A DNA stretch of 64,000 nt from assembly GCA_038062895.1 (NCBI GenBank), contig JBBTWJ010000005.1, forward strand, positions 3,715-67,714. The letters are read 5' to 3'. The stretch is from Patescibacteria group bacterium (GTDB lineage: Bacteria; Patescibacteriota; Microgenomatia; UBA10105; UBA927). Under the pieces are notes generated by a model. That model saw only the letters and a program-made list of their open reading frames with translations, made no database searches and had not been told where the DNA came from. Positions within the stretch are counted from its first letter, which is position 1. Every line of letters starts with the position of its first letter. Both the position numbers and the translations under genes were made by a program. Shown in pieces: positions 1-64,000 of the stretch.

Positions 1-436
1 AAAGCTTTTGATACTCCATCCCAAGAAGCGACGCTATCCCCATAGATGCAGCCCACGTTCTGATGACTTCCTTCGGTTTCTTTACCTGATAGAGCATTGC
101 CATGATGAGTAAATTTTCCATGATGGTCATTCTGGGTACCATATCCATATACGCGGATGCAAAATTAACCCGTTGTAATATCTTTTCCCGATCATCCCTG
201 TACCGCATGCCAAACATCGTCAAGTCGCCGGACGTGGGAGTAATAAGGTCAAGAAGCATAAAGAGCGTTGTGGTCTTACCGGCACCATTAGGTCCTAAAA
301 TGCCCAACACCTCCCCCTCCTCCAAGGTAAAGGAGATATGATCAACAGCGGTAAACTCGCCTCGATTCGATCGAGTCGAAGCGGGCTCGCCAAAGGTCTT
401 CGTCAGACCCTGTGCGGATAGCACGATCTTATTCAT
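1..436 (-). CDS. ABC transporter ATP-binding protein (partial; C-terminus beyond window start)
   Basis: Minus-strand translation from ATG at 434-436 gives MNKIVLSAQGLTKTFGE...GILGPNGAGKTTTL (Walker A). The ORF runs off the window edge. Confidence 0.8.
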   Translation of the reverse strand, partial: MNKIVLSAQGLTKTFGEPASTRSNRGEFTAVDHISFTLEEGEVLGILGPNGAGKTTTLFMLLDLITPTSGDLTMFGMRYRDDREKILQRVNFASAYMDMVPRMTIMENLLIMAMLYQVKKPKEVIRTWAASMGIASLLGMEYQKL

Positions 437-665
437 AAATATGACTCCAAAGGGCCTGTCCATAAATAGCTTCTTAGATATTTATGGATACAGCCCTTTG
501 TGCCGCATCATCAAGTGAAAAAGGATTTATATTAATCCCGGATGCGGCCTTACAAGTGTACCTAAACGGGAGATCTCCTGGTCGCAGCAGACAAAGAGGA
601 TTCTAGCGAGGTAAAGACACTATACCACAATTATTTCTGCGTGTAAATCGTGGTGTACGGCGCTA

Positions 666-1538
666 TTACCAGCTACTGCTGGATCCTCCGCCGCCGGAAC
701 TGCCGCCGGAGAAACCGCCAAATGATCCGGAAGATCCACCACTTCCACCGCTCCAGAATCCCCCGCCGGTATGAAAGAATCCATTTTTTCCACCGGATTT
801 TTTGGTGACCTCATAATTTCTGGAGAGAATAGCATCCAATAGAAGCCCGACCAATGATAAAAATATCGCCAGTACCACGCTCATACTCACGCTTCCCAAC
901 CATGAACCAAAACCCACACCGGCAATCGCTCCAGCTGCCCCACCTAACCAGACGGTTTTACTTCTCGCCATAAAAGAACACAGATAGATAAAAAGAAAAA
1001 TCATCATCCAAAAGGGAATGGGAAATTGCTCTGCTGTCGGGGTTGGTTTATTTGCTTCTCCTGCGGATCCGGAAAGCTCTTTTTCTATGGATGCTAACGC
1101 GTTGCTGACTCCTAGGCCATACTTGCCTTCACGAAACGCCGGCGTCACATCATTTCTCAATATCTCTCCAGCATCCCCATCCGTAAGATACGGCTCTAAC
1201 CCGTATCCCACTTCGATGCGCATTTTGCGGTCGTCAATTGCGGCCAAAAATAATACACCATTATCTTTCCCTTTTTTCCCAATCTTCCACTCCTCGAAAA
1301 GACGTACTGCCTTCTCTTCTACGGTGTCTCCCTCAAGCGAACGGATTAGCGCTACGGCGATTTCATTGCCCGAAGACTCCTGGTAGGACACAAGGGTTTG
1401 TTCAATCGACTGCTTTTCCTCAATACGTAACACTCCCGCAAAATCGTTGATATGACCTGTGGGAGCGGGAATGCCGGTTGCGGCAAATATACGCACCGCA
1501 AAAGCTAGAGAGGCGATCACTACAAAAAGACGTGACAT
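666..1538 (-). CDS. TPM-domain (TLP18.3/Psb32/MOLO-1-like) protein with Gly/Ser-rich C-terminal tail
   Basis: 290 aa with signal peptide, TPM-like core (GVLFLAAIDDRKMRIEVGYGLE), a TM segment, then a GGSGGSSGS-rich tail. Confidence 0.75.
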   Translation of the reverse strand: MSRLFVVIASLAFAVRIFAATGIPAPTGHINDFAGVLRIEEKQSIEQTLVSYQESSGNEIAVALIRSLEGDTVEEKAVRLFEEWKIGKKGKDNGVLFLAAIDDRKMRIEVGYGLEPYLTDGDAGEILRNDVTPAFREGKYGLGVSNALASIEKELSGSAGEANKPTPTAEQFPIPFWMMIFLFIYLCSFMARSKTVWLGGAAGAIAGVGFGSWLGSVSMSVVLAIFLSLVGLLLDAILSRNYEVTKKSGGKNGFFHTGGGFWSGGSGGSSGSFGGFSGGSSGGGGSSSSW

Positions 1539-1547
1539 ACGGTGGGA

Positions 1548-2102
1548 TTAAAATTGAACTTTTGGAGCTGACTCACTTCCCTCGGCAGATTCAAAGTACG
1601 CCCTCCGGGTAAATCCGAATATGCCCGCGAGCATATTGCCGGGGATAATGGAAAGTGATGTGTTGTAACTTTGAACAAGTTCATTGTAACGCCTGCGTTC
1701 TACAGCGACTCTGTTTTCCGTGCCACTAAGCTCATCCATCAGGCGCGAGACCGCCACATCGCTTTTGATCTCCGGATAATTTTCCATGATGACCAAAAGT
1801 CTGCCTAACGCAGATTCCATTTGACTTGCTGCTGCTGCTTTTTGATCCACTGAAGATGCGCCACTGTATCGGGTACGCGCTTCGGCGATATCACCGAATA
1901 CTTTCTGTTCCTGTTTCTGCAAACCCTTGACGGACTCGACGAGATTGGGAATAAGATCAAACCGGCGCTGGTACTGCACCTCCACCTGCTTCCATTGTCC
2001 GTCAATGGCATTGCTTTGTGTCGCAAATCCGTTGTAACTGCCCACAAGCCATGCTCCAAGAAGAAGAACAACGCCGACAATCGCAAGAGCTATTTTATTC
2101 AT
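1548..2102 (-). CDS. LemA family protein
   Basis: N-terminal TM then a LemA-like core (NAIDGQWKQVEVQYQRRFDLIPNLVE...YPEIK). Start moved to the internal Met MNKIALAIV at 2102. Confidence 0.85.
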   Translation of the reverse strand: MNKIALAIVGVVLLLGAWLVGSYNGFATQSNAIDGQWKQVEVQYQRRFDLIPNLVESVKGLQKQEQKVFGDIAEARTRYSGASSVDQKAAAASQMESALGRLLVIMENYPEIKSDVAVSRLMDELSGTENRVAVERRRYNELVQSYNTSLSIIPGNMLAGIFGFTRRAYFESAEGSESAPKVQF

Positions 2103-2151
2103 ATTCAATAATCTACTATACCACATCCTGTCTCGTCTGTATGCTGCATTA

Positions 2152-3246
2152 CTAAACCTTAAAATATGCAAATACTTCTGCCATAGCCTCAAGTCCCCGA
2201 GCGAGATTTCTCATGGTCTGTTCGGAGCTGTCCACAGTAGAACGTTTTTTGCGCAAATGAAGCTTGGATACGAGATACCGGAGCTTAAACAACTCAAACT
2301 TTTCCTTCCAATCGCCCAATTTCCTCACTTCTTCATACCCACGAACAAACCAGCTCATCCGGGGCTCGCCAAAAAACAAACTGTACGCCGCAAGCTCCAT
2401 GATGGGATCGCCGCCCACGCATTCATCCCAATCCATCATCGCAGTAATTTCTTTGCCGTCTGTAAGGATGTTCCAATCAGCAATGTCGTTGTGAATGACG
2501 ACAGGATTATTGATCGTAAGAAGATCTTCGTGTTTCGCAAACACCGCCTCGATAATTTTTCTTTGCCTCGGGGTAATCGTCTCTGAATCCTGAAGGTACC
2601 CGAGATCTTCTTCTAGTCCTGCTCTCACATGTTCTGATAAATTGTTGTACTGGCCCACTAATCGTCCTTCATTTTTTGCAATGTCGTTTCGGAAAAAACC
2701 AAATCCCTTGGGCGTCATCGTGTGAATGCGTGCGGCATAGCGGCCGGTTTGGATCACTAACTGTTCTTCTAAATCCGAAGATAATGGCCAAAAATCCTGC
2801 ATGGGTTTCCCCGACTCGCGCGTCATGATCATATAGTCAAACGGCACACGTTTGCGCGTATCATCAACCACGAGGCATGTATACGTCGGGACACCCGCGG
2901 CGCGGGCAAGATTGGTCGCCACAGACTCCACCCAAAAGTACCCGTTTTTCACTTCCGGCGGATGCATCCGAATGACGATCTCCCTGCCGCTTTTTAGGAT
3001 AACCGGAACGACCGTATTGATGAGTCCTCGTGCGATGAATGGCTCGACGCGAGCAACCTCTGTATCAACGCCAGAAAAACCCGCACGAATCATGCCAAAT
3101 ACGACTGCTCTTCGCAGTAAACGCTCGTCAAACCGTTCATGACGGGTGAGGAAGATCTCTTTATCCTGCTGAGCGGAAATGCGCCTGTTCACCTGCCAGT
3201 AGAACATGTTGGACCGGTCAGAAAGATCGAGTATTTGAGAAGTCAT
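2152..3246 (-). CDS. Phosphotransferase-family kinase (APH/CotS/choline-kinase-like fold)
   Basis: 364 aa with Brenner motif HNDIADWNIL and a DWDE metal-binding motif, typical of the aminoglycoside phosphotransferase / protein-kinase-like superfamily. Confidence 0.7.
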   Translation of the reverse strand: MTSQILDLSDRSNMFYWQVNRRISAQQDKEIFLTRHERFDERLLRRAVVFGMIRAGFSGVDTEVARVEPFIARGLINTVVPVILKSGREIVIRMHPPEVKNGYFWVESVATNLARAAGVPTYTCLVVDDTRKRVPFDYMIMTRESGKPMQDFWPLSSDLEEQLVIQTGRYAARIHTMTPKGFGFFRNDIAKNEGRLVGQYNNLSEHVRAGLEEDLGYLQDSETITPRQRKIIEAVFAKHEDLLTINNPVVIHNDIADWNILTDGKEITAMMDWDECVGGDPIMELAAYSLFFGEPRMSWFVRGYEEVRKLGDWKEKFELFKLRYLVSKLHLRKKRSTVDSSEQTMRNLARGLEAMAEVFAYFKV

Positions 3247-3247
3247 A

Positions 3248-4006
3248 TCATTGTTTTGGGAATATTCGCCGCCATGTATGTCGAATATTCATGCGAAGCC
3301 GCATAAAAGGAGTGATATGACCGCCTTCCAAGGGAATTCGAATCTCGAGATAAAATCGCTGAAGATGGTGGAGGAGGCACAGAAATAGTTCATCTTTCCC
3401 TTTTGTTTTTCCGCGACAAATGTGATGATGTGCGCCTATGGCAACCGTCTGAATCGGCACGGTAAGTGTAATGTTTGTCATGTCATCCCGGTCCAGAGCG
3501 CCATCTTCTTTATCCTTCGCTTCCACCTGCATCGCAGCATAACGCGCTTCCAGCTTATCCTCGCTGTACTGGGTGTATCGCATAGCGATCAACTTGTCCC
3601 AGAGATCCAAATACTGCTTCTCGATCCCGTACCCGCGGAGTGTCTCCCGATGAGCATTGGGAATTTCTTCCCGAACCAGAGAAAAAAACTCTCCCATTTC
3701 TTCAACGGTCCGAAGATCTTTTGCATCAAGCGTGAGCATGATAAGCGTGATAGTCGCAACTACAAGTTCATTAAATACCCTATCTTGTTCGACTTTTTCC
3801 AGGCTTTCAAACCCCAACAGTTTTCTGTATGTATTGTCTTGATAGATCCGAAATGCAAAGCTGCTTGCGGCCTGATCAAAAGAAGCTGCGAGAATCTTTG
3901 CCGTTTTTGCAGGTGGCAACGGCCGGTTGGACCCTCGAATTTTCATTCTTTTCATTTCTTCATCTAAATCCATAGGTGTTATCTTTTTTTTCGGTTTTCC
4001 CGCCAT
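3248..4006 (-). CDS. Hypothetical protein
   Basis: 252-aa ORF. Its stop abuts the start of the kinase-like gene and there is a palindromic element in its upstream region. No recognisable domain. Confidence 0.5.
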   Translation of the reverse strand: MAGKPKKKITPMDLDEEMKRMKIRGSNRPLPPAKTAKILAASFDQAASSFAFRIYQDNTYRKLLGFESLEKVEQDRVFNELVVATITLIMLTLDAKDLRTVEEMGEFFSLVREEIPNAHRETLRGYGIEKQYLDLWDKLIAMRYTQYSEDKLEARYAAMQVEAKDKEDGALDRDDMTNITLTVPIQTVAIGAHHHICRGKTKGKDELFLCLLHHLQRFYLEIRIPLEGGHITPFMRLRMNIRHTWRRIFPKQ

Positions 4007-4073
4007 ATGTTGTGAACAGTAATATCAAATATTAGCATATAACTACTTCCCCAACCTCATTTTTTCAGTAAAT

Positions 4074-4120
4074 ACTTGTACGTTATACGTTGCGACCGCA
4101 ACTTGCAACATACATGTCTC
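4074..4120. repeat. 38-bp near-perfect palindrome, copy 1 (upstream of hypothetical gene 3248..4006)
   Basis: cgttatacgttgcgaccgcaacttgcaacatacatg, with inverted arms TGTATGTTGCAAGT/ACTTGCAACATACA around a GCGACCGC core. Confidence 0.8.
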
Positions 4121-4136
4121 GATAAAAAAATCTTCT

Positions 4137-4952
4137 CTAGCTGGTTGCTTTTCGTAAATTCCGTACCGCTCGCCGAGCATTCATCGCCGGCCAATCGGCT
4201 GACAATAATTCTTTAGGCAAACACGGGTCAGACAAAAGCGCTTCGATATATCGTTGTCGAACCTTCCTCTCCCTCTGTGTCACATTCGCCTCTTTTGCCT
4301 CTGTATGTTGTAAGTGGCGACCGCTACTTGCAACATACATGTCTGTCAGTTGCGTCGCTTCTTCAATAATTTCTCGGTACGCTTCCTCAAGAGCATCGAG
4401 GTTCCAAATTTTTCTAACCAACAGCGCCTGATCCCCTGCAAGAATAGCTGATACTTCAAGCACAAACGCTGTGTCTCCCAAATCCTGGCTTTCTAAATAT
4501 TCCCGTAGGTCAATACTCACATCGTGAGGCGTAATCCAAACCGACTCTTGAAGCATCCCCAACCCGAGTTGCCGTAACTTATCCCGCAAGAGTTCTCTTG
4601 TACTTTTATCAATTTCGACAATATCAAAAATCACCAAGCGCCACCGTTTGTCCCACGGCATATTGGCAAGACGCAATAAGGGAAAAACTCTGGTCATCCT
4701 CTCTTTTCCTTCAGACGTCAAACGAAGATATATCTCGTCTCCCTTGATCACTTTTTCGATATCACCCGTCTTAAGTTGTCGTCCGACCACGCGGGAAAAG
4801 TTATGGCGACGATATCGTGTCGGTACCCACCCATAGAGGCTATGACAGCCGCGAGCCATCACCCCAAATGGATCCTTCACTTCCTCAAATACATCCAGAG
4901 CGCCAGCAATCCCTAACAACAGCACGTCGCCTGGTCTCAAAAGTTTTTTCAT
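4137..4952 (-). CDS. PaaX-family transcriptional regulator
   Basis: 271 aa. The pattern ...WDKRWRLVIFDI...LRQLGLGMLQESVWITP and the C-terminal ELLSADWP..NARR match the PaaX middle and C-terminal regions. Confidence 0.7.
   Translation of the reverse strand: MKKLLRPGDVLLLGIAGALDVFEEVKDPFGVMARGCHSLYGWVPTRYRRHNFSRVVGRQLKTGDIEKVIKGDEIYLRLTSEGKERMTRVFPLLRLANMPWDKRWRLVIFDIVEIDKSTRELLRDKLRQLGLGMLQESVWITPHDVSIDLREYLESQDLGDTAFVLEVSAILAGDQALLVRKIWNLDALEEAYREIIEEATQLTDMYVASSGRHLQHTEAKEANVTQRERKVRQRYIEALLSDPCLPKELLSADWPAMNARRAVRNLRKATS
4300..4348. repeat. 38-bp palindrome, copy 2 (inside PaaX-like CDS, translated as DMYVASSGRHLQHT)
   Basis: tgtatgttgtaagtggcgaccgctacttgcaacataca. Confidence 0.8.
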
Positions 4953-4979
4953 ACAGTCAAAAAAGTCACTCCCCGCTCG

Positions 4980-5030
4980 CTTATATGTATGTTATAAGTT
5001 GCGACCGCGTCTTGCAACATACAGGTTTTT
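4980..5030. repeat. 38-bp palindrome, copy 3 (promoter region of PaaX-like gene)
   Basis: tatgtatgttataagttgcgaccgcgtcttgcaacatacag. Confidence 0.8.
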
Positions 5031-5120
5031 CAATGAAAACAAAGGGAGTTTCACAAATCAGGGAGAAAGATTGACTGTGTTTCAGTTATTCAAGTCGTAA
5101 ATAACTCTATCTAATAACTC

Positions 5121-6938
5121 CTACTTTCGCTCCGCGCGGGTGCGGTCAAGCTTCGTGAGGTATTTTTTCCGAAGCCTCAAGTTAAGTGGGGTGATTTCCA
5201 GAAGTTCATCCTCTTCCAAAAAATCCAAACACTGTTCCAAGGAGAGCACGACGGGTGGATCCAGCTGTATGGCGATATCGGCGTTCGCTGAATGGATGTT
5301 GGTGAGTTTTTTAAACTTACACACATTAATATCAATATCTTCCTGACGGTTATTGAGCCCTATGATCATACCCTCATACACCGGCACTCCGGGACCGATG
5401 AGCGCTTTCCCCCGGTCCTGCACCGTCGTGAGCGCGTACCCAGATGATTTGCCGGTTTCAAACGCAACGAGCACCCCGTTTCGAAGCTTGGGCACCCGAG
5501 GCATCTCGGGAAAATAGCCAATGATCCGTGTCGAAAAAATTCCGTTTCCCCGCGTTTTGGTCAGGATATCGCCGCGAAACCCTAAGAGATTTCTACTTGA
5601 CACTTTATACACCATCCGGGTCGTCCCCCGATCATCCGTATGGGTATCCAAAAGCTCGGCCTTGCGTCTTCCTAAATCTTCGGTCACCACGCCGACGAAG
5701 GATGAATCAATATCAATCGTTATTTCTTCAAATGGCTCGGATACGACTCCGTCAATCGTTTTGAGAATGACTTCCGGCTTACCGACTTGCATTTCATACC
5801 CTTCACGCCGGAGCGTTTCTAAAAGTATTGCCAAATGGAGTTCACCGCGGCCAGCTACAACGAAACTACTTCCACCACCATTTTCTTCGATGATGAGTCC
5901 GATATTCGTCTGTTTTTCGCGCATGAGCCTCTCTCCAATTTGACGCGCGGTACAAAATTTCCCCTCCCGACCGGCAAACGGGGAGGTGTTGGCGGAAAGC
6001 GTGATCTTGAGTGTCGGGGGCTCCAAATGAATAGCCGGATAGCCGGTCGGATCAGAGGGATCGGCGATCGTGTTGCCAATTGCTGCCTCCGAAACGCCGG
6101 TCATGGCAATAATGTCGCCGGAATCTCCACTCGTTACAGGAGCTCTGGCCAGTCCCACACTCGTAAATACCTCATCGATACGAAAAGTTCCAAGTTTTTC
6201 ATTCTCGTTGAGAAGTACGATCGACTGACCGGGTCTCACAGTACCTTGACTCACTTTTCCGATAGCAAATGTTCCTTTGTGCGCATCAAAATCCAACGTC
6301 GATACCAACATTTTAAACGGCATATCCGTGTGGACTTCCGGCACCGGAATGTTTTTTACAATTGCGTCAAACAACGGCTCGAGTGATCCGGGGGCCTCCA
6401 TATCCGCGGGGTACGTGGCCCACGCCTTCCCTTGCCGCCCAACGGCATACACGACCGGAAACGCCAAATGATCTTCATGGTGCGCTAAATGAAGAAACAG
6501 ACTTTCTATTTCACGAAGAACTGCATCCGGACGAGCGTCCTTGCGGTCAATCTTATTAATAACGACGATAACTTTTAAATTGAGTTCCATCGCTTTTTGC
6601 AGCACAAATTGTGTCTGCGGCAAAGGGCCTTCGGCTGCGTCAACGACCAGAAGCGCTCCGTCGGCCATATTGATGACACGCTCGACTTCGCCCCCGAAAT
6701 CCGCGTGTCCCGGAGTGTCAATGATATTGATCTTCGTCCCGTGGTACATAACTGCGGTGTTTTTGGCGAGTATCGTAATCCCTTTTTCCCGCTCCAGGTC
6801 ATTGGCGTCCAAAATAGTGGTTTGCCCCATCTCTGCCTGGTTGTCGCGGAATGTATGGGTCTGTTTGAGCATCCCGTCTACGAGGGTCGTTTTTCCATGA
6901 TCGACATGGGCGATGATAGCGACGTTTCTGATATCCAT
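5121..6938 (-). CDS. typA: Translational GTPase TypA/BipA
   Basis: MDIRNVAIIAHVDHGKTTLVDGML..DSNDLEREKGITI... The G-domain motifs and EF-G-like architecture across ~605 aa are clear. Start taken at the MDIRN Met. Confidence 0.95.
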   Translation of the reverse strand: MDIRNVAIIAHVDHGKTTLVDGMLKQTHTFRDNQAEMGQTTILDANDLEREKGITILAKNTAVMYHGTKINIIDTPGHADFGGEVERVINMADGALLVVDAAEGPLPQTQFVLQKAMELNLKVIVVINKIDRKDARPDAVLREIESLFLHLAHHEDHLAFPVVYAVGRQGKAWATYPADMEAPGSLEPLFDAIVKNIPVPEVHTDMPFKMLVSTLDFDAHKGTFAIGKVSQGTVRPGQSIVLLNENEKLGTFRIDEVFTSVGLARAPVTSGDSGDIIAMTGVSEAAIGNTIADPSDPTGYPAIHLEPPTLKITLSANTSPFAGREGKFCTARQIGERLMREKQTNIGLIIEENGGGSSFVVAGRGELHLAILLETLRREGYEMQVGKPEVILKTIDGVVSEPFEEITIDIDSSFVGVVTEDLGRRKAELLDTHTDDRGTTRMVYKVSSRNLLGFRGDILTKTRGNGIFSTRIIGYFPEMPRVPKLRNGVLVAFETGKSSGYALTTVQDRGKALIGPGVPVYEGMIIGLNNRQEDIDINVCKFKKLTNIHSANADIAIQLDPPVVLSLEQCLDFLEEDELLEITPLNLRLRKKYLTKLDRTRAERK

Positions 6939-7034
6939 AAAAAAATACGCCCGCATGCCGGACTAAGCGCATTGCGGGTCGCGTTCTGACTATATATATA
7001 TTATACTACATCGAGTCATTTTACGCTCATCACC

Positions 7035-7790
7035 ATGCCAATACTGCTTTTCTATAGTTTAATTGCGGGTCTTTTTTCGCTTGCGGGCGGCGCATTACTT
7101 TTGGTTCTGGGTACGAGAATACGGCAGGCCATCACTACATCACTTCTCTCTTTTGCCGCGGGAGCCTTTATAGCAACCAGCCTCACGGACCTTATTCCCG
7201 AAGCTATCGAACAAGCCGATGATCCGCATCCTATCCTCATGGCAGTCATGGTCGGGCTCGTAGCATTTTTTATCCTCGAACGTTTCCTTATGCGTTATGG
7301 ATCCCGCAGCGATAGACACGAACATGCCGATCACACGGAAACGCTTCCGACGCTTCTCATCCTGGGAGACACCATCCACAACTTTCTGGACGGAGTCGTC
7401 ATTGCAATAGCCTTTGTCGCTAACCCCGCGTTAGGACTGACCACTACGCTTGCCATCGCAGCACACGAATTACCACAGGAAATCGGCGACTTCAGCGTGC
7501 TTCTCAATCACGGATGGTCACGCATGAAAGTCCTTCTGGTCAATGTACTCCAATCTCTGGCCACGATTCCGGGAGTCATTGTCGGATTTACGGCGGGCAA
7601 TGTATTTACCCCGCACCTTCCGAGCTTTTTGGGGGTTGCCGGTGGTATATTTCTCTATCTGGGAGCCTCTGACCTCATCCCCGAACTGCATCACCGCGCC
7701 GGACACAAGCACGTCCTGCGGGTCGTCGTGCCGTTTATCGCAAGCATCTTCCTCGTCACCATCCTCGTGCGGCTCACGCATGGGGGGTAA
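7035..7790 (+). CDS. ZIP-family zinc/metal transporter
   Basis: 251 aa, multi-TM, with HNFLDG and AHELPQEIGDF metal-binding motifs. Confidence 0.85.
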   Translation: MPILLFYSLIAGLFSLAGGALLLVLGTRIRQAITTSLLSFAAGAFIATSLTDLIPEAIEQADDPHPILMAVMVGLVAFFILERFLMRYGSRSDRHEHADHTETLPTLLILGDTIHNFLDGVVIAIAFVANPALGLTTTLAIAAHELPQEIGDFSVLLNHGWSRMKVLLVNVLQSLATIPGVIVGFTAGNVFTPHLPSFLGVAGGIFLYLGASDLIPELHHRAGHKHVLRVVVPFIASIFLVTILVRLTHGG

Positions 7791-7794
7791 TAAT

Positions 7795-8799
7795 TTACTG
7801 CAAAGATACAAGTATTCTATCCACCAATACAGTGGTCTTCACATTATCTTCAGCGGAAGTCATCGGTTGTTTATGTTCTAATAAACACCGCAGAAAATGC
7901 TCAAGTTCATACACGTACCCATTCATATAAAGCGCCTGCAACCCGCCGGAGCCGCTGGTATCTATGGAAGTGGAGACTTCCGTTTTCTCATTCAACTGCT
8001 GCCAGCCGGGCGACGGATTAACCGGTTCGTAGGAAGACCGTACCACAAGTTTGGAAATATTTTCGACTTTGAGAAATCCGTGCGTTCCCGTAATGGTCAT
8101 CTCCTCGAAGTGTCTTCCCCATGACGGAAGTCCGGCAAAATAGAAAAGCCCGTTCTTCCCGCTCACAAAACGAAAGTTGCACGTTAAACTCACTCCCTGA
8201 TCGGTATTGGCGGCAAAACTTTGCACCTCGGATACCTCGCCCATGTAATAACGAAGCAAATCTATCGTATGGATCGCGCCATACCGGAGGTACGCCTCGA
8301 TATCCGTCCCAAAATTCCGAACCCCGAACATCCCGTGCATAGTGAGAATATCCCCAAAGTCTTTTTTGCTTTCCATGCGCTCGTGCATAATTTTATATGA
8401 CGGCGCAAACCGTTTCATGTATCCCACCATCACGGTTTTACCCGTTTTTTTAGAAACGTCGGCGACATCTCTCGCCTCCTTTTCGTTCCATCCAAGCGGC
8501 TTTTCGACAAATACCGGGACTCCCGCCAAAAGACAATTCTTCACGATCCCCGCATGCCGGTCTCCGGTTGTGACGATCACTACTGCATCAAGTTTTTCCT
8601 TCTCGAGCATCGTCCGGTAGTCATCATGAGAGGATTGGGCATGAAATCGCCGAGCTGCCGCCTCTGCGCTTTCCTTGTGCTGCGTCGCGATACTTTGGAT
8701 GCGCGCGCCAAGAAGTTCCAGAGATGGGTACATGTTTGCCGTCGCATGCCGTCCGGCGCCGATACATCCCAATCGAAGATCACTTACATTTTTATTCAT
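7795..8799 (-). CDS. Gfo/Idh/MocA family NAD(P)-dependent oxidoreductase
   Basis: N-terminal Rossmann LGCIGAGRHA..., the EKP motif (VFVEKPLG) and a C-terminal alpha/beta domain. Confidence 0.85.
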   Translation of the reverse strand: MNKNVSDLRLGCIGAGRHATANMYPSLELLGARIQSIATQHKESAEAAARRFHAQSSHDDYRTMLEKEKLDAVVIVTTGDRHAGIVKNCLLAGVPVFVEKPLGWNEKEARDVADVSKKTGKTVMVGYMKRFAPSYKIMHERMESKKDFGDILTMHGMFGVRNFGTDIEAYLRYGAIHTIDLLRYYMGEVSEVQSFAANTDQGVSLTCNFRFVSGKNGLFYFAGLPSWGRHFEEMTITGTHGFLKVENISKLVVRSSYEPVNPSPGWQQLNEKTEVSTSIDTSGSGGLQALYMNGYVYELEHFLRCLLEHKQPMTSAEDNVKTTVLVDRILVSLQ

Positions 8800-8865
8800 A
8801 AGATCTATCTAAAATATCACATACGCTCATTATGATACATGTATATTACTATCACAATGATACGG

Positions 8866-9774
8866 TTATTTAACTGTGAATGAGTATTCATCCGACCAGA
8901 TATTTTTTCCGCTAATGAAGGCAAGCGCACGGAAATAATATACGCCGGGATCCGTAATGCTCGCATTTCCGATGAACCGGAGCGGGACGGCGATGCTACC
9001 ACTGGTGAAATCCTGCGTGAGGATCGCATACGGCGTCTGAGGGAGATCGACTGTTGCCTCGAGCTTTCCGGGTTTGGATGTTTTTCCTCCGGCGATAGCC
9101 GTAAATCCAATAGTGGCCGCCGGACCGTATATATCCCACGTAAACGCTGCGTTTTCTCCCAAGGTGACGACGGTTGGAAAATTCGATACTTTTATATCGT
9201 GCTTTAGTTTTGATGTTACGGCAAAATTCCGCTCGCTGCTCCAGTAATGCTTTTCTCCGATGCGGGCATACCCCCGGTAAAAGTATGTACCCGCGGTACT
9301 CATGGGCATACTTCCTACAAACCGCAGCGGCACACCATATGTCCCATCCATAAAATCCTGAAGCGCACGGGTATACTGTGTCTGTTCGGGAGAGGCTTGG
9401 GTCACGAGTACTCCCGGATCGCTTGTCGTGCCATAATACACGGTCGTCGTGCGGATGGTCGTTGGTGGAGCATCCACGTGCCAGGTAAATGATGCGATGT
9501 CCCCTTCAATGATATCTCCCGGTCCATCAATCACGGTAACCAGAGGCATCTGTATAGATGGTGTAGGGGATGAAAATAGTGGACTGGGTGTCGGAGATTG
9601 CGTCGTCTTTTCGGTGGAAATATTGAGCGCATCAAAGTGTGTTTGATCGGAAACAGCTGTACTTCCAAGCACCTTGGGAGCATCCGGTGGTGATGCTGGA
9701 CGGGCATACTTCCATCCGACGATCCCCACGGAAACAATCACCATACCGGAAAACAAAACAAAGAGGCGGTTCAT
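8866..9774 (-). CDS. Membrane-anchored/secreted protein with two tandem ~100-aa repeat domains
   Basis: N-terminal TM, a Pro/Ser/Thr linker, then a duplicated module (..FTW.....VPLRF.G..........YFYR..A.I.GK..WS.E..F.V). Confidence 0.6.
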   Translation of the reverse strand: MNRLFVLFSGMVIVSVGIVGWKYARPASPPDAPKVLGSTAVSDQTHFDALNISTEKTTQSPTPSPLFSSPTPSIQMPLVTVIDGPGDIIEGDIASFTWHVDAPPTTIRTTTVYYGTTSDPGVLVTQASPEQTQYTRALQDFMDGTYGVPLRFVGSMPMSTAGTYFYRGYARIGEKHYWSSERNFAVTSKLKHDIKVSNFPTVVTLGENAAFTWDIYGPAATIGFTAIAGGKTSKPGKLEATVDLPQTPYAILTQDFTSGSIAVPLRFIGNASITDPGVYYFRALAFISGKNIWSDEYSFTVK

Positions 9775-10136
9775 GTCTTGGGTTGTGTCTGCCTGCCTTT
9801 AATTTTTTCGAGCGAATACATGATCCGGTCATGGAGATTAATATTTTTCACTCTGGCAAACCGGAGGATGGCAACGAGGATATCTCCTAATTCCTGCTGG
9901 TATGTTTCGTCGCGCTGGGCCGCAAGATTGGTCTTTTTTCGTCCGTGTTCTGCGAGGTATGCCCGGGCCATCTCCCCGATTTCCTCGACAAGTGTCAGGA
10001 TGAGGATCGATCCAAACTCTTTGGAGTCGCGCGATCCCTTATCCACATCGCTTAAAATGTTGAAGTATTCCCGGAAGGGCGATTTTTGGTACGTGGGTTT
10101 ATGCGGCGTGATCATTTCTAGGAGAAAGTATACCAC
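9771..10136 (-). CDS. MazG-like nucleotide pyrophosphohydrolase
   Basis: All-alpha NTP-PPase signature (FREYFNILSDVDKGSRDSKEFGSILILTLVEEIGEMARAY). The start could be the Met at 10115. Confidence 0.7.
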   Translation of the reverse strand: MVYFLLEMITPHKPTYQKSPFREYFNILSDVDKGSRDSKEFGSILILTLVEEIGEMARAYLAEHGRKKTNLAAQRDETYQQELGDILVAILRFARVKNINLHDRIMYSLEKIKGRQTQPKT

Positions 10137-10689
10137 TATTACGTAATCGTATTACCTTCTCCACCATCCGAAGAAACTCTGGCCGGGCATTATAATCTGC
10201 CGCATCCTCAAGCCGGATCCAGGCCAAATCGTTTGATTCCTGACTGACCGTCAGCGGTTCCTGTGCGTTGGCTGTAAACAAAAAACGCACATCGTAATGG
10301 GTGTGCTCGGGGCTTGTACCATGGACCGGAATCGTGTGGACATCGATATCAAATATGGTATTCCCCAAAATCGAATACCGGATATCTTCAAGTCCCGACT
10401 CTTCCCGCGCCTCCCTCATAGCCGTTTCCGATACGATCGGGTGATCGTCGCTGTGTCCGCCAAACTGAAGCCACATGCTCATCTTTTTGTGATGCGTGAG
10501 GAGTGTATATGCATAGTCACGGTCAACGACAAACGCGGAACCGGTGACATGCCCGGGCAACACAGAGTGACCAAAACAATCCGGGTGGGTAAGAACAAAG
10601 TCTTTGACTTTTTGTAACGATTCGTTTTCCTGGTTATCGTAAGACACAAACGATGCGAGAAGATCGAGGAGGGATTGTCTCGGATCCAT
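10099..10689 (-). CDS. NUDIX hydrolase
   Basis: Nudix box GGHSDDHPIVSETAMREAREESGL. Start moved to the internal Met MDPRQS at 10689, which leaves a short divergent intergenic region with hflX. Confidence 0.8.
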   Translation of the reverse strand: MDPRQSLLDLLASFVSYDNQENESLQKVKDFVLTHPDCFGHSVLPGHVTGSAFVVDRDYAYTLLTHHKKMSMWLQFGGHSDDHPIVSETAMREAREESGLEDIRYSILGNTIFDIDVHTIPVHGTSPEHTHYDVRFLFTANAQEPLTVSQESNDLAWIRLEDAADYNARPEFLRMVEKVIRLRNSGILSPRNDHAA

Positions 10690-10725
10690 AGAGAGAGTAT
10701 ATCCTAATAGACTATAATCAGTCCT

Positions 10726-11847
10726 ATGCGAGAAACAGCTCATCCTATTTCCATGCTTTTTGTGTGTCTGGCTGACGCCAAGCTTGCCCAGTCGGAGATA
10801 GAAAAAGATATTACCGAACTTTGGAATCTCGCCTCCGCATTGGGGGGAGCAACAGTCGTCGACATCATCCTTCAAAAAGGAGTGCCGCAACGGCCGCTCT
10901 ACATCGGTCCCGGAAAAGCGCAGGAGGTGGCGAGCTACATTAAAAACCATTCAGTCGATGTCATCGTTGTGGGTGGCATGCTCACCCCGAACCAAAAATT
11001 TAATCTGACGAAAATGTACTGGGACACGAATCCCACCATAGAAGTGTGGGACCGGATGGATCTCATCCTCTCAATTTTTTCCCGCCACGCACGCACCACG
11101 GAGGCCAAACTCCAGATCGAAATGGCGCGTATGCGCCATATGGGACCGAGTATATTCGGCATGGGCATGATCCTCTCGCGCCAAGCCGGAGGCATCGGGA
11201 CACGAGGGATAGGAGAAACCAATACCGAACTCATGAAACGGCACTGGAAGCACGAAATGAAACGCGTGACGGATGAGCTTGGTAAGCTGCGGGGTGTCCG
11301 GGAAAGACAAATCGAACACCGGAGAAACGCCGGATTATCGACCGTTTCCCTGGTGGGATACACCAACGCGGGCAAGACGTCTCTCTTTAACGCCCTTACT
11401 CACAAAAAAAACCTCGTAGAAAACGTGTTATTTGCGACCCTTGATAGCGCTGTTGGAGAAATTTATATTCAGGAATTAGGCAAATCCGTTGTCATATCCG
11501 ATACCATCGGATTTATTAAAGATCTTCCGCCGGAACTTATCGAGGCGTTCACATCGACGCTTCTTGAATCCATAAGCGCTGATGTGGTCCTTCATATCAT
11601 CGATGCATCCGATCCTGACATATTTGGAAAAATCGATGTAGTTGAGGATATCCTCCATCAGCTTGAGATTCCCGAGGAAAAAGTTGTGCTGGTGTTTAAT
11701 AAAATTGACGCAGTCCCCAATCTCGATCGCGAAAAAATCATGACACGGACCGTCCCCTACCCCCACGTATTTCTCTCAGCCGCCACCCGGGATGGGATAG
11801 ACGCGCTTCTGGCGCTTCTTCTTCCGAGATTAACGAAGGAGGGTTAG
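10726..11847 (+). CDS. hflX: GTPase HflX
   Basis: HflX N-domain, then G-domain motifs GYTNAGKTSLFNAL, DTIGF and NKID. Confidence 0.9.
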   Translation: MRETAHPISMLFVCLADAKLAQSEIEKDITELWNLASALGGATVVDIILQKGVPQRPLYIGPGKAQEVASYIKNHSVDVIVVGGMLTPNQKFNLTKMYWDTNPTIEVWDRMDLILSIFSRHARTTEAKLQIEMARMRHMGPSIFGMGMILSRQAGGIGTRGIGETNTELMKRHWKHEMKRVTDELGKLRGVRERQIEHRRNAGLSTVSLVGYTNAGKTSLFNALTHKKNLVENVLFATLDSAVGEIYIQELGKSVVISDTIGFIKDLPPELIEAFTSTLLESISADVVLHIIDASDPDIFGKIDVVEDILHQLEIPEEKVVLVFNKIDAVPNLDREKIMTRTVPYPHVFLSAATRDGIDALLALLLPRLTKEG

Positions 11848-11852
11848 AGCTT

Positions 11853-12608
11853 CTAGCGCAGATAGAGCATCAACAAACTTACGGCGCTCAGGATGGTCCA
11901 AAAAATAGCGGGGAGGGCGCCAATCATTGCCATTTTTTTATTAAGACGGAATAGGAGTTGTGAATTTTTGATAAACGATCCATAAAAAAGAATGGGCAAC
12001 AGAAAAAGAAGGTTAAATGATATGTGACCCGGCGGTTCAAATAAACTATAGAGAAGTGTGCCGACCAGTCCCACCGCGTACCATCCCAAAAAGTTCCGGA
12101 TGGGAATACCAAAATACGCACTTCCCTTTTCCCATGTCCAGTGTTTTTTAATATTCACGGCGACGGGGTCCAGAATTAAATCCAGAGACACAAGTATCAG
12201 CGGTGTGCCGAATATCACGGCATAATACGGCAAGCCAAACGCAGTAACGATAAGTATCGCGAGGCAAAAAGAAAGATATTTAAGTATCACCCACGCGAGA
12301 GCAATTTCCAACGGATACACGCCCAAGAATAGTATACGGGAAGAAAAAAACCAGTGGTTAGTATTGTATTTGTATTTGGCCCCGAATATCCCGACCGGCG
12401 TTTTGAGACTCACGAGTTCCGCAATAGTGCTGACGATATACGTTATGAGGAGTAGGTAGAGGATTCCGGGTCCAAATAGGTAGGTTCCATGGATAATAAC
12501 GGCGACTATTGCCAGTAGCGCAAACGAGACGAACGATCCGGAAAACTGGAGGACGAGGATGGGCAAAAGCGAGATGATGACAATAATGATGGCGTTTGCG
12601 TCCAACAT
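11853..12608 (-). CDS. Polytopic membrane protein (hypothetical)
   Basis: 251 aa with 7-8 predicted TM helices. No confident family assignment. Confidence 0.55.
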   Translation of the reverse strand: MLDANAIIIVIISLLPILVLQFSGSFVSFALLAIVAVIIHGTYLFGPGILYLLLITYIVSTIAELVSLKTPVGIFGAKYKYNTNHWFFSSRILFLGVYPLEIALAWVILKYLSFCLAILIVTAFGLPYYAVIFGTPLILVSLDLILDPVAVNIKKHWTWEKGSAYFGIPIRNFLGWYAVGLVGTLLYSLFEPPGHISFNLLFLLPILFYGSFIKNSQLLFRLNKKMAMIGALPAIFWTILSAVSLLMLYLR

Positions 12609-12765
12609 GACAAAACGTATGATACCAGATTCGGGAGTCTTGTCTTATGCCGTGGGGCGTTCACCCTCCGCGTTTTTTGCTCTGAAATTCAAAGAAATTT
12701 GAGGTCAAATATATTTGAGCTCCCTGTTCCAAGTTTTGCTCTGACCAATGCTTTGAAATCAGTTA

Positions 12766-13413
12766 TCAAGGTTTTTCAGTACCCTGTTTGAGCCGAACAA
12801 GCAAGACAGAGATTGAACGAAATTTCGCTTCTAACCACTTCAATGGTTTAATGTTTAATATGTGTTTAAATAATTTAGAAAATATTGAAAATCTATATTC
12901 ATTCAAGTTAGATTTTATATTTTGAATCACTAAAATATCTACCAACAACATTTTCTTCACTGCATTTGCATTCTTTATTACCGTTTTTTTATTCTCTTGA
13001 GCATCACCGTTACCGTTCCTTATGTTGTTAAGTAATTCGTTATCTACTTCCAAGATTCTATTAAGCAGAATTCTAATATTTCTATAAGCATCATCGTTAT
13101 CTATTGGTCTTTGGTATAAAAAGTCTTCAATTGCTCTTGTTTTATAGCTTGCATAAGTAATTTTATTAGATTTGAGATACTCATCTTTTTTCTCAATAAG
13201 CTCATTAGCTAACCATGTATCAAACTCTAAATCACCAAGAAGATTATTAATCATTCTAATTTTTTCATTTAGATTGATGCTATTTCTTAAACGACTCTCG
13301 ATGAATAGAAATACGAGAAAAGTAGCAATGAAACCACCAATAATATTGGCAATAAACTGTCCATTTAACAAATCCCAAATCAGATGAGGAATTTTGGTGA
13401 GATTAAGATACAT
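12766..13413 (-). CDS. Hypothetical protein, AT-rich (likely horizontally acquired)
   Basis: 215-aa ORF in a ~30% GC stretch with Asn/Lys/Ile-rich composition. Its start abuts the 3' end of tRNA-Asn. Confidence 0.45.
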   Translation of the reverse strand: MYLNLTKIPHLIWDLLNGQFIANIIGGFIATFLVFLFIESRLRNSINLNEKIRMINNLLGDLEFDTWLANELIEKKDEYLKSNKITYASYKTRAIEDFLYQRPIDNDDAYRNIRILLNRILEVDNELLNNIRNGNGDAQENKKTVIKNANAVKKMLLVDILVIQNIKSNLNEYRFSIFSKLFKHILNIKPLKWLEAKFRSISVLLVRLKQGTEKP

Positions 13414-13416
13414 TCA

Positions 13417-13489
13417 GCTCCCCCGACAGGACTCGAACCTGTAACCTGCCGATTAACAGTCGGACGCTCTACCGTTGAGCTACAGGGGA
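13417..13489 (-). tRNA. tRNA-Asn (GTT)
   Basis: The reverse complement folds as a cloverleaf: TCCCCTG-TA-GCTCAACGGTAGAGC-...CTGTTAA...-ACAGGTTCGAGTCCTGT-CGGGGGA, with anticodon GTT. Confidence 0.9.
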
Positions 13490-13516
13490 ATGATATTTCT
13501 TCCCCTGTCTACTCTA

Positions 13517-13558
13517 CCAACAGGAAGCCGTCCACCGACTGGCGGACTACAGGGGAAT
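13517..13558. repeat. Direct repeat DR1 (hairpin + copy of tRNA-Asn 5' end)
   Basis: caggaagccgtccaccgactggcggactacaggggaat. It ends with ctacagggga, identical to the 5' end of tRNA-Asn, and overlaps the GIY-YIG stop. Confidence 0.7.
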
Positions 13559-13795
13559 TAGTTTTTTAATGAACTGTCTACCTTGATAACTTTTTAATTG
13601 TTTTTCTCTTATCAGAGCACTCGTTTTGTCTGCACAATCCTCGCGATATATTAATTCCCACATTCCTTTTGCTTTTGCAGTAAAGTGGTTGCCACGTTTT
13701 TGATTGTGTTCAAAGATTCTTCTTTTTAGATTATTTGTTTGACCAATATAAATTTTCCCAGCCTCCTGATTATAAAGTGCATAAATAGTCCACAT
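13547..13795 (-). CDS. GIY-YIG nuclease family protein (small, UPF0213-like)
   Basis: 82 aa: YALYNQEAGKIYIGQTNNLKRRIFEHN, a GIY-YIG motif. Confidence 0.85.
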   Translation of the reverse strand: MWTIYALYNQEAGKIYIGQTNNLKRRIFEHNQKRGNHFTAKAKGMWELIYREDCADKTSALIREKQLKSYQGRQFIKKLIPL

Positions 13796-13803
13796 AGCCT
13801 TAT

Positions 13804-13846
13804 TCTACAGGAAGCCGTCCGCCGACTGGCGGACTACAGGGGAATG
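13804..13846. repeat. Direct repeat DR2
   Basis: tacaggaagccgtccgccgactggcggactacaggggaat, a near-identical copy of DR1 sitting 8 bp upstream of the GIY-YIG start. Confidence 0.7.
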
Positions 13847-13985
13847 TAAAGGAACTATTTATTATACCATGGCTTTTGGAGAATACCACCAATCCATCCC
13901 ATAAATTCACCCATATCACGGGGGTGTGTAATGGTCTACCCACGGAGCAAATTATCCTAATAATTTCTTCTGATATAATCATTTC

Positions 13986-14828
13986 ATGAGAAAAACTCAT
14001 ACAACACCCTATCCAGAATTAGATGTAGTTCTTGAAAGCCATGCAGAAAAAATACAACAAGCGCTTGGCGATAATATTATTGGATTTTACTCGCAGGGCT
14101 CCTTGGCTATTGGAGATTTTGATTTAACTTCAGATGTAGATTTTGTTGTCATTACGAAAGAGGATCTAAAGGAAGATCAGGTTCATGCTGTGCAAAAAGT
14201 GCACACGCAAACATGTTCGCAAGATAGTAGATGGGTGAAGCATCTGGAATATTCATTTTTCCCACTGCAATTATTCAGAACGCATTCGTCTCCCTATACA
14301 GACGGAAGCGCTGATACATCTGAAGAAAGGAAGCTTTGGTACTTTGATAATGGAAGTCCAGTTATTGAAAAATCAGATCATGATAATACCCTCGTGACCC
14401 GATGGACAGTAAGAAAGAAAGGTAAAGCGGTAATGGGACCAGACCCAAAGATATTATTGAGTCCTATTCATCCAGATGATTTGCGAAGAGAGATAAGAGG
14501 AACGCTCATTGGATGGGGATCCGAAGTGGTTAAAAATCCGGATCCATTTAAAAATAGATTTTATCAAGCTTATTTTGTGCTAAATTACTGTCGCGTATTG
14601 CAGGATTTAGAAGAGGGTAGAATCACCTCTAAGCTTGAAGGAGTTAATTGGGCAAAGCAACATGTAGACCCTACATGGATACCGCTTATTGATTATTGCT
14701 GGAAGGAAAGACAAGACCCAGACATTTCTATTGGGCAACCGGCGGATTCGGAAATTTATGATCAAGTTATAGATTTTGTTCAATATGCTATTGATAAAGG
14801 AATGAACTTTCAAATAGGTATAAAATAG
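13986..14828 (+). CDS. Nucleotidyltransferase-domain protein (ANT/AadA-like, with DUF4111-like C-terminal domain)
   Basis: Pol-beta-type NTase motif GSLAIGDFDLTSDVDFVV with an alpha-helical C-terminal domain. Lies in the low-GC region. Confidence 0.65.
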   Translation: MRKTHTTPYPELDVVLESHAEKIQQALGDNIIGFYSQGSLAIGDFDLTSDVDFVVITKEDLKEDQVHAVQKVHTQTCSQDSRWVKHLEYSFFPLQLFRTHSSPYTDGSADTSEERKLWYFDNGSPVIEKSDHDNTLVTRWTVRKKGKAVMGPDPKILLSPIHPDDLRREIRGTLIGWGSEVVKNPDPFKNRFYQAYFVLNYCRVLQDLEEGRITSKLEGVNWAKQHVDPTWIPLIDYCWKERQDPDISIGQPADSEIYDQVIDFVQYAIDKGMNFQIGIK

Positions 14829-14890
14829 GTCCGAACACCGTCGATGGTGCGGAGCCAGTTGGCACTTCATACGCCAAATGATAAATTAGA

Positions 14891-15133
14891 TTGGAGGTGA
14901 AAATTATGGAAGAGACAAAAAAATGCCCAACATGTGATATTCAAATGGAAATGGGGAGAATGTTAAACAATGCTATGGTGTGGACAGGAAGCACGTCATT
15001 TAAGGATAGTAAAGAATTCTATGATACATGTGTAAAGGGGTGTGAGGCACACCCAGCATACGGTGTAGCGGCTTATAGGTGTCCTACGTGTAATATCATT
15101 GAACTTTATACTGTTGAGAATGAAAAAGCATAA
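14891..15133 (+). CDS. Small zinc-ribbon protein (hypothetical)
   Basis: 80 aa with two CPTC motifs (CPTCD...CPTCN). Confidence 0.5.
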   Translation: MEVKIMEETKKCPTCDIQMEMGRMLNNAMVWTGSTSFKDSKEFYDTCVKGCEAHPAYGVAAYRCPTCNIIELYTVENEKA

Positions 15134-15298
15134 ATAGAGCAGTAGTAGGTCCAAACACCGTCCATTGCGCCGAACAAATGCCTTTTGTTTCAAGATTTTT
15201 CCAACGACTCTATACCCAGAGAGGATTCGGGTTCATTAATGCAGTCTATAATTCCTGCTTCTTTTGCATTACTTTTTTTCTAATGAGATAATCAATAC

Positions 15299-16030
15299 AT
15301 GCTAAAGAGCATCATTCGGATTGCAATACTTGCAGCCATCGGCGGAACTATCATTGTTTTGCTTGTAGTGGGGTTTGTACGCACCGATGGATTTACAAAT
15401 TTTAGCAAAATTAAGGACGGTTTATCTTTTAATGAAGCATTTGTTCCAGGGGAAGTCCTTATAACGTTGCACCCGTATATCGATGTGACGGCGCTTGATG
15501 AATATCTCTTCAAATATCCTGAACTTAACAGAGATAGAAAACGAGGCAAAACTCTTTATCTTCCTTCTTTCGGAACATTGAGTTTGAAGGGATATAAACA
15601 GCTGACGCAAAAAGTTATTACGTTAAAGGATGAAGCAAAAAACGATTCTGATCTCCTCGTTGCTCAAGAGAAGCTCCGGAGTATATATGAACTCTTAAAA
15701 AGTAATCCTTTTTTAACCAATTCAAATATCTGGGATACGTTTTATAAAAATACGAAGCCGGAAGAAAGTAATTTTTCGGTTATTCACTATTTTTTCAAGC
15801 CAGGAATATCCCAGGCTGACCGTGATAATTTCTTTCGCTCATATCCCGAACTTGAAATCGTTGATGACAGGCAAGAATCACAAACGTTTACCGTCTTTGT
15901 TCCGAAAGGAAAAGAACAGTATTGGGTGCAACAGTTTTCCAAACAGCCGTTTGTGAAGGTAGCTTGGTTAAACAATATAATAAAATTAAATAAAGCTGGT
16001 AGCGAGATTCATCAGATGCTTGAAGAATAA
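15299..16030 (+). CDS. Hypothetical membrane-anchored protein
   Basis: 243 aa with a single N-terminal TM (IAILAAIGGTIIVLLVVGFV). Low GC. Confidence 0.5.
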   Translation: MLKSIIRIAILAAIGGTIIVLLVVGFVRTDGFTNFSKIKDGLSFNEAFVPGEVLITLHPYIDVTALDEYLFKYPELNRDRKRGKTLYLPSFGTLSLKGYKQLTQKVITLKDEAKNDSDLLVAQEKLRSIYELLKSNPFLTNSNIWDTFYKNTKPEESNFSVIHYFFKPGISQADRDNFFRSYPELEIVDDRQESQTFTVFVPKGKEQYWVQQFSKQPFVKVAWLNNIIKLNKAGSEIHQMLEE

Positions 16031-16246
16031 AAGGATTCGAAATCCATTCCATTTTTTCAAATAGTAATTTAGACCGTGCTGACATGAAAAATTTCCATTA
16101 AAGAGCTAACCTATATAGTAACTGATATCACTTTAAAACTAATTTTTACAAAGCCATTTTTCTGTCCGTGTGCAATCCCATTGAGGGAGCATAAACATTC
16201 TATCTACAAATTTCTTCAATCTTACTGTATCGAATATAATGACGTC

Positions 16247-16756
16247 ATGAAACAATTCCGGTTCAGTCCCATAAAAAACAAGGCACAATTCTTTGGGGCT
16301 ATAGCGTATATCCATTTCGCCTGCCATAAGCTCTGTAAGCAGACTATGGGGAACTATCTGCCCGTCGCCGGAAATATCGGTGTGTTTTGCCACTTCGATG
16401 ATGAATATACGTATCTCAAAAAGCTCCAATCGGAGCTCGCGGATTTATCTCAAAGTGTATACGGCAAATACTTCAAACTTCACAAGCCCTTCGTTGTCCC
16501 CGAGAAAGGTGATGTTCCGGAGACTACATACAGCTACCTCTATATCCGCAAACCTAACCCAAACAAAGATCAGGTGGGTGATGTAGATTTTTATCTGGAA
16601 CCTGAAAAATACGCAGTGCTCAAACAGGCGCTGTTAAACGGAAAAGTCATCAAAGGGGCACGGATTCTCCCCAACCGCCCCGAGCTGGATTTCATCGAAA
16701 TATACGATCCGGAAGTCGACGCGTGGGGCTATATCGGTAAAAAAATTTGGCAGTAA
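16247..16756 (+). CDS. Hypothetical protein
   Basis: ORF 16181..16756 on the same strand as its neighbours. Start placed at the internal Met MKQFRF. It overlaps an antisense 96-aa ORF that is considered spurious. Confidence 0.45.
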   Translation: MKQFRFSPIKNKAQFFGAIAYIHFACHKLCKQTMGNYLPVAGNIGVFCHFDDEYTYLKKLQSELADLSQSVYGKYFKLHKPFVVPEKGDVPETTYSYLYIRKPNPNKDQVGDVDFYLEPEKYAVLKQALLNGKVIKGARILPNRPELDFIEIYDPEVDAWGYIGKKIWQ

Positions 16757-16780
16757 ATATTCAAAATATTCTCATAGATA

Positions 16781-17380
16781 TTGATGAAGGAAAAATCTAA
16801 CATTATTGCCCTCTTTGGTGCAAGCGGCAGGACCGGTCAGGCGATACATGCTCAGGCACTCACCCGAGGCATAATCGTCAGGCCGTTTAACAAAAAAAAT
16901 CCCTCCCCGCAAGATTTACGCAAGGCCATCAAAGGATCATACAGCGTCATCATTGTATTCGGACCCAGAGCGCCGTATACAGATGTTTTTTGCGCAGAAA
17001 CAACGGAGAAAATTGTCACCGCGATGAAAAAAACAGGCGTTCGTCGCCTCATCTGCCAAACAGGTGCGATGATCGGAGATTATCCCAAAAACCGGTCATT
17101 TTTCTTCGAACTATTCAGTGGGAAATTCCGAAGCAGTAATCCCATCGGGTACAATGATCGGGTACAACAGGAAAAAATCGTCGCATCTTCATCGCTGGAT
17201 TGGACGATCGTCAAGCCACCGCGGCTCACTGACACGACGGATAACACGACGGTTCAGGCAGGAGTCCATGTCAAGGTCGGACTTCTCTCATCCGTTTCCC
17301 GAAAAAGCTTGGCGCGATTTCTCCTTGACGAACTATTAACACCCCATCACATCCGCCAGGCAGTATTTGTGAAAAATTGA
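16781..17380 (+). CDS. NAD(P)H-binding / NmrA-like (atypical SDR) protein
   Basis: N-terminal LFGASGRTGQ (GxxGxxG Rossmann). Confidence 0.8.
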   Translation: MMKEKSNIIALFGASGRTGQAIHAQALTRGIIVRPFNKKNPSPQDLRKAIKGSYSVIIVFGPRAPYTDVFCAETTEKIVTAMKKTGVRRLICQTGAMIGDYPKNRSFFFELFSGKFRSSNPIGYNDRVQQEKIVASSSLDWTIVKPPRLTDTTDNTTVQAGVHVKVGLLSSVSRKSLARFLLDELLTPHHIRQAVFVKN

Positions 17381-17401
17381 GCAGGAGAATATTATACGAC
17401 T

Positions 17402-17764
17402 ATGAATGGATCATTCCTAAAAGATACCTTTGGCTGGGGATTTCTCCTGTGGCTCGTGGGGTACATCCTCGGGATCCTTCTTTTTATGCTCGTGCCGCCT
17501 TCCATGATCGGATGGATCATCATGCCAGTGGGGACAATCATCACGGTATGGATTCTCCGAAAAAAGATCGAGGGGTCAACGTTTTACTATTATCTCCTGG
17601 TCGGGGGTGTATGGACGATGATAGCGATACTGTGCGACTATCTATTCCTCGTAAAGGTATTTAAACCCACCGACGGTTACTACAAGCTGGATGTCTATCT
17701 CTACTATCTGCTCACCTTTCTGCTTCCCCCGTTTATCGGTTGGAAAAAATTAAAATCAAAGTAA
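17402..17764 (+). CDS. Small membrane protein (hypothetical)
   Basis: 120 aa with 3-4 hydrophobic helices. Confidence 0.5.
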   Translation: MNGSFLKDTFGWGFLLWLVGYILGILLFMLVPPSMIGWIIMPVGTIITVWILRKKIEGSTFYYYLLVGGVWTMIAILCDYLFLVKVFKPTDGYYKLDVYLYYLLTFLLPPFIGWKKLKSK

Positions 17765-17832
17765 ACCAAGGGTTAAAAACGGCATAACATTCACAACAAT
17801 GAAATGGAGGCCCCTGTGGTACTATCTAATTT

Positions 17833-18678
17833 ATGAATTGGTTCTTTCTCACGATTATCAGCGCCGTGGCCTACGCAGCTGCCGAAATCATCGGCAAATA
17901 CATATCCGATAAAAAGTCAGAACCTGTCTTCATAGGCATCATTGCGGCCGGATTTACAGCAGCCGTCTCACTGTTGTTTGCCGTATGGGAATCCCCTGCC
18001 ATCCCCACCAACATCTGGGCCATTACCGGTCTTGTGTCCTCCGGTGCCCTCGTCGCCGTGGGCGTCATGACGTATTACGAGGGACTCAAACATTCCGACG
18101 TATCAGAGTTTAGCCTTTTCAGCCGAAGCCGGATGCTCATCATCGTCATCGGCGGACTGGTGTTTTTCCAAGAACGCTTCACGTTTCTTCAGGCGGCCGG
18201 CGGGCTCCTTGTTCTCTGTGGTGTATTTTTTCTTTCCTGGGAAGGAAAAGGTATCCATTTTGGAAAAGGGGCAAAATTTGCATTGGCAACCGCCGTATTA
18301 TTCGGACTCGGTGCCCTCATTGATAAAGCGGTCATCCCTTACTTTACCGCCATGATGTATACGTTTCTGATCTATCTTTTCACGGTGCTATTCATGATTC
18401 CGCTTGTTCTTGTGCGACTGAAAAAAGGCGCGCCACTACCAAAGCGTTCTACGGTTGGAATTCTAAGCATCGTGGGAATACTGTATGGCGCATCCGCCTA
18501 CTGCATCTATGCGGCGTACCTTCAGAGCGGACCAGCGTCGCTTGTCACGCTCGTCAGTCAATTGGAAATACCTATCGCCGTCCTCTGGGGAATCTTTGTC
18601 ATGAAAGAACAAAAAAAGATATTTCCAAAGCTCATGAGCATGGCCCTCCTCATCCTGGGCATTGTGTTATTGAAGTGA
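17833..18678 (+). CDS. EamA/DMT-family transporter
   Basis: 281 aa, 10 TM, with duplicated EamA-like halves. Confidence 0.8.
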   Translation: MNWFFLTIISAVAYAAAEIIGKYISDKKSEPVFIGIIAAGFTAAVSLLFAVWESPAIPTNIWAITGLVSSGALVAVGVMTYYEGLKHSDVSEFSLFSRSRMLIIVIGGLVFFQERFTFLQAAGGLLVLCGVFFLSWEGKGIHFGKGAKFALATAVLFGLGALIDKAVIPYFTAMMYTFLIYLFTVLFMIPLVLVRLKKGAPLPKRSTVGILSIVGILYGASAYCIYAAYLQSGPASLVTLVSQLEIPIAVLWGIFVMKEQKKIFPKLMSMALLILGIVLLK

Positions 18679-19713
18679 TGATTCATCCTTCAATATATAG
18701 TATGTAGCTTTCCCTTTGCCTTTCCTTTTAATATATCCGAGGGAAAGCAGTCTCTTGAAATCTTTAGTTCTCGTCGCTTTGGCTCGGGTGACGAGCGCGG
18801 CATATCTTTTATCCGTGATAAAACCTTGTTCTTTCATGTGCTTTAGAAGTTTCCGGTCATGCTCTTGTAATTCTGTCCGTGGATCAATCCCTGCTTCCGC
18901 TAACAGCTTTTGAACACGGAGAAGTTCATCAATAATTCCCTCGGTAAAGTATTCTAGCCACACGGTGAAATCAATCTTGTTTTTTAACTCATAATAGTCT
19001 CCATACTCTCCCACAGTTTGGAAATATCGAGAGACGTTCTGATTATAATAATTTTCAAAACTAAATAGATTAAAGGTGTTCAGGCCCATTTGCGCTAACA
19101 ATATTTTTGTTGCTAACCGTGTTGTCCGTCCATTACCATCCATAAATGGATGAATGATGACCATCTGTTTATGAAAAATTCCAGCTATAATTAACGGATC
19201 TATATGACCTTTATTTTGATGGATATATTGGACCAACTCTAACATCAACGGTTTCACATCTTGAACATCGGGAGGTAAAAATGCCACTTGATGCGTTTTG
19301 GGGTTGTTGACGACTACTGGTTTCTGCCGAAGGCTACCGGATTCAAACGCCGGCAGTAATCCGCTTGTGACTTGTTTTTGTATATGCAAAATGTACTCAA
19401 AAGACAGCAATGAAAATTGTTTACCCTGCTGCTTCTGTAATGTAATCAATGCTTGATTATAGTTTAAAACTTCCCGTTCGCTATCCCTGATGTGTTCTGG
19501 CTTGGACTTAAGAATCTTTTTCACTTCCGTCAAAGGCAACGGATTGCCCTCGATACTGGTTGAGGCATGCGTCGATAAACTTCGTGCCGACTTTTCAAGA
19601 GCTATCAATACCACAGAGGAGAATCGGCGATTATTGAGCTCTCCAATCAGCGTATTAATCCGTTTAATGTTTGCAAGCAGCTGATTGGTGATAGTGTAAC
19701 GGGGTTGAAACAT
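18667..19713 (-). CDS. fic: Fic family protein (AMPylation/Fido domain) with C-terminal wHTH
   Basis: Fic motif HPFMDGNGRTTR. Confidence 0.9.
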   Translation of the reverse strand: MFQPRYTITNQLLANIKRINTLIGELNNRRFSSVVLIALEKSARSLSTHASTSIEGNPLPLTEVKKILKSKPEHIRDSEREVLNYNQALITLQKQQGKQFSLLSFEYILHIQKQVTSGLLPAFESGSLRQKPVVVNNPKTHQVAFLPPDVQDVKPLMLELVQYIHQNKGHIDPLIIAGIFHKQMVIIHPFMDGNGRTTRLATKILLAQMGLNTFNLFSFENYYNQNVSRYFQTVGEYGDYYELKNKIDFTVWLEYFTEGIIDELLRVQKLLAEAGIDPRTELQEHDRKLLKHMKEQGFITDKRYAALVTRAKATRTKDFKRLLSLGYIKRKGKGKATYYILKDESSLQ

Positions 19714-19715
19714 AG

Positions 19716-19748
19716 TAGTCGAATTATAGTCGAATTATAGTCGATTGG
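19716..19748. repeat. 11-bp tandem repeat (agtcgaattat x ~2.7) in the divergent Fic/SDR promoter region
   Basis: tagtcgaattatagtcgaattatagtcgattgg. Confidence 0.7.
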
Positions 19749-19779
19749 CAAGAGTATATAAACTTGATATGATCAAGGT

Positions 19780-20535
19780 ATGACCAAACAAAATATCGCC
19801 CTTATCACGGGATCTTCAAGCGGCATCGGCGCAGGAATTGCCAAGGTGTTAGCTCGCCACGAATATCTGGTGATAATTACGTATAAGGATCATAAAAAAT
19901 GGGGCGAAGATGTCGTTGCTGCCATCAAAAAAGAGAACGGCAAAGCAGTCCTCCGCGAGCTCGATGTCACGGATGAAGAAAGTGTGAAGGCGTGTTTTGA
20001 TTTCGTCATGAAAGAATACGGCTACCTCAATGTCCTCGTCAATAATGCCGCTGTCGATGGCATAGCTCCCATAGAAACCTGTACGTTTGATAGGTGGAAA
20101 AACATTACGAGAACAAAAATCGATGGAAATTTCCTTTGTACCAAATACGCGCTCCCGCTTCTGAAAATCCCCGGCAAGGCTGACCTGATCGTCATCATGT
20201 CCAGCATGGGCGAGAGACCGGATTCTGATGATGTCCCTTACTGTGTAGGAACAGCGGGGACGATCGCCTTCGTCAAAGCTATGGCAAAGGGTCTGGCAAA
20301 ATACGGCATCAGAACAAACGGCATTGGTCCGGGAGAAACAAAAACACATAACGGATACTGGGCTGAGGCAGGCCTTATGACCGATGACGCGTGGGATAAA
20401 TTCGCAAAAGGCAATCCTCTCGGAAGAGTCACAACGCCTGAAGACGTCGGTGAGACAGCCCTTGCCATCATTGAAAACAAAACAGCTTTCTGGAACGGAA
20501 ACTTCATCTACGTCAACGGCGGTGGCCACCTGTAA
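19780..20535 (+). CDS. SDR family oxidoreductase (FabG-like)
   Basis: TGSSSGIGAGIA, NNAAV and a Y..K catalytic region. Confidence 0.9.
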   Translation: MTKQNIALITGSSSGIGAGIAKVLARHEYLVIITYKDHKKWGEDVVAAIKKENGKAVLRELDVTDEESVKACFDFVMKEYGYLNVLVNNAAVDGIAPIETCTFDRWKNITRTKIDGNFLCTKYALPLLKIPGKADLIVIMSSMGERPDSDDVPYCVGTAGTIAFVKAMAKGLAKYGIRTNGIGPGETKTHNGYWAEAGLMTDDAWDKFAKGNPLGRVTTPEDVGETALAIIENKTAFWNGNFIYVNGGGHL

Positions 20536-20609
20536 TTCCTCCGCCCTACTAACCATGTGTGCAATCCTTGCCAGTTTCTAAAAACCCTCTCACACTATCA
20601 ACGGAACAA

Positions 20610-21350
20610 TCAAATAAATAACCACGCGGTAAAAATCGAAATAGTGAGGAACGAAAGCTGGGTGATGACGCGGGCTGACTGACTCCCAAAAAGCTCGCTT
20701 AAACGAACAACGAGAACAAATAGAAAAAAAACGGCAGCAAGAATCGAAATTGGTGGAAGCCATAATGCTCCCACCGCCCCCCCAGCTCCCCGTTTCATAA
20801 ACCACTCAGCCATTCCTTGATTTTTAAGAACGATAAAATGAACGGCAATCGCAATAAACGCCAGGCGCGCGCCCCAGTACTGGAGCTTCCACCAAACTCT
20901 CGTCCCGATTGCCCGCTCCACGGCTGCGCCGGAGAGCAGAAGAAGGATAAACATGATCACTAAACCTGCAAGTCCCGAGTATGCCGAGACTGGTTGAGCA
21001 GTATAAAATCCCCACGGACCGCGGCGGGCAAGCGGAAACATGGAAAGGTACACGTGGGCCACTCCGGTAAAAAATGTAAGGACTCCCAGTTCTTTGCGGT
21101 ATTTGAGAGCGTGATCAAACAGAGTAAAGAGTCGGGAAAGAGGTCCAAGCAGTAAAACAATCCCAAGGAGAAACAACGTACTCGTTGCTAGACTTTTGTT
21201 CAGCGTTGATAACCCTTCCACTCCATAGCGCACCGCGGCGTACCGGTATACCAGCCAAACCGTGATCGCAGTGACAACTAGCGCTACTGCGTATTGTCGA
21301 ATGTTTTCCCCATTTGCCGATACCATCGGTTTCACCCGTTTCTTTGCCAT
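20610..21350 (-). CDS. Membrane protein, ferric-reductase-like TM domain (MsrQ/YedZ-like)
   Basis: 246 aa, 6 TM, with conserved His residues in the TM helices (GVAHVYLSM; AVHFIVL). Confidence 0.5.
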   Translation of the reverse strand: MAKKRVKPMVSANGENIRQYAVALVVTAITVWLVYRYAAVRYGVEGLSTLNKSLATSTLFLLGIVLLLGPLSRLFTLFDHALKYRKELGVLTFFTGVAHVYLSMFPLARRGPWGFYTAQPVSAYSGLAGLVIMFILLLLSGAAVERAIGTRVWWKLQYWGARLAFIAIAVHFIVLKNQGMAEWFMKRGAGGAVGALWLPPISILAAVFFLFVLVVRLSELFGSQSARVITQLSFLTISIFTAWLFI

Positions 21351-21407
21351 ACCGTATTTAGTATAAGCCCACAGAGAGAAACTGCAAGAAGCTGATATAA
21401 TAAACTT

Positions 21408-21890
21408 ATGAACATCGAGTGGTGTACGTTCTTAGGTAAAAAAGGAAAACGCGGCGTGATCACGCTTAAGCCGCTTGGGGTTGCAAGAAACGACGTGAAG
21501 AAACCCTCGCTTTCCGGATGGAGCGATCTCGTCACTGATATCGTCATCAGCAAAAAATACGAACGGGGACTTGATGGCATGGAGGACTATTCCCACATCA
21601 TCGTCCTTTACTGGTTGGATCAGGAAAAAGAGTGCCACCTCAAGCACCACCCGCAAGGAAGAGCGGATATCCCCTACATCGGCATATTTGCCTGCCGCTG
21701 CCCCCAGCGGCCAAATCCCATCGGTATGTCCACAGTGCCATTGATTTCCCGTAAAGGAAATGTTTTGAAAGTGAAGGGTCTGGATATTCTGGACGGGACG
21801 CCCATTTTAGACGTCAAACCCTATTGGCCGGTGTATGATAAGGTAGAAAAAACCGTCATCCCTCCGTGGGTTAATAAGCTCGTTTTTTGA
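21408..21890 (+). CDS. trmO: tRNA (adenine37-N6)-methyltransferase TrmO/TsaA family
   Basis: GLDILDGTPILDVKPY with the YaeB-like fold signature. Confidence 0.85.
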   Translation: MNIEWCTFLGKKGKRGVITLKPLGVARNDVKKPSLSGWSDLVTDIVISKKYERGLDGMEDYSHIIVLYWLDQEKECHLKHHPQGRADIPYIGIFACRCPQRPNPIGMSTVPLISRKGNVLKVKGLDILDGTPILDVKPYWPVYDKVEKTVIPPWVNKLVF

Positions 21891-21891
21891 G

Positions 21892-23016
21892 CTATTCGAG
21901 GTAATCGCGCAATTTTTTACTTCTACTTGGGTGCCTTAATTTCCGGAGTGCCTTGGCTTCTATCTGCCGGATGCGCTCACGGGTGACGCCAAACTGCGCG
22001 CCCACTTCCTCAAGCGTCCGGGGCCGACCGTCTTCAAGTCCAAATCGTAAAATGAGCACTTTCTTCTCGCGGTCGGAAAGCGTCGCTAATACTTCTTCCA
22101 TGTGCTCTTTGAGGAGTTGCCGGCTGGTCTGATCATAGGGCGTGGGACCCGGATCGGAAATGAAGTCGCCTAAGTGGCTGTCTTCCTCATCGCCTACCGG
22201 CGTCTCAAGACTGGTCGGCTCCTGGGAAACTTTTTGAATCTCGCGCACTTTGGAGACGTCTATCTCCATGACCTTGGCTACCTCCTCGGGGGTCGGCTCC
22301 CGCCCCAATTCCTGCATGAGGCGGCGGCTCGCGCGGACAAAACGATTGATCGTCTCCACCATATGGACGGGAATGCGAATCGTGCGGGCCTGATCGGCAA
22401 TCGCCCGCGTAATCGCCTGACGGATCCACCAGGTGGCGTAAGTCGAAAACTTAAATCCTTTACGCCAGTCGTACTTTTCTACTGCACGAATCAGTCCCTG
22501 GTTTCCCTCCTGGATAAGGTCAAGGAGGCTCATGCCCCGACCGATATATTTTTTGGCGATGGAAACGACCAACCGAAGATTACTTTCCGTGAGCTTTTTC
22601 TTGGCGCGTTTGTCACCTTTTTCGTAGCGTTTGGCGAGGCTCATCTCGTCCTCAAACTTGAGAAGCGGCACCCGGCCGATTTCCTTAAGATACATACGGA
22701 CCGGATCAGACACGCCCTCATCCCCCGCGCGGGCAAGTGCTTCAATTTCTTTTTCCAGGTCAGCGATACTTTTACTGGCTTCCTTTTCTATATCCTGGCT
22801 CGTCGTCTCAAACACATCCACCCCGGCCCTGATGAGCTGGTCGTAAAGGTGATCAAGTTCCGGTATATGGTCTTCGGGTTTGGGAAAAAGAGTGAGGATA
22901 TCATCCTGTGTCACGAAGCCGTTGTCTTTGCCTTCCTTCAGAAGGTCGCTTATCGATGCCACGGAAGAGTGAGGTTTGGTAGCCATTGTGTTCGAACGTT
23001 CCCGCCTCTTGTTCAT
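21892..23016 (-). CDS. rpoD: RNA polymerase sigma factor RpoD (sigma-70)
   Basis: Regions 1.2 through 4 are present ([27 protein letters not shown], and a region-4 HTH). The start may be the Met at 22986. Confidence 0.95.
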
Positions 23017-23080
23017 CTCAATAAAGAAAAACGGAGACAGTAGTAAACGTCGCGTACTTCAAGGATCAAGTATAACAGGT

Positions 23081-24862
23081 TTAGCGTGGCTTTTCCAGAG
23101 TGTTAAGAGATTCCGTCAGACTCCGAAGCTCTTCCTGCAGAGCACTCTCCCGATCAGAGGGCGTATCCCCAACCAGTTCACGCGAAATTTCCGTCATCCG
23201 GCGCCGAAGGTTGGCGCGTTTAAGGGCAAACAAGGCCTTGGTCCAATCTTTACTCAAGCGTTCTGCGTCGTCCAAAAGATCCCCTATGTCCCACAAAAAT
23301 GCTTCATCAAGTGTCGCTACGAGCTCCTGGGGCAACTGGTCGGCAAAATCTTTGATAAGAAAAATCGTGTGATCGTTAAGATAATGGTCTAATTGTTCAA
23401 TGATCTGCCGGACTGATGAGATCGTGAGGTCTGAAGGATGCAACATCCCGTTAAACTCTTCATAAAGCTCTGTCGTTTTTCCCTGCAAAAGAATCGCTAA
23501 TATGTAGAGCTCTAAATTCTCCTCCAGGCCACGGCCTTTTTTCGTCGCTTGATTTCCACGTTCCTCCTCTTTGCGGCCCGTTACTTGTTGACGCGCTTGC
23601 CTCCGCATCCCATCGTTGATAGCATCCTCCGAAACCTCCAACACACCGCTTAGTTTTTTGATGTAATGCCCCTGCACGATAGGGTTTTCGATTTTGGCAA
23701 TGATGGGCAGAAGCTCATCGCTAATTTTTCGTTTACTGAAGGAATCGTTCGTATCGTACCGTTTGAGGGCCGACGCGATGAAGTAATCATATATAGGTTC
23801 TGCCGCTTTGAGTGCTTTTTTAAAAAGTGCGGGATTCTCCCGCGCCGCGTCATCGGGATCTTTGCCGGTGGGCATCGAAGCGACCCGCAAATCCAGTCCC
23901 GCCCGATCGGCTATCTCAATCCCCCGCCGGGCCGCAGCGTCTCCTGCCAGATCGCTATCGAGTGCCAACACGAGCCGGTCGGCAAAACGCCGGAGGAGGT
24001 TGACGTGTCCCTCGGTAAGAGCCGATCCTTTTATCGCCACCACGTTTCCCACTCCGGCTTGAAACGAGGAAATCACGTCAAACTCTCCTTCCATGACAAT
24101 GGCCTCGCTTTCTTTTTGGATAGCCGATTTGGTGACATCTAGTCCATAGAGCACATTGCTCTTGCTATACACGAGCGTTTCAGACGTGTTGATATATTTG
24201 GCTTCCTTAGCCTCCGGATCCAAAAGCCGACCGGAAAATCCGACGACGTTGCCGCGGTGATCCTTGAGCGTAAACATGATCCGACCACGGAACCGGTCAT
24301 ACCCACCGCGATTGGAGGGGATCATGAGCCCCGCCTGATCGAGGACTGATTCATCATATCCTTTCTTTTTGAGGTATTTCAGGAGTCCATCCCAACTGTT
24401 GGGACTGTAGCCCAGACCAAATGTTTTGATGGTTTTGTCCGTCACTCCACGGGTTTTGAGGTAATCGCGGGCTTTCTGACCTATCGTGTGTTTTGTGAGA
24501 AGAAATTGATAATACTCGCTTGCCAGATGGTTGGCAGCATATATTTTTTCCTTGAGTTTGGCCTCCGGCGTATCCCCCATCCGGCGTTCCAGTTTGACCC
24601 CTGCTTTCTCCGCTAAGCTCTCCAGAGCTTCCACAAAGTCGACGCGCTCGTACTCCATCACAAAATCGATGACACTTCCGCCCTTCCCGCAGCCGAAACA
24701 CTTCCATGAGGCGCGCTCCGGAGACACGATAAATGATGGTGTTTTTTCACTATGAAACGGGCACAGCGCCTTCCAATGCCGGCCAGCTTTTTTAAGATTC
24801 ACGCGGCCGCCGATCACATCAATAATATTCGTCCTGGTTTTGACTTCATCTATGTCACTCAT
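23081..24862 (-). CDS. dnaG: DNA primase DnaG
   Basis: CHC2 zinc finger (CPFHSEKTPSF..CFGCGKGG), a TOPRIM domain and a C-terminal helicase-interaction region. Located upstream of rpoD. Confidence 0.95.
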   Translation of the reverse strand: MSDIDEVKTRTNIIDVIGGRVNLKKAGRHWKALCPFHSEKTPSFIVSPERASWKCFGCGKGGSVIDFVMEYERVDFVEALESLAEKAGVKLERRMGDTPEAKLKEKIYAANHLASEYYQFLLTKHTIGQKARDYLKTRGVTDKTIKTFGLGYSPNSWDGLLKYLKKKGYDESVLDQAGLMIPSNRGGYDRFRGRIMFTLKDHRGNVVGFSGRLLDPEAKEAKYINTSETLVYSKSNVLYGLDVTKSAIQKESEAIVMEGEFDVISSFQAGVGNVVAIKGSALTEGHVNLLRRFADRLVLALDSDLAGDAAARRGIEIADRAGLDLRVASMPTGKDPDDAARENPALFKKALKAAEPIYDYFIASALKRYDTNDSFSKRKISDELLPIIAKIENPIVQGHYIKKLSGVLEVSEDAINDGMRRQARQQVTGRKEEERGNQATKKGRGLEENLELYILAILLQGKTTELYEEFNGMLHPSDLTISSVRQIIEQLDHYLNDHTIFLIKDFADQLPQELVATLDEAFLWDIGDLLDDAERLSKDWTKALFALKRANLRRRMTEISRELVGDTPSDRESALQEELRSLTESLNTLEKPR

Positions 24863-24909
24863 GGTAAATCGGACTATAACACGAAGGGGTTGAGAGGTCT
24901 AACAACGGA

Positions 24910-26088
24910 CTATGATATCGCTTTTTGATTCCCAACAAGCACGATAGAAAGCGGCAATACGGTAATCAAGGTAAGCACGCCAAGAATCGTATAGATCATC
25001 CGCACGCCGTAGGAGGCGATGATAGGGCCAGACAGAGAAGTAATCACGACGTAAACAACTCCCACGATCATGGAGAGGGCGGATATGGCCGTCGCCCGGT
25101 ATTTGCTATCAAATTGCTCATTGGTATAGCGCGTTAGGACAATCCAACGCCCAGTACCCACCATAACCGCACCCGCAATAAACGGCACGGCCCACCATCC
25201 TTGGAAAAGAATTCCGGGCAAAAAACAAAGGAGCATCATAGCCGGAAAAAAGTATATCAATCGCTTCCGCGTAAAAATGTGATTGTTTTTCAAAAAAGCC
25301 GTCAGCACAAAGACATTAAACAACCGGATGCCGCCAATCAGGTATCCGCGCATCGCGTCGGCAAACCCGAGCTCCACGAGGATAAAATCGAAAAAATAAA
25401 GATTATTCGTCCAGGTAATGCCGGCGACAGCAATATAAAAAAGTGACATGAATGCAGCACTTTTTGACTTAAATGCTTCGAGTAACCCACGCTTCATCTG
25501 AAAAAAATAACTCCTGATGGTAAACCTCGCGGAGTCAATCGCCGGTTCGATAAAAAACAGTGCGATGATCCCACCCACGACACTCGTCGCCGCCCATCCC
25601 ACGTACGGTAGTCCTTGCCAAATTCCGTACAACACCCCGCCGGAGGCGACGGCTACGACAAGGCCGATCTGATACCAGAAACTGTTGCGGGCAGTCACCT
25701 TACTATACGTTTGCTCCAACCCATCCTGTTTATGCGAATCATATACAAGCGCCTCAAGCGCCCCGGAAACAAGTGCATCGCCTAAGCCCCAAATGATGAC
25801 AGCGATAAGCATCTCGGCAAATCCATGACTCGTAAGGAGTAAAATTGCCGCCAGAGCCCACGCGATATGGCCAGCGACGACCGACCATTTCCGGCCAAAA
25901 ATATCCGCAAGCGCGCCTGTGGGAAGTTCGAGAATAAGCTGAGACGCATACTGAACGGCAACAAGAAGAGATATCTGCACGGTCGTAATGCGCTGTTGAT
26001 AAAAAACGATCCAGATGGGGATAGTGAATATGAGGGCGCTGAAGAACTGGGATACAATAAATATGGTGTCGTTGCGTTTGGAGATCAT
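24910..26088 (-). CDS. MFS transporter
   Basis: 12-TM MFS pattern. Start at the internal Met MISKRN. Confidence 0.8.
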   Translation of the reverse strand: MISKRNDTIFIVSQFFSALIFTIPIWIVFYQQRITTVQISLLVAVQYASQLILELPTGALADIFGRKWSVVAGHIAWALAAILLLTSHGFAEMLIAVIIWGLGDALVSGALEALVYDSHKQDGLEQTYSKVTARNSFWYQIGLVVAVASGGVLYGIWQGLPYVGWAATSVVGGIIALFFIEPAIDSARFTIRSYFFQMKRGLLEAFKSKSAAFMSLFYIAVAGITWTNNLYFFDFILVELGFADAMRGYLIGGIRLFNVFVLTAFLKNNHIFTRKRLIYFFPAMMLLCFLPGILFQGWWAVPFIAGAVMVGTGRWIVLTRYTNEQFDSKYRATAISALSMIVGVVYVVITSLSGPIIASYGVRMIYTILGVLTLITVLPLSIVLVGNQKAIS

Positions 26089-26093
26089 ATGCG

Positions 26094-26387
26094 TCACCCT
26101 ATCGTGACTCCCACGAAGTCGATCTTGGGGAAAACTTTTTTGACCTCTGCCCAAAACTTCTCGGAGAGCTTTGCCGAAAACTGACCAAACTTACCGGTCG
26201 CCATATTGGCACAAAGCCGTCGTTCGTACTCGCGGATTACTTCAACAACCTCCGCGCCGTACTGATTAAATAACTTCTGCCACTGGGTGGGGTTCATGGC
26301 ATACTCCCTATGGATATCCGCGAAGTTATCAAAGAGCTCTTTGTGCTCTTCCATCATTTTCGCCATCATTTTTTGATACTCACTCAT
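26094..26387 (-). CDS. Hypothetical protein
   Basis: Roughly a 97-aa acidic helical ORF starting at MSEYQKMM. Confidence 0.4.
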   Translation of the reverse strand: MSEYQKMMAKMMEEHKELFDNFADIHREYAMNPTQWQKLFNQYGAEVVEVIREYERRLCANMATGKFGQFSAKLSEKFWAEVKKVFPKIDFVGVTIG

Positions 26388-26530
26388 ACCAGGTAGTAAA
26401 ATTTCGCTGTTCCTTGCGGAACAAAAACTCATCCTCGATGAACGTATAATCTCCCCATATACCAGATAATTCAATTTCACGATGTGTCATCACGTCGTGC
26501 GAAATTTCACTACCTGGCATAATTTTTCAC

Positions 26531-27394
26531 TCATGAAAACAATAATAATGCGATCCCTACGGTCATGCCGCCAACAGCAGCGAACTTTTTCCATGACAGA
26601 TGATCTCCAAAGAGGAGGGCAACGAGCACCGTATACACGGCGTTGGATGCGGCGTTGATGGTGCCCACGTATCCCAAGTTGGGGGCGGCGATTTCCGCGG
26701 ATAATTTGAAAAAATAGAATCCGGAAACCGATATGCCCAAAAGACCAAGCAGCCCCAATATTTTTGCGTCCATCTTCTGTCTTTTTGTCTGCACTCGCAC
26801 AATATCCACACCCGTCAGGCCAAGGGTGGCGATACAAACCCAAAAAAGCTGCGGAATGGTTCCGATCCCCTGTTGAGCGAAATATTTTCCAGAAAGAGAG
26901 GTCGTCCCAAAACACACCATGGCAACGACTGCGTAGATGACCCATTCATAATTGATTCTATTCATCTTCTTTCCCCGCTGATACGCAACCAGTGCCGCGC
27001 AGACAAGGATGAGACCCGAAAGAGTAAATTTATACCAAGATATTTCGGACCCATAGAGAATGACTGCGGCAAACAAGGTATAGACGGCATAACTTTTTTG
27101 GATGATCAAGCTGTAGCCGGCGTTGGGTGCGCCTTCCATCGATTTGTATCCGGCAATTGTTCCAATGTAATTGAGGACCGCCCGGAAGACAATAAACGAA
27201 ACAAGCAAAACGACCGGATACATCAGGGGCAATTTGTTGATAACGGCAAGAACAAAAAATACGACGGTGGGAAATGCATAGTTTGCGATGGTGTAGATCC
27301 GTTTATCGACCCCAAGCATCTGCAACTTTTTTACCGAAAGGTAAAAAATGATAGAGCATACAAACATGAGAAGGCTTGAAATGATCCAAGACAT
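26531..27394 (-). CDS. DMT-superfamily membrane transporter (EamA-like)
   Basis: About 10 TM helices in two duplicated halves. Confidence 0.6.
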   Translation of the reverse strand: MSWIISSLLMFVCSIIFYLSVKKLQMLGVDKRIYTIANYAFPTVVFFVLAVINKLPLMYPVVLLVSFIVFRAVLNYIGTIAGYKSMEGAPNAGYSLIIQKSYAVYTLFAAVILYGSEISWYKFTLSGLILVCAALVAYQRGKKMNRINYEWVIYAVVAMVCFGTTSLSGKYFAQQGIGTIPQLFWVCIATLGLTGVDIVRVQTKRQKMDAKILGLLGLLGISVSGFYFFKLSAEIAAPNLGYVGTINAASNAVYTVLVALLFGDHLSWKKFAAVGGMTVGIALLLFS

Positions 27395-27398
27395 AGTC

Positions 27399-27650
27399 CT
27401 AATTATATACAACAGACCGGTGTCCCGCAGTGATAACAGTTATGATCCCATCTGTTTTATCTACCGTATAAATAATTCTATACACCCCAACGCGCAAGGA
27501 AAATCTACCGGTTAACTCACGAGTAAGCGGTTTGCCGATAAACGGGTCTTCTGAAATTTCTCCTAATGCTTCCAATACGGCTTTCTGGTGGTCAATCTTC
27601 AATCTTTTTAACCCTTTTCCTGCTTTAGGTGAAATGCGAAGTTTATACAT
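27399..27650 (-). CDS. Type II toxin, RelE/ParE family
   Basis: 83 aa (...RFSLRVGVYRIIYTVDKTDGIITVITAGHR), overlapping the upstream antitoxin gene by 8 nt. Confidence 0.85.
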   Translation of the reverse strand: MYKLRISPKAGKGLKRLKIDHQKAVLEALGEISEDPFIGKPLTRELTGRFSLRVGVYRIIYTVDKTDGIITVITAGHRSVVYN

Positions 27651-27918
27651 GAAGCTTCAGATCCTTTTTCAGCTGTGGAAAGGTGATATATCTGCCTTTT
27701 TTAATATCTTCTTCTCCTTCTCTAATGGCCTTCATGAGCTTTGGGTCACTTAAAATTTCTAACGTTTCTTTCCATGATTCAAATTCAGCAACAGACATAA
27801 GCACTGCCGCGGGGTACCCGTTGACGGTAATAATATACTCATCGAGACGCAACCTCGCGTTATCCACAAGCGTGGTTAATTCTTCTCGTACTTTTGTGAT
27901 AGGAAGTGTTTGGATCAT
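27643..27918 (-). CDS. Type II antitoxin, Phd/YefM family
   Basis: 91 aa (MIQTLPITKVREELTTLVDNA..ITVNGYPAAVLMSVAEFESWKETLEIL). Confidence 0.85.
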   Translation of the reverse strand: MIQTLPITKVREELTTLVDNARLRLDEYIITVNGYPAAVLMSVAEFESWKETLEILSDPKLMKAIREGEEDIKKGRYITFPQLKKDLKLHV

Positions 27919-27949
27919 ATCATGATATTACATAATTCTGTACAGAGTG

Positions 27950-28819
27950 TCAATATGCATGTAATCCAAAATGATTAAATATATCCAATACCCCATTCTC
28001 ATTGACGTCCGGACCTATATAATAGGTTCCTTTTGGTCTTCCCGCAACAAGCTTTTTGAGATCTTCACTTGCATTTCCCATAGCGCTGGCAAAGCCGCAA
28101 ACCTCAAGAAAGTTCCAGTCCGTCAACCCGTCCCCGACGCCCAACGTTTGAGCAAGGGGTATGCCTGTGTGTCTGGCAATGGTGAGCGCTGCGCTCTTTT
28201 TCGAAATGCCGGGAGCCGTAACAATTCCAAAACGATATGGTATTGCAGTCGGATGAAGTCCCCACTGAAGCGAAATTGTATTTCCATAAGGAGCAAGCGC
28301 ATCGATAATTTCCTGCTTATCGTTCTCATCTTTGGAAACCGGCATGATTTTGACGACGTCACTCGTCACGACTACATCAGAAAGGGAATCGACGAGAGCG
28401 GGCTGGCGACCCAGTATCACTGTGTGTTTGGTCGTGATATCAGATGCAGCATCCTTGGCTATGAAGTACCCGTCAACGGTATAAAGTTCGACATACGTCC
28501 CACGAGACAAAAGTACTTCTAGTATCTTTTTTGCAATAGTTCTCGCGATACCATGCTTTTCGATCACGGCATTATTGAAAAAATCCATCACCACCGCCCC
28601 TCCATCACCGATATGAAGATTGTTGAGATGTGCGGCTTTTACAATTTCTTTAATGGCAAATGTGCCTTTGCCGGTACAGAGGCTCACGGGTATACCCTTC
28701 TCCCGAAGATGTTTGAGGGCCGCGATGACATGAGGGTGCGGCATCGGATTATTGATACCTTTTTTGCTACCGACGATCACTCCATCCACATCAAGAATAA
28801 TGCCTTTAATCATACCCAT
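27950..28819 (-). CDS. HAD-IIB (Cof-type) phosphatase
   Basis: Motif I ILDVDGV and motif IV GVGDGLTD. Confidence 0.85.
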   Translation of the reverse strand: MGMIKGIILDVDGVIVGSKKGINNPMPHPHVIAALKHLREKGIPVSLCTGKGTFAIKEIVKAAHLNNLHIGDGGAVVMDFFNNAVIEKHGIARTIAKKILEVLLSRGTYVELYTVDGYFIAKDAASDITTKHTVILGRQPALVDSLSDVVVTSDVVKIMPVSKDENDKQEIIDALAPYGNTISLQWGLHPTAIPYRFGIVTAPGISKKSAALTIARHTGIPLAQTLGVGDGLTDWNFLEVCGFASAMGNASEDLKKLVAGRPKGTYYIGPDVNENGVLDIFNHFGLHAY

Positions 28820-28842
28820 GATAAATGTTTCTATCCAATTCT

Positions 28843-29361
28843 CTATTTATCTTTCTTCACCCTATATTTCACTTGTAACAAATCATCGTTTATCTTCTCA
28901 AAACTTACGAGCTCCAACTGCATATAGGGAAAATCTGCTTCAAACAGATGGATACCTTTTGCCATTATTAGGGGATGAATATCGAGGATGATGTCATCGA
29001 TGAGTCCGACTTTGAGAAACGACCCGTTCACGTGGCCGCCGCCGATAATAAGTACGCGATCTAATCCTCGTTGTTCAACAAGTTTTAATACTCCTTGCGG
29101 TGTCGCATCGGTGAAGATGACGTCTCCCTTTGATTGAGTCAACAGCGCTTTGTCATGTGTCATGACGATATTGAGAGCGCCTTTGTACGGGAATGCGTTA
29201 TATTTGACGCACTCATCATACGTCCGCTTCCCCATGATGGCCACCCCTGCCTTCGCCGTCATGGCATACAACGCATCAATATCTTTGACCCACTCCGTAT
29301 CGTCATTGGGGCCGGCAACAAATCCATTGATCGTGATAGCCATGAGTAAGGTGACACGCAT
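28843..29361 (-). CDS. Dihydrofolate reductase-like (RibD C-terminal domain family) protein
   Basis: ...LLMAITINGFVAGPNDDTEW...VAIMGKRTYD..LIIGGGHVNGSFLK. Confidence 0.8.
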   Translation of the reverse strand: MRVTLLMAITINGFVAGPNDDTEWVKDIDALYAMTAKAGVAIMGKRTYDECVKYNAFPYKGALNIVMTHDKALLTQSKGDVIFTDATPQGVLKLVEQRGLDRVLIIGGGHVNGSFLKVGLIDDIILDIHPLIMAKGIHLFEADFPYMQLELVSFEKINDDLLQVKYRVKKDK

Positions 29362-29377
29362 AGTCTGTAGTATAACC

Positions 29378-30673
29378 TCACGAACCGGATCTTGGTACTG
29401 TTTGCATCTTCCCTGCTACCCAACCACTTGCCCATGCCCATGAAAGATTAAACCCACCCACCATGCCATCGACATTGAGAATTTCCCCGGCAAAATAGAG
29501 TCCGTTCGCTTTCCGGGACGCAAGGGTCTGCGGATCCACCTCTGCCGTGTCTACGCCACCGGCCGTAAACTCCGCTTCGTTCCATCCTCGAGTCTCCGTC
29601 ACATCCGCCGTAAAGGCGATAAGCGTTTTGACGAGTCGGTCAATTTCCCCCCGGGTGATCTCTCCTGATAGCCGTTCCTTGGGAATCTCTGCCACTGCAC
29701 AGGCTGCTCCGGATGCTTTTTGCGTGAGCAGTCCCCATAAGCTGTGAGCCACGGGATACGACGGGTGACGTTGCCACCGCTCCGACAAAATTTTTCTCAC
29801 GCCATCAACGGGCGCATTTGGGAAAAAAGACAATCGCACGGATGTATCCGTTTTCTTTTCACGATTAATCCGCACAGAGAAATCGAAACTAATATCCAAT
29901 ATTGCCGGACCGGAAAATCCATACTGGGTAAACATGACATCTCCGACGGCAGTCGTCCGGTCTTGTCCACCCACAACGGACGTCGCCTGCATCACCATTT
30001 TTTCTCCCTGGAGGAAATGCGATAGAAAATTTTTGGAAACAATAGGGACGGCGCTGACCACAGGAGGAATAATGGTGTGACCGATACTTGCGGCTAAGTC
30101 ATATCCTGAACCATCAGATCCCAGGGATGGATATGTTTTTCCGCCGGAGGAAAGAATAATTATCCGGGCAGCATAGTCTCCTTTATCAGAAACGATTTTC
30201 CATGCGACTCCATTTTTGACAATCGCTGAAACAGACGTAGTACAAAAAATGCTGATCCCTTTTTCCACTAACGCGTCCACCAGCATATCGCGGACGGTCT
30301 TGGCGTGATCAATAACCGGAAATATTTTTCCTTTGTTCGTTTTCCTTTCTTCATAGACCGGCACGCCCAAATCATCAAAAAACTTCATGATATCCATGTA
30401 TCCGAATTGGTTAAAGACAGACGAAATGAATGGCATGTCCCCATGAAAAAAGCCATCGGGACCCTTATCCAGATTCCTATTGGTCAAATTTCCCCGACCG
30501 GCCCCGGCGGTCAAAAATTTCCGTCCCAATTCTGTCGTCCGGTCAATAATGGCAACGGAAAAAGTGGGGTGATGATGTTTCACGGAAAGGGCGGCCATGA
30601 TCCCCGCCGCACCCCCACCGATAATTGCGACATCAAATGATGTGTGTTGTGGTGCCATAAAATTCAGGATCAA
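29378..30673 (-). CDS. NAD(P)/FAD-dependent oxidoreductase, HI0933/BaiN family
   Basis: FAD-binding motif DVAIIGGGAAG plus the HI0933-like insert domain. Confidence 0.85.
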   Translation of the reverse strand: MILNFMAPQHTSFDVAIIGGGAAGIMAALSVKHHHPTFSVAIIDRTTELGRKFLTAGAGRGNLTNRNLDKGPDGFFHGDMPFISSVFNQFGYMDIMKFFDDLGVPVYEERKTNKGKIFPVIDHAKTVRDMLVDALVEKGISIFCTTSVSAIVKNGVAWKIVSDKGDYAARIIILSSGGKTYPSLGSDGSGYDLAASIGHTIIPPVVSAVPIVSKNFLSHFLQGEKMVMQATSVVGGQDRTTAVGDVMFTQYGFSGPAILDISFDFSVRINREKKTDTSVRLSFFPNAPVDGVRKILSERWQRHPSYPVAHSLWGLLTQKASGAACAVAEIPKERLSGEITRGEIDRLVKTLIAFTADVTETRGWNEAEFTAGGVDTAEVDPQTLASRKANGLYFAGEILNVDGMVGGFNLSWAWASGWVAGKMQTVPRSGS

Positions 30674-30688
30674 TCGGGGTCTTTATAT

Positions 30689-31660
30689 TTATCCAGCAGA
30701 TGGAGTCGGCTTTCGATCCCAACGATGAGCCCTTAATTTTTTTATTAATTCAGAATGCAATGAGCCTTTTTCACTCGCTTTTGCATTGGCATCAACATTA
30801 ATGACCTTCCGCATGCCGGGGATAACAGTACTCACATCAGGATTAGAAAGAATAAACTGAAGTGCCATTTCCGGTAATGTCACATCTTTTGGTAAAAGTT
30901 TTTGTAGCTGTTGGGCCCGCTCGACGCTTGCCTTGAGATTATTGGGGCCAAAATAGCTATTGCGCCAGTCGCCTTCCGGCCAGTGACTTTCTAAACTCAG
31001 TGTTCCAGTCAACGTTCCTTCATCAAACGGGACCCGCGCAATGACCCCAACGTTTAACTCGCGGCATGCCGGAAAAAGTTTTTCTTCGGGAGCCTGATCA
31101 AAAATGTTATAGATTACCTCTACCACGTCGATGAGCCCCGTCCGCATGGCGCGGATGGCGTTCTCCGGTTCCCACCGGTCAATGCTTATACCAAATGCCT
31201 GGATGAGTCCATCGCGCTTCAGCTCTTCCACGGCTTTTTGCCACACCTCATCGTCCGCCCAAACATCATCCCATCCATGGAGCAATACGAGATCAAGCCT
31301 ATCCAATCCTAAATTCGTCAAACTTTTCTTTGTGTATTCTAGGAGATGTTCTGACGGAAATTCTTCGAGGAGTTTATATTCCGGTTTCATGGGATAACGG
31401 AAACTCTTTGGGGGGATTTTTGTCGCTGTATATAATCGTTGGTTTGGATAACTTTTCAGAAGCTGTCCCAATAATTTTTCACTCCGGCCATTGCCATAGA
31501 CCCACGCCGTATCAAAAAAAATTACTCCTAATTCTACAGATCGATGAAGTGCATCAAGCGATTCATTATCATCCGACCCCGTCCAACTCCCCATGCCCCA
31601 CATGCCATGGCCCAATTCACTTACCTTCCACCCTGTTTTTCCAAGCGTACGATAGGTCAT
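30689..31660 (-). CDS. Aldo/keto reductase (paralog A)
   Basis: RTLGKTGWKVSELGHGMWGMG...FDTAWVYGNG. Confidence 0.9.
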   Translation of the reverse strand: MTYRTLGKTGWKVSELGHGMWGMGSWTGSDDNESLDALHRSVELGVIFFDTAWVYGNGRSEKLLGQLLKSYPNQRLYTATKIPPKSFRYPMKPEYKLLEEFPSEHLLEYTKKSLTNLGLDRLDLVLLHGWDDVWADDEVWQKAVEELKRDGLIQAFGISIDRWEPENAIRAMRTGLIDVVEVIYNIFDQAPEEKLFPACRELNVGVIARVPFDEGTLTGTLSLESHWPEGDWRNSYFGPNNLKASVERAQQLQKLLPKDVTLPEMALQFILSNPDVSTVIPGMRKVINVDANAKASEKGSLHSELIKKLRAHRWDRKPTPSAG

Positions 31661-32037
31661 AATGGAAAAAAATTAAGCTGATGCTCTGGTATTCCGAGAG
31701 AAGTTCCATAGCGTTTCACTAAGCCATATTGCTCTTTGCTTTTTCGCTCTATATAGAAAATCTTATCACGAAAAATAATATAGTGATTGGTCTCATTTTT
31801 GAAATCTGCATACCATGAACCACCATGATTCCGGTCAAGGGACGCACTAATTGCTACGCTAATTTCTTTTGCCTTTCCATCCGGGACTTCCACTGTGTGA
31901 AGGGTCCACTGCGTAAGCCAAGGTGTTTTATGATACCTCGTCACCGCCTCAACATTCGTTGAGGTAATTTTTACCATCTTGAGAATATCGAGATTCTCAA
32001 GAGATTCCTCGATGATCACCCCATGAAAATATACCAT
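31657..32037 (-). CDS. Hypothetical protein
   Basis: 126-aa ORF in a low-GC stretch with no recognisable domain. Confidence 0.5.
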   Translation of the reverse strand: MVYFHGVIIEESLENLDILKMVKITSTNVEAVTRYHKTPWLTQWTLHTVEVPDGKAKEISVAISASLDRNHGGSWYADFKNETNHYIIFRDKIFYIERKSKEQYGLVKRYGTSLGIPEHQLNFFPL

Positions 32038-32058
32038 ATGAATTTAGGGATTTTATTA

Positions 32059-32526
32059 CTATTTCTTTCTAATACGAATTCGTCGCAAACCATACTTCTC
32101 AAATTCAATTTCATAAATAACAATGCATTCTGTTCTTTTTATAAATCGTTCATCCCGTGACATGTGCTTTATTTCCGCTTCTGTGTACTTTTCAAAAAAA
32201 TCCCTTTCTCCCAATCCTTCAGCCAACTTATCCCACATGCTTTCCTCATCGTATGCTTCATGCATCCTATGAACATCGGTATTTTCCTCAAATACCCGGG
32301 TTGGATAATAACGATCTCCATCGGACGCCTCATGAGCCATATATTTATCTAATCCAAACTTTGGTGCTTGAGAAAAAATATAATCTTCAACTTGCTCATA
32401 ATCTTTCCGCAAATCATCCACTCTATACCCATTAGCCATCCAGTTACCCAAAAACACTGCTTTCATAACAGTAAAAAACTGTTGCTTGGTAAATACGATG
32501 GAAATCGTAGGATTACTTTTTTTCAT
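32059..32526 (-). CDS. Hypothetical protein
   Basis: 155-aa ORF, low GC. Confidence 0.5.
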   Translation of the reverse strand: MKKSNPTISIVFTKQQFFTVMKAVFLGNWMANGYRVDDLRKDYEQVEDYIFSQAPKFGLDKYMAHEASDGDRYYPTRVFEENTDVHRMHEAYDEESMWDKLAEGLGERDFFEKYTEAEIKHMSRDERFIKRTECIVIYEIEFEKYGLRRIRIRKK

Positions 32527-32639
32527 ATCTTCGTTTTATACTCGCATCTCGCCCCCCTATTAGCTTCAGATTATTTGAAAAGAATTTGAACCCCTAATCC
32601 CACTTTGTCAAAAGCATGATAGTGCATAGAATTATTGTG

Positions 32640-33041
32640 TCACACGACGTAATCCTGTCTCAAATTGTCCGTCAAAAAGTTTTTGAGCGCTATCATGTCT
32701 TTTTTCTCTGGATCGTATAGATATGATGTGATACCAACCGACTCCGCGCTTTTTACAACCTTTGGATCATGCTCAAAATAAATAACGTCGTCTGGTTGTA
32801 ATCCGAATTGTCCAAGCATTATCTCATAATATGTTGGGTCTGTTTTCTCTGGATTATGTTTGAGTGTAAAAACTTCATACGGCGTATTTTTCAAACCAAA
32901 CTCCTCAAACTGTTCATCATTTGCTCCTGTCAATATAATTTTTCTGTTCGGAAATGTTTCAAGCAGATCGTACATTTCCTTAAAGACACCATCGCCCTCT
33001 ATTACAAACGTGTCTACCGCATCAACGAGAATTATTCTCAT
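32640..33041 (-). CDS. Small HAD-like hydrolase (putative)
   Basis: 133 aa with a motif-I-like N-terminus (ILVDAVDTF). Weak. Confidence 0.45.
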   Translation of the reverse strand: MRIILVDAVDTFVIEGDGVFKEMYDLLETFPNRKIILTGANDEQFEEFGLKNTPYEVFTLKHNPEKTDPTYYEIMLGQFGLQPDDVIYFEHDPKVVKSAESVGITSYLYDPEKKDMIALKNFLTDNLRQDYVV

Positions 33042-33061
33042 ATATCTAAATCTCTTAATAT

Positions 33062-34267
33062 CTATAACTTATTTTCTTCTTTCCAAATGTTGGCTACTGC
33101 TTTTGCAATAATATTAGGGACGCTTTTATCCAGCGGGGAAGGAAGAATGTTGGTGGCGGTTGGATGTTTGACGGTCGAGGCCAGAGCAAACGAGGCGGCG
33201 ATCTTCATGCTGTTGGTGATTGTCGTTGCCCGCGCTTGTATCGCTCCCAAAAAAACTCCGGGGAATGCCAAGACGTTGTTGACCTGATTAGGAAAATCAG
33301 ACCGCCCCGTTCCCATGATAAAAGCGCCGGCTTTCCGGCCCTCGTCCGGCATGATTTCCGGATTAGGATTTGCCATGGCAAACACAATGGGTTTTTCACT
33401 CATGAGTTTGATCCACTCCGGACGCAACACGCCGCCGGTGCTGACGCCGATAAAAACATCTGCGCCATGCATGGCATCTTTCAGACTCCCCTCTATATCA
33501 TTTCTGTTGGTAATCGCGGCGAGCCGCCTCTTCCAAGGGTTCTCTGCTATGTCCGTTCTCTTTTTAGAAAGTATTCCTTTGGAATCACACACAATAATTT
33601 CCCGGACGGGCTCGCACACGTTCGGATCATGCCCGACGCATAAGAGAAGTTGAGCTATCGCCGTCCCCGCCGCACCTGCACCACTTATGACGACCTTTAG
33701 ACTTCTCATGTCTTTTTGGGCTACCTTCGTTGCGTTGATGAGCGCCGCAAGAAGTACAATTGCCGTGCCGTGCTGATCATCATGAAATACAGGGATGCCG
33801 ATGTCCTGGAGCGCTTCTTCTATCTCAAAACACCGGGGTGCAGAAATGTCTTCGAGATTCACGCCTGCAAAAACCGGGGAAATATTTTTGACGAGATTAA
33901 TGATTTCAAAAGAGTTTTGCGTATGAACAGTGATGGGGAATGCATTGATCCCTGCGTATTCTTTAAAAAGAAGAGCTTTCCCTTCCATGACCGGAATGGC
34001 GGCATACGGTCCGATGTTTCCCAGTCCCAAAACCGCGCTTCCGTCAGACACAATGGCAATAGAATTTCCCTTCATCGTCAGGTCATAGGCTTTGAGCGGA
34101 TCCCTCGCTATGTCCCGGGACACTTGCGCGACACCAGGGGTATACACGAGCGCAAGATCATGTTTATTTTTGACCGCTACCTTTGCTTGTATCTCAATCT
34201 TACCTTTTAGTTTTTTGTGAAGCCTCACGGACTCCTGATAGATATCCATAGGTACTACGTAAGACAA
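33062..34267 (-). CDS. NAD(P)-dependent malic enzyme (short form)
   Basis: LALVYTPGVA...VSDGSAVLGLGNIG...VNLEDI...ISGAGAAGTA. Confidence 0.9.
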   Translation of the reverse strand: MSYVVPMDIYQESVRLHKKLKGKIEIQAKVAVKNKHDLALVYTPGVAQVSRDIARDPLKAYDLTMKGNSIAIVSDGSAVLGLGNIGPYAAIPVMEGKALLFKEYAGINAFPITVHTQNSFEIINLVKNISPVFAGVNLEDISAPRCFEIEEALQDIGIPVFHDDQHGTAIVLLAALINATKVAQKDMRSLKVVISGAGAAGTAIAQLLLCVGHDPNVCEPVREIIVCDSKGILSKKRTDIAENPWKRRLAAITNRNDIEGSLKDAMHGADVFIGVSTGGVLRPEWIKLMSEKPIVFAMANPNPEIMPDEGRKAGAFIMGTGRSDFPNQVNNVLAFPGVFLGAIQARATTITNSMKIAASFALASTVKHPTATNILPSPLDKSVPNIIAKAVANIWKEENKL

Positions 34268-34289
34268 TAACTCAATTCGGAAGAATTCA

Positions 34290-35237
34290 TTATCCTGCCG
34301 ATGGCGCCGGTTTCCGGTCCCAGCGGTGACTTCGTAATTGTTTCATTAATGCAGGAGGCAATGACCCTTTTTCACCCGTAATCACATTTAAGTCAACGTT
34401 TTTCATCTTTCGCATGCCGGGGATGACCGTGCTCACGTCAGGATTAGTCAGGATAAACCGGAGTGCCATTTCCGGCAAGGTCATGTCCTTGGGTAATACT
34501 TTCTTTAATGCTTCTGCCCGCGCGACGCTCGCTTTGAGATTTTCCGGTCCAAAATATATGTTTCGCCAATCGCCTTCCGGCCAATGACTATCGAGCGTGA
34601 GATTGCCCGTCAATGTTCCCTCGTCAAATGGAACACGCGCAATGACTCCGACGTTTAGCTCGCGGCACACAGGAAATAATTTGTCTTCAGGCGCTTGGTC
34701 AAAAACATTGTAAATAACCTCAACCACGTCTATGAGGCCCGTTCGGATAGCTTTGATAGCATTTTCCGGTTCCCAGCGGTCAATGCTTATTCCAAAGGCC
34801 TGAATCAATCCTTTGCGCTTGAGCTCTTGTACGGCCTTTTGCCACGCATCATCATCCGCCCACACGTCATCCCAACCATGAAGCAATACCAAATCAAGCT
34901 TTTCTAATCCTAAATTTTTTAAACTTTTCTTCACATATTCAATCAGATGATCACGAGGATATTCTTCAGTAAGTTTATATTCCGGCTTCATGGGATACCG
35001 GAAACTTTTCGGAGGAATTTTGGTAGCCGCATAGAGGCGTTTGTTTGGATACTTTTGTAAAAGTTTGCCAAGAAGTTTTTCGCTCCGGCCATTGCCATAT
35101 ACCCACGCCGTGTCAAAGAAATTAACTCCACGTTCCACTGAACGATGCAAGGCATGAAGTGATTCCTTGTCATCCGATCCCGTCCAACTCAATTCGCTCA
35201 CCTTCCATCCTGTTTTTCCTAGTGTACGATAGTGCAT
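34290..35237 (-). CDS. Aldo/keto reductase (paralog B, lacking the GHGMWGMG loop)
   Basis: About 85% identical to 30689..31660, with a 24-bp in-frame deletion near the N-terminus. Confidence 0.9.
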   Translation of the reverse strand: MHYRTLGKTGWKVSELSWTGSDDKESLHALHRSVERGVNFFDTAWVYGNGRSEKLLGKLLQKYPNKRLYAATKIPPKSFRYPMKPEYKLTEEYPRDHLIEYVKKSLKNLGLEKLDLVLLHGWDDVWADDDAWQKAVQELKRKGLIQAFGISIDRWEPENAIKAIRTGLIDVVEVIYNVFDQAPEDKLFPVCRELNVGVIARVPFDEGTLTGNLTLDSHWPEGDWRNIYFGPENLKASVARAEALKKVLPKDMTLPEMALRFILTNPDVSTVIPGMRKMKNVDLNVITGEKGSLPPALMKQLRSHRWDRKPAPSAG

Positions 35238-35300
35238 ATGTTTTGCTGAAGACTATTATATCAGGGTTAACCCCACGCTAGATGATATAATCCTTCCATT

Positions 35301-35386
35301 GGAGGAGTGGCCCAGCGGCTACGGCACACCCTTGGAAAGGGTGCGGGAGCAATCCCTCGCAGGTTCGAGTCCTGTCTCCTCCGCCA
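35301..35386 (+). tRNA. tRNA-Ser (GGA)
   Basis: GGAGGAG...CACCCTTGGAAAGGGTG (anticodon GGA), a long variable arm, a GGTTCGAGTCC T-arm and an encoded CCA. Confidence 0.9.
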
Positions 35387-35498
35387 TCACGTACAAAATA
35401 AATATCGGGTTATTCTGGCAATCCGGAGTGTTAGAAAAGCATGTTCTAACTGAAAAGTGAATTTGGCCTGAGAGGGGGCGGGATTAGAACCTAAAAAT

Positions 35499-36242
35499 AT
35501 GAATGACAGAGAATCATTGCCTACCTATCGTGTCGATGGGGATGTAGCTTGGTATGACCATTTTTTGCCAAAATTTGAGGGGAAGTCACTAATTGGCCTC
35601 ATAAATGGTATGACCAAGGAGGACACGGTTAAGGTTTTGGATCTTGGTGCTGGAGATTATACATTTGCCATCGATAGTCAGACCCGATGGAATGGAAAAG
35701 TAGCTATTACCGGTGTGAGCCGCGATAATTTTCTAACTCCAGAGCGGATGCGGACGATTGTTCAATTGGGAATTCAGACTATTCAGAGTGAAACGGTTGA
35801 TATACCACAGAAGCTTTCTCCCGATTATCAGCTTGCGGTATCAGTTCTAACTAATATTTATGACACGAAAGCAGATTACGTTGATATTATGTGGAGAATG
35901 CTAACAAATGGCGGCATTGGACTACTGGATAATTTACCCATAGCTTCTAAAATAAATGTTGCGGAATTAACAAGAACATTACGTCGGGAAGGATATGTGA
36001 TTGAGATCAAAAACGCTCATCAATTACTCCCAGATCGGATCATACATTCCAAGCCGCCTGCGACTCAACCGGTGCCTCAAAATGAACGTTTTGTATACCG
36101 TAAAGCATTGGAACAACTTCAGAATGAACAATCGAAACCGAGTAAGGAGCATGCTGTGCCGGTTACCGGCATAGCATTCCGGAAAGTTGATGGTAAGGGC
36201 AATTTAGGTAGGAGGATCCGGGAATTAACTCAGCGGCAGTAA
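35499..36242 (+). CDS. Hypothetical protein with SAM-MTase-like motif
   Basis: VLDLGAGDY resembles methyltransferase motif I. The remainder is not assignable. Confidence 0.5.
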   Translation: MNDRESLPTYRVDGDVAWYDHFLPKFEGKSLIGLINGMTKEDTVKVLDLGAGDYTFAIDSQTRWNGKVAITGVSRDNFLTPERMRTIVQLGIQTIQSETVDIPQKLSPDYQLAVSVLTNIYDTKADYVDIMWRMLTNGGIGLLDNLPIASKINVAELTRTLRREGYVIEIKNAHQLLPDRIIHSKPPATQPVPQNERFVYRKALEQLQNEQSKPSKEHAVPVTGIAFRKVDGKGNLGRRIRELTQRQ

Positions 36243-36518
36243 GGATTGATTTACGTTATAATTCAATTGCTTAGGATGAAGCACGGCAGTCTGGAAATAG
36301 GTTATAACTTTGTAAATGGTTCTCCGCATTGACGTTTCTTTGCGATCCTGAGAAAAGTCGAAGGAGAGCTTAGAAACGACAATGCCCTCCTAAATTTGCT
36401 CTTCGAGCCGCGCTACGAATAGTAAGTAAGGCGAGAAGTAAGAATGGAAGGGCAAGTTTGAATCGGAATTTAGCCTGAGCCCGACAGGAAGCGGGAATAG
36501 AACCCAACCTTAAATCAT

Positions 36519-36953
36519 ATGGAAATTGCGAAAGTTGACCATATACAGGAGGCAAAGGTATTGCTTGAACTGGATAATAAAGCATTCCACCGAGATTTTG
36601 ATTTACCCTCGAGAAACCTCCAAGAACAGATAGATTATTTGCAAGGAAGTGATGTTTATATTTTATACGATACTCATAAAGCTGTTGGATTTTTTGCTTT
36701 CAAGAAACAGGAGGATGGCATAGAGATTATGGCAATAGTGGTAACTCCGAAACAACAAAGAAAAGGATACGGAAAGACTATGATGAAAAAACTATTAGAA
36801 TTAACTACTGGTAATTCACTTCATTTAGTCACACATCCTAAAAATTCAGGTGCAATATCGTATTATCTAAAATCAGATTTTGAAATTTATGGATGGAAAG
36901 ATAACTATTATGGGGACGGTCAACCAAGGTTATTGTTGAAACGGACAAATTGA
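36519..36953 (+). CDS. GNAT family N-acetyltransferase
   Basis: QQRKGYGKTMM (acetyl-CoA-binding Q/RxxGxG/A motif). Confidence 0.8.
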   Translation: MEIAKVDHIQEAKVLLELDNKAFHRDFDLPSRNLQEQIDYLQGSDVYILYDTHKAVGFFAFKKQEDGIEIMAIVVTPKQQRKGYGKTMMKKLLELTTGNSLHLVTHPKNSGAISYYLKSDFEIYGWKDNYYGDGQPRLLLKRTN

Positions 36954-36997
36954 TATTGCGATGTTTTAAAATAGGTTCTGATTAGTCATGGTCCGCA

Positions 36998-37771
36998 TTG
37001 TTTTCTCCGCATATGAAATATAAAGCAGTAATTTTTGATCTCGACGGGACCGCTATTCCTGCTCTACCAAACGGTCTACCTTCCGACAGACTCATCAACA
37101 CGCTCAAGTCCAAAAAGGGTGCTCTGTATTTTTCCTGCGCAACCGGAAGAGCGTGGACGTTTTCTAAGCATGTGGTGCGGGCGCTTGACCTGCATGATCC
37201 GTGTATCATTTCAGCCGGTACGCAAATTGTTGATCCTCAAACAGGCAAAATCTTGTGGCAGGTGCTTATTGATCCGCCTGACGTGACACGAATTATTAAA
37301 TTACTGAAACCATACACCTATGAAATTTTAGTCAATGATGAATATCCGGGAGATGGTAAGTGTGCTGCAGACCGGGATCATAATTTTGCAATTAATTATA
37401 TTAATGCTCAAGCCGTCTCCATGACTGATGCGACGAAGATATGCAAGAAACTAGCAGCTGTAAAGGGAGTCACATCCACTAAGGTTCACAGTCAAACGCC
37501 CGGCCGGATCGATCTTCATATTACCCATAGTCAGGCAACAAAAAAACACGCAGTCCATAAACTTTGTGAAATGTTGGAGATTGCCACAAGCGAAACAATT
37601 GGTGTCGGAGACGGACTCAACGATCTTCATTTGTTTTCCGGAGTCGGATATAAAATAGCGATGGGGAACGCGGTACCAGAATTACAAAGCCAAGCTGATC
37701 GAATTATAGATTCCCTGGAACACGATGGGCTTGCCGCATATATTGAAGAATTGACAACGGAATACGTGTAA
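36998..37771 (+). CDS. HAD-IIB (Cof-type) phosphatase
   Basis: IFDLDGT and GVGDGLNDL. Confidence 0.85.
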   Translation: MFSPHMKYKAVIFDLDGTAIPALPNGLPSDRLINTLKSKKGALYFSCATGRAWTFSKHVVRALDLHDPCIISAGTQIVDPQTGKILWQVLIDPPDVTRIIKLLKPYTYEILVNDEYPGDGKCAADRDHNFAINYINAQAVSMTDATKICKKLAAVKGVTSTKVHSQTPGRIDLHITHSQATKKHAVHKLCEMLEIATSETIGVGDGLNDLHLFSGVGYKIAMGNAVPELQSQADRIIDSLEHDGLAAYIEELTTEYV

Positions 37772-37775
37772 TCCT

Positions 37776-38708
37776 ATGTCCTCCCGAACCAAAGCCATCA
37801 TTGCTATCATCATCGCATCCGTCTTGTGGGCTACGTCCGGAGTGTCTGCTAAGCTCCTCGTCCAGGTACTCAACCCTTTCGTCGCGGCATTTTACCGCTT
37901 CCTCATCGCATCGTTTTGCATACTTCCTTTCTTCTTGCGGGCAAAAAAACCAAAAGGATATCTCAAAAATCTCATACCGTTGGGACTCCTCGGTACCGCC
38001 AACATTATCTTTTTTTACATAGGCATGACGACCACGACAGCCAATGCCGCGGCCCTCGTCTACGCAGGGACACCACTTGCGACCGCGCTTCTGGCAAAGC
38101 TGCTCATCAAAGAAGACGTGTCGCGGAAAAAGTTTCTTGGGGTTTTGATCGGTCTCCTGGGAGTCGTCTTCATTGTCGTATTGCCGGTCTTGGACAAAAC
38201 GAACCAGCTCGTCGGTGATCTACGCGGAAATATATTTATATTGCTCGGACTCCTCTCCTGGGCGACCTATACGATATTTTCCCGAAAATATTTATCGAAC
38301 GGTACGTACACGCCATTTCTCATGGTCGGCGTGAACTTCTTCACTAATTGCGCCGTCACTCTGGTCATTGCCCTTGCTACCCGGCAGCAATTTCTTCCTC
38401 CGGAGGCTCTTACCTTCCGGTTTCTCTTAATCCTCATCTATACCGGTGTACTCCTTACCTTCGTGACGTATGGGCTTTTCCAATGGGCGATCCAACACAT
38501 ATCCGCGACAACCGCGTCGCTGAAAAACTATCTTGAGCCGGTTTTAGGAGTAGGTTTCAATTCCTTGTTGCTCGGAGAAACGATTACGGGGGGATTTCTC
38601 GCAGGAAGCATCCTCGTCATTATCGGCGTTATAATCACAACCGGGACAAAACTCATGGAGCAGGGTAAAAAATTACTTCAAAAACTCTTCGTGGATGGTG
38701 GCGCGTAG
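37776..38708 (+). CDS. EamA/DMT-family transporter
   Basis: 310 aa, 10 TM. Confidence 0.85.
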   Translation: MSSRTKAIIAIIIASVLWATSGVSAKLLVQVLNPFVAAFYRFLIASFCILPFFLRAKKPKGYLKNLIPLGLLGTANIIFFYIGMTTTTANAAALVYAGTPLATALLAKLLIKEDVSRKKFLGVLIGLLGVVFIVVLPVLDKTNQLVGDLRGNIFILLGLLSWATYTIFSRKYLSNGTYTPFLMVGVNFFTNCAVTLVIALATRQQFLPPEALTFRFLLILIYTGVLLTFVTYGLFQWAIQHISATTASLKNYLEPVLGVGFNSLLLGETITGGFLAGSILVIIGVIITTGTKLMEQGKKLLQKLFVDGGA

Positions 38709-39245
38709 ATTTTTCCACCAATCGTGGGAATCGGATGCTGCCAAATCCTTCGCGAGCTCAATGGCTTCCGGCAGTCGGAGGCGGGTCAGGTTACCGTCCA
38801 GCCACTCCCGCGCATGGGTGTTCCCTTTTTCCTCCAAAAGTTTAAGTTCAACGAGAAACGCAATCACGTTGGCTTCATAGGCGACACGCGCCTCAAGCGA
38901 CTCTTTTTTCTCAAACTCATCCAGCCGGGCTAAAAGCCCATCATCGATACCGGCAAAAATATCCCGGTTGGCTTTATCCTGATCCCGCGTCATGTAAAAC
39001 GTGGCGATTTTATCCAGGTCCCCCGTGCGGGCTTCATGGAAATCATGAAACACAGACATCACGAGCACTGTCTCGAGATTTGCTTTCAGTTCCTTAGCCA
39101 AAAAGTAGGCAATAACGCAGGTCATAAACGTATGCTCGCCGACCCCTTCCTGATTATCTCCCAGGATTTGCCAGCCGGTCCGCTGCATCCGTTTGACGAC
39201 GGCTGCTTCGTAGACGAGATTGGTGATAGATTTGGTATTTTTCAT
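38673..39245 (-). CDS. HD-domain phosphohydrolase (YfbR-like 5'-deoxynucleotidase family)
   Basis: HTFMT...VFHDFHEARTGD (H...HD...D). Confidence 0.85.
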   Translation of the reverse strand: MKNTKSITNLVYEAAVVKRMQRTGWQILGDNQEGVGEHTFMTCVIAYFLAKELKANLETVLVMSVFHDFHEARTGDLDKIATFYMTRDQDKANRDIFAGIDDGLLARLDEFEKKESLEARVAYEANVIAFLVELKLLEEKGNTHAREWLDGNLTRLRLPEAIELAKDLAASDSHDWWKNLRATIHEEFLK

Positions 39246-39286
39246 ATGTTGTTGCCCGCCACGTTTCCCGCCAACGCGGGATTACG

Positions 39287-39361
39287 TGGCGCACCTGGCG
39301 AGAATCGAACTCGCATCACCGGCTTCGGAGGCCAGTACTCTATCCGTTAAGCTACAGGTGC
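39287..39361 (-). tRNA. tRNA-Arg (CCG)
   Basis: The reverse complement is GCACCTG-TA-GCTTAACGGATAGAGT-A-CTGGC-CTCCGAA-GCCGG-..-GCGAGTTCGATTCTCGC-CAGGTGC-G-CCA. Confidence 0.85.
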
Positions 39362-39469
39362 TACAGGTGCAAAATTCGTACCCCGTAAGTATACCTCAAC
39401 TGCGTGATGAAATAGAAATTTTACCGTAATAGAATAGACAAAATACACCACGTGGTGTATTTTGTCTCA

Positions 39470-39883
39470 TCAGCGGATTTTTGTCAGGTCACTATCCAAA
39501 ACTACTGGCTGAAGAGCGTGCATTTCCGTCAAGTAATCCATTTGAGGAATTGGGTTTAGGAGAAATATCTTTTTGCCCAACCAAAATGCGATCCCCATTT
39601 CTAAAAAGGTGTTCCCGCCAATATATCCGGCAATCCCCTTCTTATCTAAATTGAGAACCAATATCGCATCAGACTCATGAATAAAGTTAAAGTGATCCCG
39701 GATGACATCATACTCAACTTTGATGAGTACTTTTTCCTCATCAGTGTCTTTGTATGACTCATTTTTGGTGATGTCGTAAACCCCCTTAGGAACAAAAACC
39801 ACGTGACCAAACTCCTCGAGCTTCTTTTTATACGCGAGCATCTCTTCGTGAAACTGCATGCTACCGCAAATTGTGATCGTCAT
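39470..39883 (-). CDS. Nucleoside 2-deoxyribosyltransferase-like protein (putative)
   Basis: C-terminal GGNTFLEMGIAFWLGKK resembles the NDT family catalytic Glu region. Confidence 0.5.
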   Translation of the reverse strand: MTITICGSMQFHEEMLAYKKKLEEFGHVVFVPKGVYDITKNESYKDTDEEKVLIKVEYDVIRDHFNFIHESDAILVLNLDKKGIAGYIGGNTFLEMGIAFWLGKKIFLLNPIPQMDYLTEMHALQPVVLDSDLTKIR

Positions 39884-40674
39884 AGGTGTATATCTTTCGT
39901 TTCAACCGCATTATAGACCTCATCAAAAAACATATTTTTCCGCCACGGTGTAATGGAGATGACATTCTCCATAAGTGCTCCAACTTCTTCACTCGCTTCG
40001 TGATCTCTCGATGAAGGAATGGTGCCGACGGAATACGTAAACCGGTGGCTCTTTCCATCTTTTTCTATTGGGTAGTTATAAAATGTCTGTACATTATCCA
40101 ATGGTTTCGTGATCCGAGCGTGCATCGTCGCTTTTTCAGGAAAATTAACGTTCACTATGGCCGCCCCCCATACATCGAGTGAAAATATTCTATTCAACAG
40201 CGATGAAAGCGTCTTGATGGGATACGGATCATAGCCATCAAGTGACTCGTTGACGTCGTGTGGACGTAAATAATGCTCCTGTCCCACGTGCCAAGAAAGA
40301 ATTATTGCTTTTGGCGCGATATGTAACGCGACTCCATGCACCGCTGCTGATATAGTGCCAGAAGGAATCCCTTGCCCTATGTTTGCACCGAGATTCATAC
40401 CGGAAATAATATAGTCAAACGGAGGATAATTTCCCGCGACGAACTCCATGACGTCTGCCGGATACCCATCTACCCATAACGCCTTCACCCCATCAACCAC
40501 ATCCTCTCCCCACGAAGCGCCGGTCTTGAGACTGACGTGACCGCCGACTCCGCTCATCTGCGATTTGGTCGCGGCTATCGTGATATCAGCGAGATCGCCA
40601 AGCGCGCGGATGACCAAGCGCGTACCGATTGATTGGTATCCATCATCTCCGGTGAGCAAAATCCGCTTTTTCAT
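39880..40674 (-). CDS. surE: 5'/3'-nucleotidase SurE
   Basis: ILLTGDDGY N-terminal motif over a SurE-length protein. Confidence 0.9.
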   Translation of the reverse strand: MKKRILLTGDDGYQSIGTRLVIRALGDLADITIAATKSQMSGVGGHVSLKTGASWGEDVVDGVKALWVDGYPADVMEFVAGNYPPFDYIISGMNLGANIGQGIPSGTISAAVHGVALHIAPKAIILSWHVGQEHYLRPHDVNESLDGYDPYPIKTLSSLLNRIFSLDVWGAAIVNVNFPEKATMHARITKPLDNVQTFYNYPIEKDGKSHRFTYSVGTIPSSRDHEASEEVGALMENVISITPWRKNMFFDEVYNAVETKDIHL

Positions 40675-41123
40675 AATTTGATCTTGTGTAATTCTATCTC
40701 ATAATCCACCCAACCGCTCGGACGAAACCCCATCTTTTTATACCATGATTTAGGAAATACTTGTCTATCATCTATCAAGAAATGTATTCCGTGAATACGT
40801 TTTTTCTTAACAAGCGACACGAGCGTTTGAAAAATAAGCTTTGCAACTCCCTGTCGTTTATACGGCTCAAATACCTGTAAAGAATCAACAAACAAATACT
40901 GCCCTTCATAATTTGGGTCCAACCGACAAAACACCCCACCCAAACAGACGCCTTCATCATTAACCACAGCAAAACACCAATCGGGAAAATTCGTAAGGCT
41001 TCTCCTTAAATAATCGTTTGATGTGGCGATCGTAAATCGGCGGCCTTTTTTCTCTGAATAAATTCTGGCGAAGTCGTGAACCAGAAGATCAAAATAATTT
41101 TTGGTAATGGAGACAATTTGCAT
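40671..41123 (-). CDS. GNAT family acetyltransferase
   Basis: EPYKRQGVAKLIF motif. Start set at the Met MQIVSITK to avoid overlap with the tRNA-Ser gene. Confidence 0.7.
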   Translation of the reverse strand: MQIVSITKNYFDLLVHDFARIYSEKKGRRFTIATSNDYLRRSLTNFPDWCFAVVNDEGVCLGGVFCRLDPNYEGQYLFVDSLQVFEPYKRQGVAKLIFQTLVSLVKKKRIHGIHFLIDDRQVFPKSWYKKMGFRPSGWVDYEIELHKIKL

Positions 41124-41126
41124 AAG

Positions 41127-41213
41127 CGGTGGGGGCGAGATTTGAACTCGCGTGGGCCTTTCGACCCCCATGGTTTTCGAGACCAGGCAGTTAAACCACT
41201 CCTGCACCCCACC
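41127..41213 (-). tRNA. tRNA-Ser (CGA)
   Basis: The reverse complement is GGTGGGG...CTGGT-CTCGAAA-ACCAT with a long variable arm and a GCGAGTTCAAATCTCGC T-arm. Confidence 0.85.
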
Positions 41214-41236
41214 TAAAACTGCCCTAGCAAAAAATG

Positions 41237-41309
41237 CGCACCCGGCGAGATTCGAACTCGCAACCGTCAGATCCGCAATCTGATGCTCTATCCATTAAGC
41301 TACGGGTGC
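41237..41309 (-). tRNA. tRNA-Arg (GCG)
   Basis: The reverse complement is GCACCCG-TA-GCTTAATGGATAGAGC-A-TCAGA-TTGCGGA-TCTGA-..-GCGAGTTCGAATCTCGC-CGGGTGC-G. Confidence 0.85.
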
Positions 41310-41370
41310 TTCTGGGACGAAACCCATATAATATGGACGTATTATACCTTGAACCCTAGGTAAACGTAAA

Positions 41371-41892
41371 TTACGCAGCGGGTTTATCCAGAGGAATTTT
41401 TTTAGAAAGCCAGGAGGCGGCGTTATCCGACCACGTCCGATCAGGCTCCGATCGGAAGGGTATGTGCTTGGCTATGATATCCCGTACCTTTTCCGGCTTC
41501 TCATTCCCGAGGAGTACAAATACCCTGGGAGAAAAATACGGATGCAGGACAACCATGTGCTGATCCCATTGTTCCTCCAGCCAAAAATCGATTATCTCCT
41601 CCCAACGGTAGAAATGCCCGGCGCTTTCTATCCCCAGGTTGGTAATCCGATGAGATACTTCCTCCGGCGGAACCGTCGAGAGGACGTAAATGAGAAATAC
41701 GATGGAGAGAACGGCGGCAATAAGAACAAACTCACGCGCAAAGACTAAAATAATGGTGAGTAAAAATACGATCGCCCCGATGTTGGTGAAGTACGCGCGG
41801 TCACGCCGCTTAAAAAGACGCGAGGGGCTCGTCCAGGAAAGGAAAACTTCCTCCTCGCGACTCTCACTCACCCGAGCAGACTGTTTATCCAT
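41371..41892 (-). CDS. Hypothetical membrane protein
   Basis: Two TM helices, then a ~90-aa soluble domain. Confidence 0.5.
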   Translation of the reverse strand: MDKQSARVSESREEEVFLSWTSPSRLFKRRDRAYFTNIGAIVFLLTIILVFAREFVLIAAVLSIVFLIYVLSTVPPEEVSHRITNLGIESAGHFYRWEEIIDFWLEEQWDQHMVVLHPYFSPRVFVLLGNEKPEKVRDIIAKHIPFRSEPDRTWSDNAASWLSKKIPLDKPAA

Positions 41893-41941
41893 GAAGTCAG
41901 TATACCATATCAAATTCTGCTATAATCAATGCGCTTCCTGA

Positions 41942-42026
41942 GGAGAGTGGGCCGGACGGTAAGGCACAAGTTTGCTAAACTTGCACCGTGAATAACGGTG
42001 AGTGGGTTCGACTCCCACACTCTCCG
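41942..42026 (+). tRNA. tRNA-Ser (GCT)
   Basis: GGAGAGT...CAAGT-TTGCTAA-ACTTG with a long variable arm and a GTGGGTTCGACTCCCAC T-arm. Confidence 0.85.
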
Positions 42027-42031
42027 CCCAG

Positions 42032-42113
42032 GGAGGGTGGGCAGGACGGTAATGCGCGAGTCTTGAAAACTCGTGGGCGCAAGCCCTAAGAGGTTCGACC
42101 CCTCTACCCTCCG
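42032..42113 (+). tRNA. tRNA-Ser (TGA)
   Basis: GGAGGGT...CGAGT-CTTGAAA-ACTCG with a variable arm and an AGAGGTTCGACCCCTCT T-arm. Confidence 0.85.
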
Positions 42114-42117
42114 CAGA

Positions 42118-42759
42118 TTAATCCCGACTCCGAATAAAAAGTGCTTTGCCACGATGAACATTGATCGTGGCAACATTCCCACGGATTTCGTTGCTGATGC
42201 CGAGTGTTTGTCCACGATGAATAATCGTATGGGTGAGGTTGTAGGCGAAACCAATAAGAGAAACCTCTATGGTTTCTGTGATTGCAAGAACGGAAACATA
42301 TCGAAAACGAGCTTCTTTTTTGATCGTCAAAACGTTCTCGACAACCATTACCTCATTGTTCTCATCCCGGATCACTCCCACAACCCCTTTATCATGTAAT
42401 CTCTCTAACAGATGAACGTTCGCCAGGGTGTGATCCAGCCTATCTCCAACGGCTCCATAGATAATCACTTCTTTTGCCCCAATCGTTATTGCGTGGTCCA
42501 CGGCAAGCTCCATATCCGACGCGTCTTTTTTCTGCGGGTGCTCTTCAATCCGCTTACTCTTCTGTTTAATGAACCGAAGCTCGCTTGCGTTCACTGAATC
42601 AAAATCACCGATGGCAATATCCGGAATGATGTTATATTTAATTAACCAATATGCCCCACGGTCAACACCGATGACGTAATCCGCACCACTAATCCCCGAA
42701 ATAAACTTTTCACTAAGCTCCCCGCCCCCAATAATTGTGATCGTTTTAATCTGTTTCAT
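42118..42759 (-). CDS. Thiamine pyrophosphokinase
   Basis: ITIIGGGE...GADYVIGVDRGA...IGDFDSV and a C-terminal thiamine-binding domain. Start at the Met MKQIKT. Confidence 0.85.
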   Translation of the reverse strand: MKQIKTITIIGGGELSEKFISGISGADYVIGVDRGAYWLIKYNIIPDIAIGDFDSVNASELRFIKQKSKRIEEHPQKKDASDMELAVDHAITIGAKEVIIYGAVGDRLDHTLANVHLLERLHDKGVVGVIRDENNEVMVVENVLTIKKEARFRYVSVLAITETIEVSLIGFAYNLTHTIIHRGQTLGISNEIRGNVATINVHRGKALFIRSRD

Positions 42760-42771
42760 TTTTAATTTTCT

Positions 42772-42806
42772 CAAGGCCACCCCTTGCAAACGCCAAGGGG
42801 TGGCCT
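42772..42806. repeat. Perfect 14-bp-stem hairpin (copy 1), a likely bidirectional terminator or REP-like element
   Basis: aaggccaccccttgcaaacgccaaggggtggcctt, identical to 60675..60709. Confidence 0.75.
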
Positions 42807-42817
42807 TTAACACGATA

Positions 42818-43504
42818 TTATCGGGCCATCGTAACAGCCCAGACGAAACGGGCTCCCGCGCGCTTGAGGGTCTCGGCTGCGGCCCGCATGGTCGCGCCAG
42901 TCGTAAAGACATCGTCAAAAAGTATTACATAGCTAGATGGTTTGATGGTTGGATGGTTATAAGAAAATACATCTTTCATATTTCGAAGTCTTTCCCGCCG
43001 GTCTTTCATTTCCACCTGCGGAGTAGTCGCCTTGACGCGCCTTAGAATATCGACTCGCATGGGGATATGCAACTGATCAGCAAGTAAACGACCTAACACT
43101 TCGGCTTGATTGAATCCGCGATCGCGGAAACGAGAGGGATGGAGGGGAATGGGGATAAGAGTAGCTTCGTTAATTCGTAGTTTCGTTGCTTCGTTAAAGA
43201 ATGAAGCAGGAATAAGCGATACAAACTCTTTGACGAGGTCAGTGACGCGGCGATATTTGAGGGTTTTGACAGCCTTCTTAATGATCCCGTCGTAACGGAA
43301 TATACTCGTGAGGCCATCAAGAGAATATTTACTCTGACACCGCGGGTGGGTGAGACCCCCTATCGCCGGGCGTTCACAGATGGGGCAAATAGTTTCCGAT
43401 GCCCCGATGACTCGAACGATGGAGGCACACCGGTTACAAAAATACTTACCGAACCGCCAACATGTGAGGCAGCGTTTGGGGAAAATGAGGTCGAGGATAT
43501 GCAT
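42818..43504 (-). CDS. comF: ComF family protein (phosphoribosyltransferase domain, ComFC-like)
   Basis: N-terminal Cys4 (CLTCWRFGKYFCNRC...CPICERP) and a C-terminal PRTase motif VILFDDVFTTGATM. Start at the Met MHILDL, because the upstream ORF extension overlaps the tmRNA. Confidence 0.85.
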   Translation of the reverse strand: MHILDLIFPKRCLTCWRFGKYFCNRCASIVRVIGASETICPICERPAIGGLTHPRCQSKYSLDGLTSIFRYDGIIKKAVKTLKYRRVTDLVKEFVSLIPASFFNEATKLRINEATLIPIPLHPSRFRDRGFNQAEVLGRLLADQLHIPMRVDILRRVKATTPQVEMKDRRERLRNMKDVFSYNHPTIKPSSYVILFDDVFTTGATMRAAAETLKRAGARFVWAVTMAR

Positions 43505-43555
43505 TTTCTTAAGGTACTTCCTTGCTTCTGCAAGGAAGTACCTTGTAAAACCCTG

Positions 43556-43978
43556 TGGAGACGGAGAGGAATGACCTCTCGTCCAAGAACTTGTTCTCAA
43601 CACATCTACAGGCGTAGTCAATCAATAGTTGTCATTCCTTCCGTAACCGATTGACAGGAAAGAAGAAATCAAGACGAATTGGGCTTGACCATCCTTGGAA
43701 CGTCATACCAGGGCGGCTGCATCCCGACTGTGTTTTCACCTCTTGATAGTCACCGGGCAAACAACTCAAGAGATGGCTGTATTAGGCCGCTAACGGTAAA
43801 GCCGCGTACCTACCAGCGAACCTTCGAGCAGAAAGCGCTTGCTCTGCAGCAGCAACTTGTGCCTCAAGTTCATCTAAAGCTTTATCAGCATTTAGGTTTT
43901 TTAAGCTTGTTTTACGACCACGCTCAAGGTCGGCCTGCAGTGTAAAAGAGCAAATTCCTGTCGAATCAATACGTCCCC
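43556..43978 (-). ncRNA. ssrA: tmRNA (ssrA)
   Basis: The 5' end (minus strand) GGGGACGUAUUGAUUCGACAGGAAUUUGC resembles E. coli GGGGCUGAUUCUGGAUUCGACGGGAUUUGCG. The 3' end GGACGAGAGGUCAUUCCUCUCCGUCUCCA has a T-arm plus an acceptor strand pairing with the 5' GGGGACG. An internal tag ORF ends ...AALPLAA-UAA. Located next to smpB. Confidence 0.8.
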
Positions 43979-44061
43979 ATTTTAATAAACGAATCGAATT
44001 TCAATAAATAAATACTTCTCATTCGTTTATTAGGTTATTCTATTATTTCCTTATTCGTTTA

Positions 44062-44505
44062 TTACTTCACTTTCCCCCGGAACTCGGTTTCCAGTTCTCT
44101 CTTTTGATCTTCCCGCTTCTTGATTTCGCGCTTTTCGTACTGCTTTTTTCCGCGCGCCAAGCCTACTTCGAGCTTCACCAGGGAGCCTTTAGTATACCAA
44201 AAGAGTGGCACGAGGGTCAAATTGGCGCTATCGAGCTTACTCTTGAGACTAATAATCTCTTTTTTGTGGATAAGGAGCTTGCGGGTCCGGGCCGGATCGT
44301 ATCCTTCCGGACGCGCATACATATACGGAAAAATCTGAGCACCAACCAGGAATAGTTCTGACCCGATCACTTTGACGTAAGACCCATCCAATTTTGCGTT
44401 TCCGTTACGCAGTGACTTGACCTCGCTCCCCACGAGGTGTATCCCCGCTTCAAAGCGGTCCAGTATTTCGTAATCAAACGTGGCTTTATGGTTGACGATT
44501 TTCAT
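44062..44505 (-). CDS. smpB: SsrA-binding protein SmpB
   Basis: HKATFDYEILDRFEAGIHLVGSEVKSLR...LLIHKKEI. Confidence 0.95.
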   Translation of the reverse strand: MKIVNHKATFDYEILDRFEAGIHLVGSEVKSLRNGNAKLDGSYVKVIGSELFLVGAQIFPYMYARPEGYDPARTRKLLIHKKEIISLKSKLDSANLTLVPLFWYTKGSLVKLEVGLARGKKQYEKREIKKREDQKRELETEFRGKVK

Positions 44506-46298
44506 TTCAGTTCCACAGAGTATATCTTTCCGTCAGCTAAAAGCAAAATACGCTTGAGCTTTTCAGAAACGAAGAGCTGGTTGGGGACCATGCTTCCGGC
44601 CCAAACGTATTGGGCCTGATACACGCCTTCTTTGTCCAAAACTACCACGCGTTTGTTGTCGCTATCTAAAACATAAAGAAGCTTATCCTCTTCCGTGGTG
44701 GCGACCACCAGTGTTTTTCCCAATGACGGCTCCACGCCACGGGGCGCAAACGTTTCTTCCTTCCCCTGCACAAAATGAATAATTCTCCTATCCCCGGTCC
44801 CCACCCAAATCCCACCATCCGCCGCCATACCCGTCCCCTGCGATAAATCCGGAAGTGTATCGGGATTGAGATACTCACGAATTTCAGAAAATCCCTTCTC
44901 TGTAGCAACATACTTCCAAATCCGACTCTTGCCGGTGTCCAAGAGATACAAATTGCCCCCATAGGAAACGACTGACGCAATAGTCCCCCATTGAGTATCC
45001 CCCCTTACCACTAATGGCGTGGTCTTCCCGTCGCTCGCTGACACACGATGAAGACCTCCATCTACAAGGACAAATATTGTATCCCCGTGTACAGCGAGAA
45101 GGCTAGCCCCACGATAACTTTCGCCGCCTCCGATGATCCGTCCATTCTTCGATTGAATGGCGACGACTGCCGCAGTCGGCCCACGCGTATCCAAAAGTGC
45201 GAGCGCATCACCATCTGATCCGAATGAAGAAATCGACGCCGACGCCTTGAGCAGGGTAAGGTCATAAAATAGTGAGGGTTCGCCGCGGTAAACCTGCATA
45301 GCAATGGTCAATTGATCCACGACGTCTTTATAAAGTTTTGCCACTGCTTTGCCTTCTATGCTGGAAGGGGCCAACCCTTCACGAAGCGGCGAAAGCAACG
45401 TCTTGGCATCGCTTAGCCGTTCCCGACCCTTAACCGGATTAAGCTCGAGAAGGGCAACTCCCTCATCAAAAGCGTGCTGCGACTGGGCGAGAACCTCCGC
45501 AACGTGCGTTTCCACTTTTTGCCCCATCTGTTTGACAATTCCCAATACGACGCTTAATAAAAACAGCAGAACAAGAATGGCGGTGATGGGCACCATTGGC
45601 CTCTGCCACGGGATAGGTACATTTTTCAGGCGGTCTTTGAGACGTCTCGGATGAAGCATATAGGTGGCTATGCGCCTCACGCGGGATAGCCGAACAATCC
45701 GGGAAGGAGGCGCTTCTTTTTCCACTGGCACAAGTCCCTTCACTCTCACGATGAGGGCTGCTCCTCCCAAGCTTGATCCGCCTTCCTCTGACGGATGCTC
45801 GTGGATGGCAAGGGTCATTTTTTCCGCAACGTCCGCTGCGTCTCCATCACCAAAAAGCGCATTGGTTTCTTCATGAGAGAGCGTCCGGGCAACGCTTTTT
45901 GTCATGAGAATAAGTGTATCGCCCTCCTCTACTTGCCCAGATATGGCACCCGGCTTATCCATAAGGGTCGCCAGGCTCGACCCTCGCTTGAGGGATACCC
46001 GTCCCTCTCCCAACAGCACCACATAGAGAACCGCTCCCACTGGCACCAGAAGAATGAGACTGGTCACCGGCTCCTCCATGGCGTGGATGGCGATTTCTTG
46101 AGCTGCCTTTAAACTTTTTGGTGGATCTGCAGTCTGCTCGCTTAACCGGGCCAATACCTTGACTCCCCAATCCCGGGCGCGTCCGTCGGGATCCTCGATC
46201 TCCACCACACCATAGGCCACGGGAGATGATAATACCTGTCCCCAATGGAAATCATCAGCCGGTCCGAGGACGAACCCAAGTGATGGCAATATCTTCAT
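44502..46298 (-). CDS. Membrane protein with C-terminal beta-propeller-like repeats (hypothetical)
   Basis: 598 aa: an N-terminal soluble domain, a TM (ITAILVLLFLLSVVLGIV), then repeats such as GNLYLLDTGKSRIWKY / LLYVLDSDNKRVVVLD (NHL/YVTN-like). Confidence 0.55.
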   Translation of the reverse strand: MKILPSLGFVLGPADDFHWGQVLSSPVAYGVVEIEDPDGRARDWGVKVLARLSEQTADPPKSLKAAQEIAIHAMEEPVTSLILLVPVGAVLYVVLLGEGRVSLKRGSSLATLMDKPGAISGQVEEGDTLILMTKSVARTLSHEETNALFGDGDAADVAEKMTLAIHEHPSEEGGSSLGGAALIVRVKGLVPVEKEAPPSRIVRLSRVRRIATYMLHPRRLKDRLKNVPIPWQRPMVPITAILVLLFLLSVVLGIVKQMGQKVETHVAEVLAQSQHAFDEGVALLELNPVKGRERLSDAKTLLSPLREGLAPSSIEGKAVAKLYKDVVDQLTIAMQVYRGEPSLFYDLTLLKASASISSFGSDGDALALLDTRGPTAAVVAIQSKNGRIIGGGESYRGASLLAVHGDTIFVLVDGGLHRVSASDGKTTPLVVRGDTQWGTIASVVSYGGNLYLLDTGKSRIWKYVATEKGFSEIREYLNPDTLPDLSQGTGMAADGGIWVGTGDRRIIHFVQGKEETFAPRGVEPSLGKTLVVATTEEDKLLYVLDSDNKRVVVLDKEGVYQAQYVWAGSMVPNQLFVSEKLKRILLLADGKIYSVELK

Positions 46299-46326
46299 TG
46301 AAGATATCGTACCACGAAAACAGAAA

Positions 46327-46545
46327 TCAGAGGATAATCACGGCGAGGATAAAAAGGCCCACGGCCGCCGCAAAATGGAGAATGGTCAGGATGCGAAGGA
46401 TGGGTTCAAATCCTTCCTCAAGGACGGCTGCCATGAGTTGTTCTTGCCGGATCATGATTCCAGCAAAAAGGCTATAGAGCCCCAAACCCACGAGCGTCAA
46501 TACTTTGATGATCGTCAGCGCGATGGTCATGATCGGTGGTGTCAT
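46327..46545 (-). CDS. Small membrane protein (hypothetical)
   Basis: 72 aa with 2 TM, overlapping the upstream gene's stop. Confidence 0.35.
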   Translation of the reverse strand: MTPPIMTIALTIIKVLTLVGLGLYSLFAGIMIRQEQLMAAVLEEGFEPILRILTILHFAAAVGLFILAVIIL

Positions 46546-47162
46546 ATAGATCCGGGCAAGTTCTCCGTGAGACTTCGTATCTTTTCAACGACTTTATCCG
46601 GACGCGGCACGGCAAGAAACTCCAGGTTAGGCATTTCCCCGGCCGTCTGAACATACACATTACCATAGTGAAACACCGTAGCAAAAATGCCGCCCGAAGT
46701 ATAGGAGATATCCTGAATGCGCTCAAGTTCCGCCTGAGAGAACCGCTTGAACAGGAGGTATTGGAAATCTATGTCAATGATGCGCTCGTTGGTGACGATG
46801 TAGATATTGAAAAACCAATGGAGAAAGTTCACAAGTGCAAATCCTAGCGTCACCAAATACCATGACAGCGTCCCGATCAGGACGTAGACAAACGGCAAAG
46901 GAGCAGGAAGACTTCGGAGTATCAGGGGAAAAAGCACAGACGGCGCCAGAAGAAATATGATGGTCACGGCAATCCACGGCACGTTGACGATGAGATGCTG
47001 CCGCAAGAATAAAGCAACCTGCTCTTCTGCTTCTTGCGTTTCAAACCGAACGCCATATGGATTGACGGCAAACGCGGTCAGCGGACTCATGCGGGCGTGG
47101 GCATGCGTCTTGATGGGTTTTTTGACTGGTTTGGTAACGGGAGCTTGGAAAAGTGTAGGCAT
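46542..47162 (-). CDS. Bacterial PH-domain (bPH_2/YdbT-like) membrane protein
   Basis: A 2-TM hairpin followed by a PH-like domain (NIYIVTNERIIDIDFQ...). Confidence 0.6.
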   Translation of the reverse strand: MPTLFQAPVTKPVKKPIKTHAHARMSPLTAFAVNPYGVRFETQEAEEQVALFLRQHLIVNVPWIAVTIIFLLAPSVLFPLILRSLPAPLPFVYVLIGTLSWYLVTLGFALVNFLHWFFNIYIVTNERIIDIDFQYLLFKRFSQAELERIQDISYTSGGIFATVFHYGNVYVQTAGEMPNLEFLAVPRPDKVVEKIRSLTENLPGSI

Positions 47163-47176
47163 TTCCCGCTATTCTA

Positions 47177-48982
47177 CTACTTTCGCTCTACATTAAACAA
47201 TGGTCCGACAATTTGAATGTTGGCCGGAGCGCGAAGGTTAAAAAAGTCTTTAAACTCGCTTCCGTCAAACGTAGAGGTCCCGGCATTCCCACTCACGCTT
47301 ACCTGTGTCACCCGCCCTCCTCCCCAGTCGACCCCGCTTGCGCGAATTTCAGAAACGGAGGTAAACGGAGTAACCCCACGGGAAGAAAGTTCCTGACGAA
47401 CTTTTTCGCGGCTCCACGAATCGGTGCCGGCAGGATTAGGTTTATCCGGCTGATAGAGGTGCTCCTTCGTGCCTCCGTCTTGACGCGCGAGAAGGATGAC
47501 ATTGACGATGTCAGCCACTTCTTCTTCTTTGAGCCATGCGGATTTGGCATACTCACCACGAAACCCCTGGGCGGCATAAAAACACGGCGAATCACGGTCG
47601 TACCCTTTGGACAACAAATCGTCAACGTTCCCCACATCCCCTGTTGTATCCCGAAGTCTTTTCGTCCAAGGCCTATGTGCGCTTCCCCACACATCATCGT
47701 TTCTAAATGTATATCCGCCAGCTGTAGACGCATACCACCCGGTGACCACTTGCCCGTCGCGCGTCATGACCTCTCCTTCGGTCTCCCGCACTGCTTTTTC
47801 CCAATCGCCTCCCTTGTTGCCGCCTTTATAAACCTGACAGGCTTGAGTCGTACAAATTTCTTTGGCGCCGTTGCCGGTATACGAGAGAGCATAGGAGCGA
47901 GCCGAGACAACTTGCGCTTTGAGCGCCGCCATGGGCCAGTCGCCGGGCATCTCATAAATACCAAGCATATACTCATCCAAAGCCATTTCGCCATAGCCCT
48001 GTACTTTAATCCGCATATTTTTATCCTTTTTCTCAAAACTAATACCGTCAAAGTATGCACGCAAAATATCCTGATAGGACTGACCTGCTTTTGCCCGGCC
48101 ATACGCTCCATACTGGCTCAATCCCACGCGGTGTGGGATGCCGAAGGTAAAAAACGCCCACGCCGGACGGAAACCGGGATCAAGCTTCCGGTCATCCGTA
48201 CAATACAGTGGTCCGGCCCCGAGACTGGTCGGCAAGCCCAAGCCTGAAAGCTTTTGCGCGAGAAAGGATTGTTGCTTAACCGTAAGACTCCCGATAATGC
48301 TCGTAAGCTTCCCCTGATACGCGCTTGCCTCGCCCACGAGCTTCCTCACAGATACAGCTCGCTTATCGGTTTCTTCTTTCAGATAGGAAAGCGAGGCTGC
48401 CTCCACTTCCAGTGTTTTTTTCCTATTTTCTAAATCTTTGACAGAGATGGCTGTCTGGGTTATGGCTTTTTTGTCTTCGTCCAGTGCCGCCATCTGATAA
48501 GCAAGGGACCGGAGGACCACCCCAATATTACTGCTCCCTAAAAACGTCACGAGTGGGTTATTGCTCTGTACGCGGATATAGAGCTGTCGGGCGCGCCGGG
48601 ATGCAAGCTCCAAAAGGCCTCCTATTTCTTTTTCTCCGGCGGCAATAGCTGCGACTTTCTTTGCTAAATCCGCTTCAAGCAGTTTAATCCTGCTTTGAAA
48701 TGCCGCGATATCCGACTCCATCTTACGAAGAGCGTCCACATGAGGTTTTTTGGCTGTCTCCATCTGATTCCAGGCTTCCTGACATTTGTCTATTTTAGCC
48801 TTGCACTCGCCGGGATTTCCACAGGTAGGATCGCACGATTGCGCAAGCACAATCGAATTATCCAATAATCCAATTATCCAATAAACCAATAATCCAATAA
48901 TCAAACCCTTCAAAACGGTTTTCATTTGTTGATGTATTCTACCATGCCCTGATCTTTCCTTTTCTTTCTCCCTTTGGTACAC
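47177..48982 (-). CDS. SpoIID/LytB-domain protein with N-terminal coiled coil
   Basis: C-terminal half has AALKAQVVSARSYAL...CTTQACQVYKG...TGWYASTAGGYT (SpoIID/LytB). N-terminal TM and coiled coil. The start may be the Met at 48925. Confidence 0.8.
   Translation of the reverse strand: MYQREKEKERSGHGRIHQQMKTVLKGLIIGLLVYWIIGLLDNSIVLAQSCDPTCGNPGECKAKIDKCQEAWNQMETAKKPHVDALRKMESDIAAFQSRIKLLEADLAKKVAAIAAGEKEIGGLLELASRRARQLYIRVQSNNPLVTFLGSSNIGVVLRSLAYQMAALDEDKKAITQTAISVKDLENRKKTLEVEAASLSYLKEETDKRAVSVRKLVGEASAYQGKLTSIIGSLTVKQQSFLAQKLSGLGLPTSLGAGPLYCTDDRKLDPGFRPAWAFFTFGIPHRVGLSQYGAYGRAKAGQSYQDILRAYFDGISFEKKDKNMRIKVQGYGEMALDEYMLGIYEMPGDWPMAALKAQVVSARSYALSYTGNGAKEICTTQACQVYKGGNKGGDWEKAVRETEGEVMTRDGQVVTGWYASTAGGYTFRNDDVWGSAHRPWTKRLRDTTGDVGNVDDLLSKGYDRDSPCFYAAQGFRGEYAKSAWLKEEEVADIVNVILLARQDGGTKEHLYQPDKPNPAGTDSWSREKVRQELSSRGVTPFTSVSEIRASGVDWGGGRVTQVSVSGNAGTSTFDGSEFKDFFNLRAPANIQIVGPLFNVERK
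48836..48905. repeat. 8-bp tandem repeat (~6 units, [at]atccaat) within the signal/TM-coding region of the SpoIID-like gene
   Basis: ttatccaataatccaattatccaataaaccaataatccaataatcaaac, encoding GLIIGLLVYWIIGLLDN. Confidence 0.7.
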
Positions 48983-48992
48983 TCATATATGT

Positions 48993-49373
48993 ATGCGGAG
49001 ACTATTTTGGATCATTCTGGCAATCTCTGTGTTTGTGTCTACGGGAACCGCGTATGCCGCGGATCCGTTCTGTCCCGGCAATAAACAGGGGATAAACACT
49101 GCGATCGGCTGCATTAACGCCGACGGCACCGGGGGTATCGTAAAAGAAATATTCCGATTGGGAACGGGTATTGCCGGAGGCATCGCGTTTCTTCTCATTC
49201 TTTTCGGTGGGTTTCAGATCATGACCAGCACCGGCAATCCCGAAAAGCTCAACGAGGGTAAAGAACTTATCGCCTCGGCCATCACCGGACTCCTCATGAT
49301 TCTTTTTTCCGTATTTCTCCTCAAGTTTATCGGTGTAGACTTACTCTGTATTCCCGGTTTCGGTTCGTGCTAA
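48993..49373 (+). CDS. Pilin-like small membrane protein (TrbC/VirB2-like, CPR 'T4SS pilin' type), paralog 1
   Basis: Signal peptide, then two hydrophobic helices flanking GGFQIMTSTGNPEKLNEGKELI. Confidence 0.7.
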   Translation: MRRLFWIILAISVFVSTGTAYAADPFCPGNKQGINTAIGCINADGTGGIVKEIFRLGTGIAGGIAFLLILFGGFQIMTSTGNPEKLNEGKELIASAITGLLMILFSVFLLKFIGVDLLCIPGFGSC

Positions 49374-49379
49374 ATCACT

Positions 49380-49721
49380 ATGGAATCCGTATTTGCTCAA
49401 AAACTTGAAATACCAGGCAATGGCCCAACTAAAGAACTTATCGAGGGGCCAACGGGGTTAACTATGAACTCCATCGGAGATATTATCAATAAAGCAATCC
49501 CCTACATCTTCTCGTTTGCCGGACTCGCTCTTCTTCTCATGCTCATCATGGCGGGATTTGACCTCCTCACAAGCGCCGGGGACGCAAAAAAACTGGAAAT
49601 GGGCAAGCAGCGCTTGACCTATGCGGTTGTCGGCATCATCCTGATCATCGTGGCCTATTGGCTGGTACAGATAGCCGGCATCATCTTCGGGGTTGCAGAG
49701 ATACAATCAGTGTTTAAATGA
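49380..49721 (+). CDS. Pilin-like small membrane protein, paralog 2
   Basis: AGFDLLTSAGDAKKLEMGKQRLTYAVVGIILIIVAYWLVQI motif. Confidence 0.7.
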   Translation: MESVFAQKLEIPGNGPTKELIEGPTGLTMNSIGDIINKAIPYIFSFAGLALLLMLIMAGFDLLTSAGDAKKLEMGKQRLTYAVVGIILIIVAYWLVQIAGIIFGVAEIQSVFK

Positions 49722-49789
49722 ACCAGATCCTTCGACTCTCCCTCGACATCGCTCGGGATCGCTCAGGATGATCGCGATTACTTTCGCGA

Positions 49790-50503
49790 TCATTTTCCAA
49801 ACCGTCGTTTTCGTTTTTGAAACTCTTCAATCGCCTCATCCAGTTTTTCCGGTGTAAATTCCGGCATAAACCACGTCGGAAAATACAGCTCGCTATACTC
49901 CGACTGCCACGGGAGAAATCCACTTAACCGCTGTTCTCCGCCGGTGCGGATGATAAGCTCGGGATCAGGAATACCATGCGTGTCTAAATACTGATGAAAA
50001 TCTTGTTCGGTCAACTTTAAACTTTTAACTTTAAACTTTAAACTTTCGCGCCATCTGTTGATGGCGCGTAGTATCTCATCTCTCCCACCGTAGTTGAGCG
50101 CAAAGACCGCCGTGATGGTCGTATTATTTTTCGTTTGGTGAGCGACGTCACTCAAGGATTTCTGGATATCAGCCGGAAACTTAGCCAGATCACCGATTGC
50201 GCGGACGCGGACGCCTTTCTCATGAAGACGGGCCCATCGGTTCTTGATCACATGACGGAATATCGTCATGATTCCGCGCACCTCTGGCGCTGCGCGGTTC
50301 CAATTCTCTGTAGAAAATGCCCAAAACGTCATATATTTGACTCCCCGCTTTGCGGCGTGTTCGATGAGGGGCTCAAGCACATCATTGGCCACCCGCCTGT
50401 GTCCTTCGAGAATCGGAAGTCCCCGTTCCTTTGCCCACCGGCGGTTGCCATCCATGATGACGGCGATATGGGTTGGAATATTCGTTGTATTTCCCATAAT
50501 CAT
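49790..50503 (-). CDS. uppS: Isoprenyl transferase (undecaprenyl diphosphate synthase, UppS)
   Basis: HIAVIMDGNRRWA...FSTENW...ELIIRTGGEQRLSGFLPWQ. Contains an in-frame heptamer repeat. Confidence 0.9.
   Translation of the reverse strand: MIMGNTTNIPTHIAVIMDGNRRWAKERGLPILEGHRRVANDVLEPLIEHAAKRGVKYMTFWAFSTENWNRAAPEVRGIMTIFRHVIKNRWARLHEKGVRVRAIGDLAKFPADIQKSLSDVAHQTKNNTTITAVFALNYGGRDEILRAINRWRESLKFKVKSLKLTEQDFHQYLDTHGIPDPELIIRTGGEQRLSGFLPWQSEYSELYFPTWFMPEFTPEKLDEAIEEFQKRKRRFGK
50013..50047. repeat. Heptanucleotide tandem repeat (aacttt[atc] x5) inside uppS CDS
   Basis: aactttaaacttttaactttaaactttaaactttc, translated as ..ESLKFKVKSLKLTE.. Confidence 0.85.
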
Positions 50504-50560
50504 TTTTTGTGTTTCCTACTCTTAATATATTTCTACACTTCTACATAGAAGTGTAGAATA

Positions 50561-51538
50561 TTAAAATAAATGATCTTTAATAAGATGCGCTCCGCGGGAG
50601 GGTTTGTTGACAATGACATCACGAATTTCGTCAATATCAGTTAATTTTGCTTTCAATGCGTCAACAGTGTTTGAATGACAAATAAGGTGAACATCCTGTC
50701 CGGTGTTAATAGTAAAATAGACTTCTATCCCTTCATCTCGCCACTTCTTAATAAGTCTTATAACCTGGAGCGTCCCCGGTGTCCAATAGATGAGTGGTGG
50801 TCTTGAAGTGAGCATCACCGCGTGCATCTCAAGAGCCTCTGCCTCAATAAGTTCTCCAAGGAGAGAAAAACGTTTTTCTGCCAACAGTTTTTTTGCCTGT
50901 ATTAATTTTTTTTTCATCCCTGCCAGACGCACCGGAAAAAAGGGGCTTGATGCAACGCGCGCCATTCCTTGAGTCGTGGGTACGGATTTTTTTCCTTCAT
51001 TAACGACTACCACGACATCAACGATATCCCACCAATCCGGCGGATAAAGGGAAACGCCGTAGGATGTATCACTCGTGTTGCCGTCGATCCACTCCACAAA
51101 CCCATCCGGAATAGATCTGCACGCAGAGCCGGAGCCCTGACGCGCGAGTATCGACAATTCTTTTTCATCAAGTTCTAACCCGGCTGCAGCAACTGCGGCA
51201 ACTGTTAGCGCCGCAAATCCAGAAGCAGAAGAGGATAATCCCGTACCAGAAGGAAAATTATTGACGGTGACGACTTTGGCGTAATCGTCCATACGCGCAA
51301 CCTTGCGAATCCGATCTAAATGCGTAATCGCTCTACTTCCATCAATTGCTTCCTGGATACCGTTAATCTCTATAACGTCCTCCTTATGCATTGGGCTGAA
51401 TTCCACGGTCGTTGTTGTCATCAAACCAGAAAGGTTCATTGATAAACTACCGTTTTCCGGCAAGCGTAATGCGTCATTTTTCTTTCCCCAATACTTGATA
51501 AATGCAATATTTGAGGGAGCAACAGCTGTAGCTTTCAT
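50561..51538 (-). CDS. mvaD: Diphosphomevalonate decarboxylase
   Basis: PSNIAFIKYWGK...GTGLSSSASGFAAL...SGSACRS. Start at the Met MKATAV, with a 4-nt ATGA overlap with the upstream gene. Confidence 0.9.
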   Translation of the reverse strand: MKATAVAPSNIAFIKYWGKKNDALRLPENGSLSMNLSGLMTTTTVEFSPMHKEDVIEINGIQEAIDGSRAITHLDRIRKVARMDDYAKVVTVNNFPSGTGLSSSASGFAALTVAAVAAAGLELDEKELSILARQGSGSACRSIPDGFVEWIDGNTSDTSYGVSLYPPDWWDIVDVVVVVNEGKKSVPTTQGMARVASSPFFPVRLAGMKKKLIQAKKLLAEKRFSLLGELIEAEALEMHAVMLTSRPPLIYWTPGTLQVIRLIKKWRDEGIEVYFTINTGQDVHLICHSNTVDALKAKLTDIDEIRDVIVNKPSRGAHLIKDHLF

Positions 51539-52983
51539 GATAAAATTCCTGCTTTTTTGAGCGAAACTTCTGCACATCTCGTAAGCACAATTTCCTTCGT
51601 TGCCACTTTAAATGGTATCTCCCGGGGAGAAAAAAATTCCACACGATCTACTTCCTCATGATTTATCCGAAACGGGCCATTGGATACCCCTCTATATAGC
51701 GCTGCCATTTCCGACTCCTGGTTATCTTGTACGACAAACCTGGAAAGCGGGGTAACTGGCATATCGACTCCCAGTTCTTCCTGAAGCTCGCGGTGAAGCG
51801 TCTCTTCGTACTCCTGACCTTTCCGCACATGGCCCGCGCAGGATATACCCCAAAGTCCCGCGCCCGTATCTTTAGAACTGCTCCTTTTTTGGAGAAGCAC
51901 ATTCCCTTTTTTATCAAAAATAACGGCTCCTACCGTGCGATGGATAAGTGACTTGTCATGATGGCAGTCATAGCGGCTGCGAAACCCAAGCACTCTGTCA
52001 TCTTTATCGACGACGATAAATTCTTCTTTCTGGTCATCGGTTGTCTCGATGCGGACACCTTGAGCGTTTGGGTGGACATCAATCGCTTCACCACCCGCAT
52101 CCGCTATCGCTTTTTGTATGGCTTCTCTCTTATCGCTCGGCCCAAGGGCGATCATACAATCTCCGCCCCCTGCACCGGAGAGCTTGGCGCCCCAAGCTCC
52201 TGCCTTTTTTGCCGCACTAATCATCGCTTCTAACTTTTCGCTGCTCACTCCCAAATCCCGCAGGTACTCATGATTAAAATCCATGAGTCTCCCCACCCGT
52301 TCCCAATCCCCTTCCAACATCCGCATTTTCGCTTCCTCAACCAATTTGGTTATCGCCTGAAAAATCCGCTCCACTTTCTCCGGATTCTTTTCCTTCTTTT
52401 CGGCCACTTGTTTTATAAGCATCGTCGTATCCGCTTTCACTCCCGTGTATCCAACAATGAGTGGCATTTCTGATACAGTTTGATCGTTTGATTCCCGGTA
52501 TTGAGCGTGGATTTCTTCAATAACTTTGCCGCCGGCAATGAAATAGAGGGTTCCCCCATACACGGCCGCTGCCACATCAAATCCGCTCCCCATCCCCTGC
52601 ACGGCTAACACCGTTTTATATGAAAGGTCAAAAAGCTCGCGCGACGTCACTTCTTTTTTGAAAAGCAAGGCAAGCGCCTTTACTACCCCCACCGTTACCG
52701 AGGCAGATGATCCGAAACCATATTTGCCCGAAAAGTTACTTTGTGTTTTGATCCGGAACCCAACCGATGGAATACCCCACCCTTTTTGTGCCTGCCGGAC
52801 CGCTTCATCCACAAAGCGGGTATCACCCGCTTGGGGCGCATCTACCACGACCTTACTTTCCTCAATTTTTTCCACTCCAACCGTAAGCCGCTCATCAATC
52901 GCGGTAACCAAAGAAGGATAGCCGTACACGACGGCGTGTTCACCCATTACCATTAATTTCCCTGGCGCGGAAATTAAAACCAT
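51535..52983 (-). CDS. Fusion protein: GHMP kinase (mevalonate/phosphomevalonate kinase-like) + isopentenyl-diphosphate isomerase type 1 (Nudix)
   Basis: N-terminus APGKLMVMGEHAVVYG..GFGSSAS (GHMP). The C-terminal ~160 aa has HRTVGAVIFDKKGNVLLQKRSSSKDTGAGLWGISCAGH...ELQEELGV, the IDI-1 pattern. Confidence 0.85.
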   Translation of the reverse strand: MVLISAPGKLMVMGEHAVVYGYPSLVTAIDERLTVGVEKIEESKVVVDAPQAGDTRFVDEAVRQAQKGWGIPSVGFRIKTQSNFSGKYGFGSSASVTVGVVKALALLFKKEVTSRELFDLSYKTVLAVQGMGSGFDVAAAVYGGTLYFIAGGKVIEEIHAQYRESNDQTVSEMPLIVGYTGVKADTTMLIKQVAEKKEKNPEKVERIFQAITKLVEEAKMRMLEGDWERVGRLMDFNHEYLRDLGVSSEKLEAMISAAKKAGAWGAKLSGAGGGDCMIALGPSDKREAIQKAIADAGGEAIDVHPNAQGVRIETTDDQKEEFIVVDKDDRVLGFRSRYDCHHDKSLIHRTVGAVIFDKKGNVLLQKRSSSKDTGAGLWGISCAGHVRKGQEYEETLHRELQEELGVDMPVTPLSRFVVQDNQESEMAALYRGVSNGPFRINHEEVDRVEFFSPREIPFKVATKEIVLTRCAEVSLKKAGILS

Positions 52984-53059
52984 AAATTGTTATTGGTTAG
53001 TTAGTTAATTAGTTACTTAGCTATAATTTATCTAACTAACAAAGTAACGAAATAACGAA
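52984..53059. repeat. Intergenic inverted-repeat spacer (module gttagttag/gttacttag/taactaac)
   Basis: ttggttagttagttaattagttacttagctataatttatctaactaacaaagtaacgaaataacgaactaac. Confidence 0.7.
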
Positions 53060-54031
53060 CTAACTTTTCTTCTCCAACCGTATCCCTTCTTCTCCTAATC
53101 TGATCGGTTGAATGGAAAATCCATATGGCTTGCTTATGGCAGATATCTTATCCGGGTCTTGGGTATAGCATAATAAAAATCCCACACCCTCCGCTTTTCC
53201 GCCGCCACCGAGGATCTTCGCTGCACCTCCGGCCTTTTCAATTTTCCTGATGAGCGGAATGACTTTCCTGCTTACCACTTCCATTCCCTCCAAGCTTCGC
53301 TGTCCGGCGGTCATTGCATCCATCAATTCTTTCTCATCCCCCTCCTTGATCGCCACCGCGATATTTCGAGTTTGTATTTCATTCTCATCAAATAATCTAT
53401 TCATTCTTGACGCCTGACGCCTGACGCCTGACGCTACCAAAGAAATCATCTCCCCTGTCGTCTCCTTCGGTTTCCCGGTATTGATGAGAAAAAAATGATT
53501 GAGACTTTCGGGTATCTTGAATGGCAACTGCCAGATGCTTTTGAGAAATTCAAGTTCCTTCCGAAACCAAATAAGTCCGCCCATGGTCACCGTCGTATTA
53601 TCTCCGCCGGAAGGATTCCCGTGCATTTTTTTCTCGACTTCATAGGCAATCTGGTTAATCGCAGCCGGATTCCAAACTTTTTTAAGATAATAGGTTAGGG
53701 CTCCGACGACTCCAACGGCTACTGCGGCCGATGAGCCCAAATGATAACCGGCAGGAATATCGGAAACAACCGTAATCTTCATCGGTGGAAGATTTGCAAG
53801 TTTATACTCCCGCTTGACCACCTCAACTACATGACGGATATAGTCGGACGGCTCACTGGAGTCGATAAGTATTTTTTCTCTGGATCCCCGCGTTCGCGGG
53901 GATGACAAAGAAAGCGACTCGACAGTCACACGCAAACGGAGGTTGATGGCGGCAAGAAGCGCGGGCTTACCATAAACAACCGCGTGTTCGCCCATTAAAT
54001 GCACTTTACCGGGAACGCTTACTGTAACCAT
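53060..54031 (-). CDS. mvk: Mevalonate kinase (GHMP kinase)
   Basis: VPGKVHLMGEHAVVYGKPALLAAI...GYHLGSSAAVAVG...KILGGGG. Contains a translated palindromic element and a heptamer repeat. Confidence 0.85.
   Translation of the reverse strand: MVTVSVPGKVHLMGEHAVVYGKPALLAAINLRLRVTVESLSLSSPRTRGSREKILIDSSEPSDYIRHVVEVVKREYKLANLPPMKITVVSDIPAGYHLGSSAAVAVGVVGALTYYLKKVWNPAAINQIAYEVEKKMHGNPSGGDNTTVTMGGLIWFRKELEFLKSIWQLPFKIPESLNHFFLINTGKPKETTGEMISLVASGVRRQASRMNRLFDENEIQTRNIAVAIKEGDEKELMDAMTAGQRSLEGMEVVSRKVIPLIRKIEKAGGAAKILGGGGKAEGVGFLLCYTQDPDKISAISKPYGFSIQPIRLGEEGIRLEKKS
53399..53428. repeat. Heptanucleotide tandem repeat ([ct]tgacgc x4) inside mvk CDS
   Basis: ttgacgcctgacgcctgacgcctgacgc, translated as ASGVRRQASR. 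Confidence 0.8.
53878..53908. repeat. Palindromic element family A' inserted in-frame in mvk (translated LSSPRTRGSRE)
   Basis: ctctggatccccgcgttcgcggggatgacaa, with arms GGATCCCCGCG/CGCGGGGATC. Confidence 0.8.
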
Positions 54032-54116
54032 AAATAGTTAGTTAGCAACGCTAGTTACTTCGTTACTTAGAAAAAATTTCTACCAAGTAACTAAATAACG
54101 CGCGTTGCTCGTGTTG
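54032..54116. repeat. Intergenic inverted-repeat spacer; left arm is the reverse complement of a segment in 54432..54508
   Basis: agttagcaacgctagttacttcgttacttag ... ctaagtaac...gttgctaac. Confidence 0.7.
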
Positions 54117-54431
54117 CTAACACGGTTTCACTTTTATCCCATACGGAATCACGCCCTCATTGTTTGGCTTAATGGTGCGGCGGACAACAGTAATAACCTT
54201 CATTCCCATAAGCTTTTCCTTCCCAGCCTGTCCGCCGGCTGGCGGATCTACAAGTTGTGCGGTTATTCTTTCTCCCCCACTAAGCTCGACAAGGACCACG
54301 GGATACGGAGCCTGATCGGAAAAATCAGCCGGAGGAACACGCACCATGGTCCACGAGATTATTTTCCCGATTTTCCCGAGCATTTTACCAACGTTCTTTT
54401 GATTTCTCCAAAGCTTGACCGGACTAAGCAT
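54117..54431 (-). CDS. DUF35 OB-fold/Zn-ribbon protein (thiolase/HMG-CoA synthase scaffold, archaeal type)
   Basis: 104 aa (...WTMVRVPPADFSDQAPYPVVLVELSGGERITAQLVD...) sitting between the thiolase and kinase genes. Confidence 0.7.
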   Translation of the reverse strand: MLSPVKLWRNQKNVGKMLGKIGKIISWTMVRVPPADFSDQAPYPVVLVELSGGERITAQLVDPPAGGQAGKEKLMGMKVITVVRRTIKPNNEGVIPYGIKVKPC

Positions 54432-54508
54432 AATTGTTACTTGGTTAGTTGGTTACTTAGTTATTAGTAAAAAATTTTTCTAAGTAACGAAGTAACTAGC
54501 GTTGCTAA
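54432..54508. repeat. Intergenic inverted-repeat spacer
   Basis: ttacttggttagttggttacttagttattag...ctaagtaacgaagtaactagcgttgctaactaac. Confidence 0.7.
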
Positions 54509-55663
54509 CTAACTTTTAAGTATATGAGCCACCGCGGTCGCTCCGCTTCCTCCGACGTTATGGGCAAGTCCCACGCGCGCGCCTTTCACTTGTCTGGCTC
54601 CTGCCACCCCCCGAAGTTGCGTCACCAATTCAACAACCTGCTTGACGCCCGTCGCGCCAATCGGATGACCACAGCCTTTCAGTCCCCCAGACGGATTGAC
54701 GACTAATTTTTTCGCTTTCCCCAGCGTCACTTCTCCCCGTGATATCGCTCGAGCTGCCATTCCCTTGCGATAAAATCCTATATCTTCCAGAGCTAAAATT
54801 TCTGCAATCGTAAAACAATCATGCACCTCGGCGATATCAATATCGCGAGGCCCGACGCCGGCAATCGCATAAGCGCGACGCGCAGCTTCTTGAGAAGCCG
54901 CAAGCTCGGTCAAGCTCTCTCTTTGGGCAAGTCCCAATGTGTCTGTTGCCACTGCGCTTGCGACAATTTCAATCTCCTTTTCCCTTTTTCCGTTTACCTT
55001 TTTCCTTGAAAGTATGAGTGCTGCTGCTCCGTCTGAAATCGGTGAGCAATCTAATAACTTCAGGGGGTCGGCGACAGCGTGGCTTCTTAGAACCTGCTCG
55101 ATGGTGAGAAGACTTCGAAATTGTGCGTTAGGGTTTAAACTCGCATGAAAATGATTTTTTACGGCAACTGCCGCCAGATCTTCTTGGGTCGTCCCATACT
55201 CCTGCATATGAATACGGGCAAGAATGGCGTAGAGCCCCGGAAACGTACAACCAGATGAACGCTCTTGAGCAGTCCCCGCGCCCATGAGCGCTGTCGCCAC
55301 ATCTTCTGGCTTGTGATCCGTCATCTTTTCGACCCCAAGTACGGCAACCGTCTCATACTGACCGGAGGCGATGGCGTTAAATGCGTTGTGAATAGCCAGG
55401 CCTCCCGACGCGCACGCGCCTTCAACCTTAAAAGCAGCAGCGTGAGTAAATCCCAGTTCCTCTGCAAAAAATGCCCCCAAATGCTCCTGTCCACCCAACA
55501 TGCCGGAGAGCATATTGCCTACGAATAACGCCTGAATGTCCCGCGGCTTCATAGCAGCATCTTTCAGCGCGCCGTCCATGGCCTCATGGGCGAGCGTCCT
55601 GGGAGAGACGCTCCAAAGCTCACCGAATTTAGTTGTAGAAGCACCGATGATAGATACATTCAT
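54509..55663 (-). CDS. Acetyl-CoA C-acetyltransferase (archaeal-type thiolase)
   Basis: MNVSIIGASTTKFGEL...ACASGGLAI.., a thiolase fold without the bacterial PhaA-type N-terminus. Confidence 0.9.
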   Translation of the reverse strand: MNVSIIGASTTKFGELWSVSPRTLAHEAMDGALKDAAMKPRDIQALFVGNMLSGMLGGQEHLGAFFAEELGFTHAAAFKVEGACASGGLAIHNAFNAIASGQYETVAVLGVEKMTDHKPEDVATALMGAGTAQERSSGCTFPGLYAILARIHMQEYGTTQEDLAAVAVKNHFHASLNPNAQFRSLLTIEQVLRSHAVADPLKLLDCSPISDGAAALILSRKKVNGKREKEIEIVASAVATDTLGLAQRESLTELAASQEAARRAYAIAGVGPRDIDIAEVHDCFTIAEILALEDIGFYRKGMAARAISRGEVTLGKAKKLVVNPSGGLKGCGHPIGATGVKQVVELVTQLRGVAGARQVKGARVGLAHNVGGSGATAVAHILKS

Positions 55664-55758
55664 AGTTGCTTGGTTAGTTGGTTACTTGGTTACTTAGAAA
55701 GAACTAAGTTGCTAAGTAACAGGTGTTGCTAACTAACAATCTAGCGAATTACCATTCG
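55664..55758. repeat. Intergenic inverted-repeat spacer
   Basis: ttgcttggttagttggttacttggttacttag...ctaagttgctaagtaacaggtgttgctaactaac, followed by a second palindrome ctagcgaattaccattcgctag. Confidence 0.7.
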
Positions 55759-56862
55759 CTAGATTTTGTGTGTCTGTTTCAAATATTGCACGTAATCAAT
55801 GTACGTTTTTTTCGCTATTTGCTGCTGCACTAAACTTTGACTTTTGACTTTTGACTTTTGACTTTTGACGAGCGCTTCTGTCGTCTCCCACACAAACCCG
55901 TCGCTGCCGGCTCCCGATCCGTAGGACACCATAAAAATCTTCTCTCCGGGTTTGGCGATATCCAATACCGCGGCAAGCCCCATCATGGTAGAAGCTGAAT
56001 AGGGATTTCCAATGGTGTCCACGACAAGTGAGGGCAGTATCTGATCAGGCGTAAACCCTAAGCGCTTCGCTGCGTCCCGGGGAAATCTCCCGTTGGGCAT
56101 ATGAAAAACACAATAGTCAATATCAGAAGGTTTACACTGAACCTTTTCAAAAAGGCGACGTGCGGCCCCTATAACATGCGCAAAATATGCCGGCTCTCCG
56201 GTGAACCTCCCTGCATGAGATGGATAGGCCACACCATCACGTCGCCAAAAGTCCGGCGTGTCCGAAGAATAGGAAGTGTAGGCAAGAAGTTTTGCAACGA
56301 TAGGTTTAGTTGTTCCTTGGGGATCAATTTTCTTGCGGCCGCTTTTGTTTTGATCCTCATCTCCTTTTCCCATTAAAAACGCGGCTCCGGCGGCGGCGGA
56401 CGTGTATTCCAACACGTCGTGGGGTTTGCTTTGGGCCGTATCAGCACCCACGGCCATACCATAGCGCATATGACCGGATCCCACGAGCCCTGCGATTGCC
56501 TGCATCCCCGCGGTCCCCGCTTTACAGGCAAACTCAAAATCTGCCGCCAGATAATTATTTCCTACGCCAAGAAGTTCTCCGACAATCGTGGACGTTGGAT
56601 TAACCGCATACGGATGACTTTCTGATCCCACAAATAGAGCTTCTATAGACTGGGGACTTAGCCCCTCTACTCCGCTCAAGGCGCTTCGGGCGGCTTCAAG
56701 GGCTATCGTCACTGCGTCCTCGTCTGGAGCCTGTACGGATTTTTCCGTAACGAGAAGCGATGAAGTGACGTCCTGTCCGTCCTTTTTCCACGCAGCAGCG
56801 ATATCGCTTAGACGGATGCGGTACTGCGGAATATAGGTGCCGTATGAAACAATTCCTACCAT
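55759..56862 (-). CDS. mvaS: Hydroxymethylglutaryl-CoA synthase (archaeal type)
   Basis: MVGIVSYGTYIPQYRI...AGTAGMQA (catalytic Cys region). A heptamer repeat lies near the C-terminus. Confidence 0.9.
   Translation of the reverse strand: MVGIVSYGTYIPQYRIRLSDIAAAWKKDGQDVTSSLLVTEKSVQAPDEDAVTIALEAARSALSGVEGLSPQSIEALFVGSESHPYAVNPTSTIVGELLGVGNNYLAADFEFACKAGTAGMQAIAGLVGSGHMRYGMAVGADTAQSKPHDVLEYTSAAAGAAFLMGKGDEDQNKSGRKKIDPQGTTKPIVAKLLAYTSYSSDTPDFWRRDGVAYPSHAGRFTGEPAYFAHVIGAARRLFEKVQCKPSDIDYCVFHMPNGRFPRDAAKRLGFTPDQILPSLVVDTIGNPYSASTMMGLAAVLDIAKPGEKIFMVSYGSGAGSDGFVWETTEALVKSQKSKVKSQSLVQQQIAKKTYIDYVQYLKQTHKI
55834..55868. repeat. Heptanucleotide tandem repeat ([ct]tttgac x5) inside HMG-CoA synthase CDS
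   Basis: ctttgacttttgacttttgacttttgacttttgac, translated as KSQKSKVKSQS. Confidence 0.85.
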
Positions 56863-56983
56863 ATATTTAAATCCAAAATCCTAATTTCTAAATTCTAAAC
56901 AATATCAAAATTCAAATATCCAATGCTCTAAACTGTTTTGTATTTTGAATTTTGGTCATTTGAATTTATTTTGAATTTAGGAT

Positions 56984-58147
56984 TTAGTGCTTAGAGCTTC
57001 CGCGCGCAAGACGTTGATGCGCGCGGGCTAAGGTTCCCTCCGACAACGACGCAAGAAGTGAAATTTCACCAGCGAGTACGGCGGCTGCAATAATCTCCGC
57101 AAGCCGTTGAGCGTTTTTCCCATTATCCCCACCGGCAACGCCAAGAATGTTCAAGGCTTCTTTTTGTGTCCCAAGCCCTGTCCCGCCACCAACCGTCCCG
57201 ACCATAAGATCCGGGAGACATACATTGATATATACATCGTGACCATCAACTACTTCCATCGTCGTTATCCCCACGCTACACTCTCCCACGTGTCCGAGGT
57301 CTTGCCCTGTCGCCAAAAACATCGCCGCGATAACGTTGGCGTATTGGGCGTTAAATCCCATGGATCCGCTTATCGCGCTTCCGATCATACATTTAGCGAG
57401 CCATACTTCATAAACCTTTTGTGCCGTTGTTTTAAGAACATTTTTAAGAACACTCGCAGGAATAGTCACTTCTGCCCACACCTTGATCCCGCGATTTTCT
57501 ATGAAGTTAAGCCACGCGGATTTTTTGTCTATGTCAAAATTCCCGGCAAGTGAAAGGCATTTCACCCCGGTTTCCTCTTCGATATATGAGGCAAGAGCGT
57601 CGCTTGCTATTGTTGCCATGTTCATGCCCATAGCATCCTCGGTGTCAAACGTAAATCGCACAAACCGATATCTCCCAACCCCACGGGTCAACAACTTCTT
57701 TAACGTTATATGACGTGATGTTTTGGCGGCTACCTCCTGTAGATCATTCAAGTGCTCATTCAAAAATTTATATAAACGGTCGCTCTGTGCAAGATCTTTC
57801 ACTTTAAATACCGGACCCCGTGTCGCTCCCACCCGATGACTATCAACCGTCGACCCACCGCTTTCGGTGATCGCTTTACACCCCCGGCTCACGGAAGCGA
57901 CGAGAGCGCCTTCGGTCGTGGCGAGGGGAATATACCCACTGAAAACTTTAAACTTTAAACTTTTAACTTTGAGGGGGCCGGCGATACCTAGTGGGACTTG
58001 TGCCGCTCCGACCATGTTTTCGCAGTTTTTCGTTGATGCAACGGACTGGTCCAGAGTAAAGCTGCCGATGTTGATTAAATCAACCTTCAACTGTTTCTCC
58101 AGGGCGCTTCTGCGGTCCGTAACTGTTTTGTAATCACGAAGATTCAT
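56984..58147 (-). CDS. mvaA: HMG-CoA reductase
   Basis: ENMVGAAQVPLGIAGPL...ATTEGALVAS...DAMGMNM...GTVGGGT. Start at the Met MNLRDYK (ATGA overlap with the upstream Yip1 gene). Confidence 0.9.
   Translation of the reverse strand: MNLRDYKTVTDRRSALEKQLKVDLINIGSFTLDQSVASTKNCENMVGAAQVPLGIAGPLKVKSLKFKVFSGYIPLATTEGALVASVSRGCKAITESGGSTVDSHRVGATRGPVFKVKDLAQSDRLYKFLNEHLNDLQEVAAKTSRHITLKKLLTRGVGRYRFVRFTFDTEDAMGMNMATIASDALASYIEEETGVKCLSLAGNFDIDKKSAWLNFIENRGIKVWAEVTIPASVLKNVLKTTAQKVYEVWLAKCMIGSAISGSMGFNAQYANVIAAMFLATGQDLGHVGECSVGITTMEVVDGHDVYINVCLPDLMVGTVGGGTGLGTQKEALNILGVAGGDNGKNAQRLAEIIAAAVLAGEISLLASLSEGTLARAHQRLARGSSKH
57943..57970. repeat. Heptanucleotide tandem repeat (aacttt[atg] x4) inside HMG-CoA reductase CDS
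   Basis: aactttaaactttaaacttttaactttg, translated as LKVKSLKFKV between GPL and ATTEG. Confidence 0.85.
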
Positions 58148-58923
58148 AAAAACGGTACTCGAAATATTCCCAACCGGTACATCCCCCAACTCCAAACTCC
58201 CATAACCGGACCGACTACACCAACAACTGCCAAAATCCGCCAAAGATCAAGCTTGAGTCCGAACCGGAGCGTAAGATACCCAAGCGTCAGCTTCCAAAAA
58301 AAGAGTGTCGTGCTCACGACCAGAAATAACACGCTAAACCCCGTGCCCGCAATACTCGCGGTCCTTGGTGGGGGCAGCAATATATAGAGAAGCGAGGTCA
58401 TAAAAAACCAACAAACCGTGGGAAGCATCGTATATCCCCAACCAACCGCAATTCCTTTCATTGTCCCCTTCCCGCCGAACTGCTTCCCCACAAGCCAAAC
58501 CACACAGACAACAAGCATATAGGTCACCAGTGCGGCGACGGCCAGCACGACCGCGTGCTTAGAGAGAAGAAAGGGTCGAAACGCTGCGACTTTGACCAGG
58601 CTTGCAAGAGAAAAGTAGACGATGGCCAACGCTGCGACATACACAAGCTCCCACGCGCCTCCCTTGCCTACAACCTTGCGATACGTTTCGTATGGACGGA
58701 CTACGAGACCAATGGTGGTACGACCAAATGCGATACCGGACATGATGAGCTGATCAAGCATAGTATGAAAAAGTAGTGGTATGAAGTTAGTCGAAGGATA
58801 AGGGCTAAAACCCGCGGTTAAAATCCTCTTTGGAGGAGAGTAACAAGAAGGGTGATGGTTGAACCGATCAGGAAGTACAGGATAAGCACACATGCCGCAG
58901 CCGACAAAACAAAATACGGCCAT
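58144..58923 (-). CDS. Yip1-family membrane protein
   Basis: 5 TM with a Yip1-like topology. The start may be the Met at 58761. Confidence 0.6.
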   Translation of the reverse strand: MAVFCFVGCGMCAYPVLPDRFNHHPSCYSPPKRILTAGFSPYPSTNFIPLLFHTMLDQLIMSGIAFGRTTIGLVVRPYETYRKVVGKGGAWELVYVAALAIVYFSLASLVKVAAFRPFLLSKHAVVLAVAALVTYMLVVCVVWLVGKQFGGKGTMKGIAVGWGYTMLPTVCWFFMTSLLYILLPPPRTASIAGTGFSVLFLVVSTTLFFWKLTLGYLTLRFGLKLDLWRILAVVGVVGPVMGVWSWGMYRLGIFRVPFL

Positions 58924-59048
58924 GGCATAACTTTCAGCCTGCGGATAAACGATTTATAGACAGGCGTGAACGGTCCCAACGTCTGTGGGGGGAGGTCTAC
59001 AACCTGCTCCCAACGGGTAAGAAATTTTTTGTAGGTGACGTCTTTCAT
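58818..59048 (-). CDS. Small membrane protein (possible anti-sigma factor)
   Basis: 76 aa with a single TM, immediately downstream of the ECF sigma factor. Confidence 0.4.
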   Translation of the reverse strand: MKDVTYKKFLTRWEQVVDLPPQTLGPFTPVYKSFIRRLKVMPWPYFVLSAAACVLILYFLIGSTITLLVTLLQRGF

Positions 59049-59126
59049 GATTTTGACGTCATTCTGGAAGCCGAAGGCTGATAGAATCTCCAGGGGATCC
59101 TATCGCTTCGCTCCAGGATGACATTT

Positions 59127-59666
59127 TTAAATAGAAAGGAATGCTTCTACGAACGCTTTTCTCGCTCGAAACAGTTGCGACTCTGCGCTTTTAAAGCTTA
59201 TGGTAAGTTTTTCTGCAATTTCTGAAACGCTAAATCCATCTGCGTATTTGAGAACGAGAACACTCTTATACATCGGCAGAAGCCGACCCAAGGCTCTATA
59301 AATTTTCTCCCGAAGCAGGCTCGCATCAAGCTCTTCCTCCGGTCCTAAAAGCGGAGCTACAAATGATTCAAGTTGCGGCACCGCAGAAAACACGACGTGA
59401 CGGATTTTCTTTCTCCTATACCAGTCAATCACCTTGTGGCTTGCGATCGCGTAAAGAAACGTCTTGAGCTTGGACGCTCCGGTAAAATCACGGATGGCCT
59501 CAAGAAACCCAAAAAGCGCATCTTGCAACACCTCTTCGGCATCATCGGGGTTGGCAATCTTCGCGCGGATAAAGAGACGAAGCTTCGGGGTATACATCCG
59601 GTAAAATACCGAAAGTGCCTGGCGATCGTGCGCGAGGATTTGAGTAATGAGTTCCTGGTCATTCAT
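59127..59666 (-). CDS. ECF-type RNA polymerase sigma factor (sigma-70 family)
   Basis: Region 2 (FYRMYTPKLRLFIRAKI...EEVLQDALFGFLEA) and a region-4 HTH (YADGFSVSEIAEKLTISFKSAESQLFRARKAF). Confidence 0.85.
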   Translation of the reverse strand: MNDQELITQILAHDRQALSVFYRMYTPKLRLFIRAKIANPDDAEEVLQDALFGFLEAIRDFTGASKLKTFLYAIASHKVIDWYRRKKIRHVVFSAVPQLESFVAPLLGPEEELDASLLREKIYRALGRLLPMYKSVLVLKYADGFSVSEIAEKLTISFKSAESQLFRARKAFVEAFLSI

Positions 59667-59697
59667 GAATTGAATGCAAAACGACTAAAAGACTATA

Positions 59698-60648
59698 TCA
59701 TGCTTGGCGGTTGAGCGCAAAACTTGCAAAGTCAGTAAGAAGCGCTCCCATGCCGACAGACGCATGAATCGCTTGGGTCGCCTGAGCCGTCTGCTTTCCA
59801 AGCTTCTTGGCCTGTGTGCGGAAAGCGTCCTCACCAACTTCACCATCAAGGAAATCATCGCGCAGTTGATATGCCTCTCCCACCGCCAGGCCGTACGGTA
59901 CAAACGATTCGAGCGTTTTCTCATCCGACCCGGCGATGCTCGCTCCGATCTGAAGAGGCCGGACGACGCTGTACCAAGCAGTTTTATAACGGTTAATCGT
60001 TGCCCTGTCGGCGCTGGGCAATCCAGCGGAGGCCAACACATCCAGGCTCTGACCCAAAATCACCTCTTGTTTCATTTTCTGATAATTTACCCACACGCTC
60101 GACCAATTCCGGGAATCCTTTGGATTCCCGGAATTAACGGCCCGGTTCATCAGTTCATCCGCCCACGCCAATGCGAGGTCGCCGGCGAGGATAGCCATGC
60201 TCTCGCCGAAACGCGAACTCCCCATCCGATTCCGGGAATCCAAAGGATTCCCGGAATCTAGCGCAACCTGCTTAAACTTTTCATGAACAGTGGGACTGCC
60301 GCGGCGCATCGCATCTTCGTCAATAATATCGTCATGGATGAGAGCAAACGACTGAAATAGTTCAATTCCCATCATGGCAGAGAGCACGTTGTCATCCCCG
60401 ACCCGATCGGGGATCCAGGTATTGCGCTGGATTCCCGCGTGCGCGGGAATGACAGACTGGTGCCCCAGCCATACCAGAAACGCCCGGGTCCGCTTGCCGC
60501 CGCGGGAGGTGAGATCGGCTATTTGGTCAACGAGTTGTATGGTCTGCGGATGGATGTTTTTCGCTTCACTGTGTTTGGTCGTAAAAAAGTGTTGAAGTTC
60601 ATGATCGACGTTCTTCTTGACATCATGAAGGGCTGTAGTGAGATCCAT
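59698..60648 (-). CDS. Polyprenyl diphosphate synthase (FPP/GGPP synthase family) carrying three translated palindromic insertions
   Basis: FARM motif LIHDDIIDEDAMRRG and SARM motif GEAYQLRDDFLD. Start at the Met MDLTTALHD; the longer ORF extension is encoded by an intergenic repeat copy. Confidence 0.9.
   Translation of the reverse strand: MDLTTALHDVKKNVDHELQHFFTTKHSEAKNIHPQTIQLVDQIADLTSRGGKRTRAFLVWLGHQSVIPAHAGIQRNTWIPDRVGDDNVLSAMMGIELFQSFALIHDDIIDEDAMRRGSPTVHEKFKQVALDSGNPLDSRNRMGSSRFGESMAILAGDLALAWADELMNRAVNSGNPKDSRNWSSVWVNYQKMKQEVILGQSLDVLASAGLPSADRATINRYKTAWYSVVRPLQIGASIAGSDEKTLESFVPYGLAVGEAYQLRDDFLDGEVGEDAFRTQAKKLGKQTAQATQAIHASVGMGALLTDFASFALNRQA
60105..60142. repeat. Palindromic element family B (14-bp arms) inside polyprenyl synthase CDS, translated NSGNPKDSRNW
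   Basis: aattccgggaatcc-ttt-ggattcccggaatt. Confidence 0.85.
60229..60262. repeat. Palindromic element family B, second copy, inside polyprenyl synthase CDS, translated DSGNPLDSRNR
   Basis: gattccgggaatcc-aaa-ggattcccggaatc. Confidence 0.85.
60427..60454. repeat. Palindromic element family A inside polyprenyl synthase CDS, translated SVIPAHAGIQ
   Basis: ctggattcccgcgtgcgcgggaatgaca. Confidence 0.85.
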
Positions 60649-60674
60649 GGGAGAAGTATACCAAATTTCATAAG

Positions 60675-60709
60675 GCCACCCCTTGCAAACGCCAAGGGGT
60701 GGCCTTGAA
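60675..60709. repeat. Perfect hairpin (copy 2), identical to 42772..42806
   Basis: aaggccaccccttgcaaacgccaaggggtggcctt. Confidence 0.75.
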
Positions 60710-60724
60710 AAACACATTTGAACT

Positions 60725-60752
60725 CTGGATTCCCGCCGTCGCGGGAATGACA
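60725..60752. repeat. Palindromic element family A, intergenic copy
   Basis: ctggattcccgccgtcgcgggaatgaca. Confidence 0.8.
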
Positions 60753-60804
60753 ATTCTTCGCATATTGTTGACAGTCGCCTTCAGCTTTCCGTACACTTAT
60801 ACTC

Positions 60805-61113
60805 ATGGAGCGTATCTTTGCCGTCGACCTTCAAAATACATCACCAACGTTTAGCGCGTATCCCACGTTCGGGGCATTAGTCACCATCATCGTGCGCAAC
60901 TCATTCGTGCTGGCTGGCATCATAAGCTTCCTGCTTTTGGTTTTCGGAGGATTTAGCGTTATAATGGCAGCAGGATCTGGCGACACGAAGGAGCTTGAGA
61001 AAGGTCAAAAGACGATCACGTATGCGATCCTGGGACTTATTCTCGTCGTCACGTCGTACTGGATCGTCCAGATTATCGAAAAAGTGTCGGGTGTCAAACT
61101 TATCACACCATAA
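60805..61113 (+). CDS. Pilin-like small membrane protein, paralog 3
   Basis: FGGFSVIMAAGSGDTKELEKGQKTITYAILGLILVVTSYWIVQII. Confidence 0.7.
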   Translation: MERIFAVDLQNTSPTFSAYPTFGALVTIIVRNSFVLAGIISFLLLVFGGFSVIMAAGSGDTKELEKGQKTITYAILGLILVVTSYWIVQIIEKVSGVKLITP

Positions 61114-61114
61114 T

Positions 61115-61492
61115 ATGTTCATGTTTACTTCTAAAATTTTTGCTCAAGGAAGCGCGGCAAACGACGTCGTCGGTAGTGTCACAAACCCCCTGGTGGCTTA
61201 CGGCAGCGTCACACAAGGGCTCATCCCGTTTTTTACCAATCTCATCCGCCTCATGTTTGTCGGAGCGGGTATATACGCCTTCATAAATTTCATTATTGCC
61301 GGATACCAGTATATGAGCGCGGGCGGCGATACCAAGGCGCTTGCTTCTGCCTGGGCGCGCATTTGGCAATCTCTGTTGGGGCTCGTCATCATCGTAGGTT
61401 CGTTTGCCCTGGCGGCACTTTTTGGATATCTTATATTCGGCAACGCGGGCTTTATTCTTAATCCGGTCATTTATGGACCGGGAGACAAATAA
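61115..61492 (+). CDS. Pilin-like small membrane protein, paralog 4
   Basis: Start at ATG 61115 just after the previous stop. IAGYQYMSAGGDTKALASAWARIWQSLLGLVIIVGSF. Confidence 0.65.
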   Translation: MFMFTSKIFAQGSAANDVVGSVTNPLVAYGSVTQGLIPFFTNLIRLMFVGAGIYAFINFIIAGYQYMSAGGDTKALASAWARIWQSLLGLVIIVGSFALAALFGYLIFGNAGFILNPVIYGPGDK

Positions 61493-61494
61493 CT

Positions 61495-61884
61495 ATGAAG
61501 GTGTTTGCTTCAGAACCACTTGGAACAATCGGGGGCGAGGGACTGGGACCCTGGGGCTTAATCGGAAAAAACCTTAGCGCTGATAACGGTGTTGCCGGAT
61601 TAAGAGCAGTTACCGCAACAATTTCCGGGGTCATCGGCGTCATGACGGTGGCTGCCGGCATCTGGTTTATCTTCCAAGTCCTCATCGGAGGCTTTTACTG
61701 GATCACATCAGCAGGCGACAAAACGAAACTCAATGAAGCACGCGACCGCATACAAAATGCGGCAATCGGACTCGTCGTCGTCGTCGCAGGATGGTCGATC
61801 CTCGCGCTCGCCGGACAATTCTTGGGGTACGATATTGTCATCAGCAATCCCGGAGAAGTAATAAAACAATTAAAAATACAATAA
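61495..61884 (+). CDS. Pilin-like small membrane protein, paralog 5
   Basis: IGGFYWITSAGDKTKLNEARDRIQNAAIGLVVVVAGWSILAL. Confidence 0.7.
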   Translation: MKVFASEPLGTIGGEGLGPWGLIGKNLSADNGVAGLRAVTATISGVIGVMTVAAGIWFIFQVLIGGFYWITSAGDKTKLNEARDRIQNAAIGLVVVVAGWSILALAGQFLGYDIVISNPGEVIKQLKIQ

Positions 61885-61893
61885 CAATTTACT

Positions 61894-61921
61894 CTGGATT
61901 CCCGCCTGCGCGGGAATGACA
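61894..61921. repeat. Palindromic element family A, copy overlapping the start region of the next pilin gene
   Basis: ctggattcccgcctgcgcgggaatgaca. Confidence 0.8.
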
Positions 61922-62266
61922 CACATGAATCGAACACTAGCTCAGCTTATCAATCCCGTCATCCCGGAGATCATCGGCAAGGGACCAGTCGAAAAAGGAA
62001 GTGTCGCCATCGGCATACTCCTCACACAAGTATTTAGCGCGCTTTTTTTATTCGCATTCATCACCGCATTTTTATATCTCATCACCGGAGCCATGCATTG
62101 GATCACAAGCGGTGGAGACAAAACCAAGCTTGAGGAAGCGAGAAACCGCATCATCCACTCAATCGTCGGCATCATCGTGGTGGCCTCATCATGGGCGATT
62201 ATCACGCTTATTGGTCAATTTATCGGATTGGATCTTGAAAATCTTCCGATCCCGACGATCAAATAG
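61916..62266 (+). CDS. Pilin-like small membrane protein, paralog 6
   Basis: TGAMHWITSGGDKTKLEEARNRIIHSIVGIIVVASSWAIITLI. The first ATG lies inside the repeat; the true start may be the ATG at 61925. Confidence 0.7.
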   Translation: MTHMNRTLAQLINPVIPEIIGKGPVEKGSVAIGILLTQVFSALFLFAFITAFLYLITGAMHWITSGGDKTKLEEARNRIIHSIVGIIVVASSWAIITLIGQFIGLDLENLPIPTIK

Positions 62267-62354
62267 ACCTAACCGTCTATTGACAAACAGCGTCCATTTG
62301 CAGAACAATAAGAAAGAGGATATAATCGATACTAGCTGATAAAGGAGGATCCAT

Positions 62355-62699
62355 ATGTTTGAACAAATTTTTGCCGCAGGAGAACCAACAATAACAATTT
62401 CCCGGGACAGAGCACAGTTTTTCAAAATCCAAAATTTGGGCGAGCTCATCAGTGCCGCTGTGGGCGCACTCTTGGTCATTGCCGCTCTCCTTGCGTTTTT
62501 CTTTCTTATCCTGGGTGGCATCCAGTGGATCACCTCCGGTGGAGATAAAACCGGCATGGAAGCAGCCCGCAATAAAATTACTCACGCCGTCGTGGGTCTC
62601 GTGATCGTCGGAGCCGCTTGGGCCATCATGATCCTCGTCCAGAACTTCCTGGGCGTCACGATCATCGGCGACACACTTACGCTTCCCAAGCCATTCTAA
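62355..62699 (+). CDS. Pilin-like small membrane protein, paralog 7
   Basis: Strong SD aaaggagg 6 nt upstream. LGGIQWITSGGDKTGMEAARNKITHAVVGLVIVGAAWAIMIL. Confidence 0.75.
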   Translation: MFEQIFAAGEPTITISRDRAQFFKIQNLGELISAAVGALLVIAALLAFFFLILGGIQWITSGGDKTGMEAARNKITHAVVGLVIVGAAWAIMILVQNFLGVTIIGDTLTLPKPF

Positions 62700-62787
62700 C
62701 AACTACGTGATGGGTGAATGAGGGATGAGTCAATACCATAACACTTCTGGACTTTGTTCTATAAACCCGCGATAATACAAGTATCGT

Positions 62788-63177
62788 ATGACTCGCAAAG
62801 CGTTTCCCTCATTCTATTATTCTCTTATTCCATTATTCGTTTATTTCTTTATTAGCTTGTCGCCCGTCAATGCCGCCCCGTGGGGCGGGTGTGTCATTGA
62901 GGAGGCGGCAACCCTCCAGTGTCTCGTCCCCATGTTTGAGCGCATCGTGCAGGGAATTCTTGCACTCTCCGGCGTTGCGCTCTTTGTGATGCTGGTCATC
63001 GGCGGATACAATTTTCTCCTCTCGGGAGGCGACCAAAAAAAGCTCGAGACGGCCCGTAGCACAATCACCACGGCGATCTTGGGGCTCGTGATCATGGTGA
63101 TTGCCTACCTCATCATCAAAACCATCGCAAACTTTACCGGTGTCCAGTCCGTCACTCAATTTAATATTCCGCAGTAG
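62788..63177 (+). CDS. Pilin-like small membrane protein, paralog 8
   Basis: IGGYNFLLSGGDQKKLETARSTITTAILGLVIMVIAYLII, with a Cys pair in the N-terminal region. Confidence 0.7.
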   Translation: MTRKAFPSFYYSLIPLFVYFFISLSPVNAAPWGGCVIEEAATLQCLVPMFERIVQGILALSGVALFVMLVIGGYNFLLSGGDQKKLETARSTITTAILGLVIMVIAYLIIKTIANFTGVQSVTQFNIPQ

Positions 63178-63209
63178 AAATAGAAACAAAGAGTGCCTAT
63201 ACTTATCGT

Positions 63210-64000
63210 ATGAAATCGTTTTTCGTTTCACTCTCGATTCTCATCTTCGCCTCGCTGTTCGGTCTGACCGTCTTGGCCAAACCCGTCCACGCCGCATCCT
63301 GGGCCATGCCCGGCGTCAACGATCTCCTTGATGCTATGTTTAAAACCGAAAACGGGGGAGTTAACGCAAATGGAGCTAATGTATTTGCCGGAAGAACCCA
63401 GATGACATGGCTAGTATGCGAAATCCTAGGATGCACTGATAAACTCGATGCCATTGGAGGCCCTGCAGTATTTCATTATAACAATAGCGCGGTCGCCGGA
63501 ATGGGGAACGCTATTGCAGGGCTTTATGATAAACCTCCTGCGTCAACGTATGCATTTGCCATTGAAGTGGGAGAAACTCTTGGGTTTATTCCTAAACAAA
63601 CATACGCTCAGGGCGTTGGATTCGCCGGCCTCCGACCGCTTTTGGGTATCTGGAAGGTGTTCCGAAACATCGCATACGGCATCATCGCTATCATCATCGT
63701 TATTGTTGGATTTATGGTCATGCTCCGGACGAAAATTGATCCTAAAACTGTCGTGTCCGTACAAAACGCCATACCAAAAATCGTCTGGGCGCTCATCCTT
63801 GTCACGTTTTCCTACGCCATTGTAGGATTTCTCATTGACATTATGTATGTACTTATGCTGCTTCTCGCAAACCTACTCATCGCCCCTTATAGCGAACTTT
63901 ATACTAATTGGGCGAACGCACAAAAATTCGTCTTCGTTCCGACAAATTGGGTCGATCAATTATTCCCCACCACAGCGGATAAATTTATCTCTAGTGGTTT
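63210..64000 (+). CDS. Secreted/polytopic membrane protein (partial; possibly VirB6/TrbL-like, accompanying the pilin array)
   Basis: ATG at 63210 with an uninterrupted frame to the window end. Signal peptide MKSFFVSLSILIFASLFGLTVLAKPVHA and several later TM helices. Absent from the ORF track because there is no stop within the window. Confidence 0.6.
   Translation, partial: MKSFFVSLSILIFASLFGLTVLAKPVHAASWAMPGVNDLLDAMFKTENGGVNANGANVFAGRTQMTWLVCEILGCTDKLDAIGGPAVFHYNNSAVAGMGNAIAGLYDKPPASTYAFAIEVGETLGFIPKQTYAQGVGFAGLRPLLGIWKVFRNIAYGIIAIIIVIVGFMVMLRTKIDPKTVVSVQNAIPKIVWALILVTFSYAIVGFLIDIMYVLMLLLANLLIAPYSELYTNWANAQKFVFVPTNWVDQLFPTTADKFISSG

Follow-up and report, generated by a model that had tools for sequence, protein, structure and literature searches.

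Four intergenic spacers of a Candidatus Gottesmanbacteria mevalonate operon as possible copies of a small MITE/REPIN-like palindromic insertion

Four intergenic spacers in the mevalonate operon of an uncultured groundwater bacterium, Candidatus Gottesmanbacteria, are best explained as paralogous, same-orientation copies of a small non-coding, non-autonomous palindromic insertion of the MITE/REPIN type, a reading to which a probability of about one half is assigned. The window (the whole stretch of DNA analyzed, 64 kb) carries the operon on its minus strand and, based on gene calls and Pfam, it encodes HMGR, HMGCS, thiolase, a DUF35/OB-fold protein, GHMP kinase (GHMP kinase 1), GHMP kinase-NUDIX, MDD and UPPS. 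The gene calls confirmed exactly the spacers of the original prediction at 52984-53059, 54032-54116, 54432-54508, 55664-55758 and 56863-56983 (76, 85, 77, 95 and 121 nt, respectively). Its claim that every spacer of the operon shares the same modules was overstated, as the module was found at four of the seven junctions, and the other three hold a different palindrome, a small unrelated hairpin and a 43-nt gene overlap. The different palindrome, between HMGR and HMGCS (56863-56983, minus strand), is AT-rich, as had been proposed, and is made of the 7-nt words TAAATTC and TTTTGAA; its family was also found at the same junction in one relative (L062) and at the HMGCS-thiolase junction in another (L046). 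The small hairpin, between MDD and UPPS (50504-50560, minus strand), lies outside the word family, and its 12-bp stem, TTCTACACTTCT-ATGT-AGAAGTGTAGAA, has an identical copy in L009.

The four spacers aligned as homologues in a single shared orientation, and each represents a copy of an imperfect palindrome of ~75-90 nt, with two arms of ~33 nt around an A/T loop of ~10 nt. The arm consists of four degenerate tandem octamers (GTTAGTTN GTTAGTTN GTTACTTN GTTACTTAG), which are simple, stop-codon-rich words. In the 64 kb, GTTACTTAG, GTTAGTTAG and GTTGCTAAC occurred 6, 5 and 5 times (0.1-0.3 expected by chance for each), these counts were matched in 0 of 100 shuffles, and the single occurrence outside the four spacers was one GTTGCTAAC. 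The same restriction was observed in an 18-mer scan with 3 mismatches allowed. When the folding of each spacer was predicted, the four copies gave RNA structures of -12 to -31 kcal/mol (z -2.0 to -5.4). The word counts, the alignment and the folds bear out the earlier description of spacers composed of shared modules that form imperfect hairpins.

All copies were read on the minus strand. Copy A (52984-53059) is located between GHMP kinase 1 and GHMP kinase-NUDIX; its 5' arm directly abuts the upstream stop codon TAG, the ATG is found 5 nt past the stem, and L006 has a related, orthologous spacer. Copy B (54032-54116), between DUF35 and GHMP kinase 1, is the best paired (-30.6 kcal/mol, z -5.4). 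Copy C (54432-54508) lies between thiolase and DUF35, and its two arms pair poorly with each other (-12.3 kcal/mol). The 5' arm of copy C exactly complements the 3' arm of copy B, and L011 and L029 have related spacers at this junction. Copy D (55664-55737) is located between HMGCS and thiolase, and a separate, perfect 12-bp mini-hairpin, AATCTAGCGAAT-GGTA-ATTCGCTAGATT (55738-55765, minus strand), spans the HMGCS stop codon (55759-55761).

The operon spacers were compared across 269 junctions of 60 related genomes, and lineage-specific insertions into mostly gapless junctions were found. The junctions were ≤10 nt in 180 cases (67%), many of them ATGA overlaps, and 40-160 nt in 64, and 31 of the 60 genomes carried no long spacer at all. 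Long-spacer occupancy was 62% in the closest relatives versus 16-19% in more distant ones, and the upstream C-termini were kept apart from the last codon and stop (e.g., HILKK-stop to HILKS-stop). Most long spacers (53 of 66) fold as a single hairpin, leaving median unpaired tails of 2 nt behind the stop and 6 nt ahead of the ATG. The long spacers of the relatives are patchy, lineage-specific and built from different 7-8-nt words; 9-mers were shared in 30% of within-genome spacer pairs versus 3% of pairs at the same junction across genomes, and a single family can sit at one junction in one genome and at another elsewhere. One 62-nt element, carried by L017 and L024 at two different junctions, shows 94-97% identity (the thiolases of these genomes are each 73-74% identical to that of the window), and a ~200-nt island with 97-99% identity lies around the spacer in L007 and L020, versus a background of 65-73%. 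The same word order and stop-to-start geometry were found in hairpins between rpsM and rpsK (L160) and between nadB and nadC (L090), with further such hairpins in L107, L198 and L175, and no mevalonate gene adjoins any of these five. Many scan matches were microsatellite-like arrays, and, because the words are simple and stop-rich, part of the likeness to hairpins on distant metagenome contigs could stem from convergence. The relatives mostly lack the spacer or carry an unrelated one, which the original prediction had listed as counting against it, but the modules occur in other genomes.

Among the three candidate functions put forward originally, the MITE-like insertion fits best, given the lineage-specific insertion at junctions where most relatives have no gap and the presence of families at other junctions and in other operons, whereas nothing supports RNA processing or attenuation and the inversion or excision of DUF35 was not borne out. 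The copies would have inserted into junctions that ancestrally overlapped or abutted, and the element would be one of many word-built palindrome families of Gottesmanbacteria and other Microgenomates (candidate phyla radiation, CPR). Such families would turn over rapidly and spread among junctions within and between genomes, perhaps with the help of a transposing enzyme whose gene lies elsewhere, or perhaps via recombination and template switching. No further copy was seen in the other ~55 kb of the window, and a transposing element would not usually show only four clustered copies. Annotation of the 64-kb window yielded no transposase, RAYT (REP-associated transposase), integrase or reverse transcriptase, and no target-site duplication could be defined. 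Moreover, arrays of 7-8 nt are 3- to 6-fold more frequent in the operon than in its flanks, which random insertion does not explain, and a MITE model does not account for the coding heptamer arrays at conserved positions.

The Correia/NEMIS elements of Neisseria and the enterobacterial ERIC/IRU elements are non-coding MITEs of ~70-150 bp with terminal inverted repeats, which insert intergenically (including between co-transcribed genes), vary in presence among relatives and form long mRNA hairpins; the present palindromes resemble them in size, operon-internal sites, patchy presence and predicted hairpins. However, Correia elements duplicate a defined TA target, reach hundreds of copies in a genome and lack internal tandem words, whereas here four clustered copies are visible, no duplication is definable and the arms are tandem octamers. 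In REP/REPIN sequences, which RAYT transposases mobilize, two inverted short repeats form a ~100-nt extragenic hairpin and genome-specific families evolve within the genome, and inverted-repeat hairpins in extragenic space and genome-specific families were likewise found here. REPs are typically GC-rich, with hundreds of copies, and flank a single-copy RAYT gene; the present stems, in contrast, are AT-rich, with a low visible copy number, several coexisting families and no RAYT annotated in the 64 kb. The Rickettsia palindromic elements (RPE) are small palindromes of a reduced genome (true insertions of 100-150 bp) that occur in-frame at tolerant surface positions of genes and also between genes. 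They share with the present repeats the small palindromic form and the intergenic and tolerant coding positions, but the present coding arrays consist of tandem heptamers over ~30 nt and, at GHMP kinase and HMGCS, are length-neutral replacements. The RNase III sites of the phage T7 early region are also irregular hairpins between consecutive cistrons of one transcript, but they are conserved functional processing signals, whereas the present hairpins are predicted structures that most relatives lack. Cyanobacterial STRR sequences are heptamer repeats. The TAACTGA heptamers repeated between genes in Beggiatoaceae, Cyanobacteria and Bacteroidetes, of unknown function, are tandem 7-nt units with stops in all frames, located directly upstream of starts, often overlapping the upstream stop, usually without a Shine-Dalgarno sequence and sometimes inside ORFs at tolerant positions (MacGregor, 2015; PMC4679880). 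Both are similar to the present arrays in having short tandem stop-containing words beside start codons and occasionally inside genes. However, the TAACTGA repeats are direct repeats of one word per clade, with only one indirect repeat reported (PMC4679880), whereas inverted pairs forming hairpins, many words and, in the window family, an 8-nt unit were found here.

The hairpins may instead be selected cis-regulatory RNA elements of the operon, with intercistronic stems that set cistron levels (RNase III/E processing, 3'-exonuclease protection) or enforce translational coupling. The predicted stems run from stop to start, the elements are concentrated, like the arrays, in the mevalonate operon (5-6 of the ~13 hairpin-bearing gaps in 64 kb), and few Shine-Dalgarno sites are used in this genome (SD-like motifs at 11% of genes versus a 7.7% background), so AUG-proximal structure should matter. 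Correia hairpins in Neisseria and ERIC hairpins in Yersinia are cleaved in the mRNA and alter its stability. Nevertheless, the 31 genomes without such a spacer, the mostly gapless junctions and the unrelated families at orthologous junctions make such a selected role unlikely. Covariation was not found; RNAalifold gave a consensus of 10 bp only, with a positive covariation term. The sense and antisense strands were equally stable (p=0.29), the antisense strand folding better in three of the four window copies, and this lack of bias is as expected of a DNA-level palindrome. No Rfam family matched the hairpins, and no terminator-like signal or enrichment was found at them; processing, stabilizing or attenuating effects, as originally suggested, are possible as a consequence of the element.

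Heptamer arrays were also observed within the coding sequences (all minus strand): AAAGTTT x4 in a variable beta-hairpin of HMGR, encoding KVKSLKFKV (57943-57970); GTCAAAA x4.9, 100% perfect, near the HMGCS C-terminus (55836-55869); an AAGGAAA-like array x4.7 with 76% matches in a variable thiolase segment (54975-55007); GCGTCAG x3.9, perfect, in GHMP kinase 1 (53408-53434), in a segment as long as that of array-less relatives; and AAAGTTT x4.9 in UPPS (50013-50046), the same word as in HMGR. Perfect ~30-nt arrays occur at the same variable loop positions inside mevalonate genes, with words that differ between genomes.

It is comparably improbable that the spacers arose in place without a mobile element. 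Slippage would generate the tandem 7-8-nt arrays, template switching (quasi-palindrome formation or correction) the inverted copy, and gene conversion would homogenize neighbors; the coding arrays would reflect the same mutational process acting on protein loops free of constraint. Consistent with this, the arms are tandem arrays with a 7-8-nt period, perfect arrays stand in for same-length variable segments within genes, the window copies are clustered and arms have been swapped between copies B and C. Coding arrays and spacers of one genome share words (18.9% of within-genome array pairs versus 7.2% between genomes, p=2e-9), and arrays are nearly absent from the archaeal homologues of these genes (3 in 204 kb). 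Among long simple repeats, heptamers are reported to be the commonest class in most prokaryotic genomes and are ascribed to polymerase slippage (PMC4679880, citing Mrazek 2007). However, near-identical elements at different junctions across genomes and same-word-order hairpins in unrelated operons require transfer or strong convergence, and four other assemblies of the same population carry the stretch without length variation, so the arrays are not hypermutable over short time scales. In addition, 7-nt slippage in genes shifts the reading frame, and length-neutral overwriting therefore needs an extra assumption.

It is very improbable that a trans-acting system uses the hairpins or arrays as guide RNAs or binding sites, for example as stem-loop TIGR-Tas guide RNAs, which are frequent in CPR bacteria, or as arrays on which an oligomeric RNA-binding protein would read UAG repeats. 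Stem-loop tigRNAs are likewise variable palindromes in CPR genomes, sometimes within coding sequence, and a CUU motif at the base of the stem is where they are processed (bioRxiv 10.64898/2026.09.09.750476); GUUACUUAG is present in the window stems, and UAG recurs every 7-8 nt in many 5' arms. However, no Nop-domain (Tas) protein was annotated in the window, each hairpin on inspection has one continuous stem closed by a ~10-nt A/T loop and lacks two 8-12-nt spacers flanked by box C/D, and several unrelated word families in one genome argue against a single cognate binding factor.

An exact inverted repeat brackets DUF35, as predicted, but its length is 40 nt rather than ~30 bp (54 nt at 93% by an alternative measure). 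The left arm (54036-54075) comprises the 3' arm of copy B and part of its loop, and the right arm (54475-54514) the 5' arm of copy C, including the thiolase stop codon; the reverse complement of the 31-mer at 54040-54070 is found, without mismatch, at 54480-54510 instead of ~54476-54506. The repeat is a by-product of two neighboring palindromic copies that have swapped arms, not a switch or recombination device, since two such copies in the same orientation yield an inverted repeat automatically. Inversion or excision of DUF35, or an integron-like cassette array with attC-like hairpins, is already largely refuted: although the repeat brackets the gene, imperfect hairpins of 57-140 nt between ORFs superficially resemble attC and the best-matching relative varies gene by gene (a hint of recombination), no integrase or recombinase was annotated in the window, DUF35 follows thiolase on the same strand wherever the genes were found, the order thiolase-DUF35-GHMP1 is constant except in L043 (kinase genes upstream), the four other assemblies are unrearranged, and the element ends GTTAG...CTAAC are the inverse of the attC order (RYYYAAC...GTTRRRY), with GTTAGTT not fitting GTTRRRY.

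Under the preferred reading, a MITE/REPIN-like insertion, the element is probably tolerated because it is looped out by the predicted mRNA hairpin. Each copy in the polycistronic mRNA would form one hairpin that loops out nearly the whole insertion and leaves the upstream stop and the downstream start ~10 nt apart, which would explain the survival of insertions in translationally coupled junctions. Downstream initiation would then depend on the ribosome melting the stem base when terminating upstream, and the long stems may represent candidate RNase III cleavage sites or exonuclease barriers.

The window lies on a groundwater metagenome contig of 224,654 bp (ENA ERZ1292633, Hainich aquifer), and the MAGs most closely related to it carry the labels Candidatus Gottesmanbacteria or Patescibacteria. 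Based on open reading frames and Pfam domains, the mevalonate operon was found to comprise eight co-directional minus-strand genes: HMG-CoA reductase (HMGR, 58243..56984, with the start placed at 58147 by the gene caller), HMG-CoA synthase (HMGCS, 56862..55759), thiolase (55663..54509), a DUF35/OB-fold protein (54431..54117), GHMP kinase 1 (GHMP1, 54031..53060), a GHMP kinase fused to a NUDIX domain (GHMP2-NUDIX, 52983..51535), diphosphomevalonate decarboxylase (MDD, 51577..50561) and undecaprenyl-diphosphate synthase (UPPS, 50503..49790). In the order from HMGR to UPPS, the gaps between these genes are 121, 95, 77, 85, 76, -43 and 57 nt. The 43-nt overlap of GHMP2-NUDIX (51535-52983) and MDD (50561-51577) is that of the longest ORFs and becomes 4 nt with the gene caller's later MDD start. 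The NUDIX domain fused to the second kinase is possibly an isopentenyl-diphosphate isomerase-type module. Among the related loci, the nearest relative differs by gene (L007 for HMGR, HMGCS and DUF35, L006 for thiolase, L009 for GHMP1 and L008 for UPPS), which hints that gene-by-gene recombination may have occurred inside the operon.

Four of the gaps, namely copies A (52984-53059), B (54032-54116), C (54432-54508) and D (55664-55737), were occupied by palindromes composed of the same words, as the original prediction had described; the feature is real and the description correct. GTTACTTAG occurs six times and GTTAGTTAG and GTTGCTAAC five times each, where 0.1-0.3 occurrences of each were expected and no shuffle equalled the counts. 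The words had been placed in 52984-53059, 54032-54116, 54432-54508 and 55664-55758, and all occurrences but one in the 64-kb window were indeed found there, but the statement that every spacer carries the modules applies to four of the seven junctions and not to the remaining three. The HMGR/HMGCS gap holds a different, AT-rich palindrome built from 7-nt words, as had also been noticed. On the coding strand, all four gaps can be aligned with one another in a single orientation, with a 5' arm (GTTAGTTnGTTAGTTnGTTACTTnGTTACTTAG), an A/T loop, a 3' arm (CTAAGTAACTAAGTAACCAACTAAC...), 4-13 nt and the ATG, and the arms are tandem octamers. The elements are palindromes of 75-95 nt with the ends GTTAG...CTAAC, AAAA before and WATTT after; all six reading frames hold stop codons. 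In their small non-coding size and terminal inverted repeats they conform to MITEs. The long hairpins that had been proposed were obtained on folding, with predicted energies of -12.2, -30.6, -12.3 and -19.0 kcal/mol for copies A to D and z-scores of -2.0 to -5.4. All four copies lie within 2.8 kb, the remaining ~55 kb of the window has none, and related copies occur in other operons of other organisms. Inspection of the ends in the alignment of family members revealed no direct target-site duplication beside the copies.

The DUF35 gene had been described as bracketed by an exact inverted repeat. The 31-mer does recur as its exact reverse complement, at 54480-54510 instead of ~54476-54506, and the full exact repeat extends over 40 nt (54036-54075 and 54475-54514). 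Since each copy is palindromic and all are co-oriented, the 5' arm of copy C, which lies upstream of DUF35, is necessarily complementary to the 3' arm of copy B, which lies downstream. This complementarity is perfect over the 40 nt, whereas the 5' arm of copy C pairs poorly with the 3' arm of the same copy, and the latter is similar to the 3' arms of copies A and D, which argues that the copies are mosaics with exchanged arms. The suggestion that the repeat could invert DUF35 was rejected: none of the genes called in the window is annotated as a recombinase, the arrangement is unchanged in four further assemblies of the population (three identical in the overlap and one with two substitutions outside the repeats), and DUF35, wherever found, follows thiolase on the same strand, with the kinase genes next in all relatives except the locus L043.

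A thiolase scan of the GTDB species representatives gave 80 loci, of which about 60 were Gottesmanbacteria-type with the same gene order, and the comparison of operon spacers called for in the original prediction was made on these. Across 60 genomes, most junctions from HMGR to the second kinase (180 of 269, 67%) measured at most 10 nt, many being ATGA-type 4-nt overlaps, and 64 of the 269 measured 40-160 nt. A long spacer was absent altogether in 31 of the 60 genomes, and all five junctions were filled only in the window genome and in L009; filled and empty sites are thus both present among relatives, as for MITEs. Junction occupancy was 62% in the closest relatives (thiolase identity at least 74%) versus 16-19% in more distant ones. 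The upstream proteins keep the C-termini of gapless relatives except for the last codon and the stop, the thiolase ending in HILKK-stop in most genomes versus HILKS-stop (AAA AGT TAG) in the window. On these comparisons, the long spacers are derived insertions into ancestrally coupled junctions.

Almost all long spacers of the relatives were hairpins with arms of tandem 7-9-nt words, and the words varied by genome: GGAATAAT in L008, ATCTACAAAT in L009, GAATTAC-type in L027, TTAGAG-type in L046, GTATTAG in L048, GTCAAAA and AGTTCA in L053, and GATCAA in L061. A single-hairpin fold was predicted for 53 of 66 long spacers, with a median of 2 unpaired nt following the stop and 6 preceding the ATG. 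Shared 9-mers were found in 30% of within-genome spacer pairs versus 3% of pairs at the same junction across genomes, and 34 cross-genome spacer pairs had a common family at different junctions. The family of copies A-D was also present in L006 (GHMP1/GHMP2-NUDIX) and in L011 and L029 (thiolase/DUF35), and the AT-rich HMGR/HMGCS family of the window in L062 and L046. When 10-mers of the window were counted in the whole set of spacers, clusters of fewer than about 10 hits were noisy, and strong clusters alone were used. A 62-nt AT-rich element of L017 showed 94-97% identity to two other sites in L024. Moreover, an island of about 200 nt in L007 (3595-3795) was 97-99% identical to L020 (~2015-2215), while the surrounding genes showed 65-73% identity. 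This island, of a kind (short, within a longer weak alignment) that all-against-all blastn at 93% identity or more overlooks, spans the HMGR end and the whole HMGR/HMGCS palindrome, and both MAGs came from the same aquifer, which suggests a recent exchange of the element plus its flanks. The comparisons show patchily distributed palindromic insertions whose families appear to have spread within and between genomes. The spacers are best explained as small palindromic insertion elements, a new variant, that colonise a formerly gapless operon.

The same architecture was found in other contexts, on contigs of other organisms, when the modules were searched for elsewhere. Among the matches listed in a metagenome scan with CKAAGTAACNAAGTAACYARC, many were microsatellite-like and uninformative and a subset was prokaryote-like; most of the metagenome and viral pattern-scan matches listed were microsatellite-like (CTAA/CTAAGTAA)n arrays, which are probably eukaryotic. 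An 82-nt spacer between rpsM and rpsK (contig L160, 6618-6699) consists of the TAG stop, GTTAGTTAGTTACTTGGTTACTTCG, a loop, CCAAGTAAC...CTAAC and the ATG. Word-built spacers were also located between nadB and nadC (L090) and beside a glycosyltransferase gene (L107), rpiB (L198) and dnaX (L175), single arms between rplT and pheS (L123) and after rplV (L093), and an in-frame arm of ~30 nt inside the dnaX zinc-finger loop (L175). On these prokaryote-like contigs among the matches listed, none of the elements adjoins mevalonate genes. Ten members were aligned and gave the consensus AAAAGTTAGTTnGTTAGTTnGTTACTTnGTTACTTAG-loop-CTAAGTAACTAAGTAACCAACTAACnAAnTAACTATTTATG. Inspection showed a common ending, ...AAAAGTTAG, for the unrelated genes that lie upstream (thiolase, GHMP1 and, in L093, rpsC); the last codon and stop are apparently supplied by the element. 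As the words are simple and resemble direct arrays before start codons in viral contigs, part of the similarity could be convergent.

Shine-Dalgarno-like motifs preceded 9 of 80 crude gene calls in the whole window (11%) versus 7.7% of random windows, a figure that is approximate because the start codons are longest-ORF starts; the organism appears to rely little on Shine-Dalgarno pairing. Given the few such motifs and the ancestrally overlapping or abutting junctions, an insertion that folds back is the kind that should be tolerated. In the mechanism proposed, a palindromic insertion would fold back in the mRNA and the stop and next start would stay ~10 nt apart. With the stop at the stem base and the ATG 4-13 nt beyond, a ribosome terminating there would open the base of the stem and free the following start codon, and translational coupling would thus be enforced by the hairpin instead of being lost. 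With stems of 25-35 bp, the hairpins could plausibly be cut by RNase III as well.

Tandem heptamers were found in the coding sequence as well. According to Tandem Repeats Finder, all six period-7 arrays of at least 3.9 copies in the 64-kb window fall inside the 8.5-kb operon (chance ~5e-6 by our own arithmetic), five of them within genes. Taking STRR-type repeats as tandem units of 5-11 nt, longer than chance and mostly non-coding, the window was found to hold such long simple sequence repeats, as period 7-8 arrays in the hairpin arms and in coding loops. The coding arrays, of roughly 4-5 copies, lie in HMGR (57943-57970), HMGCS (55836-55869), thiolase (54975-55007), GHMP1 (53408-53434) and UPPS (50013-50046). 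They are mostly perfect or near-perfect (76-100% matches), and coding arrays run to ~4.3-4.9 copies (30-34 nt), often 100% perfect. Over the 60 genomes, arrays of period 5-11 nt reached 0.44/kb in the operon versus 0.145/kb in the flanks, and period-7 arrays numbered 120 versus 13. The same protein positions (window ORF numbering: HMGR ~92, HMGCS ~316-333, thiolase ~218-222, GHMP1 ~190-200, UPPS ~150-155 and ~167) bear arrays with different words in many related genomes, and the alignments place them in poorly conserved segments. As array-bearing and array-free versions of GHMP1 and HMGCS are equal in length, the arrays replace sequence and are not simply inserted. Array words were common to 18.9% of pairs within a genome versus 7.2% between genomes (p=2e-9), including pairs of a coding array and a spacer arm, and archaeal homologues of the same genes held 3 arrays in 204 kb. 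These patterns point to a DNA-level process in this bacterial lineage, which could be slippage or template switching with conversion, or something else, and the hairpin spacers may be another of its products. A broader version, rather doubtful at present, is that an active process writes ~30-nt arrays of 7-8-nt words into unconstrained sequence in Gottesmanbacteria and related Microgenomates. Protein loops would then be overwritten without length change, gene junctions would gain inverted array pairs, and words would spread among the sites of a genome and differ between lineages. If true, the operon hairpins would be one product of a new mode of sequence turnover and not conventional transposons.

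As for a function of the spacers themselves, a regulatory role is unproven. Sites of an operon-specific regulator are unlikely, given that the coexisting word families are several and unrelated and that their words also turn up in other operons. A structured RNA found no support: in 74 spacers there was no sense-strand folding advantage (means -20.5 vs -20.0 kcal/mol, p=0.29) and no G-U versus A-C asymmetry, and for copies A, C and D, three of the window's four, the antisense fold is the more stable. The RNAalifold consensus of ten family members comprised only 10 bp, without net covariation, the pairing register being ambiguous because the words repeat. Rfam 15 at gathering thresholds found only tRNAs and a tmRNA in the window and no hairpin family, and a permissive E-value gave only sub-threshold chance matches to miRNA hairpin models in the operon. 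Insulation by stops in all frames was not convincing, since the first 35 nt are stopped in three frames in 26% of spacers versus 18% of shuffles. Phase-variable repeats were rejected because the four other assemblies are identical over the covered arrays and spacers, bar two unrelated substitutions in one, and all relatives remain in frame across the coding arrays shown. For intrinsic terminators or attenuators (a GC-rich stem and a U tract), no site matched the main stems of the word-built hairpins; the terminator/promoter scan gave no excess (12 terminator-like sites vs 11.6 expected), and the only such sites in spacers, the mini-hairpin beside copy D (55738-55765) and a 7-bp stem (54109-54125), are both on the antisense strand.

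No transposase, integrase, reverse-transcriptase or Nop (Tas) domain was detected by Pfam on the called genes of the window, although a transposase could be encoded in another part of the genome. REP/REPIN sequences were dismissed, there being only four copies and no RAYT (Y1 HuH) gene annotated in the 64 kb. The attC sites of integrons have R''(RYYYAAC)...R'(GTTRRRY) core sites; here the core order is inverted and the sequence does not match that consensus, no IntI integrase is annotated in the window, and the gene order is conserved except in L043, contrary to gene cassettes. Stem-loop guides of TIGR-Tas systems are common in CPR bacteria, and in their arrays two spacers of 8-12 nt flanked by box C/D separate the stems, with a Tas gene encoding a Nop domain close by (PMC12045711; bioRxiv 10.64898/2026.09.09.750476). 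The window has no Tas gene, and the stems are, by inspection, continuous with a ~10-nt loop and without that spacer and box C/D layout.

Several other repeats were observed in the operon and elsewhere in the window. A GC-rich palindrome at 53884-53906 (GATCCCCGCG-TT-CGCGGGGATG) lies in frame in GHMP1 and encodes SSPRTRGS; this segment is missing in L006, L008 and L009, the same peptide is present in L020, and L007 and L011 have longer FPRKRESS-type insertions at the site. A GC-rich hairpin was found at 59049-59126 (-31.6 kcal/mol, z -6.2), and the sequences at 60428-60454, 60726-60754 and 61855-61921 have 10-mers in common with the GC-rich palindromes occupying mevalonate junctions of L018 and L050; these latter three sites appear to form a second, dispersed repeat family. 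Directly upstream of the minus-strand tmRNA gene (43553-43978) lies an 8-nt-word array/hairpin (43980-44068; ATTCGTTT / GAATAA-type), whose words are common to the L008 operon spacers; a further site of this word family is 62811-62858. In a SpoIID-domain gene (47177..48925), the first ~25 codons contain 6.5 copies of AATCCAAT (48851-48902), with words common to the HMGR/HMGCS spacers of L053, L026 and L006. Another local repeat family is represented by two intergenic regions (4007-4136 and 4953-5120), each with a similar ~40-nt palindrome (...TGTATGTTGCAAG..GCGGTCGCAAC.TATAAC.TACA...).

Like Correia- and ERIC-type MITEs and REPINs, the spacers are small inverted-repeat extragenic insertions that form a hairpin in the transcript, but they differ in having no target duplication, no cognate enzyme in the window and a low visible copy number. 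The TAACTGA heptamer repeats of Beggiatoaceae and Cyanobacteria (PMC4679880) are likewise stop-rich tandem words that abut start codons without Shine-Dalgarno motifs, although they are direct repeats of a single word. Rickettsia palindromic elements are similarly tolerated inside proteins, whereas the coding arrays here are tandem and not palindromic. A literature search found no published account of CPR hairpin elements of this kind.

CPR bacteria are regarded as extremely streamlined, with genes tightly packed and often overlapping. The present results indicate that such tightly packed operons are also colonised by tiny palindromic repeats, as is a ribosomal-protein operon in a prokaryote-like metagenome contig, and they suggest a simple rule of survival: an insertion can persist if, by folding back in the mRNA, it leaves the stop beside the following start. 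Comparative data are accordingly needed before operon hairpins are read as regulatory. Word-built repeats may act as breakpoints in assembly and binning and are potential strain markers, and the hairpins are natural candidate 'insulator' modules for synthetic operons. If genome-wide data confirm the coding heptamer arrays, they would mean that protein loops can evolve in an unusual way, through the dynamics of DNA repeats.

Follow-up and report, generated by a model that had tools for sequence, protein, structure and literature searches.

The window analysed here, a stretch of 64,000 nucleotides from a Patescibacteria group bacterium, carries on its minus strand a mevalonate kinase (mvk) gene whose product is 100% identical to the NCBI protein 'mevalonate kinase [Patescibacteria group bacterium]', has its closest named relatives in Candidatus Gottesmanbacteria and matches solved mevalonate kinases at E = 5e-21. 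The translation runs MVTVSVPGKVHLMGEHAVVYG...VESLSLSSPRTRGSREKILIDSSEP... and reads ...VESLSLSSPRTRGSREKILIDSS... C-terminal to the MGEHAVVYG stretch. An earlier note on this DNA, made from the sequence alone, had placed a palindromic segment encoding LSSPRTRGSRE inside this CDS after GEHAVVYG, and both its position and its translation agree with our reading. The segment is the 30-mer CTCTGGATCCCCGCGTTCGCGGGGATGACA (window 53878-53907), which on the minus strand has the form TGTC-ATCCCCGC-GAAC-GCGGGGAT-CCAGAG, the mvk sense strand carrying TGTCATCCCCGCGAACGCGGGGATCCAG at the element. The segment, its host and the related features of the window are:

13547-13795, minus strand: candidate Ssn-family nuclease, an 82-aa single-domain GIY-YIG ORF (Pfam PF01541, E = 7e-17)
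53060-54031, minus strand: mevalonate kinase CDS, 323 aa, host of the element and a mosaic gene (ORF, protein matches)
53878-53907, minus strand: CGTC-1 REP / NTS-like hairpin, in frame within mvk (consensus search, ORF translation, hairpin scan)
59698-60648, minus strand: polyprenyl synthase CDS, 316 aa, host of a doublet (Pfam PF00348 on the called gene)
60391-60417, plus strand: related unit, TGTC-ATCCCCGA-CCCGA-TCGGGGAT-CCA, encoding WIPDRVGDD, left half of a tail-to-tail doublet (hairpin scan)
60425-60454, minus strand: element copy encoding SVIPAHAGIQ, right half of the inverted doublet (consensus and hairpin search)
60723-60752, minus strand: intergenic copy between the divergent polyprenyl synthase and pilin genes (consensus search)
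61892-61921, minus strand: intergenic copy between two pilin-like genes (consensus search)

The mvk segment had been proposed to belong to a family with members elsewhere in the window. Indeed, the consensus given in the earlier note, searched with at most three mismatches, finds exactly four sites (53878, 60425, 60723 and 61892), all in one orientation, and has no match in 100 dinucleotide-preserving shuffles. A perfect-hairpin scan adds a fifth copy, overlooked in the note, at 60391-60417, which has the opposite orientation and a 5-nt loop; it lies 10 nt from the 60425 unit, and together they form an inverted doublet inside the polyprenyl synthase CDS that folds at -19.4 kcal/mol. The four consensus sites are separated by 6.5 kb, 0.3 kb and 1.2 kb. 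All five fall within 8 kb of the 73 kb read (the window and 9 kb to its right, the latter holding neither further copies nor a GIY-YIG gene), so that this is not a high-copy family here. The two ORFs that the note had regarded as spuriously extended both begin inside intergenic copies, the one at 59698-60753 starting LSFPRRRESRV and the one at 61695-61937 reading VFDSCVSFPRRRESRV.

The surroundings of these copies deserve a brief description. The two intergenic copies (60723 and 61892) bracket the first three of six small T4SS-pilin-like genes, which are followed by VirD4/TraG-like and VirB4-like ATPase genes (window 60805-63177; L295:10423-20390), and a TTGACA-18-TACACT site lies 15 nt downstream of the 60723 copy. 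Next to mvk on its upstream side, the spacer contains a long imperfect inverted repeat (window 54033-54118), to which Rfam gives weak, sub-threshold miRNA-precursor-like matches.

Read on the minus strand, the canonical copies consist of TGTC + ATYCCCGC + 4 nt + GCGGGRAT + CCA(G). The definition of CGTC-1 REPs asks for an unpaired CGTC tag at the end (many repeats have TGTC instead, and CCTC is also accepted), an 8-bp stem whose first two positions are A and T, a 4-nt loop and an unpaired CCA tail; the group comprises the Neisseria dRS3 and Rickettsia RPE-6 elements (Di Nocera, De Gregorio and Rocco 2013, PMC3733652). Each of these features recurs at our locus: the tag is TGTC in five of five window copies and CGTC in the copies of related loci L002 and L252, the stem is 8 bp long with AT first and encloses a 4-nt loop (ATCCCCGC-GAAC-GCGGGGAT; ATTCCCGC-N4-GCGGGAAT), and every window copy has the CCA tail. 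The 5-nt loop of the 60391 copy fits CGTC families 2-4. Like CGTC-1 REPs, the element occurs both as single units and as inverted dimers, with five copies including one doublet in 73 kb and more doublets at L004, L247, L252, L256 and L271. The copies likewise match the 28-nt NTS consensus CGTCATTCCCGCGMAVGCGGGAATCYRG, which has been generalised as the 'Ssn-related motif' (SRM; Chenal et al. 2025, PMC11893778), and they do so including the orienting 5′ flank, with one difference (C1 to T) at both 61892 and 60425, two at 60723 and three in mvk. Two of the three mvk differences form a compensatory pair (T:A to C:G), so the C-for-T variation that the note had pointed out in the arms is real and preserves pairing (ATCCCCGC/GCGGGGAT vs ATTCCCGC/GCGGGAAT).

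Beyond the window, we searched with the pattern CTGGATYCCCGC-N4-GCGGGRATGAC, in which stem position 3 was left free on both sides, and found matches in at least 120 viral contigs and at least 120 GTDB species genomes. Among the genome matches listed are Neisseria lactamica, N. dentiae and many Alpha-, Beta-, Gamma- and Deltaproteobacteria, as well as Dehalococcoidia (Chloroflexi), Planctomycetes, Nitrospirae and Bacteroidetes; the CPR groups among them are Paceibacteria, Parcubacteria, Saccharibacteria, Uhrbacteria and Peribacteria, and one Nanoarchaeota MAG is also present. The 27-mer of the 61892 copy is the commonest variant among the matches listed (82 of 336). At stem position 3, these 336 matches have T:A in 295 cases, C:G in 37 and T:G in four, while C:A does not occur. 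Moreover, a comparison of 18 CPR copies shows changes on both sides at three of the eight stem pairs, amounting to 11 cells, a number that none of 500 shuffles reaches, and the pairing is lost once the partner is shifted by one to three columns; the 100% pairing of these CPR copies is partly so by construction, because the finder allowed at most one stem mismatch. The hairpin stem is thus kept by compensatory changes. When folded as single-stranded DNA, the four single copies reach -8.9 to -11.9 kcal/mol (z -3.3 to -4.5), the mvk copy -11.9 kcal/mol (z = -4.3).

At the mvk-ortholog loci of CPR relatives, 12 of about 25 copies in 529 kb, or about half, are intragenic. Elsewhere among the matches, inverted doublets lie inside long ORFs at L172:1509-1584 (577 aa), L146:6951-7037 (306 aa) and L141:4561-4649 (215 aa), in Nanoarchaeota, Parcubacteria and Paceibacteria MAGs, respectively, where they read as VIPAQAGIQ...MDSCFRRND and similar; the archaeal (DPANN, Nanoarchaeota) assignment of L172 could be a binning error. 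In Rhodopseudomonas pentothenatexigens (L157:5845-7310), there are six same-strand copies, the first five about 312 bp apart and the sixth 195 bp further on, a regular spacing that suggests a tandem array of a longer motif-containing unit.

Comparison with related loci reveals presence/absence polymorphism at intergenic sites and in mvk alike. The syntenic locus L002, whose mvk is 81% identical, provides two clean empty sites. At the 61892 site, the window has 38 nt including the copy where L002 passes directly from TAA to ATATG, and at the 60723 site, about 50 nt with the copy are absent from the L002 divergent spacer upstream of the pilin operon, the insert being flanked by a hairpin and a TTGACA box that are both conserved in L002. 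The own copy of L002 sits at another pilin junction. In mvk, the nearest orthologs, P0002 (L001, 85% identity) and P0005 (L002, 81%), are exactly 10 codons shorter at the site. Measured between the anchors NLRLxVxVE and SxEPxDY, with thirty more distant loci falling outside the anchor matches, the mvk loop takes the following forms:

26 aa, without insert: 11 orthologs, the two closest (L001/P0002 and L002/P0005) among them
32 aa, SSSFPRTRES, same frame, T:A stem variant: L252
36 aa, LSLSSPRTRGS: the window, L003, L004 and L245
48 and 51 aa, inverted doublets (SFPRKRESS...LDPRVKPEDD; SFPRKRESS...DPRLRGDD): L256 and L247

We rejected a different frame for SSFPRTRES of P0023, which is read in the same frame as the mvk copy and represents the T:A stem variant. 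Since alleles differ in the loop around it, the mvk insertion has no sharp boundaries. The earlier note had held that one mobile palindrome family occupies coding and non-coding sites, had called for a comparison of orthologs, and would have given way to an ordinary loop had there been no other copies and a segment common to all orthologs. The family does occupy both kinds of site, other copies exist, and the nearest mvk orthologs are without the element, other orthologs having variant forms or inverted doublets at its site. The copies also behave like insertions, as seen from the empty sites of L002 and the shorter mvk orthologs.

With the loop left out, a neighbour-joining tree makes the window mvk the sister of the element-free P0002, and the remaining LSSPRTRGS alleles belong to two clades remote from it. 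Sliding comparison of the gene gives these identities:

most of mvk: 90-97% to L001
segment starting at nt 61: 85% to L004 vs 74% to L001
segment starting at nt 91 (nt 91-150): 92% to L004 vs 61% to L001
nt 571-630: 97% to L002 vs 60% to L001

Two patches therefore depart from the L001-like background, nt 61-150 resembling the L004 allele and nt 571-660 the L002 allele. The element sits in the former, a patch of about 90 nt that matches a distant element-bearing allele. The conserved block runs into the mvk-specific sequence 5′ of the tag, GAGTCGCTYTCTTTG, and the element DNA is conserved while its flanks diverge. Together, the patchwise identity and the extension of the block into mvk-specific flank indicate that the mvk gene is a mosaic. 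The patchy occurrence of the element among mvk orthologs is most readily accounted for by short-patch homologous recombination involving an allele that bears it, rather than by a fresh insertion in the present lineage; through such recombination, the patch was either gained by the window lineage or lost in its sister lineage. We also weighed whether the element had inserted more than once, independently, at this mvk site, but discarded the idea because the gene is a mosaic and because the alleles have in common the mvk-specific 5′ block, which independent insertions would not share. All compared mvk alleles come from groundwater metagenomes, several of them from the same Hainich well series. 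The second patch (window 53372-53461), 97% identical to L002 and 57-60% to L001, has no hairpin element inside.

At the protein level, the insert adds exactly 10 codons in a beta-hairpin loop. In an AlphaFold2 model (mean pLDDT 76), residues 40-53 are non-regular and lie between strands 24-39 and 54-58, with a pLDDT of 59 for residues 41-50 compared to 88 and 83 in the neighbouring blocks. Read directly from the consensus, the element is open in five of six frames: three tag-first frames (CHSRxxGNP, VIPAxAGIQ and SFPRxRES) and two reverse frames (WIPAxAGMT and DSRxRGND), the sole closed frame reading the AATGAC flank as TGA. The frames used in the window give SSPRTRGS in mvk and VIPAHAGIQ and WIPDRVGDD in polyprenyl synthase. 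The mvk insert is probably a tolerated passenger loop and not an adaptive domain. Single and dimeric CGTC and GTAG REPs in frame within housekeeping genes, recurrent at the same site of orthologs, have been catalogued (PMC3733652), and the translated copies inside ORFs, the dimers encoding 20-30 aa and the recurrence at about the same ortholog site are traits that our element shares with CGTC-1. Rickettsia palindromic elements (RPE-1 and relatives) are similarly palindromic repeats in frame in housekeeping genes, tolerated as surface loops, but they are 100-150 bp long and confined to Rickettsia, whereas the window unit measures about 30 bp and its family spans many phyla.

The match to the NTS consensus directs attention to a nuclease. 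In Neisseria, binding of the NTS by the 94-aa GIY-YIG protein SsnA is confined to single-stranded DNA of the oriented strand, and the cut falls upstream of the motif; to account for the multiplication of copies, it has been proposed that NTS-ssnA-NTS is an IS-like unit that became domesticated (PMC11893778). Genes of the ssnA type encode single-domain GIY-YIG proteins (cd10448) and usually have the motif on their flanks. In unrelated loci, we found 10 GIY-YIG ORFs at 4-51 bp from pattern matches, the one at L072 being flanked on both sides, so that GIY-YIG ORFs abut the motif in many settings as in the NTS/SRM system. GIY-YIG ORFs are also present at CPR loci L252 and L246 and in the window, where the candidate Ssn-family nuclease at 13547-13795 is 34% identical (BLASTP, E = 4e-12) to the 27-mer-flanked ORF of L072. 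A hand-made regular expression gave no match to the window ORF, which was found by phmmer with a YhbQ query and then by an HMM; because the ORF is in the HMM seed, its HMM score is circular, and Pfam and BLASTP serve as the independent checks. As in the NTS/SRM arrangement, this single-domain ORF has hairpins on both sides, but they are of a different kind, GTAG-TCCGCC-AGTC-GGCGGA, and not CGTC-1. These GTAG-tagged hairpins are two direct copies of GTAGTCCGCCAGTCGGYGGAC, one at 13530-13550 and the other at 13817-13837. In front of each copy stands ATTCCCCTGTAG, a sequence with which the adjacent tRNA-Asn (13417-13489) also begins at its 5′ end. The whole region 13417-13850 falls within 12-16 kb, where the GC content is low (0.39), and has the appearance of an SRM-ssn-SRM cassette that was inserted next to the tRNA.

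The window nuclease ORF is 40 kb away from the CGTC-1 copies. Since no GIY-YIG gene adjoins any CGTC-1 copy in the 73 kb read from the present genome, the proposal that the mvk hairpin may be a substrate of a resident Ssn-type nuclease draws on its family membership. Under this proposal, the element would spread by a mechanism linked to an Ssn-type nuclease and, once spread, would move among related lineages by homologous recombination. Taken as a whole, we consider it very probable that the mvk segment is one copy of the CGTC-1 REP (= dRS3/NTS/SRM) hairpin family, whose spread would be linked to such a nuclease and then to homologous recombination, and which is carried in mvk as a tolerated passenger loop.

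Several other readings have to be weighed against this one. The hairpin might be kept for work at the RNA level, in mRNA stability, translation pausing or termination, a role that is not mutually exclusive with the reading just given but that we hold to be unlikely. It would be in line with the argument that REPs, in many cases, are transcribed and function as RNA (Di Nocera 2013, PMC3733652), with the conservation of the stem by covariation, and with the fact that in coding copies the tag-first strand of singles and of the first doublet unit is the sense strand. Yet an intrinsic terminator, with its GC-rich hairpin followed by a T run, is not formed by any copy, for all of them lack a T tract and a terminator scan picked out none of them. 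Neither does the element have an Rfam match, and the 60723 copy, placed upstream of a promoter-like site between divergent genes, need not be transcribed at all; SsnA, too, acts on single-stranded DNA and not on RNA (PMC11893778). That the element is a REP or REPIN mobilised by a RAYT (an IS200/IS605-like Y1 transposase) is a much less probable idea, although the hairpin with a short 5′ tag, the frequency of inverted doublets, the presumed recognition of single-stranded DNA and the general architecture all recall REPINs. RAYT-associated REPs carry a GTAG tag and have a Y1 transposase as partner, whereas the element family, tagged CGTC or TGTC, has been reported without a dedicated transposase, and the genes found beside its pattern in unrelated loci encode GIY-YIG proteins and not Y1 transposases.

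We see hardly any chance that LSSPRTRGS is an ordinary loop whose palindromic DNA merely happens to resemble the intergenic copies. The mvk loop region does vary in length and sequence among orthologs, as such an explanation would have it, but chance predicts no match (none in the 100 shuffles), the closest orthologs are without the segment, its DNA is conserved where the flanks diverge, and the exact 27-mer is present in unrelated viral contigs. Degenerate or orphan CRISPR repeats appear equally remote as a source of the copies. The core of the element, CCCCGCG...CGCGGGGAT, appears to resemble the E. coli type I-E CRISPR repeat, which would favour this reading; against it, the copies are irregularly spaced with no spacer-like units between them, occur as inverted doublets and inside genes, and have no CRISPR-DR match in Rfam. 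A CRISPR remnant was excluded by spacing and orientation.

The element family is already published and represents neither a new kind of element nor a new mechanism; what the window copy adds to this described and very widespread family is a new host and a new site. Already on record are the family itself, its breadth across phyla, its nuclease partner and its in-frame placement in genes. New here are the Patescibacteria host, the high intragenic share at the mvk-ortholog loci, the mvk loop as a recurrent site and the recombination mosaic. The host differs from those of the 2013 survey, which covered five phyla and mostly Alphaproteobacteria (PMC3733652), and so do the low copy number in the window region and the intragenic placement of about half of the copies at the mvk-ortholog loci. 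The main texts of Di Nocera 2013 (PMC3733652) and Chenal 2025 (PMC11893778) do not mention Patescibacteria, nor does the main text of the latter mention intragenic copies outside Neisseria. The dRS3/NTS/SRM family thus reaches ultra-small groundwater bacteria, where about half of its copies at the loci compared are intragenic, in contrast to the 2% of NTS copies reported inside genes in N. meningitidis (PMC11893778).

For annotation, recognition of the element removes the spurious ORF starts at 60753 and 61937 and explains odd peptides such as SFPRxRES, VIPAxAGIQ, LDSRxRGND and SSPRTRGS in Patescibacteria proteins. Mevalonate kinase offers a tractable natural case, because alleles with the element, without it and with inverted doublets co-occur in one aquifer system, and these alleles could be used to ask what Ssn-type nucleases do outside Neisseria. 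A tentative and rather doubtful extension would be that in Patescibacteria, and possibly in DPANN archaea, Ssn-type repeats are unusually often intragenic and that GIY-YIG cutting of single-stranded DNA at the hairpin seeds short-patch recombination, which would make the repeats hot spots that shuffle the loop lengths of housekeeping enzymes such as mevalonate kinase.

Other palindromic sequences occur in the same window. Two perfect palindromes of 31 nt, AATTCCGGGAATCC-N3-GGATTCCCGGAATT, are read in frame within the polyprenyl synthase CDS (60105-60135 and 60228-60258) and encode SGNPLDSRN and NSGNPKDSRN, with no corresponding residues in L004. Their motif was found only in contigs of the present organism (L295 and L296), and it is similar in sequence to the inner junction of CGTC doublets joined tail to tail. 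A 35-nt hairpin, AAGGCCACCCCTTG-caaacgc-CAAGGGGTGGCCTT, occurs in identical form at 42773-42807 and 60672-60706. Because the syntenic L002 spacer has a near-identical one, it is either another repeat family, distinct from the first, or a regulatory hairpin that has been conserved. Finally, CCCGCCAACGCGGG at 39267-39280 forms part of a longer palindrome, CGCCACGTTTCCCGCCAACGCGGGATTACGTGGCG, immediately beside tRNA-Arg (39287-39361), and does not belong to the CGTC family.

Follow-up and report, generated by a model that had tools for sequence, protein, structure and literature searches.

The window analysed here, a 64-kb stretch of DNA from a Gottesmanbacteria-type (CPR) bacterium, contains a predicted polyprenyl diphosphate synthase gene whose open reading frame is intact despite several palindromic repeats embedded in it. 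The gene, its repeats and the related repeats elsewhere in the window are as follows.

59698-60648, minus strand: polyprenyl (trans-isoprenyl) diphosphate synthase gene, 316 aa plus stop, from the open reading frame, its translation and PF00348
60105-60135, in the minus-strand coding sequence: 31-bp palindrome, A..T subtype, AATTCCGGGAATCC-ttt-GGATTCCCGGAATT, encoding NSGNPKDSRN(W), residues 172-182 (loop 3)
60228-60258, in the minus-strand coding sequence: 31-bp palindrome, G..C subtype, GATTCCGGGAATCC-aaa-GGATTCCCGGAATC, encoding DSGNPLDSRN(R), residues 131-141 (loop 2)
60390-60417, plus strand: second REP unit, TGTC-ATCCCCGA-CCCGA-TCGGGGAT-CCA, whose minus strand encodes WIPDRVGDD, residues 78-86
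60427-60454, minus strand: CGTC-1-type REP unit, TGTC-ATTCCCGC-GCAC-GCGGGAAT-CCA, encoding (S)VIPAHAGIQ, residues 65-74
60727-60751, plus strand: intergenic CGTC-1 REP upstream of the synthase gene, within the divergent promoter region
61896-61920, plus strand: intergenic CGTC-1 REP between two T4SS-pilin-like genes
53882-53906, plus strand: CGTC-1-type REP (GGATCCCCGCGTTCGCGGGGATGAC), in frame in the mevalonate kinase gene 53060-54031 (minus strand), encoding SSPRTRGSR

The synthase was assigned to Pfam family PF00348 (E = 4.5e-33) and matched the PDB entry 3lk5 (E = 4.7e-33), and a Foldseek search with its AlphaFold2 (AF2) model (pLDDT 90.5) returned GGPPS/FPPS structures with a probability of 1.00. 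The FARM (DDIID, residues 106-110) and the SARM (DDFLD, residues 264-268) are both intact and invariant across the homolog alignment, and the synteny of the gene with MVA/MEP pathway genes is conserved. The host gene encodes a PF00348-fold synthase with the DDxxD motifs of FARM and SARM. Relative to actinobacterial homologs, the C-terminal region after the SARM (GKxxxxDxxxGKxT, alignment columns 455-520) is missing in the whole CPR clade, and catalytic competence is therefore not certain.

Two of the embedded repeats are perfect palindromes of the same layout (14+3+14) that share a reading frame. A preliminary description of this DNA, made from the letters alone, had already reported them with their 14-bp arms and their peptides NSGNPKDSRNW and DSGNPLDSRNR; it had placed them at 60105-60142 and 60229-60262, so that the starts were close to ours, but the true extents are 60105-60135 and 60228-60258. 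Its third palindrome, at 60427-60454, is also real (VIPAHAGIQ, residues 66-74), but the fourth hairpin, at 60390-60417, had been overlooked. When the window was searched with the arm pattern, exact matches were confined to the synthase gene, with two exact 31-bp copies in the 64 kb; with up to two mismatches there were 13 matches versus 3.4 expected, a number that 0 of 100 shuffles reached. The RNA hairpins of the two palindromes gave folding energies of -21.8 and -23.8 kcal/mol (z = -5.3 and -5.9). A REP pattern search of the window yielded four matches versus 0.00 expected, and the window holds five REP units in all. The palindromes and REP units of the synthase gene are not chance features.

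On the confident AlphaFold model, the two palindromes and the pair of REP units map onto three inter-helix loops, namely coil 67-83, turn 133-137 and coil 173-181. The palindrome at 60228-60258 corresponds to the turn between helices 121-132 and 138-172, and that at 60105-60135 to the coil between helices 138-172 and 182-207. The pLDDT falls below 50 at residues 72-81, within loop 1. The model, together with the family copies found elsewhere, bears out the core of the earlier proposal: members of dispersed palindromic families lie in frame in a polyprenyl synthase, here in its inter-helix loops.

CGTC REPs are defined by a TGTC/CGTC tag, an 8-9 bp stem with complementary A/T at positions 1 and 2, a 4-5-nt loop and an unpaired CCA tail (PMC3733652). 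The class has been reported from five phyla, mostly from Alphaproteobacteria; RPE-6/RPE-4 of Rickettsia conorii and dRS3 of Neisseria belong to it (Di Nocera, De Gregorio & Rocco 2013, PMC3733652). Members are already known inside genes, where they encode peptides of the VIPAKAGI, SFPRKRES, CHSRESGNP, DSRFRGND and WIPAFxGMT types and where a dimer encodes 20-30 aa; tail-to-tail dimers are rare (PMC3733652).

In the synthase gene, the units at 60390-60417 (8 bp stem, 5-nt loop) and 60427-60454 (8-9 bp stem, 4-nt loop) form a 65-bp tail-to-tail dimer, 60390-60454, that codes for the entire loop 1 (21 aa); its fold is a single long hairpin (-36.8 kcal/mol, z = -4.5). The TGTC tag stands ahead of both units, at 60390-60393 on the plus strand and at 60451-60454 on the minus strand, and a CCA tail follows the stem in all five REP units of the window, where it reads as ...AATCCAG or CTGGAT.... 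Like the published CGTC REPs, the window units combine the tag with an 8-bp stem whose first bases are AT, a 4-5-nt loop and the CCA tail; they are single as well as dimeric, and intergenic as well as intragenic and in frame; and their peptides are of the VIPAxAGI, SFPRxRES and WIPAxAGMT types, with 21 aa for the dimer. VIPAHAGIQ, SFPRRRESR and WIPACAGMT agree with the R. conorii CGTC-1 list in the supplement of PMC3733652. The hairpins have every structural feature of the class: tag, stem, loop and tail. They depart from it in their host phylum, which is new, and in the tail-to-tail orientation of the dimer. The likeness to Rickettsia palindromic elements that had been suggested at the outset holds: the third element shares both its REP class, CGTC-1, and its peptide repertoire with RPE-6. 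The composite dimer also occurs in P0019, P0003 and L079. The gene at 53060-54031, which hosts a further in-frame unit, is a mevalonate kinase gene (TIGR00549, 176.6 bits, above the cutoff), and alignments to PDB mevalonate kinases place its REP in a variable region.

The two palindromes of loops 2 and 3 belong to a separate family with the consensus RATTCCGGGAATCC-nnn-GGATTCCCGGAATY. A genome scan returned 18 copies with a 3-nt loop, all from Gottesmanbacteria/Patescibacteria assemblies, and all 18 extend to 14-bp arms past the searched pattern. The metagenome scan, whose pattern left part of one arm unspecified, was bimodal: 31 copies had no arm mismatch, two had one, and the remainder had at least five. 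Matches with at least five arm mismatches were unrelated genes, such as a gut 'DSGNPGDSQID' gene, and those with a loop of another length than 3 nt were hairpins of unrelated taxa (Thermomonas, Lachnospiraceae and others); neither was counted in the family. In total, we obtained 36 distinct copies or contexts at about 16 sites, each of them coding, with one to six exact copies per MAG. Related genomes thus add at least 16 coding sites to those in the synthase gene. An all-intragenic location is weak as a statistic, given that 16 of 16 sites in genes corresponds to p ~0.2 at an assumed coding density of ~90%. Viral contigs scanned for the palindrome gave no match. The family was found only in Gottesmanbacteria-type assemblies and is apparently undescribed. 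A literature search for palindromic elements or REPs in CPR/Patescibacteria, or for the element and peptide sequences, found nothing relevant, in agreement with the earlier claim of novelty for this type of genome, but intragenic REPs as such are already known in other phyla.

The terminal base pair of the arms is complementary in all 36 contexts (25 G..C, 11 A..T, none mixed), and the loop takes 12 different triplets. Within each arm lies a 13-bp palindrome, GATTCC(S)GGAATC, which recurs at 18-bp spacing. The flanks of the 36 copies showed neither a target-site duplication nor a target consensus, and no transposition event was seen among the family copies. Host genes assigned by Pfam were RecR, AspRS, an AMP-binding ligase, RluA, a thiolase, GT2, GT4 and Y1_Tnp; a class I tRNA synthetase, probably ValRS, was assigned by eye from its KMSKS motif. 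The 31-bp element is free of stop codons in all six frames, and the same 28 nucleotides are kept in three frames, encoding DSGNPxDSRN, RFRESxGFPES and IPGIxxIPGI. Frame usage is 13:2:1, biased to the hydrophilic DSGNPxDSRN, and therefore suggests selection on a product that is presumably translated.

The insertions are old, and only part of their length is extra relative to homologs. At loop 2, orthologs P0029, P0032 and L050 carry the 31-bp palindrome at the identical codon position, and P0028 carries a centre-deleted version, GATTCCGGGT-ta-ACCCGGAATC. At loop 3, P0028 holds a copy of the G..C subtype and P0038 holds DSGNPADSRN. The preliminary description had stated that homologs have only about three residues between the PTxH motif and AILAGD, which is wrong for this subfamily: the spacing is 15-20 residues in the nearest homologs and in 3lk5. 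The net excess over homologs is ~5-7 aa per loop, so the segments are in part insertions as had been claimed, but they are neither private nor recent, since orthologs ~44% identical in protein sequence have the palindrome at the exactly matching codon position. The DSGNP peptide is absent from actinobacterial and Woykebacteria homologs. Against the nearest element-free ortholog, P0002 (68% identical), exact insertion borders are not definable because its loops carry other sequence; in its loop 1 the site is taken by another REP dimer, and unrelated REP families fill the same synthase loops in other orthologs.

Over 30 orthologous pairs, identity was 71.2% in the flanks, 99.2% in the arms and 30% in the loop. 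DSGNP-frame copies found by protein homology had no third-codon-position change in the arms, while adjacent codons differ; in RecR, one copy shows a lone synonymous G>T substitution. Independent assemblies from NCBI, ENA, JGI and Logan have copies at orthologous positions. Among the 120 RecR homologs listed, of which 81 had a parsed linker, 10 carry the full element; it falls in a linker whose length ranges from 2 to 28 aa, and RecR orthologs at 92% identity are without it. Many orthologs of the host genes likewise have no element, or have collapsed or decayed copies: L109 keeps only GATTCCCGGAATC, and the L110 copy is rearranged. Perfect arms beside ~30% flank divergence are unlike neutral selfish DNA and point to function or active renewal. 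The elements are maintained rather than simply tolerated, and the suggestion that they are selfish DNA merely tolerated by an essential enzyme is not established, as the arms are conserved at synonymous sites.

One host protein, the Y1_Tnp protein, is RAYT-like (PF01797, E = 1.9e-13). Its sole NCBIfam match was REP-associated tyrosine transposase (RayT), at 53 bits, below the 80-bit cutoff, and a PDB sequence search with it returned no match. The palindrome lies inside this ORF across a broad clade (9 of 68 full, 22 of 68 partial). No palindromes were found in the flanks of the RAYT-like gene, where the classic REPtron layout would have them. A tblastn search of the 64-kb window with the RAYT-like proteins matched only the palindrome-encoded peptides, and no RAYT-like gene is present there.

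The 31-bp family resembles several known systems in part. REPINs are ~100 bp long, GTAG-tagged and almost all extragenic, with hundreds of copies that flank their RAYT (Bertels & Rainey 2011, PMC3116915; bioRxiv 10.1101/2021.07.10.451892). The present family shares with the REPIN-RAYT system the pairing of two inverted ~14-nt units in one hairpin (here 14-nt arms and a 3-nt loop), vertical inheritance with long persistence and a conserved 'master' sequence, and an IS200-like HUH/Y1 transposase homolog in the same lineages. Its elements differ in being 31 bp long, in numbering one to six exact copies per MAG with all ~16 sites coding, and in being located within the RAYT-like ORF, not beside it. 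The absence of a target-site duplication around the 36 copies is unlike a MITE, as is the fact that the whole 31-bp element is an inverted repeat. The RPE-1 type of Ogata et al. 2000 is reportedly ~100-150 bp long and encodes 30-50 aa, which are translated and kept in the mature protein. As with RPE-1, a dispersed palindromic repeat lies in frame in housekeeping ORFs, in loops and compatible with the fold, and tRNA synthetases and pseudouridine synthases are among its hosts. However, the elements here fall short of that length (31 bp or 10-11 aa, and 65 bp or 21 aa for the REP dimer), and the palindrome is perfect, has a hypervariable 3-nt loop and a low copy number, and resides in a free-living or episymbiotic CPR lineage.

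Based on these comparisons, we propose that the three variable loops of the synthase are occupied by REP-type hairpin repeats that would be read through in frame. Loop 1 is a tail-to-tail dimer of CGTC/TGTC-tagged REPs, of the class that includes Rickettsia RPE-6. Loops 2 and 3 each hold one 31-bp palindrome, which we view as a REPIN-like inverted doublet in miniature that is specific to Gottesmanbacteria-type genomes. Its arms may derive from a centre-deleted CGTC REP with the CC(A) tail towards the loop. The element would survive where the hydrophilic, turn-forming DSGNPxDSRN joins a permissive linker or loop, and its copies are old and inherited vertically at fixed sites, with arms that stay the same nucleotide for nucleotide and a 3-nt loop that is free to drift. 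In the end copies are lost through centre deletion, point decay or a collapse across the internal GATTCC direct repeats. The agent that recognises, spreads or maintains the hairpins would most likely be a RAYT-like HUH/Y1 (IS200-like) enzyme, found in the same lineages and with the palindrome in its own ORF. We consider this explanation as a whole, with REP-type hairpins in the loops, an ageing 31-bp family and a RAYT-like agent, to be probable. The low copy number, which is unlike REPIN or RPE populations, counts against it, as do the sub-cutoff score of the RAYT-like genes, their lack of palindrome flanks and their absence from the window. So do the negative outcome for transposition events, target-site duplications and a target consensus, the perfect arms between diverged flanks and the insertion borders that P0002 leaves undefined. 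A bolder version, which we put forward tentatively and with less confidence than doubt, is that the palindrome is a nucleotide-level functional element kept within housekeeping coding sequences of Gottesmanbacteria-type CPR bacteria. Together with a RAYT-like HUH enzyme that has been domesticated and has the hairpin in its own ORF, it would make up a mini-REPIN system compatible with coding, in which the arms are the recognition site and the loop is a hypervariable codon.

The palindromes may instead be host-selected cis-elements in coding sequence and not mobile DNA, acting as an mRNA hairpin (processing, stability or translational pausing) or as the DNA site of a dimeric protein. Arms invariant at synonymous sites between diverging flanks, with a random loop, would suit such a role, and so would a terminal pair that covaries between A..T and G..C and is never mixed, the few copies at fixed, orthologous sites, the very stable RNA hairpin (about -22 to -24 kcal/mol) and the copy inside the RAYT-like gene over a broad clade. 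However, the host housekeeping genes are functionally unrelated, many orthologs manage without the element or with collapsed or decayed copies (as RecR does at 92% identity), and unrelated REP families sit in the same loops of other orthologs. Rfam, scanned at a permissive threshold over 59500-62000, also gave no match to the element, its sole hit being a chance miRNA model at a neighbouring 35-bp palindrome (E = 0.35). We regard a pure cis-element as rather unlikely.

The other readings are far less probable. If the two synthase copies were sites at which a recombinase inverts the 123-bp segment between them, the asymmetric loops TTT and AAA, which are reverse complements, and the spacing of 123 nt between centres, a multiple of 3, would be explained, and each copy also fits a scheme of 11-bp arms that flank a 7-bp spacer, CCnnnGG, a conserved-arm and variable-spacer build that resembles recombinase sites. 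Yet the inverted segment in the required frame hits TAA right after the palindrome, most host genes have a single copy, loops vary freely among orthologs and no recombinase is linked to the copies, which makes inversion very improbable. We give hardly any credence to DSGNPxDSRN as a selected protein motif or an ancestral loop with incidental palindromy at the DNA level: the peptide does recur at the same ortholog positions, but this reading is already contradicted by 28 nucleotides conserved in three different frames and by the lack of synonymous variation in DSGNP-frame copies ascertained via protein homology, and actinobacterial and Woykebacteria homologs do without the peptide. Molecular drive of the DNA-uptake-sequence type, or an assembly artefact, is just as implausible. 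CPR bacteria may be able to import DNA, and the sequence is invariant across species; USS/DUS, too, are invariant short motifs that ORFs tolerate, with a preference for certain frames and for parts of the protein under weaker constraint. Unlike the present element, however, USS/DUS do not form 31-bp palindromes, and they recur roughly once in every kb; the density here, one to six copies per MAG and two in 64 kb, is orders of magnitude lower. This density and the orthologous positions in independent assemblies already contradict both variants, and the viral contigs are without matches.

CPR/Patescibacteria genomes are tiny and gene-dense and have almost no intergenic space. REP-type hairpins nevertheless persist in them by residing in frame within genes, where they occupy permissive loops of essential proteins (isoprenoid synthesis, RecR, tRNA synthetases). 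The 31-bp family is a remarkably clear example of constraint at the DNA or RNA level laid over coding sequence, with arms invariant in all frames, a free loop and defined routes of decay, and it is also linked to a RAYT-like gene. It is a tractable system for the recognition and maintenance of REP/REPIN-like elements. It also advises caution, in that loop 'insertions' and unusual low-complexity peptides of CPR proteins may originate from repeats.

The ORF at 59698-60648 (minus strand) codes for a 316-aa protein that matches the Pfam polyprenyl_synt family (E = 4.5e-33); the closest solved structure is the Corynebacterium GGPPS 3lk5, and the nearest homologs belong to Candidatus Gottesmanbacteria and the Patescibacteria group. 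The gene order at ortholog loci is kept (T4SS-pilin-like genes, the synthase, an ECF sigma factor, a small ORF, Yip1, and mevalonate or MEP pathway genes), and this shared neighbourhood indicates that the synthase is the resident isoprenoid chain-elongation enzyme. Its catalytic motifs are unchanged throughout the alignment of homologs, and the AlphaFold model based on that alignment is confident (pLDDT 90.5, pTM 0.90) and has the isoprenyl diphosphate synthase fold. All CPR synthase orthologs are short of the C-terminal segment of ~60-70 residues that follows SARM in actinobacterial homologs and in P0115, from Woykebacteria; the missing part contains the GKxxxxDxxxGKxT region (alignment A1, columns ~455-520; window 59698-59850). 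The synthase is adjoined at 60805-62700 by a run of small TrbC/VirB2-like T4SS-pilin-type membrane protein genes, whose equivalents at syntenic loci carry Pfam PF18895; this arrangement is kept at every orthologous locus examined.

We found four hairpins inside the synthase gene and one further in-frame element in the mevalonate kinase gene:

60105-60135, in the synthase, perfect palindrome with 14-nt arms and a 3-nt loop, encoding NSGNPKDSRNW
60228-60258, in the synthase, perfect palindrome with 14-nt arms and a 3-nt loop, encoding DSGNPLDSRNR
60390-60417, in the synthase, CGTC-type REP, encoding WIPDRVGDD
60427-60454, in the synthase, CGTC-type REP, encoding VIPAHAGIQ
53882-53906, in frame in the mevalonate kinase gene (53060-54031, minus strand), CGTC-1-type REP, encoding SSPRTRGSR

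The first two share one reading frame, as the preliminary description had recognized, although it extended their ends by a few bases; it also identified the hairpin at 60427-60454 but missed its partner at 60390-60417. These two REPs are opposed tail to tail and jointly encode 21 residues. Within the window, exact matches to the arm of the 31-bp palindrome were found only in the synthase gene, the REP pattern had four matches against 0.00 expected, and the hairpin folding energies gave z = -5.3 to -5.9. A chance origin of the synthase hairpins is excluded.

The four elements coincide exactly with the three non-helical segments of the AlphaFold model:

residues 67-83, segment 1, pLDDT <50 at 72-81
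residues 133-137, segment 2, a turn
residues 173-181, segment 3, a coil

The proposed loop placement is therefore supported, but the net insertions are modest: the protein exceeds its nearest ortholog and 3lk5 by just ~5-7 residues per loop, and the figure of ~3 residues given in the preliminary description for homologs at the second block is inapplicable to this subfamily. Between fixed landmarks, loops 1, 2 and 3 span 21-57, 20-60 and 28-61 residues in CPR orthologs, and loops 2 and 3 are constant at 36 residues in actinobacterial relatives. Judged from these alignments, the elements are insertions relative to homologs only in part, and the loops are hot spots for repeat-derived sequence. 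Among the orthologs, loop 1 of P0019 and P0003 has the same VIPAHAGIQ...WIPDxVGDD dimer, and that of P0002 and others has another REP dimer (VIARSE...EIASP...TRND), which occupies the identical site and shares the GTCATT...AATGAC ends; P0006 has SGLRAGIQ...WIPGQARDD in loop 3, and a DSGNPxDSRN element occurs in loop 1, 2 or 3 of P0028, P0029, P0032 and P0038.

CGTC REPs have been defined by a CGTC or TGTC tag, an 8-9-bp stem beginning with A/T pairs, a 4-5-nt loop and a CCA tail (Di Nocera et al., PMC3733652). All five REP units in the window show these four features. Three are coding, two in the synthase and one in mevalonate kinase, where the site falls in a variable region of alignments to PDB mevalonate kinases; the latter is thus putatively the window's second isoprenoid-pathway enzyme with a REP read as protein. 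The same study equated CGTC-1 and CGTC-4 with Rickettsia RPE-6 and RPE-4, and described single units and dimers, encoding 20-30 aa, within genes for tRNA synthetases, pseudouridine synthases and DNA repair. The intragenic CGTC-1 peptides of R. conorii in its supplement (VIPAKAGI, SFPRKRES, CHSRESGNP, DSRFRGND, WIPAFTGMT) represent the same repertoire as the window REPs. The CGTC REPs here are a known kind of element in a new host phylum, and the analogy to RPEs drawn in the preliminary description is essentially right, literally so for its third element.

The 31-bp palindrome is a family separate from the CGTC REPs. Scanning GTDB at one genome per species returned 18 copies with a 3-nt loop, all in Gottesmanbacteria/Patescibacteria MAGs, and in all 18 the three bases beyond the searched pattern completed the 14-bp arms. 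A metagenome scan with eight arm positions left free returned 31 perfect copies and two with one mismatch, the remainder being unrelated genes with at least five mismatches. Both single-mismatch variants (L084 2526-2556, in the P0032 ortholog, and L103 11410-11440) carry the identical change CCCGG to CCTGG in one arm, and the CCSGG core may be a deamination-type hot spot. In the 36 distinct contexts obtained by pooling the scans, the terminal pair is G..C in 25, A..T in 11 and mixed in none, and the loop, whose base composition is even, takes twelve different triplets.

The family occupies about 16 distinct sites, all intragenic. Pfam profiles identify RecR, AspRS, an AMP-binding ligase, RluA, thiolase, GT2, GT4 and an IS200-like Y1 transposase among the hosts. 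The others comprise a class I tRNA synthetase that is probably ValRS (KMSKS motif, by eye rather than by profile scan), a C-terminal fragment resembling transketolase (also by eye), a small conserved protein and membrane proteins. The palindrome is stop-free in every frame, and its frame usage (DSGNPxDSRN : RFRESxGFPES : IPGIxxIPGI = 13:2:1; chi-square on these counts, p ~3e-4) is the one available line of evidence that the copies would be translated and selected on their protein product. Three TPA MAGs (CAZLDC01, CAYNJY01, CAYHFH01; loci L005, L016, L027, L030, L033, L036, L039 and L045) are labelled 'uncultured Gammaproteobacteria bacterium' and have Gottesmanbacteria-type genes, and one encodes a protein named Patescibacteria elsewhere by NCBI; the label looks wrong.

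Other palindromes in the window are:

42773-42807, 35-bp palindrome AAGGCCACCCCTTG-caaacgc-CAAGGGGTGGCCTT, apparently intergenic
60672-60706, identical second copy, apparently intergenic, just upstream of the synthase
39436-39467, perfect loopless palindrome with 16-nt arms, AGACAAAATACACCAC/GTGGTGTATTTTGTCT, unrelated to the families studied
43511-43544, perfect palindrome with 15-nt arms and a 4-nt loop, AAGGTACTTCCTTGC, likewise unrelated

The 35-bp palindrome looks like another repeat family; a related one, AAGGCCAGGCCTTGC-gtg, occupies the position equivalent to 60672-60706 in L044 (3983-4015). A further 14+3+14 family, TAGCTTCGCAAGGC-ctg-GCCTTGCGAAGCTA, lies ~0.2-2 kb from the 31-bp palindrome in L030 (2864-2892 and 4935-4965) and L032 (3577-3609), one copy being within an open frame (peptide TSFARPGLAKL).

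The loop-2 palindrome lies exactly 8 codons past TVH and 6 codons ahead of FG in the query, P0029, P0032 and L050, whose synthases share ~44% protein identity, and at the identical position in P0028 the palindrome has lost its centre symmetrically; the elements are old and common to distant orthologs. Over 30 orthologous pairs at nine host sites, identity was 71.2% in the 120-nt flanks, 99.2% in the arms and 30% in the loop. Because pattern searches are biased to perfect copies, we examined a second sample taken by protein homology (synthase orthologs, three RAYT-like genes and one RecR). In its DSGNP-frame copies no arm third-codon position differs, and adjacent codons vary freely; mismatches were seen in P0032 and L114, with one non-synonymous change apiece, and in the L113 RecR copy, with a synonymous one. 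The arm constraint is therefore one on nucleotides rather than on the peptide, in all three frames, although the RecR and RAYT-like homologs described below show that it is not absolute. Perfect arms kept despite ~30% flank divergence are not neutral: either the hairpin has a function as DNA or RNA, or there is active renewal of the copies.

The RecR linker was parsed in 81 of 120 homologs listed: 12 have an empty linker of 2 aa, 44 one of 6 aa and 10 one of 12 aa. Every 12-aa linker contains an RFRESxGFPESG-type element, with one substitution in three of the ten. Collapsed forms also occur: L109 has a single 13-nt GATTCCCGGAATC left, the remnant that loss of sequence between the internal GATTCC direct repeats would leave. 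L110 has one rearranged copy. The linker site is a general indel hot spot. The L108 RecR (gene 1501-2112), 92% identical to a palindrome-bearing RecR, has four tandem CGTATCA heptamers as its linker (peptide TSHVSR).

The arm corresponds to a CGTC REP minus its inner stem-loop, ATTCC[CGC-loop-GCG]GGAAT plus a CC(A) tail, so that two REPs, each without its centre and joined tail to tail, may have given rise to the palindrome. It would be a REP/REPIN-like element able to persist only in coding-compatible form where the genome has little intergenic space. The best candidate for an agent that would recognise, spread or maintain it is a RAYT-like HUH/Y1 enzyme of the same lineages. In a broad clade (L011 689-719, L103 11410-11440, L104 4661-4691; also L111, L112 and L114) this Y1_Tnp (IS200-like) gene itself carries the palindrome, in frame and between the YIHxNP and YPYSS motifs, and in the family the peptide is full in 9 of 68 and partly decayed in 22 of 68. 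Against such a link, the proteins score below the RayT cutoff, no 31-bp palindrome was found flanking the genes, and the window has no such gene. No target-site duplication or target motif was visible around the palindrome copies.

REPs inside genes had already been described from other phyla, and we found no literature on REP-type elements inside CPR genes. What appears to be new is the presence of REP-type elements, predicted to be translated, in the coding sequence of a CPR bacterium, together with a low-copy family of 31-bp perfect palindromes with invariant arms and a free loop, which is associated with a RAYT-like gene and has so far been found only within genes.
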